DNA from: Eledone cirrhosa
Lineage: Eukaryota
DNA: 64,000 bases
Direction of reading: 5' to 3'
Assembly (NCBI GenBank): GCA_964016885.1
Contig: OZ024743.1
Coordinates: 289,850,001-289,914,000 of the forward strand
This document shows, one piece after another, positions 1 to 64,000 of the stretch. The translations under genes and the position numbers were made by a program. How positions within the stretch are numbered: the first letter of the stretch is position 1; the number at the start of each line of letters is the position of its first letter. A model generated the notes under the pieces. It was not told where the DNA came from. It worked only from the letters and a program-made list of their open reading frames with translations, and made no database searches.

Positions 1-516
1 CACATTCTGCGGGCCATGTCCTTTGCTGCTTATATGCGTGGTCCAGCTTATGTTGCTGTCCACGGTTACTCCCAAGTCTCTGATGTTGTTAGATGCCACG
101 AGAGTTTCCCCGGAGGGAAGGGAGTACGGGAGTTTCAGAGCATCCTCTTTTCCAAAGTGGATCAGTTCGAATTTGTCTTCGTTCAGTAACATGTTGTTCT
201 TTTCTGCCCATTGGGTAACAGCCAGTAGGTCTGACTGAAGGCTTATCCGGTCATCCACGCCATTGATGACCTTTTGGAGCTTGGAATCATCAGCGAAAAT
301 TTTAATGTTGCTGTGTTTGATGATGTCAGTGATGTCATTAATATAGATGATGAAGAGAAGTGGGCCCAACACAGTGCCTTGTGGAACCCCACTACTGACT
401 TTGGCTGGGCTTGATTTGACTCCCTCAACTACAACATGTTGGGTTCTGTTTGACAGGAAGCTCTTGATCCACTGCAGCAGCTTTCCAGTGACACCAATAT
501 TGGACAGCTTTCTCAG
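1..516 (-). mobile_element. CR1/L2-group LINE reverse transcriptase fragment, 5'-truncated at the (TA)n tract and running off the window start
   Basis: Manual minus-strand translation: ...[20 protein letters not shown]...[21 protein letters not shown]...[10 protein letters not shown]...[13 protein letters not shown]; RT motifs GVPQG and FADD. Confidence 0.9.
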
Positions 517-2833
<2,317 letters not shown>

Positions 2834-2881
2834 AACTACTCTGACGGTATACATATTTATTGATGACATTGTATTAAGAGA

Positions 2882-2917
2882 CTTTGAGGAGGCCATGTGG
2901 GTGAAACATTATGTAAG
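2882..2917 (+). ncRNA. Degenerate minimal hammerhead motif in a Penelope-type 3'-end remnant
   Basis: ct-TTGAGGA-ggcc atgt gggt-GAAA-cattatg-TA-ag; C3 is mutated; TA run starts about 60 nt downstream. Confidence 0.45.
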
Positions 2918-3094
2918 ATTTATATAAAGAACTTGTTTTAACGGCTAGTAAGACCTTTATTCATTCATTTGTTTATATATATATATTTATAAATAAATAT
3001 ACACGTGTGTGTATGATTGTGTATAGAAGATTATATTAATAAAAGAAATTCTAACATTGTCTGATTTACTCGTTTTATTTACAATCCTATAAAA

Positions 3095-3489
3095 CCATGT
3101 ACAGTATATGCATATATGTATTTGAAACGAAAGAATGGTATTTAACTAATGTAATGGTACGCGATGGCGCCCACCCACAGCCCCAGCGGACAGAATGGAG
3201 AAGCGTTTCCACGGAGGATGACAAGGGAGACGCGCTGGAAAAACAACTCCAACTCGTGCGGCTCACACCTACGGCTGGCCAGCTCAGCGCCTATGGTGGT
3301 GAGTAAGGAAGTAGCCCTGGGGCCGAGGACACCAGAAGTTACCACTGCCAGGGGAACGACCGCAAGCCTGTCGGACGGCGACCGGTATTTGAGGAGTTTG
3401 TCCCCCTCAGCCCGACGTGCAGCCGAACCTGGGTCAGTCGCAGACTGCACCAGGTTGCGGCTGCAGAAAGTGTCGGTGCAAGTGGGATC
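3095..3489 (-). mobile_element. 5'-truncated CRE-like non-LTR retrotransposon, restriction-like endonuclease C-terminus
   Basis: DPTCTDTF...GSAARRAEGDKLLKY...VPLAVVTSGVLGP...FFQRVSLVILRGNA matches the C-terminal REL pattern of CRE-clade elements; flanked by AAAA at 3091-3094 and 3490-3493. Confidence 0.8.
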
Positions 3490-3645
3490 AAAATGTATAA
3501 TGGTACTAGAATGAAATAGTATGGTAGAATATTAAATATTTAGTGTTAATTGAACAAGTACTGTCATGCTTTCGCAATCGTCAGGTTCATATTCTGTGGT
3601 GACAGTCAAGTGAAAATTGCAAACTTGACTGTCATCACAGAATGT

Positions 3646-3686
3646 GAACCTGAAGATTGCGAGCGAAAGCATGAAAGTACTTGTTC
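3646..3686 (+). ncRNA. Minimal type-I hammerhead ribozyme (inverted copy at 3552-3588, minus)
   Basis: gaac-CTGAAGA-ttgc..gcat-GAAA-gtac-TT-gttc; stem I gaac/gttc, palindromic stem III. Confidence 0.75.
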
Positions 3687-3798
3687 AATTAACACTAAAC
3701 ATTTAATATTCTACCATACTATTTAATTCTATACCATTATACATTTTAAAGGATTGTAAATAAAACGAGTAAATGAGACACAGTTGGAATTCCTTTTA

Positions 3799-3840
<42 letters not shown>

Positions 3841-3895
3841 AATTATATTTGGAAAAAAGCAAGCCAGATCAAGAAATTAACTATTTACATAGAAC

Positions 3896-3959
3896 TTCGC
3901 TACTGCAGTTTCGTTGAATAAACCTTTAAGCCCTGTAAAGTCCTCAATTCGTCTGAGAA
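3896..3959 (-). ncRNA. Hammerhead motif with CAGACGA (U4A) core and long stem II
   Basis: Minus strand: ttct-CAGACGA-attga ggacttta..taaaggtt..tcaac-GAAA-ctgcag-TA-gcgaa; stem I is weak; TA run about 60 nt downstream. Confidence 0.55.
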
Positions 3960-4027
3960 ATAATTCTCTTGAGGTATGCGCTACCAGCGATAATTATTAA
4001 TTATCATGTGATTTTACGGTCAACAGA

Positions 4028-4223
4028 GTGGCAGTGATATGTGAGCAATGGCAAGTAAAGGGGATGTTACAAGAATTAGTCTGGTTAGGCCAAATTTTAC
4101 ATATGAGGGAGTCCATTCAATGTCTTCTGTTACTCCCTTATGGTTGGGTAAAAAAAAATTTGGCCTAACCAGACTAATTCTTGTAGCAGCCCATTTCCTT
4201 TCCATTGTCCACATATCACTGCC
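4028..4223. repeat. Inverted-repeat element; a related single arm lies at about 28430-28570
   Basis: tggcagtgatatgtg...ctggttaggccaaattt versus aaatttggcctaaccag...cacatatcactgcca; possibly a strongly decayed HHR in the right arm. Confidence 0.7.
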
Positions 4224-4293
4224 ATTTTTTTTTCTCTCTCTCTTTCTATATATATATATATATGCACACACACACATATATCTATCTATCTAT

Positions 4294-4607
4294 CTAAGGC
4301 GGGTAAAATTCCCGAGATCCATGGACGAGTTCTCTCCAGCGGTCTCTGTCCCTCATTATCGCTGCCATATCCTGCATCTCCAACAGACCAGTGTCTGTCC
4401 TTAGGGCATCAACATATGTTAACCTTGGTCTTCCTCTTCTAGTGTGTCCATGTAGGGGCTCCCAAAGGAGCACTGAGTGCAATGTCAACTCTGGATGTCG
4501 GTGAGCATGTCCAGCCAACCTCAGTCTTCTCTGTGTCACTTTAGAGCTGACTTTTGGGATGCTCCCATACAGCTCTGAGTTTTTCATCCTCAGTGTATAC
4601 TGATTAA
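4294..4607 (-). mobile_element. RTE-like LINE 3' end, 5'-truncated, with (TAGA)n tail
   Basis: NQYTLRMKNSELYGSIPKVSSKVTQRRLRLAGHAHRHPE...RGRPRLTYVDALRTDTG...DRDRWR; typical RTE C-terminus. Confidence 0.88.
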
Positions 4608-4636
4608 ACATAAAAGAAATATGGACAGTCGATCTA

Positions 4637-4687
<51 letters not shown>

Positions 4688-4693
<6 letters not shown>

Positions 4694-5272
4694 TATTGAA
4701 GTTTGCTTGAACCATTGTGGAATAATAAGGTAAATTTCTTTAAGTCGTTTGGAAGCCTCGACAATGGAAATGGGTAAATCTCCGGGTAACAAGATCCGGT
4801 GGTGGAGAGAGAGATGTAAGTGGGTGTACGTTGAGATGCGTGGCGTGTATAAGACGTGTAGGGGAATGAAGGAAAGAGCATAAAGGATAAAATAAAAATA
4901 ACAACACTAGAGAGAGTTACCTTGGGAGAGATTTAATTGTCCCTATATATTTCGGATTCACATCCATCAACTGGGGTTTTTTTCCGGGGTGGGGGACACG
5001 TTGTCTGTCGGAAAGGTGCGAAACCCCCAGTTGATGGATGTGAATTCGAAATATATAGGGACAATTAAATCTCTCCCAAGGTAACTCTCTCTCGTGTGGT
5101 TATTTTTATTTTATCCTTTATGCTCTTTGCTACATTCCTCTACACGTCTTATAAACGCCACGCATCTCAACGTACACCCACTTACATCTCTCTCTCCACC
5201 ACCGGATCTTGTTACCCGGAGATTTACCTATTTGCATTGTCGAGGCTTCCAAACGACTTAAAGAAATTTACC
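4688..5272. mobile_element. Long inverted-repeat pLTR-type remnant with HHR-like motifs (4941-4976 minus, 5025-5060 plus)
   Basis: 4729-4978 is the reverse complement of about 5022-5272; motif ccc-CAGTTGA-t-ggat gtga atcc-GAAA-tata-TA-ggg; TA runs on both sides. Confidence 0.75.
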
Positions 5273-5314
5273 ATATATGTATATGTATATATATGTTTAT
5301 ATATATATATTTAT

Positions 5315-6335
5315 AGGGCGGGTAAAATTCCCGAGATCCATGGACGAGTTCTCTCCAGCGGTTTCTGTCCCTCATTATCGCTACCATGTCCTGCGTCTCC
5401 AACAGACCAGTGTCTGTCCTTAGGGCATCAATATACGTTAACCTTGGTCTTCCTCTTCCAGTGTGTCCATATAGGGGATCCCTCAGGAGCACTGAGTGCA
5501 ATGTCAACTCTGGATGTCGGTGAGCATGTCCAGCTAACCTCAATCTCCTCTGTGTCACTTTCGAGCTGACTTTTGGGAGGCTCCCATACAGCTATGAGTT
5601 TTTCATCCTCAGGGTATACTGATGAAGATCTTACAGGCTTATGGAATCCCCAAGAAGATAGTGGACCTGATATCACTGCTCTACACCAACACCAAAGTCT
5701 TTACACCTGATAGGATGACAGAGTTCTTTGAAATACTGGCTGGAGTCCTCCATGGAGATACATTGGTTCCCTACCTATTTATCATCGTAGTAGACTTTTG
5801 TATTCGTCTAACACTGGAGAAACACCAGGACTCTGGCTTTACTGTAGCACCGGCTCAGAGCAAGAGAGTTAAGGCGAAAAAGATATCGGATGCTGAATTT
5901 GCCGAGGACAAAGTTTTGGTGACAAATACAGCGAAGGAGGAAGATGATTTGATGCAGGAGTTTGAGACTGTGTCGATGAGTGTGGGGCTGAGAATGAATG
6001 AGACTAAAAAAAAATATCTGGTAGAGAATGTTGAGAAGCCAGAGGGGATCACTAATGTAGGCGGGAAGACTTCCCGTATTTGGGAGCAAAGATTGGGAAT
6101 ACGGAAGATGATGTGGTTGAGAGGAAGACCAAGGCCTGGATGGTGTGCCACAGCTTGAGATCGGTGTGGAAGTCGGACCTTCGTAAAGACATGAAAATCC
6201 GCCTCTTCTTTGCTGTAGTGGAATATGTGCTGCTGTACGGGTCTGAGACATGGACACTGACCAAGAAACTCACTCAGATGGTGGATGGCTGCTACACGCG
6301 AATGCTGAGGATGGCTCTGAGCATTAATCAGTATA
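5315..6335. mobile_element. RTE-like LINE with 5' inversion (3' part 5315-5621 minus; RT part 5619-6335 plus)
   Basis: Plus part: KILQAYGIP...GVLHGDTLVPYLFIIVVD...EFAED...[11 protein letters not shown]...RMALSINQY. Minus part resumes QYTLRMKNS...RRLRLAGH. Frameshifts and stops present. Confidence 0.88.
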
Positions 6336-6630
<295 letters not shown>

Positions 6631-6668
6631 GAAATATAAGAATCAAAGAACTGTTCAAAACATTATTG

Positions 6669-6715
6669 TGCTTACAGCTGTTTCCTCCAAACCGAGGTTT
6701 GGATTCTTCGGAGCA
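6669..6715 (-). ncRNA. Minimal hammerhead ribozyme of the 3' pLTR, CCGAAGA (U4C) core
   Basis: tgct-CCGAAGA-a-tccaaac ctcg gtttgga-g-GAAA-cagctg-TA-agca; perfect stems I and II, palindromic stem III. Confidence 0.85.
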
Positions 6716-8158
6716 ATTTATTAATGCATGGACAGTTATATGACCTCCTTTTCAGCCGAGAGACATACCAATACATATTCAAACATTGATACATATTCAA
6801 ACATTGTGGGTCAACATTCATTACAAAATTTAGAGTGGCAGTACACACTTCGAGATTACATTTATATTAATAGGTACAATCAAAAATCAAAGATATAGGT
6901 TAAAGTACAACATGAAGATAAGTGGTTATATAGTGCAAATGTTATATGTGTGGCACGCATGTGCGTCTTGTTTATATAGTGTGGCAGAGAGATATGTGTG
7001 GTAGAGGCACTTAGGTAGGTAAATAAGAGTGTTAGGTTGGTAGATCTGGTGGCAAAGTCTTTATATGATTGATGTAGTCTGTGTGTGGAGAAATATTATA
7101 AACATTAAAGATAGTGCAAGCATTAAAAGTGTTATAAGTGTTGGAGATGCACAACGCAGGGATGTCACGTAATTCATGTACTTCGGCATATTCATGGTCA
7201 AGGGAGTGTATATTTCGATTATATGCCTTTCACATAATCCACGACAATCCAGTTAGAGATCGTAGTCTGGTGTTCCTTAGTTCGATACAGGAGGTTGTTA
7301 CGTTTCGAGAGACGCCATTGAATACCGGAAGTGTGTGTGTGGCTAAGGGGAGTTAATGCATGCGGGGAGGTAACTCTGGGGTTTCTATATCTAGCCATTA
7401 AAATGTGTCCCAATATGGACCCTAAATTCTATGGTGAGGTGCACCTTCCAAGAGAGACTTTTAAAGCATAAAGTGTACTAACTATAGAGTAGTTTAACTA
7501 AATTATGCTGAAGGAGATCATATTATTATTAAGGTGGATTAACCCATCTTAAGGTGCTACAAATGGAAATTATAGATGATGAGCGAGGATTCTAAATTAA
7601 TGATCTCTGTGGTTGTAGTCTGCTCATATGACCAGGCGCGGTGATTGCAGGATTGCTTCAGGACCCAATGATCTCTGGTAAGATCTGGGTCATCGCTTGC
7701 TACATTGGATGTCGAAAGATAATCGTCCCCAGGCAGGCCAAAGGTCAATCCGCAGTCCTCGCGACCCCTCTCTGACCGTCAGATCATCCATATACGTACA
7801 ACCCGCACGGCAGTTGCATTGCATTCACTCACTGCGCTCAGCAGCCCGGTCCTACTGGTCAACAGCGCTACTCGATTAAATCATTTTACATCTGTCTAAG
7901 GAAGGTGTTTCCTCTGCCCAACACCATCCAACCGATCGATTCATGCTCAAATTACCCTTAGAGCGGTGTAGTGCCGTCCAGGTGGGTGGATGTTGTCACA
8001 CCTGCCGTAGAGGTATAAATGGGTATTTTCCCTGCGAAGGGTTCCAGAGGGATGTCGTTGTTTGTGTTATAATGGATCAGCTAGTGTTGGGTATATAGTA
8101 TAGGGTGTGTCTCTGGTGTTTGATGCTAGATGTGGTGTTAGGTTCCAGTCCGACATTG

Positions 8159-10618
8159 CTATATATAGGGCTTAAAGTTTTGGAAGGAATGTCTGAGGCG
8201 GTGCTGGCAAGTTGCAAACACCTCAGATTTTTTGTTAAGTAGGTTACGGTTGGAGAAGATAATATTGTGTGTCTCTAGTATACAGAGGTTACAGAATTTA
8301 TTAGGTGGTTTGTACGAGGTCGCTCTGCCTATCACTTCCCATTTGAGTGTGTATGGTTTATTTTTAGATTTTAGATAGTGTATGTAGCTAGAAAGTGAGG
8401 TGGAGTTGGCTAGGCTGTGCTTTTTGAACGAGTGGATGTGCGAGTTATATCTAATTTTGAAGCAGTTAGAAGTGGAGCCTACATAGGTTTCTGAAGAGTT
8501 ATTAGTCGTGACTGTGCATGAGTATATGACATCCTTGGTTAGGCATTTTTTATCTAAAGGGCAGGTTCTATTAGCTCTACAGTTACAATTATTCTGTGCG
8601 TTAGTCCGCTGGTTATAATGCAATGCGGAAGTCTGTGTGGTGGATATAGGATTTTGGGTGTTCAGGTTGACAACCCTGGTGTTATTACTTATACTAGTGT
8701 TATTTCTATTGTTACTGCCGTTGCTATTGTTGCTTGCTACAGTGGTATTTAGAGGGTTTGCATCCCGTTGTGATTTTGTTTGTTGGAAGTAAGAACTAAT
8801 TTTACTATTATTGCTGCTAGCTATGTGGTATGCTAAGTTAGGCGTCGTAGAGTATGAGATTTTAATGGTGTTTTTGTTTAAGAGGTTGTGGTACTTGTGT
8901 CCTAGAGGGAAGTTTTTATCTAGTAGTGAGAAGAAAGCCCTAGGTATGTTGGTGGAGACATTTAGGTTGAAAGGAGGGTTGAAAAATGTATTATTTCTTC
9001 TTCTATTTTTGCTTTTAGTGTTTGGTGTGTTGCTTCCTCCTAAGGCCTCACAGTAGTTTCCATGGTAATGGTTACTTCCGGTGGCACCCTCCGCTTTGGT
9101 GTACTTGTGGTTGCTATTCCTATTATTAGATTTCCTCATGGACATGTTGTGCGAGATGATGTTGTAGCTATGTGTTTTCTTAGGTAGGAACTCTATTTCT
9201 ATATTATGGCCGGAGCTAGCTAATGCTTGATTGTAATATTGTGAGTTTTTGCTAAATATGTTTGCGTCATAGGACAGACTAGAGATTCTATTGGACACCC
9301 CCTTAGAGATAGAGTTTAATATTGATCTAGGGTGATTAGACTTGGTATCTACGTAAATAAGTTTCTCATTAGGCTTATGGAAAGGTGTATATATTTTTGA
9401 GTCTAGGTATAGTGTGGCGTCTAGGAAGTTAACATTTTTAGTGTTTTTGTCCATGGTGATACTAAGGTTAAAGTTTTTGAATGTCTTATGCAGTTGTTTT
9501 CTAGTTCTTTCTATATTAAATTTTTTATATTCTATGAGTAGAAGTGCATCATCGCGGTACAAACCACCGTTGAGGTAAGGGAGGTCTTTATGGATTTCAT
9601 TGAGGAGGTATAGGCCGACCAAATCAGTGACCTGCGCCGAGTCACTAGATCCCATGGTTATGTCGAAGTTGTTGTGCGTATCCTTGCGTGTCCATAGTTG
9701 GTCCTCGAAGGTGATTATGGTTTTACGGGCCGCAAGGATGACATCAACCTGGGCTCTAGTCAGGTCGCTATTGGTCATGGCCATGATAAGTGCCTTATTT
9801 AATAGGATAGGGGAAATAGAGGTGTAGTATGAATTGATATCAAATTGAATAAATTTTTTGTTCTTATTATTCTTGATATCCTTAAACCATTCAATTACTT
9901 CACCCGTATTTCCCCATTGTTTAAGGTGTATCTTGTGTTTAATTTGTGGGATGATTTTATCCAAAATCTTCTTGCTGATAATACCAATGTCGGACTTGGA
10001 AGGGCAGATAAGTCTTATCGTGGGGTTGCTGATGAAGTTCTCCTTATGGTCCTTCAGAGAGAATCTAGGGGGGTTCGGAGTGAAAGGTTGTGTATGCCTC
10101 TGTAGTCCTAGTTTAGACACTATATTATAACCCTCTACATTAATATCTTCTAAGTTTTTCAAGGTGGTTTTTTTGTAGCTTTTATGTAGTTCATTATATA
10201 TAAACTTTCTATAAGTAATATAATCTAGGCTGTATATGTTATTAGTTTTATCTGCGTGTACAATAATTTTATTACTAGTTTTGAATCCACTAATAGAAGT
10301 GTTAAGTTTGTTTAAGAAGGTGTTGCTTCTAATATGGTGCTTATTGTATTTAATGTTCTTAACTAGTTTAACTAGGTCATTTTCAAAGGAGTTAAGTAGA
10401 GTGTTATGAGGGGGGCTTTTAAAGGTTTTAAAGCCGAAGGAGTCAAAATTGTTAGTATTATTCAAGTTGTTAGATTTGTTTCTATCATAATGGAATGTCC
10501 TCCATCTCACTCTATTGATAAATGAATTTACACTGTTGATCAGCAATTTCTCATATGTATTCCTGGATGGTATTGGGATGTTCTTGGTCGACATGGGGAG
10601 TTGGTCTTTGATTAGCAT
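8159..10618 (-). CDS. Penelope-like reverse transcriptase + GIY-YIG endonuclease (Naiad-type), 819 aa, uninterrupted
   Basis: ADKTNNIY, KDHK..F..NP..RLI.P.KS, FIQFDI.SYY.SI, ITMGSSDSAQVTDLVGLY, GLYRDD, NFLD, SNHP, FNPPF, CNCR..CPL..KC, VIY..YVGST..FK.RYNSH, CNLC..E, LLNKKSE..CQH. Confidence 0.95.
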   Translation of the reverse strand: MLIKDQLPMSTKNIPIPSRNTYEKLLINSVNSFINRVRWRTFHYDRNKSNNLNNTNNFDSFGFKTFKSPPHNTLLNSFENDLVKLVKNIKYNKHHIRSNTFLNKLNTSISGFKTSNKIIVHADKTNNIYSLDYITYRKFIYNELHKSYKKTTLKNLEDINVEGYNIVSKLGLQRHTQPFTPNPPRFSLKDHKENFISNPTIRLICPSKSDIGIISKKILDKIIPQIKHKIHLKQWGNTGEVIEWFKDIKNNKNKKFIQFDINSYYTSISPILLNKALIMAMTNSDLTRAQVDVILAARKTIITFEDQLWTRKDTHNNFDITMGSSDSAQVTDLVGLYLLNEIHKDLPYLNGGLYRDDALLLIEYKKFNIERTRKQLHKTFKNFNLSITMDKNTKNVNFLDATLYLDSKIYTPFHKPNEKLIYVDTKSNHPRSILNSISKGVSNRISSLSYDANIFSKNSQYYNQALASSGHNIEIEFLPKKTHSYNIISHNMSMRKSNNRNSNHKYTKAEGATGSNHYHGNYCEALGGSNTPNTKSKNRRRNNTFFNPPFNLNVSTNIPRAFFSLLDKNFPLGHKYHNLLNKNTIKISYSTTPNLAYHIASSNNSKISSYFQQTKSQRDANPLNTTVASNNSNGSNNRNNTSISNNTRVVNLNTQNPISTTQTSALHYNQRTNAQNNCNCRANRTCPLDKKCLTKDVIYSCTVTTNNSSETYVGSTSNCFKIRYNSHIHSFKKHSLANSTSLSSYIHYLKSKNKPYTLKWEVIGRATSYKPPNKFCNLCILETHNIIFSNRNLLNKKSEVFATCQHRLRHSFQNFKPYI

Positions 10619-10867
10619 ATTGGCAATATTATATGTCAGCTCAACGATATGGAGCAGTTAATAGTATTAGTTATACTATTTATGGTTATGTAAACACAAA
10701 ACCTTAAGCAGTTGTAAGTATTTTACACACACCCTAAATAGTGGTAGGCAGTAATGTATTACTACCTTATTACCAGTAAGTTAAGTAGCTCAATGTAAAA
10801 ACATCAGATGATTTACAGAGCAGTTATATGAAATATAAGAATCAAAGAACTGTTCAAAACATTATTG

Positions 10868-10914
10868 TGCTTACAGCTGTTTCCTCCAAACCGAGGTTTG
10901 GATTCTTCGGAGCA
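10868..10914 (-). ncRNA. Minimal hammerhead ribozyme of the upstream pLTR (identical to 6669-6715)
   Basis: Same sequence at offset 4199, about 250 nt upstream of the ORF ATG. Confidence 0.85.
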
Positions 10915-12357
10915 ATTTATTAATGCATGGACAGTTATATGACCTCCTTTTCAGCCGAGAGACATACCAATACATATTCAAACATTGATACATATTCAAA
11001 CATTGTGGATCAACATTCATTACAAAATTTAGAGTGGCAGTACACACTTCGAGATTACATTTATATTAATAGGTACAATCAAAAATCAAAGATATAGGTT
11101 AAAGTACAACATGAAGATAAGTGGTTATATAGTGCAAATGTTATATGTGTGGCACGCATGTGCGTCTTGTTTATATAGTGTGGCAGAGAGATATGTGTGG
11201 TAGAGGCACTTAGGTAGGTAAATAAGAGTGTTAGGTTGGTAGATCTGGTGGCAAAGTCTTTATATGATTGATGTAGTCTGTGTGTGGAGAAATATTATAA
11301 ACATTAAAGATAGTGCAAGCATTAAAAGTGTTATAAGTGTTGGAGATGCACAACGCAGGGATGTCACGTAATTCATGTACTTCGGCATATTCATGGTCAA
11401 GGGAGTGTATATTTCGATTATATGCCTTTCACATAATCCACGACAATCCAGTTAGAGATCGTAGTCTGGTGTTCCTTAGTTCGATACAGGAGGTTGTTAC
11501 GTTTCGAGAGACGCCATTGAATACCGGAAGTGTGTGTGTGGCTAAGGGGAGTTAATGCATGCGGGGAGGTAACTCTGGGGTTTCTATATCTAGCCATTAA
11601 AATGTGTCCCAATATGGACCCTAAATTCTATGGTGAGGTGCACCTTCCAAGGGTGACTTTTAAAGCATAAAGTGTACTAACTATAGAGTAGTTTAACTAA
11701 ATTATGCTGAAGGAGATCATATTATTATTAAGGTGGATTAACCCATCTTAAGGTGCTACAAATGGAAATTATAGATGATGAGCGAGGATTCTAAATTAAT
11801 GATCTCTGTGGTTGTAGTCTGCTCATATGACCAGGCGCGGTGATTGCAGGATTGCTTCAGGACCCAATGATCTCTGGTAAGATCTGGGTCATCGCTTGCT
11901 ACATTGGATGTCGAAAGATAATCGTCCCCAGGCAGGCCAAAGGTCAATCCGCAGTCCTCGCGACCCCTCTCTGACCGTCAGATCATCCATATACGTACAA
12001 CCCGCACGGCAGTTGCATTGCATTCACTCACTGCGCTCAGCAGCCCGGTCCTACTGGTCAACAGCGCTACTCGATTAAATCATTTTACATCTGTCTAAGG
12101 AAGGTGTTTCCTCTGCCCAACACCATCCAACCGATCGATTCATGCTCAAATTACCCTTAGAGCGGTGTAGTGCCGTCCAGGTGGGTGGATGTTGTCACAC
12201 CTGCCGTAGAGGTATAAATGGGTATTTTCCCTGCGAAGGGTTCCAGAGGGATGTCGTTGTTTGTGTTATAATGGATCAGCTAGTGTTGGGTATATAGTAT
12301 AGGGTGTGTCTCTGGTGTTTGATGCTAGATGTGGTGTTAGGTTCCAGTCCGACATTG

Positions 12358-12952
12358 CTATATATAGGGCTTAAAGTTTTGGAAGGAATGTCTGAGGCGG
12401 TGCTGGCAAGTTGCAAACACCTCAGATTTTTTGTTAAGTAGGTTACGGTTGGAGAAGATAATATTGTGTGTCTCTAGTATACAGAGGTTACAGAATTTAT
12501 TAGGTGGTTTGTACGAGGTCGCTCTGCCTATCACTTCCCATTTGAGTGTGTATGGTTTATTTTTAGATTTTAGATAGTGTATGTAGCTAGAAAGTGAGGT
12601 GGAGTTGGCTAGGCTGTGCTTTTTGAACGAGTGGATGTGCGAGTTATATCTAATTTTGAAGCAGTTAGAAGTGGAGCCTACATAGGTTTCTGAAGAGTTA
12701 TTAGTCGTGACTGTGCATGAGTATATGACATCCTTGGTTAGGCATTTTTTATCTAAAGGGCAGGTTCTATTAGCTCTACAGTTACAATTATTCTGTGCGT
12801 TAGTCCGCTGGTTATAATGCAATGCGGAAGTCTGTGTGGTGGATATAGGATTTTGGGTGTTCAGGTTGACAACCCTGGTGTTATTACTTATACTAGTGTT
12901 ATTTCTATTGTTACTGCCGTTGCTATTGTTGCTTGCTACAGTGGTATTTAGA
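12358..12952 (-). pseudogene. Duplicated GIY-YIG C-terminal part of the ORF within the upstream pLTR
   Basis: [10 protein letters not shown]...FQNFKPYI is identical to the C-terminus of the 819-aa ORF; truncated at (TA)n. Confidence 0.9.
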
Positions 12953-13398
<446 letters not shown>

Positions 13399-13699
13399 GT
13401 TCTTATACAAGCTACATGAAAGTTCGTACGAAGTAAAAGTAAAATACGGAAAATTAAGTCACAATCCCCCCGCCCAAAAGAAAGGAGAAGAAAGAAATAC
13501 TGAATAAACGAGAAATTAAAGCAAGGATGCCACTAAGAAATATAGAAGGCACGGAAAAAAAGGGGGCAGCGGTCGGATAAGAGGGCAAGAATCCGAGGTC
13601 TAACACAACTGCTATAAAAAGCGGAGTCCGCCAAATCTATCGTAGAATAGAGGAGGGGTGGGGGTACTGAGGCTACAAGGGGCCGAGGGGCTGCCTCGG

Positions 13700-13882
13700 G
13701 TGGGCGAGAAAAATACGCCGACAAAGAAAAAGAACTGGGGTAGAAGGAATCCCTCCCTAGTCCTTCTACCCCAGTTCTTTTTCTTTGTCGGCGTATTTTT
13801 CTCGCCCACTGATAGTGGGGTTTATAACCCTCGGAGAAATGGAAAAGATGAGTGTTGCACGGCAACACTCATCTTTTTCCAT
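13700..13882. repeat. Two adjacent near-perfect hairpins (13700-13808 and 13839-13882)
   Basis: gggcgagaaaaatacg...gtagaagga / tccttctac...ttttctcgccc and atggaaaagatgagtgttgc-acg-gcaacactcatctttttccat. Confidence 0.85.
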
Positions 13883-14670
13883 AGCTAAGAATTATGGGTG
13901 TGAATGTACAGGCTTACACATGCAGTTTTTGATTGCAGATATGCATAACTTAACAGCCATAAATGCATGAAAGTTAATCCTATATATTTATATATACTAA
14001 ACATGTTTAATTAATAACACAAGGAATGTATAGCAATAAATAAAAAAATCACTTATGCTTTGTATGTATATGTTATATGCGGGAGTAGATATAATGTGTA
14101 TTTTCCGAGCGTGTGTGTATATATATATTTATGTATCTTTGCCTATGTGTACGTGATATACGATAGGTAATTTCTCTAGCAATATATATATTTTATAATG
14201 TTTAAATTCCAATTTTTAATAAATTGATCTCAATTTTTAAACTAAATATCTAATCATAATTAAACAATGTGTAATTTCTCATATTATATATCTATATTCC
14301 ATTCATGAATATTAATATTTCTAATTTTATTTATTCATTTCATCTCAATTGTTAACTCAACTTAATATGACATAACTTAAGGTTTTCGTTCTCTCTATCT
14401 CTATATATCTCTCTCTTGAGTTTTTTTCTCTGTCTGATCGTTTGATATCTCCCCGTTATTTTTCTCTGTTCTCTTTTCTTTTTGCTTTCTTCTTTTTCTT
14501 TATCTATCTCTCCCTTCTTTTCTCCACGTTTCTCTCTCTCCATCTTTTTACTTACTCTTAACACTATGACTTACTAAAGTAAACAAACCACTATCCTGAT
14601 GGCCTCCAAAAGCAACGGTCACTTTTTAAAAGGGTACGTCAATGTCTATTTAAAAACTGTTATATATTGT

Positions 14671-14735
14671 ATTTTGTCTGATGAAGGCATACCATAATTT
14701 AACTTGGTATCCTTGAAATATATATAATGAAATAA
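14671..14735 (+). ncRNA. Minimal hammerhead ribozyme in a pLTR 3'-end remnant
   Basis: attttgt-CTGATGA-aggcatacca..tggtatcctt-GAAA-tatata-TA-atgaaaat; TA run about 50 nt downstream. Confidence 0.7.
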
Positions 14736-14773
14736 ATATGGTTTTATAAATATAGTTTCCATTTATTAATATC

Positions 14774-15114
<341 letters not shown>

Positions 15115-15293
15115 CAAGTATATATCCCTACACGCAAAAAGCGTTCAGGGACACTTGTATTGTCCAACCATATGCCAATGTGGTTCAATGGCAGGTTAAT
15201 AAATTAACGAGCCAGAATATATATAATCAAGGTTTAGCAAATAAGAAAAAGTTTCAAAATAAATTTCAGAAAATTCACTGTACTCACTATGTT

Positions 15294-15380
15294 ACCTTTA
15301 CCGAATCGGTTTCGAGTCTCAAAAATAAATGGGCAGTCCTTGCGGCCTTCCATTGAAAAGATAAACTCTCGTCAGAAGGT
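15294..15380 (-). ncRNA. Type-I hammerhead ribozyme with long stem II
   Basis: acctt-CTGACGA-gagttt...gagactc-GAAA-ccga t tcgg-TA-aaggt. Confidence 0.85.
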
Positions 15381-15448
15381 TCTTTTCACTCGGAGAATAT
15401 AAAATTCCCGAGTTCAAATCCCGAGATGAGAATGAATGATGTGGAAGC

Positions 15449-15692
<244 letters not shown>

Positions 15693-15731
15693 GTATATAT
15701 ATATATACATATGAATATATATATATATATA

Positions 15732-15767
<36 letters not shown>

Positions 15768-16038
15768 TAAATCATGTCTTTAGAATCATCAGATAAAATA
15801 TATACTATTACTTCTTCTAATTAGCATAATTAACCATATAAGAAATCAGTTAGATCAAGCTATAAGAAGAAAGGCTCTTATGGAGAAATCCCCGACAAAT
15901 AACCGAACGTAGCCTCTTCGCGGTGGCCCCAATCGACTATTTATCCAACATTTCGACAGCATGTAGAAACTGACTAAATATATCATCAACCATACACAAT
16001 TAGGTGTAAAATTAAACTTAGAGGACATGCGTACTTAT

Positions 16039-16115
16039 ATCTCTACCATGGTTTCATGCCTATTTTTAGACATCCAAATAATAGGAATGTCCTGAGTTAG
16101 GATTCATCAGGAGAC
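16039..16115 (-). ncRNA. Minimal type-I hammerhead ribozyme
   Basis: gtctc-CTGATGA-atccta..gacatt..gatgtc..taggcat-GAAA-ccatgg-TA-gagat. Confidence 0.8.
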
Positions 16116-16311
16116 AAACTCAAAATCAGACATCTAGTTTTTCAATCCGATCCCGCCAAAAATAGATTCAAAAATGGCTAAGAATCGCTATGTGGCTGTG
16201 GTCAAGCCAGAAAGAATGTGATTGGTTGCTTACGGCGGGTAGGCTTGCTGCTAGAAAGCGCAGCCAAATATCGCCAAATTTAATCTCAACCTATCGGGAG
16301 ATATATCTATA

Positions 16312-18356
<2,045 letters not shown>

Positions 18357-18439
18357 TTTCTACACTCTACTCTGGTGAATATTGAGTGCTAATTTTGGCA
18401 TACCGCCTATGGAAGCACCATAGCTACCATTATACACAA

Positions 18440-18498
<59 letters not shown>

Positions 18499-18501
<3 letters not shown>

Positions 18502-18608
18502 AAGGCGGGTAAAATTCCCGAGATCCATGGACGAGTTCTCTCCAGCGGTCTCTGTCCCTCATTATCGCTGCCATATCCTGCATCTCCAACAGACCAGTGT
18601 CTGTCCTT
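18499..18608 (-). mobile_element. 110-bp extreme 3' end of the same RTE family as 4294-4607, inserted in (TA)n
   Basis: Apparently identical to 4293-4402. Confidence 0.9.
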
Positions 18609-18641
18609 ATATAGAGAGATATACATATGTATATATATATA

Positions 18642-18688
<47 letters not shown>

Positions 18689-19312
18689 TGAAGTTTCCGT
18701 TGAAAACAGAAAAAGTCATAGGAGTGAAGAGTGCTCTATGTAAGTACCAGAGCAAAATTTAATGTATAAAAAACAATACAATATAATTACCTCATTACCA
18801 GAGGTTTCCCGAATAAAGCGAATACGAAAGAAACGTCTTCATTCGTTCGTCGGACGAGGCAATATAAAACATACCTAAATATTTTAAAGTCTCCTCAAGA
18901 ACTGCAAAAAAAAAAATTATATAAATATAGATAAAGGTAATACAATAGACATGTAAAATATATAAAAATGTGTTTAAGAAATATAGTTAGGTGTGTGTAT
19001 ATGTATGTATATACACTCACAGATGTACATATGTGTGTATGTACAAATGTGTGTGTATAGTGAAAATATGTGCGTAAATATATGTGTGAGGGGAAGTATA
19101 TCTGTGTATATGTAACTACAGACACAGACATGATATGAGTGTCCGGTTGACAGGTATACAGAAAAACAGGGTATTAGATACATTATAAGAATATGAAGGC
19201 ACGCGTAAAACACACACACACGCGCGTACACTTATATGCGGAAGAAAAAGAGGTAAGGAAGTGTAATAGTAAAAAGGAAGTATCCATCTCGATATATTTA
19301 TAAAAAATATTT

Positions 19313-19836
19313 ATTAAATCCTATATCATCAACAAAAAATCACCTAGAGAACATCAACATTGCTCCTGTAGAATCAAAAGTGAATGCCCATTACAAGGTG
19401 AATGCAACACCAAAGCCATTGTATATGCGTCTAAAGTGACAACCATCAGCAACAACCAACCAGCCACCAGTGAACGATATGTGGGTATGACGCAAGACAA
19501 ATTCAAAACGCGTTATTACTCACATGTCGCATCTTTCGACATCCAGAAAAAAGATTTACAATAGCTCTGGCTAGCAGAATATGGGATTTGAAAGACCAAG
19601 GTATCCAATATAAATTGGATTTATCAATTTTGAACCAATCTAAAGAATATGCAAGAGGAACAAGAAAATGCACGCTCTCCATAAATGAAAAATATTGGAT
19701 TTTGCAAAACATTAAATCACCAAAGTCCTGCCTAAACACAAAGACAGAAATGTTCACCAGTTGCCCATACATGAAATCACACCTGCTTCCCAGCTCATAT
19801 AAACTTAACACACTTTCAGATACTTATCCTCCATAA
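19313..19836 (+). pseudogene. GIY-YIG endonuclease domain of a Naiad-type element, one frameshift near 19535
   Basis: CSCRIKSECPLQGECNTKAIVYASKV...RYVGMTQDKFKTRYYSH / RIWDLKDQG...KCTLSINEK...CLNTKTEMFTSCPY; collinear with the C-terminus of the 819-aa ORF. Confidence 0.9.
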
Positions 19837-21155
19837 GCTCTTATTATTCTCTTTAAGACTACCTTTTCTGATTTACTTTCATTTTTAACCTTATTATTAA
19901 TTTCATTTTTATTTTTATTTTTATTTTTATTTTTATTTTTATTTTTATTTTTACTTCACATCCACCACTAAACCTCACCCTTTATTCTCCGATTCACTTA
20001 CCTAATATCTTCACTTTCCACTTTTTACTTCCCTATTTTCTTCACTACCTGATTACAAGAGTCACTTGCGTTTTCCACTCCAGATATTTTCTGTTATTTT
20101 GCAGCCAATTTTATATTTTTATATTTGTACTCACTTATTCACAAGGCTGTTTTTACACCCTGTATCTATGTGTCTGAGCGTCTTTATGTGTGTATAGTTT
20201 CTGTATAAGTACACGAACGCCTCCGTATGTGCGCGCGCGTGCGTGTATATATATATGTGTATGTATGTGTGTTTTTATATCTGTGTTTTTACATCTAGGT
20301 TTTGTTACATTTTAATTTTTATGTGTGTGCATGTAAGCGGGTCAACGTGCGTGACTGTATGTATGTGTGTGTGTGTGCGTGTGTGTACGTACTGAATGTA
20401 TGGATGTGTAAGTGTGCGTATGTATATATGTATGTATATATTTATGTGTGTGTATGTGTGTGTGTGTATACAGTCGCGTACGTACGCGTGATTAGATATA
20501 CATGGGGCAAGGTGTATGTATATATATATGTGCATCCTGTGTGTGTATGTATACTTGCATACGCTTTTGTCTGCACGTTTTGCGTGTATATATATATTTT
20601 TTATAGATATACGTTTCTTATAGATATATGTGTGTATGTACGCGTGTACCTTGTTTTGTTTTCTTTTCTTTACTTTGCAATTTTTTCTTTCTATATTATT
20701 GTTCCATTTTTATAATTATATCGAGAATGATACTTCCTTTTTATAATTACACTCCCTTACCTCTTTTTCTTCCGCATATAAGTGTACGCGCGTGTGTGTG
20801 TGTTTATACGCGTGCCCTCATATTCTTATAATGTATCTAATACCCTGTTTTTCTGTAAACCTGTCAACCGGACACTCATATCATGACTGTGTCTGTAGTT
20901 ACATATACACAGATATACTTCCCCTCACACATATATTTACGCACACATGTTTACTATACACACACATTTTATACATACATATATATGTACATCTGTGAGT
21001 ATATATACATACATATACACACACCTAACTATATTTCTTAAAATTTTTTTTATATATTTTACATGTCTATTGTATTACCTTTATCCATATTTATATCATT
21101 TTTTTTTTGCATTTCTTGAGGAGACTTTCCAAATATTTAGGTATGTTTTATATTG

Positions 21156-21225
21156 CCTCGTCCGACGAACGAATGGAGACGTTTCTTTCGTATTCGCCTT
21201 ATTCGGGAAACCTCTGGTAATGAGG
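21156..21225 (+). ncRNA. Hammerhead ribozyme with CCGACGA (U4C) core (inverted copy at 18790-18859, minus)
   Basis: cctcgt-CCGACGA-acgaat...attcgg-GAAA-cc tct gg-TA-atgagg. Confidence 0.8.
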
Positions 21226-21305
21226 TTATTATATTGTATTGTTTTTTTATACATTATATATATATATACATATGTTTATATATATATATATATACACACA
21301 CACAT

Positions 21306-21351
<46 letters not shown>

Positions 21352-21625
21352 AAAGAAAACAAGATGAAATCGAAAGTGCAACTGGAGTCTTATTTTAAAA
21401 AAAATATACATATTTATTAGGTTCCTTTACCGGTTTCGCAGTACTTCTGCTTTTCAAAAGTAGGGTTGAGATGGAGGGTCTGTGGTTTTTCTCCATCTCA
21501 ACGCTACTTTTGAAAACTATAAGAACTGCTAAACCGGTAAAGGAAGCAAATCAATATATATATATATATGTTTTAAAATAAGACTCCAGTTGCATTTGAG
21601 ATTTCATCTATTTTTCTTTATACTT
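21352..21625. mobile_element. Inverted-repeat remnant with a U3:A8-variant HHR (21425-21460 minus; decayed copy 21507-21542 plus)
   Basis: Minus strand: ctt-TTGAAAA-gcag aagta ctgc-GAAA-ccgg-TA-aag; arms about 21352-21476 and 21491-21623. Confidence 0.72.
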
Positions 21626-21682
21626 TCACACGTTAAGGACACCTCAGTTATTTTTCATTTTGTAAAAAAACTTCACTTTGTA

Positions 21683-21900
<218 letters not shown>

Positions 21901-22572
21901 CTAGAAATTGATTAACATATAAATAAACATGAATAATCACAGGAGATAATTTTTACAAGTGTGTAACCACACATAGCTATATATATATATATAATCTCCA
22001 GAATGTAGCTATTGACAAGTTAATTTTCTTGATTTTTAGTTGATTCTATTGACTGATGAATAGCTTATGTTAATTTTAACCCTTCTGCTGAGAACTCTAT
22101 TCGATTTGTGATGTTTTTGCATTTTTGCAAAAATATACACAATTGAATTCATTCGCCTGATATAAGGGTTGCCTCCCTTGCCGATCCCCACGTGGGGTCA
22201 GAAATAGTCAGTCCTTGTATTAACATTGAACTAAAACCTGTTGAGAAAGTGGCGTCCTTGTTCAATCATCTTACCAGAAGCCTAACATTATTTATGTAAG
22301 CGGACAGTACTTGATTTAGGAGCCGCAGAAACCCAAATACTGAATTTTACCAACCTTCCAGGGGTCCAGGTAAATTTTCAATACCCGAATTACTTGATCG
22401 TTTTTTTGGCTATGCGAATAATTGTTTAACCATCGTCTCAGTGTGTTTGGCCTTTAACGTTTGTTATAGCTCTGGTTTATCTGAATTATTGAGCACTTGC
22501 CACACATCTCGGAGGTTGTTTTTCGTTATTTTGTGAGCCGAAATGCGATTCTCGATAATTTATGTTTGTTTT

Positions 22573-23525
<953 letters not shown>

Positions 23526-23585
23526 TGTTGATTTAAAACTGCACTATCCACAAGGGTTTTTTAGCCTCCATATCATGTTCTCCTG

Positions 23586-23652
23586 TTTTATCTGATGAAA
23601 ACACAAATATTATTGCATGATGATGTTTGTTTTTGAAATGCGCATAATAAAA
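23586..23652 (+). ncRNA. Canonical minimal hammerhead ribozyme (same family as 34149-34215, minus)
   Basis: ttttat-CTGATGA-aaacacaaatatt..gatgtttgttttt-GAAA-tgcgca-TA-ataaaa; TA run about 45 nt downstream. Confidence 0.88.
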
Positions 23653-23689
23653 TACATGGAACTCCTTTAACCATCTTTTGATCTTATAT

Positions 23690-23752
<63 letters not shown>

Positions 23753-23760
<8 letters not shown>

Positions 23761-24330
23761 GCATTTTGAAGACCGTATGCTATTGTTTTAGAGTAGTGAC
23801 AAATTCACTCACTTTAATCTCAGCAAACAGGGGAGATAAGCCGACAAGGGCCTTGTTTCTCTTTTGTTGAAGCTTATCAAGGCTAACTACCCGTCCTGTC
23901 TACTGACATTACTGATTTTATATTCTTATAGAATTCTAGTAAATAATCAGGAGCTGATTATACAGAGCGATTGTTGGTCAGGCAGAAAGTAAAAATTAGA
24001 ATTGGAGCTCTGAAATAGCAATATATATATGGATGTATATATAATGTATTTTGCAATACACTTTTTGCTTAATTAAAAGCATTTTGAAGACCGTATGCTA
24101 TTGTTTTAGAGTAGTGACAAATTCACTCACTTTAATCTTTGTTATAACAAAAGCGAAACAAGGCCCTTGTCAGCTTATCTCCCCTGTTTGCTCAGATTAA
24201 AGTGAGTGAATTTGTCACTACTCTAAAACAATAGCATACGGTCTTTAAAATGCTTTTAATTAAGCATAAAGTGTATTGCAAAATACATTATATATACATC
24301 CATATATATATTGCTATTTCAGAGCTCCAA

Positions 24331-24337
<7 letters not shown>
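23753..24337. mobile_element. Retrozyme-like element: 318-bp monomer (about 1.2 units, minus) plus inverted arm; U3:A8 HHR at 23839-23884 minus
   Basis: aattaaaagcattttgaagacc at 23753 and 24071; inverted from about 24146; agcc-TTGATAA-gctt..-GAAA-caagg c ccttg-TC-ggct. Confidence 0.78.
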
Positions 24338-24377
<40 letters not shown>

Positions 24378-24378
<1 letters not shown>

Positions 24379-24748
24379 AATAAAATATAGAGTTATTAAC
24401 TCATATAGATACCCTGCAATTAACAAGCTCAAAGTATAAATACTGAGCATTATAATATTAATATGTGTAGTAGGTAAACACAGTAAATCCCGTGTCTTAA
24501 ATTACGAGGGTAGATTACACCACAAATGTTATATATCTTTCAACTTGAATCATATGGGAAGTTACAACATTTCTTACAAGATTTCTCATACATACCATAT
24601 CAATAATGGTTATTGATATGGTATGTATGAGACATCTTGTAAGAAATCTGGTAACATCCCATATAATTCAGGTTGAATGATATATAACATTTGTGGTGTA
24701 ATCTACCCTCGTAATTTAAGACACGGGATTTACTGTGTTTACTGTGTT
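24378..24748. repeat. About 270-bp imperfect palindrome (centre near 24608) with left extension, between TA runs
   Basis: gtaaacacagtaaatcccg...catatcaataa-tgg-ttattgatatg...cgggatttactgtgtttac; 24380-24431 also occurs at 23412-23463. Confidence 0.85.
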
Positions 24749-24762
24749 TATATATATGTATA

Positions 24763-24896
<134 letters not shown>

Positions 24897-24897
24897 C

Positions 24898-24977
<80 letters not shown>

Positions 24978-24980
<3 letters not shown>

Positions 24981-26623
24981 TATGCATGTATACGTACATA
25001 CATATATGTATACAGACGTACAGTAGCATGCACATATATATATATATATACATATATACATACATATGCATACAGGTACACATACATATATGCACGTATC
25101 AGTTTAGTGGCGCTAACGTCGCTTTGTTCGTTTGTAAACAAACTGAACAGCCTGAATTTATGCCATACGGTGTTAAGGCAACCACGTCACCTTTTTGTTC
25201 AACACTGACACAGGAACGATGTACTAGTTTCAAGCTTGTTAGCTATCATCAGCACCGTTTACCCATCTGCCAGATAGTTGAACGTTCGAAAGTATATACT
25301 TTCCTTATGAAAATTAACGGCTGAGCAGCCTAATTTGCATATTGAGTGAGTTAAATCGGTCAGGCATACCGAAAACGATAAATTGAAACAAAATGAAAAC
25401 GAAATTTCATTTCTCACTCTTAGTATGGCACTTACTTAAATGTAAGTATGCATGTATACGTACATACATATATGTATACAGACGTACAGTAGCATGCACA
25501 TATATATATATATATATACATATATACATACATATGCATACAGGTACACATACATATATGCACGTATCAGTTTAGCGGCGCTAACGTCGCTTTGTTCGTT
25601 TGTAAACAAACTGAACAGCCTGAATTTATGCCATACGGTGTTAAGGCAACCACGTCACCTTTTTGTTCAACACTGACACAGGAACGATGTACTAGTTTCA
25701 AGCTTGTTAGCTATCATCAGCACCGTTTACCCATCTGCCAGATAGTTGAACGTTCGAAAGTATATACTTTCCTTATGAAAATTAACGGCTGAGCAGCCTA
25801 ATTTGCATATTGAGTGAGTTAAATCGGTCAGGCATACCGAAAACGATAAATTGAAACAAAATGAAAACGAAATTTCATTTCTCTCTCTTAGTATGGCACT
25901 TACTTAAATGTAAGTATGCATGTATACGTACATACATATATGTATACAGACGTACAGTAGCATGCACATATATATATATATATACATATATACATACATA
26001 TGCATACAGGTACACATACATATATGCACGTATCAGTTTATGTGCATGCTACTGTACGTCTGTATACATATATGTATGTACGTATACATGCATACTTACA
26101 TTTAAGTAAGTGCCATACTAAGAGTGAGAAATGAAATTTCGTTTTCATTTTGTTTCAATTTATCGTTTTCGGTATGCCTGACCGATTTAACTCACTCAAT
26201 ATGCAAATTAGGCTGCTCAGCCGTTAATTTTCATAAGGAAAGTATATACTTTCGAACGTTCAACTATCTGGCAGATGGGTAAACGGTGCTGATGATAGCT
26301 AACAAGCTTGAAACTAGTACATCGTTCCTGTGTCAGTGTTGAACAAAAAGGTGACGTGGTTGCCTTAACACCGTATGGCATAAATTCAGGCTGTTCAGTT
26401 TGTTTACAAACGAACAAAGCGACGTTAGCGCCGCTAAACTGATACGTGCATATATGTATGTGTACCTGTATGCATATGTATGTATATATGTATATATATA
26501 TATATATGTGCATGCTACTGTACGTCTGTATACATATATGTATGTACGTATACATGCATACTTACATTTAAGTAAGTGCCATACTAAGAGTGAGAAATGA
26601 AATTTCGTTTTCATTTTGTTTCA

Positions 26624-26626
<3 letters not shown>
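24978..26626. mobile_element. Retrozyme-like tandem array: 468-bp monomer, about 2.3 units minus joined head-to-head to about 1.25 units plus
   Basis: Near-identical units start near 24978, 25444 and 25912; inversion junction near 26038; one HHR per monomer; no credible ORF; TA flanks. Confidence 0.9.
25215..25259 (-). ncRNA. Canonical minimal hammerhead ribozyme (copies at 25683-25727 minus and 26282-26326 plus)
   Basis: aacggtg-CTGATGA-t-agct aaca agct-t-GAAA-ctag-TA-catcgtt. Confidence 0.9.
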
Positions 26627-26716
<90 letters not shown>

Positions 26717-26739
26717 TAAATATATATATATATATATAT

Positions 26740-27833
26740 AGATAATTTAATATATCTACTAACATAAGCGCACAGATTTACGCTAATGCCAGCAAATACA
26801 CAGGTTATGTCATAGTACCTAGGTGGTTCAATGCAGGAGAATGCAGAACAATAATATAAAAGACGTAAAATAAGAAAACTTTTTAAAAAAATTAACTTAC
26901 TTACTTAAATTTTCACTCCAACTAATTAGTTTCTGCAATGGGATAAAGACAGTTACGTAATGAACTGTTGAGAATTTCATTGCGTCATCAGGGAGGTCAT
27001 TCTCAGCCAAGTCTCCAGGCAATGCGCGGACACTGGGGACTCATATAAAAATAATAATAATTCGGTAAATGGAACAGCTATCGAGGACTGGATTCCAGCT
27101 ACTGAAAATTCTCACTGCCACTGGTCATATGGCCGATTCTAAAGAATCAATCACGTGACACAGAGGCTAGTCAGTAGGAATGGGATGGTAAGATGACAGA
27201 CGCCTACTAACAACCCCAAAAAATTTAGAAGTGGTTTTGGCAGGTTTGCTCGACAAATCAGTGATTTGGAGATAAATATAGATAATTTAATATATCTACT
27301 AACATAAGCGCACAGATGTACGCTAATGCCAGCAAATACACAGGTTATGTCATAGTACCTAGGTGGTTCAATGCAGGAGAATGCAGAACAATAATATAAA
27401 AGACGTAAAATAAGAAACATTTTTTAAAATATTTTAAAAAAATTAACTTACTTACTTAAATTTTCACTCCAACTAATTAGTTTCTGCAATGGGATAAAGA
27501 CAGTTACGTAATGAACTGTTGAGAATTTCATTGCGTCATCAGGGAGGTCATTCTCAGCCAAGTCTCAAGGCAATGCGCGGACACTGGGGACTCATATAAA
27601 AATAATAATAATTCGAATTATTATTATTTTTACATGTGTCCCCAGTGTCCGCGCATTGCCTGGAGACTTGGCTGAGAATGACCTCCCTGGTGACGCAATG
27701 AAATTCTCAACAGTTCATTACGTAACTGTCTTTATCCCATTGCAGAAACTAATTAGTTGGAGTGAAAATTTAAGTAAGTAAGTTAATATTTAAAAAACTT
27801 TTTTAAAAAATTTTCTTATTTTACGTCTTTTAT
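26740..27833. mobile_element. Retrozyme-like tandem array: about 540-551-bp monomer, about 1.6 units minus with a spacerless fold-back at 27614/27615
   Basis: gataatttaatatatc at 26741 and 27281; palindrome centre aattcgaatt; HHRs at 26916-26995, 27467-27546 (minus) and 27683-27762 (plus). Confidence 0.9.
26916..26995 (-). ncRNA. Canonical type-I hammerhead ribozyme of the 540-bp family (five copies in the window)
   Basis: ctcc-CTGATGA-c-gcaatg..acagtt..aactgt..cattgc-a-GAAA-ctaattag-TT-ggag. Confidence 0.9.
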
Positions 27834-27851
27834 ATATATATATATATATAA

Positions 27852-27895
<44 letters not shown>

Positions 27896-28623
27896 TTTTT
27901 TTGGGAATGTATTTGACTGTTATTTCTTGTAAACAAACATTCATTTCATCCTTACGTCACTAACCCTGTTTTTCCTCAAGTGCGTTTTTCATAATCACGC
28001 GTGATGGTGAACTAGCCAGTTTTTGAATTCCCTTTTTGGCTTATAATTCTGTGAGAGCCCTGGTTATCGAGTTGAGCTCTGCTGATGGTGAATTCCAACT
28101 GTGACCATCTCCACTGAAAGTTTTCATGAAATAGTCTTCAAGACTATACAGAGCATTTGATGTTTTTCCAAATTGAAGGATAAGTATTTTAGACTTTATT
28201 TTATCATGAGTTAAGGCTCTATCGATTTTTCCCTGGATTTCACTAAATTCTGTGGATGAATTTATATCCTGATTCTCTTTTGAGATGAGTTTGAATTATT
28301 TTTCCTACATCTTACGTTAACTATTTTCCCATCTTGACGACATAGTCGCATATATGTTATGGAATACTGTTAGCTTATCGCTAAAACAATTTCTATACCT
28401 TTCATTTATATATATATATATATATATTCATACATATAAGGGTGTTCATCCAATGTCTTTTGTAAATTTATTTACTCCCTTATAGTTGAGTAAAAATAAA
28501 ATTTGGCCTAACCGGACTAAGTCTTGTAGCAGCCCCGTTACTTGCGATTGTCCACATATCACTGCCACTATAGGGATTGAAGGACCAAGACCAAGCGGTA
28601 TGTTGAATAACCAATTTCTTGTG

Positions 28624-28683
28624 TTTTATCTGATGAAAGCGTACTCAAAAACATCTGTACCCTTGAAATATATGTTATAAAAT
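28624..28683 (+). ncRNA. Minimal hammerhead ribozyme, related to 14671-14735
   Basis: ttttat-CTGATGA-aagcgtac..gtaccctt-GAAA-tatatg-TT-ataaaa; TA run about 55 nt downstream. Confidence 0.7.
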
Positions 28684-28726
28684 ATATACTTTGCTTATGT
28701 GAAATTATTTCTCATTTATTACTATT

Positions 28727-28769
<43 letters not shown>

Positions 28770-31542
28770 CCTATATAACCTGGTGTTTTAGTTTCCTTGC
28801 AAGAATGTACTTCACCAACTCAGACCGGTGCCACAATATTTTAAATAAAAATTGGCTTTGCGTACCGGTGCCTTAACAATATAAGGAGACAAATCCCTAA
28901 CCATAACAAGCACACCATTTGTACGTCTCACAAACTTCGTGAATGCATCTGTAGAAACACACACGTATACCCCCCCCCCCCCCCCCACACACACACAATA
29001 TATATATATATAATATAGTGCTTGTTTTGTTTTAGAAACATTAACTGTGAGAATAAAGAAGAATAAATACACTCTATACAATTTGATATAAACACACAAA
29101 TACCGGAATGATTATTTAAAGATATTTCGGGGATTATTGTCTCTTCATCATAATGTAATTACTTTTATGATTCCTCCTAGAAAATTATATTTTTAGCCTC
29201 AATCTTCAAGTCAAACAGGATGTCGCCAAAGTCTGATTTTATGTCTATCGACTCAAGGCTTGTGAGTAAAATTCAGTACACTGGAATTGTGCCCGCATTT
29301 CAGCATTTCTAGAGTATATCTCGGCCTAATTCAATTTAGTCATGTACATCTCATTTTATTCAAACATAATGTATCTGAGACTAGCCAATGTGTCATTGCT
29401 TCATCGCAGTATATTACATGGAGTGGATATGTTGCTGCGTATAGCAAATCAAAGATATACGCAGATGTGCATAGTTCATTGAATGCATTCAGAAATATAC
29501 ATAGGATTAATTGATAATTAAATGTACAATATTGAATCTGAATATTAGAACATTTTTGGGGTGTTAATTAGTTATTTTAAGATACTGCTTTCAAAATCAT
29601 GGGGTCGTAGATTCCGCACCCGAATCGTGAGGTGCCTTTTGTACGCGTGAAACGCATTTCATTTCATGTTTTCCTTGTCCACTCACGTGTAAATATTTTC
29701 CAGTAGCAACACCACTCGACGACTAACCATACAACAACTTATGCGTCGGTCAAAAGTGAAAACATTTTTTTAAAATACAATTTCGTACTTTGACGCTTTA
29801 CATACAAGGGAAATGTAAGTGCATCCTAAAACCCCTTTGTAGTCCCTTGTCTGAATGTTTTATCAGCAGTTATTGGATATCATTGAGGAAAATTACGCAA
29901 TTAGGAAGCTGTGACAATGACCTATTAACTACCTAATTAATGTTGAATGCAATATGAATTAATTTTAAGAAATTGGATTTAGGCTACAATCAATCTCCGT
30001 GCACAGCTCTTTTGAATTCTTTCTGTACTGTGCACATAACAGAAATTTATTATTTTTTTCCGAAATACACCAACTTGAGAAGATCATGATCAATTTATAT
30101 TTTATTCAAATTATTTTACTTGGCAGCAGACGTCGATATGTCATATCATTAAACAGAAAGCACAGTCATCATAAAATAGTTATAAGGAATGTAAAAATAT
30201 AAGCAATCATTTAAACCAAAAGGAATTGCATTAGAAACGAAAATGTTGAAACTACTAAAGAATAATAAAAATAAAAATTAATTTTATCGATATTAATACT
30301 AACTTTAAATCCCTAAAATACGAAGAATTACGAGAAAATAAATAGTTATTTCAGAAAAATAGCAACAAAAGTAATGTAAAATTAAAGTACAAAGACTGTA
30401 GAAAATTTAAAATAACACGATGTATATGATGAGAGAAAGTCTTCATTATTTTAAGAGAATTCAATTATGGTGGATCATTTGAGCTGAAATCACAAAAATT
30501 CAATGATTGTATCAGTTTATCTTGAGAATATCAAGGATATTAAACATGTCAGGTTGTAAATCCGCGTCTATTTATTTGAATAAAACGCTACAGAATCTGA
30601 TGGCTGAAGTAAACGCAAAATTGATTAATGTGAAGAAGCGTGTATGAATGTTATTTATAACAGGATGGACGTAAATTAAAGTAGATTTCGTCAACCCTTC
30701 TCATAAGAAAACAGATTTTCTGTGCATGACGTATATACGATACATATAATTTTCTATCAATTTTCGTCGCGAATGTACGAATAGGATACAAAACTGATAA
30801 TTTCTTTAGGAAATATGGCGAAAATAGCTATATGTATTGTATCAAGAATGCAAATCACCTGTCTCTTTTAATTCAACTTGAACCACATGTTCGCATGGTA
30901 TATACAAGACATGGCTTGTATAATAAATGAATGAGAAAGAACGTGTAAAATAAATTTTAGTGTGTGTGTGTGTGTCTATGACAAAAGAATTAGAGCATCG
31001 AAATCGTGTTTTGCAAAGCATTTTTACTGTAAATATAACTCCTGCGTTCAAATCTCACTCTCATTACTTTGGGTTCTCAGCCAATTATGAGGTTATTTGC
31101 ATTGACTGCAATCATTTTTTTCTTAAATGGATGGAAATTTTCTCAACACATATATAGTATACTATTGTAATATATATATAGGTGCGTGTGTATGTGTATG
31201 TGTAACTTCCCGAGCTGTGTTGGGGGGAAAGTGACCAGAGTAAAACAAGTTAATCAATACATTGGTAGAGTACAACCATCTTCATTATATATAGGAAAAT
31301 TACTTCTACATGACTAAAACTGTTTCTTTTATATGAAATCATTCTAGTCCTGTAGCTGTCATTTTACCCCGCCCCCTCTTTCTCTCTCACTCTCTCTCTC
31401 TATATATATATATAACTATATATACATATATATATATATACATATATATATTTATATATACATATATATATGGAATAGAATGAAACGAAATTTCGTTTCT
31501 CACTCTTAGTACGGCACTTACTTAAATGTATACATACATACT

Positions 31543-31617
<75 letters not shown>

Positions 31618-31620
<3 letters not shown>

Positions 31621-32802
31621 TAATTTAATATATCTACTAACATAAGCGCACAGATGTACGCTAATGCCAGCAAATACACAGGTTATGTCATATTAAGTAA
31701 GTAAGTTAATTTTTTTTTTATTTAAAAAAAAAAAATTCTTATTTTACGTCTTTTATATTATTGTTCTGCATTCTCCTGCATTGAACCACCTAGGTACTAT
31801 GACATAACCTGTGTATTTGCTGGCATTAGCGTACATCTGTGCGCTTATGTTAGTAGATATATTAAATTATCTATATTTATCTCCAAATCACTGATTTGTC
31901 GAGCAAACCTGCCAAAACCACTTCTAAATTTTTTGGGGGTGTTAGTAGGCGTCTGTCATCTTACCATCCCATTCCTACTGACTAGCCTCTGTGTCACGTG
32001 ATTGATTCTTTAGAATCGGCCATATGCCCAGTAGCAGTGAGAATTTTCAGTACCTGGAATCCAGTCCTCGATAGCTGTTCCATTTACCGAATTATTATTA
32101 TTTTTATATGAGTCCCCAGTGTCCGCGCATTGCCTGGAGACTTGGCTGAGAATGATCTCCCTGATGACGCAATGAAATTCTCAACAGTTCATTACGTAAC
32201 TGTCTTTATCCCATTGCAGAAACTAATTAGTTGGAGTGAAAAATTAAGTAAGTAAGTTAATTTAAAAAAAAAGATTTTTTTTTAAATTTTCTTATTTTAC
32301 GTCTTTTATATTATTGTTCTGCATCCTCCTGCATTGAACCACCTAGGTACTATGACATAACCTGTGTATTTGCTGGCATTAGCGTACATCTGTGCGCTTA
32401 TGTTAGTAGATATATTAAATTATCTATATTTATCTCCAAATCACTGATTTGTCGAGCAAACCTGCCAAAACCACTTCTAAATTTTTTGGGGGTGTTAGTA
32501 GGCGTCTGTCATCTTACCATCCCATTCCTACTGACTAGCCTCTGTGTCACGTGATTGATTCTTTAGAATCGACCATATGACCAGTAGCAGTGAGAATTTT
32601 CAGTACCTGGAATCCAGTCCTCGATAGCTGTTCCATTTACCGAATTATTATTATTTTTATATGAGTCCCCAGTGTCCGCGCATTGCCTGGAGACTTGACT
32701 GAGAATGATGTCCCTGATGACGCAATGAAATTCTCAACAGTTCATTACGTAACTGTCTTTATCCCATTGCAGAAACTAATTAGTTGGAGTAAAAATTAAG
32801 TA
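31618..32802. mobile_element. Second insertion of the 540-553-bp retrozyme-like family (short minus arm 31618-31692, about 2 units plus)
   Basis: HHRs at 32157-32236 and 32710-32789 (period 553); sequence is the reverse complement of 26740-27614. Confidence 0.9.
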
Positions 32803-32809
32803 ATTTTAA

Positions 32810-33304
32810 GCATTTATTGATGCTTATCAAAGCCAACTACTCCTCCCGTTTGCTGAAAAAACCCAGGATGTTTTGGTTCTTATAGAATTCTAGTAAATAA
32901 TCAGGAACTGATTATACAGAGCGGTTGCCGGGCAAACAGAAATTCAAAATTAGAATTGGTGCTCTGAAATAGCTATATATATATATGAATGTATATATAG
33001 TGGATTTTGCAATATACTGTATACTTAATAAAAAGCATTTTGAAGAACTGATTATACAGAGCGGTTGCCGGTCAAGCAGAAATTAAAAATTAGAACCAAG
33101 GCCTTGTCAGCTTTATCTCCCCCTGTTAGCTGAAATTAAAGTAAGGGAGTCTGTCACTACTCTAAATCAATAGCATAAGGTCTTCAAAATGCTTTTTATT
33201 AAGCATACAATGTATTGCAAAATACACTATATATACATTCATATATATATAGCTATTTCAGAGCAACAATTCTAATTTTTAATTTCTGCTTGACCGGCAA
33301 CCGC

Positions 33305-33310
<6 letters not shown>
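32810..33310. mobile_element. Diverged, rearranged copy of the 318-bp family with inversion near 33095
   Basis: Shares ttcttatagaattctagtaaataatcagga..ctgattatacagagcg with 23923-23970; TTGATAA core again (plus strand ttatcaa, 32824-32830). Confidence 0.8.
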
Positions 33311-33382
<72 letters not shown>

Positions 33383-33540
33383 TATATTTATATATATATA
33401 TTTATATATATATAAATATATTTAGATATATACATATATATATACGTATATATATATACATATATATATTTATATATATATAAATATATTTAGATATATA
33501 CATATATATATTTATATATATATATATAATACATATATAT

Positions 33541-33751
33541 ATAGGAAAATGTATGACCCCCGACGGCAGAGCTCAAGCCGTTTTGACAGCTATTTCTTGA
33601 CCCAGAAATAGGATCCAGAAATAGCCGTCGAAACAGCTTGAGCTCCGCCGTCGGGGTCATACAATTTCCTATTACCCACTCTACTACCCTAAGTATTGAG
33701 TACTCTAGTGCGTTATGGTCCATCTAGTTCCTTACCGCAACTCCTTCGTTA
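33541..33751. mobile_element. Inverted-repeat remnant carrying the 3' half of an HHR; same family as 39228-39400
   Basis: Arms 33541-33597 and 33617-33671; gtc-GAAA-c(a/g)gc..gccg-TC-ggggtc; TA flanks. Confidence 0.75.
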
Positions 33752-33979
33752 TATATATATATATATGATTATTTTTACTATTGTCTTTTATTGGTTCCCT
33801 GATTATAATTATTTAGCCACAATCGACTTCCATGAAGTACATTTAGTTGTTCTATCACCAGAACAACCTACTCCTGACAAGCACAACTCATCCGACAAGT
33901 CTCAACAGAGTTTGACTGTGCTCAATCTCCCTGATATGTATTGGACTGATATTATGAAAAGTGAGCGAGTGTGTGTGCG

Positions 33980-34022
<43 letters not shown>

Positions 34023-34148
34023 AATAAAGATTCAGCGAGAATCGCATTTTCGGCGTGCAGGAAAAGAGAAGCGAAAGGCAAAAATCAGAAATGATATATA
34101 TATATATATAATATAAGATCAAAAGATGGTTAAAAGAGTTCCAAGTAT

Positions 34149-34215
34149 TTTTATTATGCGCATTTCAAAAACAACTATCATCATGGGATGGTATCTGCGT
34201 TCTCATCAGATAAAA
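34149..34215 (-). ncRNA. Canonical minimal hammerhead ribozyme (family of 23586-23652)
   Basis: ttttat-CTGATGA-gaacgcagatacc..gatagttgttttt-GAAA-tgcgca-TA-ataaaa. Confidence 0.85.
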
Positions 34216-36552
34216 TAGGGATACATGATATGAAGATTTAAAAACACTTGTGAATAGTGAAGTTTTAAATCAACATATGAAAAATAATTTAAGATTGATG
34301 TATGAGATTGGGAAACAGTGAGGGGGGGGGGGGTGGACAATGTAAGGAAGAGGAGGAGATGAGAGTAAAGAATGGTGGGGGAGGAGTATAAGTTACACAA
34401 TAATCAAAGCAATGTTCAAATCATTTTATTGCTGACAATCGTTTCTTCCAAACTATCGTTTGTGATCATCGGAACATTAACAATGTCGCATCCATTCCAC
34501 TCTGTAAATACGAAACTGTTGTTGACAACATTAATATCCATGTACCTATATGATTGTTCAGTTGAATAGGAGGTTAATTCAGTTGAATAGGAGGTTTATA
34601 GTTGTATATAGTGTATACATAACTATAAATATATAATAGAAGAAATTGATGAAAGAGAAGCAAGCCGTTAAAATATATTTATAAGAAGTGCTTACACATT
34701 TTACCCCCAAGAAGCGCTCTTCCGAGGTACACAAGGAAATAAAGGATTTAATAAAGAACCCTGTGTGGGTATTTTAACATCGAAATTCATATCTCGGTGT
34801 TACAAAGTTAAATGTTTATGTTTGTGAACACAGGGAAGTAATGCCGGTGTTATTTAGATTTATCTGCTAAATATAAATATATATATATACAGAGAGAGAG
34901 AGAGAGAGATTGACTACGAAGAATTGAAACTAAGTGTCGGTCTCGGTGGGTTTTGAGTAGAGGCAGCCGGACTATGTCTCGCAAAGATCGAATCCAACGC
35001 AATAATCAATCTGCCATTTTGCGGTCTATACCACTACAATCATTTTGTTATCAATCTAGTTATATGTATAACATTTATTCTGTAGCACATGTCTTAATCC
35101 CACTATTTTGTTTTACCAGTTTCATTATTGCATTAATCGCTTTCTCATATCAAATTTTCAAATCATAATGTTGCATTACCCCTGATTTTGCTGGGCATGT
35201 CGATACACAGTCTTGAGGCCTTTTGTGGAGGGGGAGTGGAAGTTTACCTTAAATCGTATTCCCTTCCGATTGCTTGCTTGCAACATAATGAAACATGCTG
35301 ATTTTACCACAGAAAGACGCATTATTTCTACAACCCAATAAAGCAACACACGTATTTGCAATGAGAACCCAAATAGCTGGAATAATTAAGACGATACAAT
35401 TCTGCTAATTCAACGCTCTGGACATGTATTTCATTTTAGCAACGAGTAAGGGCATACATTCACCTCGCTGGGATTTGAAAAGAGAGTGCAGAGATTCGCA
35501 ACAAATATTAAAAAGCATTTGGTCCTATGCTTTAACAATTTTGCCATTCACCGCCATATTCTTTTAGTTGTTCATACCATTATTATATGTGGTATACAAT
35601 TTTTAGACCCCAGCATGCAAATATATTTCTTTACATTTATACAAAACACTGTTGTTCATTGAGAAATAAAATTCTGTTATTGACACATGCCGTAGCTTAG
35701 TACATATATTGAAGTTTCGTTTGAAAAAATTACAAAGACGCATACAAAATAATCAGGTACGTCGATACAAAAAAGTTTTAGGCGATAGATGGTTAAATGT
35801 ATAGAAATAACTTCATCTACATTGGAATTTTGAATTCGTTAAAATGAAAAGTAATAATATAAAAGAAAACTGTTCTCAATAAACTCGGTTTTATCTATTA
35901 TACATAGAAATGTCTAATTCTGAATGTACAGGATTGCATGACACGGCACATTAATGGTGAATTATTGCTTTTCATTGAGTGGGAAGAGTAATGCCCATTG
36001 TCACGAGAGCCAAGACTGTTGGGTGAGGTGGGTGGAAGCTGTCTACAAATTGGTGTGTTGTTGCGGATATGTGGGATGAACAAGAAATCAGTATATTCTC
36101 CCAAACCCCAGGTAGTGGGTTTAAACTCGATAAGGATTAAAATCTACGATATAAGTAGACCACAGCAGAGTTTTAACTAAGAACACAAACATTTGGAACA
36201 GTTAAAGATGCGATAACACATCCGTAAATCCACGTTTTTAATATTGGCTATTGAAAAAGACGAAAGAGCACAGTTGACTTTGGCATGATGTGAACTCAGA
36301 CCTAGACACAGGAAAAACTCATTGAATCTAGTATACAGCACTGACGATCTGTCTCAGTAAGGGCATCTGAAGATGTATGAAGGAATGAAACCTGGAAAAA
36401 TGAAGTAATATAACTATATAATTCAATACACTTATTCTAATATACTACCGATTATGTTATTCAAATACACTCGCAGGAGGTAATATTTAAATAGAAAACG
36501 CAACTAATTCGATGTATAAATTCAGTCTTCTGAGACGGAAATTCATTGTAAT

Positions 36553-36703
<151 letters not shown>

Positions 36704-39177
36704 TAATACTGTTTAAGCTGTTTCTAATGCTCTTAATTAGCAAATGATATTACCTCATGTATTTTATATTTACTCAATATATGGCTTTGCATTTTACACT
36801 CGATAGACCGTTAATTAATAGGATAAATAGCTTTATACCGTACGCTAGTTAATAATTACATAATCTATGTGATTGTATTTCCTATTCTCGAAGAAAGCCG
36901 TCAAAAGAAATTAGTTTTTCACTGATACTTATGATGAATAGACAATAATTAAAGACGGTTTTGCATTATTGAGAATGTCGGATGCTGCACTAATAACATT
37001 GACTTCTAACATTGGCAGAAGACTACAAATGTTAGGAAGGGAACTGTTAACACAATTGATCAAATACTTAACTGATATATATTTACCTTATCTTGGAAGG
37101 ATGAAACAAACGTCAATTGCGGCAATATTTTAAGTACTGATGTATATGTGAACGCCACTCCATACCGCCGTGCGCTTTAACAGCGGGGTAACGTTGATCA
37201 AACTCACCGACGTAATGAAAATTATCAGCTCATTGTTATATAACGCTTAGAAATATGTATTACAGAATTCTATTATTCTCATTTACTGTTTCTTTTCTAA
37301 GGAAGAGAACTGAAATACCAATTTTTTAGGGGATCCCCGAAGGGAGAGAGGAATGTATCTTTAAATCGGATACAGTTTGAATAATTGTAACAGTTTACTC
37401 TCCTGGTGAATGAGTCCAGGTGTTCATGTTAAACTGAGACATGTTACCTGTAGTGTATATTGTTTACAATGATGGATACTTATATAATTTAATATACATA
37501 CACACATACGCAGGCATACACACAAACACCCACCCACACACTCTCATATATGTGTGTGTGGGTGTGGGTGTGTGTTACTCGAGAATATTCACATTTTAGT
37601 GTGAGTACTATTGGATCTTTCTATATTACACTATTATAATAAATGATAAAGAATAGCAGCAACTGGTGATCTAATTGTGCTTGAGATCTTTGTTGGCCAC
37701 ATTTTGCCAAAATTGCTGTGAGAATGCTTTTGTTGCTTATGTGTCACTAATATGAAATGATCATTATCTTTCTGTTGCATCTCATTTCGAATGTCACTAT
37801 TGAAAACTCAAAGTTCATCTACTATGTATTGTTAGATAGCATCTAATGTTTTATTATTACAATTTGGCATTATTAAAAAAAAAAACGTTTTCCCTATTCT
37901 TGTAGTATATTAGATGCTGACGTTTGCCAGTCGTTGCTGGATAACATCAGTTAGAAACTCATTGACCTACAGAGGCCATATATGTTTTCATACCGTATCT
38001 CTGAGATTTCACAGGGAAAGTGGTTAAGTTGGTGGTTAATTGTGATCCGTAGTATTCAATTAGGTCCGACCAAGCATATTTTGTGATTGATAACTTTTAT
38101 CAGAATTTTTACTTTAATATCGAATAGGTTCAGGGTTCCAGTGTTGTCGGAGATGTTCTATATTAAAGAATGTGTTGGGAGCCATGTTGTTAAACATGCA
38201 ATGCACATTTATAACGTCATGTATTCGTCTCCTTGAGCATATAATTCACTTACGTAGGACAGAAATAGAAGTAGTTACAGCTGTTAAACATACTGCTTTC
38301 AGACGTCTCGCTCCTATGCCTGACATACTAATATGTGGTCCTGAAATATGTATAGTTAGGGAATGGCTACAACTAAAGTATATATTTTGTTTTAACAATG
38401 AGGTGACTCTTTGTCATGCCTCTTTCTCAATACCCCCACATTGGACATAGCTATGTAAAAACACGAGAATTCTTGATTGCTATCGCTTTTATTATATCTT
38501 GTGTGAAACTCCAGGAATGAAGAAATTACGAGGATGTTGGCTTTACATTGCTCCACGTGATTAATTTACCACAATCCCCGAAACGACCACGCGGTTTGTA
38601 CATTCAAAATTAGTCTATTTATTAATTTGGTTTAAAAAAAGGAAAACTTTCTAACCCATTGAATTTTGCATGACGAACGATGTCACATAAATGTTAATTT
38701 CTAAATGATTCTCACCGATAGTAACAAGCAACACGCTGAATTGACCAAAAACAATGTATATTGCCAAAGGATTTCCCCACTATATGCATTTATGAACACA
38801 TGTAATTACAGACACTCACACACCCTTACACGCACAAATACTCACACGCATAGAAAGTTTCATATCTAGGTAAACCTGAATGATTTTTGTCGAGTTGACT
38901 TTTCCCAAATTTGGTTTTCCTCTTTCAGGGTATCCAGAAATCATTTGTCACTAATAGCACTACCATTCATAAGCTGTACTGGATTATGTAGTTAACTGTA
39001 TTACATCTCTGCATACCATATATATGACCTGACAAATACCTATATATGCACATACACGCATACGCGCAAATATAATCATGCATACACACTTATTATTCCT
39101 GTACACGTCTATATTTTTGTATTTATTTATGTATAATCATCCATATCTATGTATCACTCTCTCTCTCTCTCTCTCTC

Positions 39178-39227
<50 letters not shown>

Positions 39228-39230
<3 letters not shown>

Positions 39231-39400
39231 CGAAGAAAATGTGGTAAGGAACCAGATGGACCATAACGCACCAAAGTACTCAATACTTAGGGTAGTAGAG
39301 TGGGTAATAGGAACGAGTAGGACCCCGACGGCTGAGCTCAGTCCAGAATTAGCCGTCGAAACGGCTTGAGCTCAGCGGTCGGGGTCCTACTCGTTCCTAT
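39228..39400. mobile_element. Inverted-repeat HHR remnant of the 33541 family, in (TA)n
   Basis: 39228-39340 is the reverse complement of about 33638-33751; internal arms 39307-39340 and 39367-39400. Confidence 0.78.
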
Positions 39401-41019
39401 ATATATATATATATATGGGTGTGTAAGTGTGTGTGTGACTGTGTGCGTTTGGGAATGTGTGTGTTCCTGATTCTTCGTCTCTGTGTACTAAATGTGTGTG
39501 TGCTTATTTGTCTATATCTCTCTCACTCTTTCTCTCTTTGCATTGTGTACATATAATGGCGATGATCGCGGCTGCTTTGTAAAGACTCCGCTTACTGAAG
39601 CAGTTAATGTCTCCTCAGGGTTTAACTATGCAATTATGAACGAAGATTAATTTCAGCCAACATATTTCTCGTAATGGTTTTTTTCTTGTTGTCAACATTT
39701 CTCCAGTTTAAGTCAGTATTATTTTCATAAAGATCAATTTCTTTTTAGAATCACTACCCGTAATGTACCCAATAACTGTTAAACGATTCGAGTAGATCGA
39801 AAAACTGGTTTTTATATAATTGTATTGCCACTATTCCCATAGCAAGTAAATATCTCGCTAAGCAAGCCACTGACAAAGACGAAGAAATAAAGATAGTTAA
39901 ATCAATATAAAGATCTAATTATAAAAGTCATTAAAAAAAATATTGAAATACTCGTATATATCATATTCATCATTCGATATCATATGGACGCAGAGATGTT
40001 TTGGAATTTCATGGGGTGTATGATTTTCGTACTCTGTAATGTTAATCGTACAGTAAAAAAAAAAAGACAAGTCTCTGTCTTATATTAGTGGAGAAAAGGA
40101 AAATACTTGGCAATGGAAAATATTTTTATAAAAAAATAGCAATAATAAAAACTCACAAATAGATACAAAATGAAACAAAATGATGACATCGTGAAAGTTT
40201 GATCGGTAACATAGTCGATAAAGAATTTGACATAAGTACTGAAAAAAAATTAAAGCAAAATAAATATTATTCACCACAACCTAAAATCAATAACAACCAA
40301 TACAATTTACACATGAATTATGAGACTTAATTAAATATATTCTTTTAATAAAATTCAATAAATTAGATAATTTTATGATGTTACGGTCTCCAGGGATATT
40401 AATATTAAGTCGTGAAATTTCGCTCATTCAACATTTCTTTCCATTAACTTTATGATAAAACTTGCAACCTGTTTTTCCAACTTATATTTTTAATAATTTA
40501 TTTATCGACATATTGTAATATATGTAATACCAAACACAGCAATAAATACCACAATAAAAATTGTATTATAAATAACAGTGGACTCTAATTTATGCTCAGG
40601 TCAAGCAATTTGTGACGACAGTAAAAGTCGAATAGAGAGACCAATACTTGACTGGTATGTTATTTTATTGTTTCCGAAAGGATGAAAGGCAGAGCCGAAA
40701 CAAATACTGCTTTATGGATTTCTTCAAACCACAAAGGGTAATATAGATGAAGAAGTAAACAAAAACAAAAATCAAAATCAGAATTATACAAGATCGGAAA
40801 TCACCCTGATAGCAAAGGGCACCATAGGAAAGAAACTGTCACCTCTGAAAGCTCCGGTCTCCAGCCTGAAGCTATCACACTGCCCTAAACATACGTAAAA
40901 GCAGTACCGACCTCTCCAGTCTCATCTATCTCCTTAGGACCCATAGTACCCTAAATACTACAGACGAGAAAATACTGCCCTACACCTATTTGAACAATGT
41001 ATTATACAAAGTCACTATG

Positions 41020-41140
41020 AGCGGTGGCAGCAGCAGTAGTAGTAGCAGAGCCGCAGCAGCAACAGCAGCAGCTTCTGCTGTTGCTCTAGTAACATATGAA
41101 GTGGCAGTGGCAGTGATGGTGATGTTAGCACTGGTAGTAT
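41020..41140. repeat. Degenerate (GCA)/(GTA)n trinucleotide repeat
   Basis: gcagcagcagtagtagtagcagagccgcagcagcaacagcagcagc. Confidence 0.7.
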
Positions 41141-43532
41141 TAATATACTTTTATTCCTTGATGTAGAAACACGGAAAGCTTTAGGGGAAGAGAGACACGA
41201 GTTATAATAATTTATTTTATTGGCAACAAGTGCCTAAGTCTTTGGGGAATATACAAAGTCACAAACAACAGAGTGGGGCTTACATCGATAAAGGAAAAGG
41301 TGTAAGTAGCAATTTTTGTTGTATTTTCTGTCGTTGCTGTAGTAGTAGTTGAAGGGTAGTTAACGGTGATAATGATGTTAGTGTTGCTGTTATTAATATA
41401 TGTGTATTCCTAGGTGTGGAAACAACATCTACAATACTAGTTGATTGTGATGTGAACATGATACCTAGGATATATATTATCTATGATTTCACAGTTATTC
41501 GCTACAGATAATAGGAGATTTAAGAAATAATTGACATCAGATTTTTTGGTATTTTCTCTCTGCGCTCCGACTTCAATTCTATTCGAACTTCACCGTCCCT
41601 TTAATCGCTTCAGCGACGATAATACGAAAGATTTCAGGGCGGTGGATTGAGGGAATTGTGAGAGCATTGGACGCAATACTAATTTGTACCTGCTCTTTGC
41701 TTTCTGGCTAAAAATCCTGAATCCAACCTCTCCATCTACTCCTGAATAACCTCTTCTAATAAGCGGTAATATTTTTTAATTATGTATATTTCATTTTGGT
41801 TCTATTCAGTTGAGAGTCATCTTTCATTTTTTTCTATATCCGTTCCGACTCTCTCAACGGTCATAATGCATTTTATTATTTTAGTATTAAAGTTAGCTTT
41901 GCATTTCATCATTACGTGGTCGATAAAATAAAGTGCCAGTAACGATTTAATCTATTTTCCCCTCCCCCCAAATTGTTGGCCTTATGCCTAAACCAGAAAC
42001 AATTATTTTCAGACTGACGAATAATATATCAATCGTATACTGGATCCATAAGAGCCTTCATGTTCCTATTTTGTCCCCCTTATATCTGCATTGGAATTCC
42101 TCTTCTCACATTTTGCCACATTGATTCAGCTTCATCATTCTCCTCAGCTCATATAAGTCTATGTAATTATTAACCACGTACGCGTGGATTTCTAGAGTAG
42201 GAAAAAGGTTAGTCGAATAACTGAATAATAATCTTCGAGACCGACAGAGAATCTATCATTGATATCGGTGCAACTGTACTGCTTCTAACCAAAATAATCC
42301 GTAGCCTAGCAGCTACGGTGTTGGTCTTGCAAGCGTAGCGTTAGCGCATAGTGTGTTTGAGACGGGTACTTCATTTCGTGTTATTTCAGTCAACTAGTAT
42401 TAACAGAGTTTGGTGCAATCGGTACGACACACATGCGTTCGTCCAACGGAGTGTTTGTTGTACATGAAGTTGCTTAACGCTCCATATAATCATGATAAGC
42501 TCCGGTTTGACGAGACTTTGAATTCTGGACAGACTAGCATAATGTTATTTTACTAACATTAACGTCTATCAATATAACATATCTATTTATCTCTATTTGT
42601 GGCAAACGATTTGAGATTGCTGGCTAATAAAATTGAGTAACATGATAATTCTCATATGAACATGTGGAATATTTCTCCAGTAGCATGGCATGGTGTAACT
42701 GCGGCTTTAATATCATCTGTATTTTATATTTCTCGACCCTCGAAGGATGAACCACACAAATCACGTCTACACGATTTCAACTCAGAAAGTAAAGTGTTAA
42801 AATAAGCAAATAGACAGGTACCCTACAATTAACTTGTTTTTTTTCCCTCTCTTCACTAGCTCCCTCCCCTCCTCTCTATGTATCTGCATTCTACATTCTT
42901 TCTCTGTTTATCTGAATTGTTACTCAGTTTCAGACAATGATCGATAACTGTTGCAGCATTTTCATCAGAACTCCCCTCATCCCACTTCTCTTACGCCCCC
43001 ACATCCTTCTTCTTTACTCCTTTTCCTCTTTTACACTGCTGTCATCTTATATGTGTCAACAAAAGGCCTGCGGGAATTAGGATCGATTTATATTTCATTC
43101 CTCTCTGTATCACATTGATGTTGCCAGATATCTAATACCATAAGCTTACGTTCCTTTCCACTTCTCTATTACCACCACATTTGTTCTCCTAACCACGGCT
43201 AGCCAACACACGGCCATTAGCTCTAAATTATATTGACTGTAGCAATTTTAATATTGAATCAATGCGTCCGATTTATGTTGATTTTATTGGATTACGTCTT
43301 AGAGTTATTGTTATAGGACATTGAGAATGGTGAATAGCAGTGTCACCAGAGCAACGAACAAACGTATTAGTTACGTCATGTACGTTATTGTGGGTTCAAA
43401 CGCTGCGTAGGTCAGTTGTGCCTTTTATCATTCCCGGGTGAATGGCATAACTGCCAGTCAAAGTGTATAGGTAGATATAATCGAAAATACATCTTCCATT
43501 CAATATTTGTGGCTATTATTAACTCGATTAAA

Positions 43533-43716
43533 GGCAGTGAATTGGCAGTATAGGCGGAGGGTCGGATGCCATGCTTTCCAGTATAGTTACATCCCTTTAC
43601 AGTCTGAGTTCAAATCCCGTCGAGGTTAACTTTGCCTTCATCCTTACGGGGTCGATAAAATAAAGTACCAATAATGCACTGGTTAATTGCTGGCCTTGTA
43701 TCCAAAGTAGAAACAA
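43533..43716 (+). mobile_element. tRNA-derived SINE, near full length, within a cluster of decayed copies (about 43350-44060)
   Basis: A-box-like tggcagtatagg, B-box GAGTTCAAATCC, core ttcatccttacggggtcgataaaataaagtacca, tail gctggccttgtatccaaagtagaaacaa; further remnants near 35450, 37090, 40660, 41910, 42730, 50700 and 53260. Confidence 0.8.
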
Positions 43717-46700
43717 ACGTACATGCTTGATTACTATTAAGGGCAGTGGCTTGGAAGAATCGGTAGAGCATAGGACAACCTGCTATTCAGTATTTAGTTA
43801 TGGCCCTTTACAATCTGAGTTCAAATACCACCGAGATTAGCTTTGTCTTTCATCTTTATAAGGTCGATAAAATAAACTTGAGCTTATAAAGTCGATTTAA
43901 TCGACTTTATAAGCTAAAGTTTCATTGCGCTAAACCTCTTTGATATTTTCAGATTCGATAAAATAAAGTGGCAGTCAATACCGGGATCGATTTAGAAGTT
44001 TATAATACCTAAGATCAAATTTTTGAGCTTGTGCATATATTATAAACCTTTATTACTATTATAGTTCGGGAGGTATTAGAGACGTAGATGGCATTATAAG
44101 TATTTCGATGCATTAGTTTTGACCCTTTATGTTAGGATTTCACGTCCTTCTCGAATGAATATTACATTTGATAATTCCAGATAAAATCCAGAGCTGACAA
44201 ATTAATAATTTTGATTAATTCACCCACACCCACCATCACGTTATGTTAACTTGTGATGACAATATCAGAAATACTTCTTTTTTGTGCCCGTCGGGTGGTA
44301 GAAACCGAAGATCATAAAACAAAATTCGTTACGTAAGTTAGTTTTGTCTCACTTTATTGACCAGAAACTGTATGCAGCAAACCGGCATATTTAAAATATG
44401 TAGAGACCAGATATTTATGGAGTAGATATAGTGAAAAAAGGTTTCGTTAAAAAAACACTGTCTCCGTGATTTGTGGAAATAATGAGCTTTCTTTGCTCTG
44501 AAGTTTTCGAGAGTGAACCAATTACAGTACTTATTTTCGTACAACACCAGTCTTATTTAAACTCTCAACAGTAGTATACATTTATCTCATTGAATACTAT
44601 GAAAGAATTAACATATGTTTAATTGGCTATATCCGATTTTAAATTAAAACATTTTTAAATAGATTATTTGTTAAGCATTAGCTAGAAATGCGAAATCCCA
44701 ACGATTGTTTAATATAAAATTACTACTAACGTTTCAGTAAACTACGAACAACAAATCCTTCAATATCCATTATATAAAATATAAGGATAAAGTGAAAACA
44801 GATATCATTTGTTATAATTTTGTAGGGGGTTTCCTTTTATATCTAAATTCAGCAATATCAACGAAAATATGTGATTAGAAAATATGACTGAGACTGATTA
44901 TATCACACATTTGAATAGAAATCTACACATTGCTGCACTTTATCACATTAATCGTATCGGCAGTTAAAGGGCAGCAGGTGTGTAAGTAAATTAACAGATA
45001 TTATTCCCAGAAATATCGCATACCTATAAAACCCTGTCTTTAAGTGATGAAGTAGTACAAACATATATTTCGTTTCATTGACGAAGGATCTGAAATACTT
45101 GTAGAGAAGGGGTATTCATGTGTAATAGGAGCACTGATAGGTATCACCTTTAAATGATTGCATTACAAATTCAAACAGGGTGATATCTGTGATATATGAG
45201 CACATGACATATATAGATATTGTGAAACTTTCCTAACAATTTCTGCTGGATGGTCTGCTGTTTAACCATTAAAATAGTAGATAATCGGACAAGCTCCTTT
45301 ACATGATTTATAAAGGTATCTAATTTAATTGCTCAAGTTTCATCGTTTTGTCTATGTGTGAGTTAATAACTTCTACATTAGACAGCAATATGTGTATTTG
45401 GTCGAAATATATGGCCAATGATGTTTCTGACCAGTAAGTAACTTGTACTTATCTCATTCACCTCGGAAAAAAAATGCGATGTCAATCACTGAGAAATGGA
45501 ACAGGAATTGATATAAGAAACTGATACATCACACTAATGAACCTAGCATTGCAGCTACATATTAACACATATGAGAATTATATCACATGTGAAAATGAAC
45601 GTGTCATTTCTCAGGTTTAATCTTCCGGCTGTATCATCATTAGTGCAGTTTAGCACTGCTTCTAATTTTCCACACTTTCATGAAGAAAAAGCTGGAAAGA
45701 ACTGAGTTAAATAAAATAATCGTAGGCACAGTCTCCCTATCATAAGATTGTGATGAGATTTCTGAAATCCCCAACGTGCAACATACCAATATATATATAA
45801 CACCTCCTTATAAAGACATATATTATGGCGGGTCTTAAATCACTATTCACGTGATGAAAGGACAAAAAAAACAACTAAAGAAAATCTTACTCTGTCGCAA
45901 TGAGTATGGTATAAAAAGCATATCATTGCAGGGTATATTTTACATCTCTGCTTCAGGATTCAACTTTTATTGGGGTTAAGTTTAATGATCATCTCACAAT
46001 AATTCGATAGATGATGTAGCAGGCTTGTACTGAGATCATGTCAATACACTACGTGCCGTCGTTAGAAAAGCATCACGAAAATGCTATCTGTCAATAAGTA
46101 ATTACTTATTGTGCTACATTCTTGCAGTAATGAGCAACTAAATGACTTACAGACACGTATTCGAGTACAATTTCATTTCTATAGAAATAATATAATGATG
46201 TTAACAGAACATGTACCAAGGTTGATAGCTTACGCTTCAGCTTGCTTAAGACAGTATGTTGTAAAACAGAATTAGGTATTTCCGCATAAAACATTCAAAT
46301 GTATCATTTTTGTCATAACAACCGCTTCACAATACTTAAAATATTCACAATTGGTGAATATCCCCAAATCCCATTGATTCTAGAAACATGTGGAATATAA
46401 CAAGCAAATAAGTTTTCATTGCAAGGGTCACGCACTACTTTACAACATTCTACAGGAAACTCAAAATAATACTCGGAATATAAAGTACGGTTTCCTGGTT
46501 AAGATGTCCAATATATGTGTTTCAGCTTGAATCTCAATACAAGGCACATGAAGAAGCTGTCTCGTGATATAGCCTCATGTCAACCAAAACCTTGTGGGGT
46601 TCATTTGATACGCCGATAGAGGTAATCCCAACAAGAAGGATCGTCTTTGGTTTGGAGGAATAGACGCTCAGATACCTTTACCAGAGATCACTATAAGGGA

Positions 46701-47694
46701 AGCATTCAAACTAGGTCTTTCGTATAAGGGTACCCTCATATTTCCTCCTCATTGGGCTTCGAGGACGCGAACGATATCTTCCCAACGCTTTTATACATAT
46801 GGTATCATTGCCGAAGTTATGTTTCTTCCTATAGTGTAATATATAGTTATGTCTAAAATCATGTAGGCTATTAAATATAGCTAGGCATCCTAACTACCAA
46901 GACCAAGTAAATTTAATTTATGTAAACAAATTCCGAACTGAAACGCATTGAAATAAGAACGCTCAAATAATATGATAAGTTAGTAATATTAATATTTCAG
47001 TTACATAGTTTTATGCCAAACAGAATAATAGGGTTAAACCAGTGTGGATATAAGAATAACTTTCAGATGAGATTTTATATTTTTTCACTCGCTTCTCACA
47101 TGATCAAATTGCGTGTGGTATATAAGTTCTGAACTGAACTTTAAACATCTAACCTTAATAGAAACCTCAAATACAGTTCTTTGAATCACGATCTGCCTAT
47201 TACATTCTGTATAAAGTATTTCCATCCCGCTGCGACCCCGTTAGAATAAATCATGCACAGGTGTGTCCACTTGAATAGGCAACGAATCTAAAATTTCGAA
47301 AGCATGGCCAATCATCAAAGACCACGCGTTATAAAAATTAATTCCATATTGCTCCCCAGACCAGTTTCATTTATTAACTTCGTTTCAGTAGCTAAGTCAA
47401 TTTCTAAATGTAAATCTAATTCAAACAACTCGCCCCAAATCATCGTATAGCACGCAGTTTATTTCGCCAGCGGTTATTCAACATTAAATTCGTTTGATTC
47501 AAAAGAATGAAAAGATGGTTTAATATCAGAGAGAGTCAGTGTCATTACCGGAAATCATACAAAAAGGAAGGAAACTAATGCTCTTCCTGTTAACGGACTA
47601 AGCTTTTCATTTTTCACCAAACTAGAATATCCGGTATCATGAAAATATTAAAAATACGCCAAGAGTTATAGTATTTCCTCTGAAAAAGAATATT

Positions 47695-47794
47695 ATGATG
47701 TGTTTGTTGTTGTTGCTGCTGTTGTTGTTGTTGTTATTATTATTATTGTTATTATTATTATTATTATTTTTTATTATTATTATTATTATTATTA

Positions 47795-47842
<48 letters not shown>
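47695..47842. repeat. (TTG)n/(TTA)n microsatellite
   Basis: Read directly. Confidence 0.95.
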
Positions 47843-47844
<2 letters not shown>

Positions 47845-48350
47845 CTTTTGTTTAAATGTGCCCCCATATATGAATGATATCTGCAATATGCTCACAGCTC
47901 CTATTAATGTTTTAATAATCGACACGACCATTAAATCTGTTGATATTCTGTTGATAGTTTATCAACATACAGTTTCACATCAGTGCTTCCTAAATCTATT
48001 TACCGTGCTATCATGGTTTACGCTTCTCGATGATTTATATTCTCTCCCTCCCCTCTCTCTCTCTTTATTTCTCCCTCTGTATATTCTCATCTCTCCCTCA
48101 GTATCCCTCTTATTGAAACTATGGAATGTTGAACTTGAAATGTGAACTTGAACGCTTAGATAAATCGGCACAAGTCTTAGGCAGAAATAGAGAGACAAAA
48201 AGGAGATATGTAGATACTGTTAACGTATTTAGTATATATATATAAAATACGAAACTCGGTTCACAGAGGAAAGTGCTTTGTTTAGCTAAAGCAGCGATTC
48301 GGTTTCAAGGCGCAGTTAAGGACGCCTTATACATTTTAATTTACGAATTA

Positions 48351-49250
48351 CGAGTTGTGTCAGAAAAATTCCAGGACTGATGTCACAAAAGCTTTATTTC
48401 AAACCTAGACTTCACTCTAAGAGTTTTCTCCTTCAAATATTCCCCCTGGAGTCGAGTCTAATGCACTTTTCCATCCTTTTCAGTCACGTTTGCATACACT
48501 CCTGGAAGGATTCCTCCGGGTTCCTCCGCAGTTCCGTCGTCACAGCATTTTTGATGTCGTCCACGTCTTCAAAACAGGTCCCCTCCGGGTCGTACTCGAA
48601 CATCCATGACGCATCACCGGTGATGACTGTCCCTAGCAAGTCTGGTTCGGTTTCAAGACGCTCGAGTATGTCCTGGCACACTTGCATACATCGACCCTTC
48701 TGGTCATCGTTCAGCATCGTTTTGGCACCATCTTTGCGCAGACTTTCCGCATGTCCAATTTTCAGTGAGAATCTTCCAGACGCTGTCCCGATTCATGCCC
48801 AGCTCATTTACCATCAGTGGAACAGTCAGCCGATGATCGCTACGCACCGTCTGCCTAACGCGCTCAACGTTGACCTCAGTCCTGGTTTTTGAGGGCCTTC
48901 CACTCCTGGGGTCATCTTCCCCGTCCTCGCGGCCTTCTTTAAACCTCTTGCTTTCCTCAAAAACATGTGAGCGTGACAAAATCTCATCTCCATACATTTG
49001 CTGCAGCAATCCCAGTGCTTCTGACGGAGTTTTCAAGTTTGTTCGTTGCTCTGTGCTCATTGCTTGACGACCTGAAATAGAGGACATGTATATAAAATTA
49101 TGAAGAAAAACGTTTGATCGCTGCAGAGAGCTAAGATTACAGTTACATACTCCAGGGGGATTACTTTGAAGAAGAAAACTCTTAGTGTGAAGTTGGGTTT
49201 GAAATAAGTATTTTGTGACATCAGTCCTGGAACTTTTCTGACACACCTCG
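48351..49250 (-). mobile_element. Internally deleted mariner transposon, 900 bp, TA target-site duplication, about 100-bp inverted termini
   Basis: ta-cgagttgtgtcagaaaaattccaggactg ... cagtcctggaacttttctgacacacctcg-ta; transposase remnants KRFKEGRED.EDDPRSGRP and VITGDASWMFEYDPE fused directly to FEDVDDIKNAV. Confidence 0.93.
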
Positions 49251-52200
49251 TATGTTTTCTTCAAAGATATTATAATCATAACTTTCTTTTACCCAAAACT
49301 AATATTGTATATTATTTGTGCAAAGTCAAAAACAAGTAAACAAACGGTATTGAAGCAAAATATCCTGTCAGCGGATACAGATCTTTTTAATAATATGTTT
49401 ATGGCGATGCTAATTTGTATATAGTGGCGGATTGACTGGTATGAACTAGCAGTATTATTAAAGTACCAGTAATACACTGGGATAATAGCTGGCCTTGTGC
49501 CAAAAGTCGAAACAATTATTAACATTGCGTGATTCAGAATAGAAGTGAATATGAATGAATATGGAATTTGTTTATGGCTTAATCTGAACTCTTGCAATGC
49601 AGTGAAATCCATTAAAATTCCAGGTGGTGGGGTTAGACCGGGTTACTGATTACGTCAACTACCCATGAAGGTGACAGCGACACTTGAATGCAGAGCTCAA
49701 ATTGTCGAAACCAATTCTGCAAAGCAACTGCTCTAAGACCCTTATAATTCATCTAGTCCAACTATGAGAATTGTTAATTTATTGTTCCAAAAAAATATAA
49801 TGCATATTTGATCTCACGCACGTACTAAGGATTTAGCTCTTATCTTTCGTTTGCAATTTCCTCTATGTTTTAAATACAATGTTCTGTCTACGAAGTAAGA
49901 TCTTAAAGAAACGTAACAAATTATCGATTTCTTATATGAGACTACTTAATTTACCGGAAGGAACAAGTCAAATTAAAAACCTTGGTAATGATCTCACTAG
50001 TGGATGAAAAAATTCGAATCTCACCAAGATGTGAAACCAGAACATCTAAAATCATAATATTAATCGTGCATGTATTAATACAAGAAGAGAACATTTTGAA
50101 CATTAATTTTAACTACATAAACGCACTAAACTTACTTTTATATTAATTTTGGAATAAGTGTATCTTTATGGTTTAATTTTATTTGTATTTCTTTGTGTAA
50201 TTGAATGATGATACGCTCTACAATTGTCATTAATCTTCATCCGTTACTTATTTAGTACCCTGCTTTAGTTGACAATATTTATTATGTAATTCAAATCCTA
50301 CCGTAGTTTATAAGTACAAAAGCTAGGTTCTAATTAGTTTGTAATATTTTAGTTGATTTCATTTGGCAATCCTTATATTTCGTCAACATCTTTCTTGTAG
50401 CTAGTGGAAATTAAATTACTTGAAAAATGTTAACACTTTTATTATAATCGAAGCCCACAGACGGGTTTGAAAGCACAACACTTTTATTGGTATCACAAAT
50501 TTCGAGGTCACATTTTATTGATTAGTAACAAACGTACTTTTGATGTATAAGACGCAGGCATTTGTCTCAGAATTTGACTTGAGAATCTGCTTGTATTCTA
50601 TACACCAAAGGTATGAATAATAGTGGTTTCGGATTTGGATACAAATCCAGTTAATAGAGGTGAGGAAGACGTCGATTATATTGGTCTCAGTACATAACTC
50701 GTACTTTGTTTTATTGACCCAAGAATGTTGAAAGCAGGCAGAACAAGTATCGCAATCATTTTCTCTAACACTCTAATGATTCATCAAACAACAAAACAAT
50801 AACAATATATTATGTAGGTATACTTTGCGTAAGCACTGTATAATTATAACTATATATTTCAATATGCATATATGGTGTAATTTATTTTGATGGTTTTGAT
50901 TTCTTTTTTTAAACCAAATTGTCCTGTATGGGCGCGTATTGTCATCCGAAGAATGCATCCCTGTGCATTTCATGAATGTTTTCTCTTAAATGTTGACGTA
51001 TTAATGATAAATAATATGAATTCAATGTAGCGTAGGCTACAGAGAGTGTATTGAATAGGTGTATTGCAAATATTCATGATAAAGCTTAAGGATTATCGAA
51101 GTTTTCTTGGCGCCAGTTCATCGCAGGCTTAAAATCCAGCTTCTGAAATACACCTTTTCTTTTAGTCACAAAGTGAGTGGACTGGATACTGTGAACAGAA
51201 GTACCGGGCTCAAGAACGCAAAATATCACCTACTACAGGAATAGAACTCAGACCATACGATCGTGAATCCAAGACCAGGTCACTAAGCCGAATGTGATCT
51301 GGAAAATGATGGATACAAGCTGTGTGTGTATACGATAGATGACTGACCAATAAAATACCAAAAAAAATCTCTCTAACATGCAAAAGGAAGGGACATCAGC
51401 GTAACTGAGAGTAAAGCATGATTGTACTGAATCTTATAATGAACTGACAGGGCTATTTAATTTTATAGAATTAATATATTTATAAGATTAACAACAGTAA
51501 TAATTATTCATGGCTGATGTATGGAAACAGCAAAAACCAAATAGTGCACAAGAAAAGAGCCTTCAGCAAATATTTAGGGAAGGAGTTCGAGTTCATGAAG
51601 TGCTGTGTACTAGTTTTGCGAAGATGTAAATTCGTATTCTTTGATTGAATATTCTTACCCAAGGCATAGCGAAAACAAATAATTTCAAGGAATAGGAAAC
51701 GAGCATTTGAAAAGTAATGTGCCAGAATATTGAAATTTGCTCCAAATGAATCAAGTGAAAAAAAAAGTAAAATATTGTTGACACATTCAACTTTAACGTA
51801 TATAACTGGAGTTAGAAAATGGAGCAAAATAATTTAGTAAAATAGTTCGTAAAAACAAACGAAAAGAAAACAAGACAATACCGAAGTTTGGTAAACTGCA
51901 ATCCAAAGGTGCACAGATTGTATGAAATTTGAGATAAATAAACTTGGGTTGTACGTACAGAAACACATTAAACCATAGCTGAGAGCACTTTACAGATTGA
52001 AAGTTTCATTGAACATGAGTATAATAACCAAGGAAGGTAAAACCAAGAAAAATAGATGTGAAAATTGATGTATAGTCAATAAGATGTATGGGGTAGTAGG
52101 GTCCGAATGAGAACCATGCAATGCTCTCTGTATTGGTTCTGATCAGACCCTACTATAACTTCATATACTCGAGAGACTACAATATATTCTTTTGTTTCCG

Positions 52201-54607
52201 ATGCCATCTAATTTTTCTTTGACGTAAACTTTGGTGGGTTGGAAAGGGTCATATGATCGTTCTAATGGTGCAGCCTCAATCCAGTCCCCACCTTACCACC
52301 TTTGCTATTCTCAGCCACTGAGTGCAGGGTTAACACCTATTTCTGTACATATACGCCTACGCAAAGTTTCATGGCAATCATTGGTACTTGCCAATATACC
52401 TATAGTATTTCCCCTCTATTGTGTCAACTCGTGTTAGTGCAGTTATATAAAACCAGTAGCCCCACAATCTGGAGAATGCTCTAAACTGTATTCATCTGAG
52501 CTTGAATGTTCCAGGGAAGAAATCATCGGCCGTAATCTGGAATTAAATTCCCTATCCCTGTTAGTAATTGACACAAAATACATCTTACTTGACTCTTTAA
52601 AATCATTCCGCTATCTTTGACCTGACCTCTCTTGCAACGTGGAACTTTAGTTCTTTTCACCTTTCTTTAAAAAGGGCCATACTACCCGATTTCTCTGCTT
52701 TGAAAGGCATCTTCCAGTCAGCGTAGAATTTCCGGTATCGATGTTTACCACTATACATGTTGCCCGTTTGACGCTAGCTGGTACTTTCTGCACGAAAGTC
52801 ACCACATCTTCTCTTCTGGAACAGCTCATCATCATAATCATAATGATGCTTCAATGAACTCACTTCCGCGTTGTCACCTGTGCTCTCTCTTTTCTGCTTT
52901 TTTTCTCATCTCTCACCAGTTGTTAAAGACGTGATTACATTTCGAAGTAGCTATAATATATAATCATTTTTAAATAAGTGATTCTTCCTCAAACCTGTTC
53001 TATATGATACCAAGTCATTTGTCAATTATGTATGTGTTTGTGTATGTAATCGCAATCCCTGGTGGAGTCATAGCGGCACCGTAGATATATACAGCGTTTC
53101 CTGAGCATTTTCAAACTTGGCAAGGTCAATCACCTCTCCAGATCTGAACTCAGCCGATTTTCCCAGGGAAAGACGTAAGTGATAGATAGGAAGTGAGAAA
53201 GATATATACAGGTTGAATCAACACTAGTACTGGATTGATTCTTCTTTTTATCAACCTTGAACGTATGAAAGGCAATGTTGACCTCGGGGTGATTTGAATT
53301 ACGGATCAAAGAGCCGTAGCAAATAAGGTGATGCATTTTATCCGACGTTTTGAGGATTCTCATTAGTTATAAAATGTACAAATATCCAACTGTGTTGGCA
53401 TTTCCTTTTCATCGTATTTATTTATACATAGGTGAGCCAGTGCTTTCTTAGTTTAGTTCTTTAAACCACTCTTGGCCCTTCATCGTGTGTGACGTTTTCA
53501 ACTCTCAGTAATTCAATATTTCGAGCAGTGGCAATAAAAAAAGCAAAATCAAGAACTTGTGTTTGTAGTATCAACCAATTGCACTAGAGATATGCGGCTA
53601 GTGTATTGAATCATGTTGATACACACCACTACTTGCCCTCGGGAAATCGAATGATTATATGTAATAGTTAGTAACTAGCTTAATTTGCACTCAAATAATA
53701 CAAGGCTATTTTTTTCAAGTCAAATTTTGTATTCATTTATTCTAACATCATTCCGAACTACACCATATTGGCTTAATACTGTGGCTGGTAATTGTATTGG
53801 ACATCAATGAATCGAGAACATGTCATTATTTTGTAGTTGCATTTTCGATCTAATATGTCGCACTATAATTTCCTTTCTTCTTTCAACAAATAGGTTCAGT
53901 TCACGATAGAATTTAGACTGATATATTGTCAGGCGTTTTTTCTACCAATGTCCCCTTCACCAAATCAATAAGAAGACAGTGAAATATAAATTCTATACTG
54001 TTTGAAATCCTGCAGCAGTCTTCACTACTACTTCGAATACCAAAAAGAATTATGTATAAAATACAAACATAATCACTGATACAACATGTCTCAATTTAAC
54101 AGTGTAGAATAGCGTTCAATTTTACCAGTAGGCTTCATTATATCTACAAAGTTGAGGTAGATACCTGTTCGTATATAAATTGCACTTTCATCGTATTGCA
54201 GGCAGTAATATAAAATGTTTCTATAAATTTTCAAAGCTATATATTAATATCTTACAACTCGGCATCTTCACAAGATCATCTATTTCGTAGGTATGTTCTG
54301 GATCATATTCTGTTTTATATCTGTATTACAGGTACTGTTTAATAAAAGATGAGTTTCTTCAATCAGAGTTTGCGTATGATGATTAATTGATGATTCCTTA
54401 TTTATAACCAAAATATATGTAATGAATCCGACTAATCAATAAAATATTGACCAGGCATGAATTTAGTGAAATAGAAAATAAATATGTTTGTGAACTATGT
54501 TGTGTGATATTCAAAAAGAAAAAAAATTAGGATAGACATTTTATTCTGAGTTATAGGAATGGTCAAAACAAGCCTGTAAAATACTTTCTCTAAGTTGTTC
54601 GTTTAAT

Positions 54608-54897
54608 AATTGTTTCTACTTTTGGCACAAGGCCAGCAATTATTCCAGTGCATTACTGGTTCTTTATTTTATAGACCCCGTAAGGATGAAAGGCAAAGTT
54701 AACGTCGCTAGGATATGAACTCAGAGCGTAAAGGGACGTAACTCTATGCTGCAAAGCATGTCGTCCGACCCTCTACCGATACTACCAATCCACTTAATAA
54801 TTGTTTCTACTTTTGGCACAAGGCCAGCAATTACTCCAGTGCATTACTGGTGCTTTATTTTATCGATCCTATAAGGATGAAAGGCAAAGTTACCCTC
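54608..54897 (-). mobile_element. Two head-to-tail copies of the tRNA-SINE (54608-54795 near full length, 54801-54897 partial)
   Basis: Reverse complement of 43533-43716. Confidence 0.85.
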
Positions 54898-55759
54898 ATG
54901 CAGTCTTTTTAGACAAATGTGGATATAGTATGGTTAAGAAGTTCACTTCCCAAGCACAATGTCCAGGTTTGGATACCACAGGTCAGCGTCTTGGCCAAAT
55001 GTCATTTATCGTTGCGATCCAAGTCTTTCGAGAGAAATTTGATGTACGTCAATGGTACACGTGTTGATGAAATGCTCATGTGGCAACATTAAATTGGCAT
55101 GAGCAGACCATTTTGTTGATCGAAACCTGGAAACGGCATCGTTGCAACCGATGGAATTCCATTGTTTTCCATTTCAACTTTTTCAATTACGAAATAAAAT
55201 CTCTAAATCAATTTGTGACACACATGGCTTGCTCTGCCTTTAGCTTGAAATCCTATTAGAGCTCGTTTTAAACTACTGGAAATGATATTTTGATTATTCA
55301 AATCATTATTTGCAGTATCTTGAAATAAAGCTAAATTGTCAAAATATTTTAACGATCATGTCTATGTTTCTAATATTCTAAACCAATGAACCTTCATCTT
55401 TAAGAATAATTGATTCAATATTTAATAAATATCTCCAAATGAATGGTTTAGGTTTTTATATTAATACATTCTATATCCATACGTATTTCTCAAAACAAAA
55501 CTTCAGTTTTTTGAATCCCTATGCATCGGGTTATTTTTCTCTTTCTTTGGCATGCATAGGCAGTCTCATCTTTAGATTTATGGATATAAACTGGTGAATA
55601 TGCACTTAAATATTATTGTTGCCTCATTTGTTAAGAAATAAACAAGTAAATGGATAGGGAACGAAATATAGTTTGACTTATGCCTACTAAGTTCCTCGCT
55701 TAATATTTCCTAGTTTAAATTAAACAATGTTAAAGGAATGAAAGGCAGAGATCGATAAA

Positions 55760-57325
55760 TGATTTTATTATTTTCTCTGATCTCTTTGAGTCTGTGTTGG
55801 ATGTTCATTGTGAGAGAGATGTTAAGCTCTCACCAGGCCACCATCTAGTTATCTGCAACTTGAAACTAAGTAAAGCCAAAAAAAGCCCACAAAACTGGCA
55901 GGTCCAGGGTGACCTACACGATAAAAAGGGAAAACTGAGGACGTTGAAACATAATGGCGATTGTTCGGCACAACAGTTTCTGCTTCAGCTGTTAAATGTT
56001 GCGGACGAAAGAGGCTTGTTGTGGTGCCAGATGGCAGGATGACTCCTTGGTTTAATCAAAAGGTTAAAGTTGCTATTCGAGCAAGGAAGGAGGCATACGA
56101 ATGTTGGTTGGAAATAAATTCTTCAACTTGCGATACAAACAGGTACGAAGAATCGCACAGGAGACAAAAGACGTCCAAAGTTAAGACATTGGAGAACTTA
56201 GGGGTTAAGCTGGAAAATGACTTCAGATAAGCAAATAAAGAGTTCTGGCAAATAAAGAGTCCTCCACAGATGCTATCAGGGACGTGTCTGTGGTCTTCGA
56301 CTTTCCAGACAAGTTGAACCTCGCGAGATGGAGAGAATATTTTGCTGAAGCCGTTCACCTTAGCATCGTTTGATGTACAGGAGGTGAACCTGGTAGGGGG
56401 TGACTAATCTATTGGAAGTTGAGGTCACACAAGCTGTGAAAAAAGCAAAAATGTGACAAGGCTGCTGGGGAAGATGAAATACGGCCCGATATATTAAAAG
56501 CCTTAAATAGAGAAGGTATTATCTGGGTGAATCCTGTCTGCTGGGTAGCCTGGATCTCTAGAAAAGCATCTAAGCAATGGCACTCGGGACTGATAGTCCC
56601 GATTTTCATAGGAGGATAAAAGAGAGATTGTTCTAATTACAGAGGGATCCACTTGTTGAGCCTTACCGGAATTGTCTATGCTAAGTGTCTCCCAACAAAT
56701 TCAAGGAGATTGTCGAGTCCAAGCTAGCTGATGGACAGTGCGGTATTCGCCTCTGACGCAGCCCGGCCGACCAAATATTCTCACTGTGAAAGGTCTTCGA
56801 GAAATTGTGGGATTATTGCCAAGAGGTATATTATTGTTTTATAGGCCTCGAAAAAGCATATGACCGAGATCCTCTGGACGTGTTGTAGTAGGTTTAACAA
56901 GAGTATGGGATCCATGGTCAGCTTCTTACTGCCCTGATATTTCTATACGAATATCCGTGTTCAAATAAATGGTGCCAAATCGAAACAATTTAATGTGGTA
57001 GTCGGACTGAACCACGGGGATGTACTGTCACCACTGAGTTCATTATTTTCATGAGCAAGCTTCACATCTGCAGACGAGATGAAAATGGTATCACGACTGG
57101 CGGGTGTAAAATCAGTCGGCTGGAATTTGCAGACTTCATGGTTTTACTATAACTCGACAGAAGATATTCTCCGACATGTACTTGATCATTTTGATGCCGA
57201 CTGTTGCATGGATTGAATGAATATTAGTGCTGCAAAAAACTGAGGCGCTCTCCTTTAGAAGGATGCATATGCATTGAACACAATATATTAATGTAATTCC
57301 ACTAAAGTAGGTGGAGAAGTTCAAG
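55760..57325 (+). mobile_element. Decayed RTE-clade LINE (end of the APE domain through RT)
   Basis: HHLVICNLKL, TPWFNQKVK.AIRARKEAY, KAAGEDEIRPDILKAL, DKRDCSNYRGIHLLSL.G.VYAKCL, FIGLEKAYDR, RLEFAD; many stops and frameshifts. Confidence 0.88.
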
Positions 57326-58154
57326 CATCTCTAAGCTCTTGTAATTTAAGGACTCGGATTGTGTCCGGATCCAGCTGTTGCCCTTTTCTTAGATGCGGAT
57401 CTGAAACAGTCCAAAACTTAGAATAACGAGTGATCGCAATATTCTTTGCTGACTGATCTGTATGTCTGCAAAACACATGCACGGGATCACTACAGTAACT
57501 TGTCTGCCTCGTGCATTTCAACCTTTTATTTATCCTTGGTTATATTTGGCCGATGAAAGTTGCATCCAGAAAAATCAATTGGCAATATTCCTTTTAGTTC
57601 CCTCTATGGTGACGTCATTGTCTTGGCTACGGTGTCTCAATATATTTTTTGACTGAAGAGGCTCTCATCGTCAACTGATTCCTAACCCATATATCTAGCC
57701 TCTGGATGGTACTTCCGATGTACGAGGAGCTACATGTTTTGCATATGATATTATATACCACATACGTTCCCATGCACACTTCTGCGTTGTTGACGGGACA
57801 ATTAGGAAGTGTACATATATTGGTAAATCCAAGCTATTTAATGATTAAAGAATCCATTTTCATCAGCAAAATAAAACCAAGGAAAAATAACGTCAGAATT
57901 GCACGAGGCAGACCAATCAGAGAAGAATACTTCAATCGCTCATTATCCATTATTTGGGACTGTTTCAGCTTCGCATCTGAAAAGAAAGCAATAACCCTTA
58001 AATATCGTGATAAAATACATTGGTTAAAACGTTAGTTTGTTTCGTTTTATTTTATTTGTCATCGTTTGTCCTTCGTATTTTTCTACCGCATTTTAACTGC
58101 TTTCTTGAAATTAACGGTCTTTTACTGCATATACCACAATGTTTCTTATTATCT

Positions 58155-58215
58155 ACACACACACACACACCCACCCACACACACACGCACACACACACAC
58201 TCACACACACACACT

Positions 58216-58262
<47 letters not shown>

Positions 58263-58297
58263 TTACATATGTATGTACATATATATATATATACATA
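58155..58297. repeat. (CA)n/(TA)n microsatellite
   Basis: Read directly. Confidence 0.92.
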
Positions 58298-61200
58298 TTG
58301 TTTTTCATGTTATTCAGTTGAAGAAAGCTGTTGATAAAAAAGAAATCTGCTGGCTTATGCTTAAAAAGACGTGAAGCACTCCACCATTTTTGTTATATGA
58401 TAACCATCTTACTCGTTCTCAGAGAACGAGTAATGTGGTTATTATCTAACTACCTTACATCTCGAAATATTTATAACGAATAAAGTAAAGATGTACGAAT
58501 ATAACCGTCTCTCTTATTTATTATATTGTCTTAATGCATATATTTCTCTCATTAAAAAAACAAAAGCATCTATGTTATATTCAGTGTCACTGTTTTATTG
58601 CTAACTCGGCAGTGATGATAGCTAAACATTGTGAATCACTCTTGTCAGGTGGTTTCATACGTCAACTGAAGTAGTTGTTACCTGATTACTGCTGAAAAGC
58701 ACCATAGGGGGGCATGTATTCTTATTATAAAGAAGCAAATATTATATGCCTTCATATAAACCATGATTATATATTACAATATTTTAGTGTTATCAATACT
58801 TAACACTGGACCAATCAGGCCCGCAGCTAAAGATCTCCAGACTATGTCCTATATACAACATAGACAAAAGCTATAGCTTATTCTTGCCCTACTACCGAGT
58901 GAATAAACGTTATTCATGCATATTTATTATGCGTATTCATTTCATATAAGCCTTAATATACATCTTTATGATAAATCATGCTAAGTTAGTGCTACTGCTA
59001 ATTAATCCTAGCCAGTAACTCTGCCCTATTTGCAAATAAACACCCCCAGCTGATGATTATAAAAATAATTTAAACGGCGACTCTTTGAAATCAACATTCT
59101 TTTCTCATATATTACTTATATGCTTCAATTTATTATGTTCCTTCCATGCAAAAATTAGCCTTGGACCTCTTCGACAAGAACCATTTTATTCCTAGCTCCT
59201 TCTATTGTAAGGAATTATGGGGAAATGTTAAATTCCATTTAACTGAAATGTTAACTTTCATACATTTCTGAAATACATTATTGTTTGAATTGATCTGAAA
59301 ATATTCCGATGATTTTTGCGTCGTTAAACATTTTTTGCTCAATTTGAATATTTTGTTGCGTGTGCCTTACTTGCAGCAGAGTGTCGTGCTTTTATATCCA
59401 ATGTAATTATTAGATGAATAAAAATGACAATTCTCGTGTACGAAATTAAATTTACATATTTCATTCATCATTTGAAATGTATTAACAAGCTTACAATATT
59501 ACTGCTTTTCACAAATTATATGTTCTTCGCATTATATCAAATAAGTTTATAAACTACAATTAATACACATCTATAATTATTGTTGAGGTACAACACTTAA
59601 AATGAAAGTGTCCTTCCTGTTACTTGCTTGAAAATTAAGTGCTGATTGTTTTAGAGATGTGTGGTGAAAGCGGGCTTCATCTCCACTTGTTGATAGTGAA
59701 TGGAATATTAAAAGAACACGAACTATAATGATTTTCCACATCAACGACAGCAATTACACAATAAAACATACAATCTACTGGCACAGACCTAATTTAAAGT
59801 AACACAAATTACCTATCATTTAAGTAAAGGCAAAATAAGCAGAAACAATCTGTGAATGGTGCAAATTTCAGTATATAGATTAATCTACAAAGTAGCGTTA
59901 CCATTATTGTAGTGCTTGTTCGGTAATAATGGCAAAATGTAGATATTATCATCTCAGGATGCAAAGTCAATTCTAAATACATGATGAACCGATGTTTCTA
60001 ATCATCTTTGATTTCCAGATAATGCCATTTATTTTTCTAGAAAAATTCCATGTATTCCGCCAGCTCTTATTCAGTTTTATGTCCGTACCCCCAGTAGAAA
60101 AGAGTTAAGCTCAATGACTAGGTCCGTGGTGTAAACCATTTTATCTCACTTTAAACGAAACTACGAAATGTCAATATATTTTACCCGATCTTGATAGCGA
60201 TTTACTAGTAGAAATGCGATAATATCTCACTGAATGATGAATATTGTATACGTAACTTTAGATCGAGTGAGAGTATTGATTACCATTCATCTTCATGTAG
60301 CATATGTTGTGTGCTTGGATTTGTCAAAGCCCTATACTCCAAGATGATGCGTATATTTCATTGAAATGTTAATCAATTTTATCGTGCAACCGCAACCGCA
60401 AATTCGGAGAATATACTACCATAAAATGATTAATTGCCGTAACAGGCCGAACGGAACATCTGAGGTCAAATTCGAAGCGGTTAGCGTCCGCTTTGTAAGC
60501 CAAACCATGTTATTGATATATTCACCTTCATTTAACATAACGTATTTCAGTAGTTCATAAAAAAGCGGAAGAATCCTATTTATCTGCGTGATTATTACTA
60601 TGAAATGTGGCATGTTCTCGACAAAATGAGAAACATTTTCAGTTTTCATGTCTGTAAAACCAGAATAAGATGTTCCTTTATAACAGGAAGCAGAGAAAGG
60701 GTAATGTATTTATGCATTACATATTACAAAAAGACTGTATGGTCCAAGTTAGGACGTATGTGATAACATCAGGCTGCATAAGAGCTACAGAATTATTCTT
60801 ATTCCTTTTCAATTTCAAATTGAAGGTAGTTTCTTTCATTTACTTCAATAGATGAATATGGCTTTAAATCAAAGCTAAATTATCTCTGTTACATCTTGTC
60901 AATAGAAACAATTGTTTCACTAGCTGGGTAGCAAAATTGTTTGTATAATATATTTTTGTTTAAGTTAAAATTTCAGTTAAAGAGATAACAGCATGCACAC
61001 TTTTGCTATTTAATTAAAGAGAGAAAAAAGAACGAAATTAAGATCAAATAAATATCAGAAATCAAACAATAAGATGAATAACAGGCTGAATATTTCTATC
61101 GTGTGAATCCTAAAATCTTCACAATAAAATAATAATTTGTATTGAAGATAAGATTGTGATAAAAGAATAGGAGAAAATATAGAGAGGTAAATAGGAAAAA

Positions 61201-61959
61201 TCGATTTTGTTGTTCCTTACTATTGTTTGTTATGCTTCCTAGAACTGCGCTGTGATGAAGAAAATACAGAGATAAGCAGGCATTGTTTTTCAAAATATTT
61301 CTATCATCAGATGTATTCAAAAACAAAAATGTTGACGATGATGAATGATATAGAAGAGGAATAAAACAAGAGCAATATTGTGAAAGATAATCATGCAGAT
61401 AATAATAATAGTAATGATAATATCAATGATCTCAACAACAACATCAATAAAAATAATGATTATAATAATACCTGAAGACGAAACCCCGATGAATATGAGA
61501 AGAGTAAATAGGAGTATGATGAATGAAAATACAAAAAAGATAAATGTTTTCATACTACATATCCAGTCAGAGGATATAACGCAAACAAGGAACCTTATCC
61601 AACCTATTGCACTACTTATTGAGGAAAACATTATAATTAAGGAAACCAGAGCAGAGTGAGTTAAAATAACGATGGTGGAAACATCGTATTGAAAATGACT
61701 TAATGCGTAAAAGCCAAGATCGAAACCAGAGCGAGCAACGGTTTAGAGGAAAATCGAAACACGGAAATATGAACGATCGAAAGTCAGGCAAGGCGTATAA
61801 AATACGGAAGAAAGGATTCTACACAGTAATAGATTTTGAAAATCATGGTGATTTTGCAATTAAAGCTGCAACAAACCTTAACATGTTGCCAATGCCATGG
61901 GTTTCAATTGAGACTGTGCACCAAATTGGACCAAAAACAACTGTATGGGTTATTTGTCC

Positions 61960-62844
61960 TTTGTAACAAAACAAAAACTTGATATATATCAAACTTGTAC
62001 CCATTAGTGGCTGCGGAATTCTGCGCTAGAAGCAGAGAGTAAGGGCTTCATTTTGGCTGTACAATAACGCTCATATTTGAAGCCAATGCGATCAGAAAAG
62101 TAACTTACTTAAAGTATCGATTCTACTATGAGTATCTTGTGACTCCTGATCACCTGCCTCCAGGCTGCAAAGTATTAGCTCCATAGGAATATTTAACGAG
62201 TCATGATAGATCGTGGCAGTGTTTACACTGGGTAACACACAGGATTTACGGAATAAAAACAAAGGCTAAATTGTATAACCATCATCCAGATGCAGTTGTA
62301 GGAAGCGAGAATGTGACAAACCTACGCGATTTTCACGCGAACACTGACAAAATAATCAAGGTAAAAAACTTGATATCATTTTGAAGGCCCATAACGAGAA
62401 AATATGTTTCTTAATTGACATGAGCATTCCGCAAGAGCGTAAAATCTCGAAAGCGTTCAAAAAGCTCAGTAAATATGAAGGTTTGACAGCTGGAACTGAG
62501 AAAATGTGACAGTTTAAAGTCTGTACAATACCAGTGATAGTCTCTGTACTTGTAATGATAACAAATGGAACTGAAATATATTTAGATCAGATAACTAGAA
62601 AGCCATCTCTGCAAGAGATACTGTAAATTATGTTGAGCTGCAGTATCCATATCATGAGAAGTGCAATATCAATTAAATACTTTGTAAAGACATTTACTGT
62701 TGTTTATGATCTTTTGACATACTTCTGTATGATAATTGATTGTAAAATGTGTACATTATCAAATTTAGCCTCGAGTGTCAGGCTGACACTCGGCATGATA
62801 TAGGAAAGTAGCTGAATTCAAATGAAGTTTCAAACAATAATAAT
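61960..62844 (+). mobile_element. Decayed R4/Dong-like non-LTR retrotransposon 3' end (REL endonuclease) with TAA-type tail
   Basis: Manual translation: WLRNSALEAESKGFILAVQ, HPDAVVGSENVT, DIILKAHNEKICFLIDMSIP, KKLSKYEGL, IPVIVSVL; stops present. Confidence 0.78.
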
Positions 62845-62993
62845 TGTTTCTACTTTAGGCACAAGGCCAGCAATTAACCAGTGCATTACTGGTACTTTAT
62901 TTTATCGACCCCGTAAGGATGTAAGGCAAAGTCAACCTCGACGGGATTTGAATTCAGATCGTAAAAGGACGTAACTATGCTGGAAAGCATGGC
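62845..62993 (-). mobile_element. 5'-truncated tRNA-SINE copy with an 18-bp TSD
   Basis: gtttcaaacaataataat at 62827-62844 and 62994-63011 flanks the reverse complement of the SINE body. Confidence 0.88.
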
Positions 62994-64000
62994 GTTTCAA
63001 ACAATAATAATGATAATAATAAGGCAAAATAAATCAATAGTTATATCACTACAACTGCTCCATATATCAGGACTTGAATTAGAGAGTAATGACGTATATG
63101 ATGAGCGGAATACAGGAAAATGAATAAAGGAGAAAAGGCTTTTTATTTGCAAATAATACCACAGGCATCATATACAGATAAGGAAAAACAATAAACAACA
63201 TCAAAATACATAGTAATTGAGAGAATAATAACGAACATCCAAAAATGTACCAAAAACTGGAATAGTAAACAGGTCTCTAATAGTCTATACAAGGTGACAG
63301 AGAAGACATCAGCGCAGAGGAAATATAACAATGAACTAAACACTGAAAAAGAAAATCAGAAAAAAACTAAATATTGATATTATAAATGCAAAGCATCAAT
63401 TATTAATCACAAAAATGTAAGAAAAAAATGGCGAATCAAAAGATAAACATCGGATGCTGATGACTCAATAAATATCCTACACCACTGCAGCTTATATAAT
63501 TAGATGTGGTCAAACAGTTATGAGATAAGGACGAAACAGTGATAGAATTTGAATCTCAATGTGGGATTTAAATCAATAACTCAGAACAGGTATATGAATC
63601 TCGTTAGACGTTTTAATGAATCCGCCAAATTAATTTATTACTTTTAGAACTCCGAAATGTTGAAAGTCAAACTTGAGCTTACTGCATTTTCAATCCAGAG
63701 CACAGTCGCTTAAGTCGTTCTGTCCATTAATTTAACCACTTTACTAATTCACCATGATGAATACTATAAGATAATTTATCACCTGTATTTTGGCTGACCT
63801 GTCTATTTTAAAATTCTGAGTCTATCTATCCAAAAATCTATATTGAATCAGTATCTATGAACATATGGAATACTAAAATTGAAAATGTCCACACATATAT
63901 TTATATATGTGTGGTGTTTTGTGTCTTTTCTATATTTTCTTCAAGAGTGTGTATATTGCTATATAGGTTCAGTTATACCAGATGGTTGTTTTTACACATG

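Follow-up and report, generated by a model that had tools for sequence, protein, structure and literature searches.

A tandem hammerhead repeat of about 550 bp in Eledone cirrhosa as a probable non-LTR retrozyme inserted as head-to-head arms into (TA)n arrays

The non-coding repeat unit of about 550 bp described here is probably a non-LTR retrozyme, i.e., a non-autonomous element that would be inserted by the reverse transcriptase (RT)-endonuclease of a TA-targeting Penelope-like element (PLE), likely of the Hydra clade; we put the probability of this reading at roughly 0.7. The sequence of the 64-kb window (the whole stretch of DNA that was analysed) directly gives the unit itself, its hammerhead ribozyme (HHR) motifs, the geometry and ends of its arms, a related element, called here element D, and nearby coding PLEs. 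A first-pass annotation had already proposed a retrozyme-like, non-autonomous element, and the lack of any coding content supports this proposal.

The unit is found in two insertions, at 26741-27835 and 31619-32802, within a few bases of the positions proposed initially (26740-27833 and 31618-32802). It repeats seamlessly in both, with periods of 540, 551, 553 and 553 bp, and two consecutive HHR-bearing units are present in each. Two multimeric insertions had thus been correctly recognised, but neither is a plain tandem, as each consists of two head-to-head arms with their 3' ends outward. Insertion 1 (about 1.6 + 0.4 units) is composed of a minus-strand left arm (26741..27615; about 1.6 units, two HHRs), whose 3' end lies at 26741 in (TA)n, and of a plus-strand right arm (27614..27835; about 0.4 unit), whose 3' end is an internal TATAT in (TA)n. 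Insertion 2 (about 0.14 + 2.0 units) combines a minus-strand left arm of about 75 nt (31619..31692), whose 3' end is at the end base of the left arm of insertion 1, with a plus-strand right arm of about 2.0 units (31693..32802), whose start and end lie about 12 and about 17 nt, respectively, past an HHR cleavage site. The (TA)n target arrays extend over 26627..26740 and 27836..27892, on the left and right of insertion 1, and over 31546..31618, on the left of insertion 2; as the flanks are themselves (TA)n, a target-site duplication is unreadable. The centre of insertion 1 is the spacerless palindrome noticed previously (AATTCGAATT), in which the arms overlap by 2 nt (CG) and both start at one unit base.

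Units inside one arm are not identical (differences at 2/309, 1/152 and 5/376 sites), and insertion-specific alleles are common to the units within an insertion. The range of unit lengths, 540-553 bp, is due to an A/T tract (32259..32288, plus strand) located about 30 nt 3' of the cleavage site, whose palindrome differs in each of the five copies, with arms of 5-14 bp. Fold-back copying as the origin of the palindromic junction is unsupported, the right arm having no derived substitution in common with the adjacent unit. A local duplication of one insertion was also rejected, since the pieces of a neighbouring repeat, family B, found beside both left ends face opposite ways. It is very improbable that the unit is an ordinary satellite spread by DNA-level recombination, or that the arms are an assembly fold-back artefact. 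Both processes readily affect palindromic junctions and (TA)n arrays, but the two arms of the insertion 1 palindrome differ from each other, with mismatches at 4/191 sites in addition to the A/T tract, and the strand-specific RNA hairpin described below, the HHR motifs and the polar ends common to element D speak against both.

The unit has a GC content of 37%, and its longest stop-free frame in six frames is 97 aa; none of 95 PLE homologs matched a unit dimer by tblastn. A plant LTR retrozyme was ruled out, stem I being the open stem (type I topology) and no LTR pair being present, as was the pLTR of an autonomous PLE, given the 540-553 period and the absence of an ORF in 1.1-kb arms. A related alternative is a coding PLE with at least two tandem 553-bp HHR repeats in its 3' region, of which the arms would be 5'-truncated copies, so that the unit would never move alone. 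All four arms are at most 1.1 kb long, which allows a longer parent, and tandem minimal HHRs have been reported in PLEs. Moreover, a 5'-truncated coding PLE of the window, element C (18685..21253, endonuclease remnant at 19355-19836), displays the same anatomy as the insertions of the unit: one of its arms is inverted and its two 3' ends lie in (TA)n. Its 3' UTR is 1.3 kb long. A simple pLTR, however, repeats with the period of the complete element, which in this window is 4199 bp and not 553. In addition, among the 171 of 1989 contigs of sequencing run X1 that lie partly on the unit, the share continuing into unlike sequence is reported as zero, and the loose ends are short among the six listed for this run, there being 271 more. 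We consider this alternative improbable.

The same reads inform on the abundance of the unit. Part of it was found in public sequencing data in 19 rows, from 15 studies and under 16 organism labels, and reads were analysed for 4 of 22 runs. The family accounts for 7580 reads and 1989 contigs, whose identities vary widely, and 1009 reads from one run, with 76 different starts, join the end of a one-unit reference to its start. The unit family is diverse and likely present in high copy number. In run X20, the places where read ends pile up (six listed, and six loose-end places) were rejected as genomic ends and attributed to restriction-library artefacts, because all of them lie at AATT sites of the unit or at most 2 bases away. 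A metagenome scan with a 25-mer gave no match, and loci retrieved with a gapped pattern were dismissed as chance matches, none of the 71 aligning to the unit or forming HHR stems.

Five HHR motifs were found by motif scan, a permissive one that is uncalibrated against shuffles, in agreement with the number announced previously. Two are on the minus strand, at 26916..26995 (core at 26991, cleavage predicted after 26920) and 27467..27546 (core at 27542, cleavage predicted after 27471). Three are on the plus strand: 27683..27762, whose core at 27687 is changed to CUGGUGA and which is likely inactive; 32157..32236 (core at 32161, cleavage predicted after 32232); and 32711..32788 (core at 32714). 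Their layout is CUGAUGA-c-(stem II)-a-GAAA-CUAAUUAG-UU, with the core intact in four of the five copies and the GUU cleavage site that had been reported. Stem I has 4 bp, or 3 bp in the 32714 copy. Stem III (CTAATTAG) is indeed palindromic, spanning 12 nt with core bases, with a duplex energy of -10.8 kcal/mol. Stem II is long (51 nt), as stated initially, but it is predicted to be a single unbranched stem with two internal loops rather than a branched one, and it opens with C.A. The free fold of the motif is better than the HHR fold by 3.7 kcal/mol (-15.4 versus -11.7). No hammerhead was present among 92 Rfam matches at E<=1, the top match being just the palindrome scored as a microRNA, under its cut-off.

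These features bear on the nature of the RNA template. It is quite possible, though somewhat short of an even chance, that an uncleaved linear multimer, transcribed from a genomic array, serves as template, with the HHR a weak or dispensable relic and no circle formed; the unit would then be a plain non-autonomous PLE and a retrozyme by sequence definition only. The short stem I, the C.A opening and the better free fold are in line with this possibility, as are the differences between successive units of an arm, the A/T tract unlike in all five copies and the observation that PLE activity in vitro relies mainly on uncleaved RNA. The unit folded as a circle is 64% paired (z -5.3 versus 40 shuffles), in favour of a retrozyme, but its antisense is nearly as stable (-136.1 versus -140.5) and variants give this fold little support. 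Among the 33 variants placed singly on it (from 40 listed of 147), a pair is kept by 5 and broken by 11, while the other 17 fall at unpaired positions; one compensatory pair is possible. On the other side, none of the 40 listed variants (147 in all) hits the core boxes or stem III, and the insertion-specific shared alleles fit a single template per insertion followed by drift. One arm also begins 12 nt from the cleavage site, a post hoc observation, and circles are formed by other retrozymes.

The ends of the arms are particularly informative. Three of the four outer ends join (TA)n via an internal TATAT of the unit, with a 5-nt overlap each, whereas the chance of such an overlap is 0.045 per end (25/553 unit positions). 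As had been noticed, both left arms end at the identical base, 179-192 nt past the cleavage site. The third end, at 27835, uses another TATAT, 77 nt past the cleavage site, and the fourth, at 32802, is not in (TA)n but adjoins another repeat. A 23-bp G.U-rich hairpin is predicted about 9 nt 5' of the shared end (32364..32415, plus strand), with further copies at 26750-26801, 27290-27341 and 31628-31679 (minus strand) and at 31811-31862 (plus strand). Its stability is strand-specific (z -6.2 sense, -1.4 antisense), which makes it, on the basis of fold predictions, a candidate start signal for reverse transcription.

Element D (15105..15455, minus strand) is related to the unit but diverged, and carries an HHR of its own with a 53-nt stem II. 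The two are aligned collinearly over 195 nt, an alignment matched by 0, 0 and 2 of 1000 shuffles under three scorings; four other local families gave no alignment with the unit. The 3' end of D lies in (TA)n, at the position aligned with the shared end of the unit. The preference for ending at an internal TA motif, suggested by the first-pass annotation, is thus borne out by three of the four ends and by element D.

Such ends could alternatively reflect a fixed, structure-defined RT start that does not involve pairing with the target, TATAT being there by history or the overlap resulting from later slippage or deletion between the internal TATAT and (TA)n. The Poseidon PLE begins at fixed sites without homology, a Hydra family has been noted with four copies ending at one site, two of the three TATAT ends represent one and the same site, and the overlap with (TA)n at the ends of family B is no more than 2 and 3 nt (P 0.47 and 0.27). 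Against this, two different sites of the unit and the 3' end of the intact PLE described below (P 0.041) all give 5 nt. Furthermore, of the four TA runs of at least 5 nt that the unit contains, two are not used by any end of this small sample, which fits structure plus pairing and not either alone. We regard a fixed start without pairing as possible but rather unlikely.

A candidate helper type for the unit is present in the same window. An autonomous Hydra-clade PLE (6626..12952, minus strand; 4199-bp period) is flanked by (TA)n on both sides and contains an open frame for an 820-aa RT plus GIY-YIG protein (8159-10621), pLTRs of 2128 bp that are 99.86% identical, and HHRs at 10910 and 6711. 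The RW[K/R], DKT, CxCX5C, CxxC and CxH motifs of its ORF are those of the Hydra clade, and identification as Naiad was dropped because the endonuclease is C-terminal with Hydra motifs. Pfam gave nothing on this ORF alone, while RVT_1 and GIY-YIG were each found in 3 of 40 members of its alignment; no solved structure matched it, and a cluster look-up for 8 of its 95 homologs yielded no names. The autonomous Penelope sequence that the unit might have shared was searched for in the intact and the truncated PLE of the window, and none was detected: scores against the intact PLE were 23 and 31, versus shuffle maxima of 31 and 34, and no common sequence was found with element C. The ends also differ in position, being 34-47 nt past the cleavage site in the coding elements versus 179-192 nt for the shared end of the unit. 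The window additionally contains at least five other HHR-bearing, TA-associated repeats.

From these data, a pathway of insertion can be proposed. Tandem copies would be transcribed on the HHR strand, and two HHRs would pair via the palindromic stem III, then cleave. The monomer could then be ligated into a circle; this is the weakest step, a linear multimer left uncleaved being about equally probable. The PLE protein would nick both strands of a (TA)n array and each 3' end would be extended from the internal UAUAU beside the hairpin, and copying would go beyond the cleavage site, covering up to two rounds. Joining of the two cDNAs at their far ends, with an overlap of 0-2 nt, would finally produce head-to-head arms with outward 3' ends. 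In its complete form, i.e., a circular retrozyme RNA copied in a rolling-circle manner by a dimer of Hydra-clade PLE protein, with priming on both nicked (TA)n strands through 5-nt pairing to UAUAU beside a conserved hairpin, this scheme is speculative and we hold it to be unlikely as a whole.

Many of these traits are in agreement with those of known elements. Metazoan non-LTR retrozymes, in the parts of the two sources drawn upon here (Cervera and de la Pena, 2020, PMC7229834; Li, Clavereau and Pollet, 2026, bioRxiv 10.64898/2026.07.22.740005), are like the unit non-coding tandem monomers with one type I HHR each, a GC content below 50%, a palindromic stem III and co-occurring PLEs. The unit had been singled out for its size, which is indeed outside the 170-400 nt of the former but is not exceptional, as it falls within the 51-972 bp of the latter. 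Unlike the canonical 6-bp/4-bp form, its HHR belongs to the PLE type (4-bp stem I, 51-nt stem II, C.A base), and its copies are head-to-head arms in (TA)n; insertion ends are not mapped in the parts of both sources considered. Eight of nine Xenopus dimers tested were without cleavage, a point against the reading preferred here.

Hydra-clade PLEs (Craig et al., 2021, PMC8557442) share with the unit (TA)n targets, preferred by 26 of 27 families by our own count of their tables, an inverted 5'-truncated arm (Penelope-13_HM) and copies ending at one site (Hydra-1_Obim). Their HHRs resemble that of the unit by eye in GUU, in the mismatch at the stem II base and in the ACT..AGT form of stem III; among those listed we counted GUU in 10/25 and the mismatch in 15/25. 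This style is not exclusive, the exact C.A opening being listed for a non-Hydra PLE of Chara. Unlike these PLEs, the unit is devoid of ORF, has a period of 553 bp, ends 179-192 or 77 nt past the cleavage site and has a much longer stem II; it has no detectable homology to the Hydra element of the window.

In vitro, the protein of the Poseidon PLE of Anolis (Frangieh et al., 2024, PMC11167929) nicks both strands, extends them and begins copying at an internal site of its RNA, without need for HHR cleavage. Its AT-rich targets and its two fixed start sites near a stem-loop 3' of the HHR recall the unit, but its start site is not homologous to the target, whereas the ends of the unit have 5 nt in common with theirs. 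Minimal PLE hammerheads (Cervera and de la Pena, 2014, PMC4209133) have, like the unit, a short helix I, a long helix II, an extra base after A9 and a palindromic helix III; the unit differs by an additional extra base 5' of G12 and by a helix III that is closed, not absent. In Schistosoma, pairs of HHR motifs are found 100-700 bp apart on opposite strands (PMC4209133). Arm inversion, ends at fixed sites and targeting of (TA)n have all been published as PLE traits and are not new.

As a sequence family, the unit is one more retrozyme of a known kind, with unusually readable insertion ends. The re-entry of animal retrozymes into the genome has been proposed in the literature and is undemonstrated in the papers considered here, its mechanism being still to be worked out according to the 2026 preprint (Li et al., 2026). 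It becomes testable because ends are defined at the base level, a candidate start signal is common to element D, and an intact ORF of the likely helper clade lies nearby. If the complete scheme were true, it would reveal a homology-guided mode of PLE priming, unlike that of the single PLE studied in vitro, and retrozyme integration could be reconstituted with two components from this window, an intact 820-aa enzyme and a 553-nt passenger.

The non-coding 540–553-bp repeat carrying a hammerhead ribozyme (HHR) motif, hereafter the unit, is a real feature and, in our estimation with a probability of about 0.7, a non-LTR retrozyme or non-autonomous Penelope-like element (PLE), likely Hydra-related. 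Its periods are 540, 551, 553 and 553 bp at two places of the window, and scanning the entire window on both strands for the motif yields 13 HHR-like sites, five of which belong to the unit family; self-comparison and scan thus agree with the two multimeric insertions and five HHRs reported in the first-pass annotation. Both insertions are head-to-head, with the 3' ends of their arms facing outward. In insertion 1 (26741–27835), the left arm runs on the minus strand from 27615 to 26741 (about 1.6 units) and the right arm on the plus strand from 27614 to 27835; in insertion 2 (31619–32802), the left arm is short (31692 to 31619) and the right arm comprises two units (31693 to 32802), all four arms being read on the HHR strand. 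The spacerless palindrome noted at the insertion 1 junction is upheld: it reads AATTCGAATT, where both arms start at one common unit base with a 2-nt overlap. That both arms stop at this base may reflect the 5' end of the transcript, fold-back or a strong stop. The arm junction of insertion 2 has an overlap of at most 1 nt.

Outside the A/T tract, the two insertions are distinguished by 8 of 524 and by 8 of 376 compared sites. Units of one arm differ at 2 of 309 sites (with the junction base left out), at 1 of 152 and at 5 of 376, some alleles being common to units inside one insertion and not between insertions. The A/T tract (32259–32288 and four equivalents) has an unlike sequence in each copy and keeps its palindrome in all, a pattern suggestive of selection for a hairpin or of recurrent correction by template switching.

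The HHR core of the unit is CUGAUGA...GAAA...UU in four of five copies and CUGGUGA in the other, and the motif is not detected by an Rfam search. Stem III is a palindrome over 12 nt; stem II, described at first reading as branched, is predicted by folding to be an unbranched 51-nt stem with a C.A opening. Beside stem I, at positions 32154–32156, about three quarters of the reads differ, with letters allowing a fifth pair; the minority form is present in both window insertions. Stop-free frames reach at most 97 aa, and none of 95 PLE proteins matches a unit dimer. The monomer had been considered exceptionally large, an argument that is removed because retrozyme consensus lengths given in Li et al. 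2026 (bioRxiv 10.64898/2026.07.22.740005) are 51–972 bp, with a mean of 650 in ray-finned fish, and include 540–553 bp; these authors argue that retrozymes are non-autonomous PLEs.

With one unit as reference, 4 of 22 listed sequencing runs were compared, read depth in this comparison not being equivalent to copy number. A reduced-representation DNA run has 7580 reads on the unit, 685 at an identity of at least 99%, 2343 at 95–99%, 3031 at 90–95% and 1521 lower, and the contig set has 1989 records; two other organism labels give 12 and 33. Given this wide identity spread and these contig records, the family is diverse and its copy number is probably very high. The last unit base is joined to the first in 1009 of the 7580 reads, with 76 starts. 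Piled read ends were dropped as natural unit ends, as they coincide with AATT sites, which we take to be the restriction site.

Three of the four outer ends meet (TA)n, each overlapping it by 5 nt at an internal TATAT. Two lie at one site, 179–192 nt beyond the cleavage site, bearing out the preferred TA end site proposed earlier; the third lies 77 nt beyond it, and the fourth adjoins another repeat, family E. Such an overlap is expected at 25 of 553 unit positions (0.045 per end), giving a chance of about 0.002 when only distinct end sites are counted, in a test picked after the ends were seen. A G.U-rich, 23-bp hairpin is predicted about 9 nt 5' of the common end site and is specific to the HHR strand (z -6.2 vs -1.4), and the second TATAT end site comes after the A/T tract hairpin. 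A general pairing rule is disfavoured by family B (24977–26629 and 31471–31545), a 468-bp tandem with an inverted arm, because two of its ends overlap (TA)n by only 2 and 3 nt. Its three HHRs have the typical Hydra form, in which a 4-bp stem II has U.U at its base, and its circular fold has a z of -7.0. In both insertions, the (TA)n array between a family B piece and the unit's left end is common to the two.

An in vitro study reports that the Poseidon PLE protein nicks and extends both strands of the target and has no need of HHR cleavage; its start point is internal, close to a stem-loop 3' of the HHR, and lacks homology to the target (PMC11167929). For the unit, a TA-targeting PLE protein would prime both strands of nicked (TA)n, at UAUAU sites adjoining hairpins, and the far ends of the two cDNAs would then be joined. 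Since a cleavage site is crossed in three arms, the template was not a linear monomer produced by cleavage but either circular or a multimer left uncleaved. Circles are produced by other retrozymes, according to published accounts. The circular fold of the unit has a z of -5.3 (40 shuffles), the antisense circle being nearly as stable, and most of the 33 unphased variants mapped on it misfit (5 keep, 11 break and 17 fall on unpaired bases). The boldest reading, in which a Hydra enzyme primes rolling-circle copying guided by pairing, appears unlikely to us.

The anatomy of both insertions, head-to-head and TA-anchored, is matched by element C (18685–21253), a truncated coding Hydra-type PLE with an inverted arm, two HHRs (CCGACGA core, 37-nt stem II), a 1.3-kb 3' UTR and a 34-nt tail. 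Family F consists of two diverged fragments with an HHR (23523–23706 and 34094–34278), beyond the 13 scanned sites, both ending in (TA)n about 45 nt beyond the cleavage site; by eye, their last bases look like the tail of the window's intact Hydra element. Family E (23753–24389 and 32813–33309) has a unit of about 310 bp, tandem and inverted arms and (TA)n ends, and no HHR was seen in it. From translations, 4294–6300 presumably holds broken RTE-like RT fragments, with an inverted copy at 4725–5276, and 48320–49290 mariner-like transposase fragments. For PLEs, the literature already describes inverted arms, tails and a bias towards microsatellites, and HHR pairs on opposite strands are reported in Schistosoma.

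Element D (15105–15455, minus strand), a diverged relative of the unit, carries an HHR of its own, whose 53-nt stem II has a canonical G-C at the base. Across the 195 nt following the cleavage site it aligns with the unit (three scorings, equalled by 0, 0 and 2 of 1000 shuffles), where none of four other local families aligns. It joins (TA)n at the position aligned to the unit's end, its terminal hairpin being weaker (z -2.8). The best-kept motif common to both resembles, on the opposite strand, what we take to be the Pol III B box consensus, about 0.1 such matches being expected by chance.

The candidate helper type is the recent, intact PLE at 6626–12952 (minus strand), with a 4199-bp period, one HHR per period (core CCGAAGA, A.G at the stem II base), 2128-bp repeats of 99.86% identity and (TA)n at both sides; its 3' end, 47 nt beyond the cleavage site, overlaps TA by 5 nt. 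The element is longer than described Hydra elements, which are generally <3 kb. Its 820-aa open frame (8159–10621, minus strand), to which the endonuclease remnant of element C is related (E 2.5e-9), contains RVRWR, ADKT, YRDD, CxCX5C, a C-terminal GIY-YIG-type motif, CxxC and CxH; the consensus of 39 aligned homologs has RWK and DKT, and the best homolog has 39% identity. Judged from sequence, these motifs are Hydra-clade features as defined in Craig et al. (PMC8557442), whose Hydra proteins the frame resembles by eye. In the supplement of that study, a preference for (TA)n is listed for 26 of 27 Hydra families and, by our own count, the listed Hydra HHRs have GUU in 10 of 25 and a stem II base mismatch in 15 of 25; therefore, unit traits that are odd among retrozymes are usual in the Hydra clade. 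Naiads likewise are reported to prefer (TA)n, some carrying HHR half-cores 35–50 nt apart. The first-pass annotation had suggested looking for sequence common to the unit and an autonomous PLE; none is detectable against the window's intact element, which is thus a candidate partner.

In the literature covered, which includes few subscription papers and leaves preprint supplements that may bear on both points, we found neither a mapping of retrozyme insertion ends nor a tie between retrozymes and the Hydra clade. The worth of the unit lies in its readable insertion ends and in a candidate start signal that is testable.
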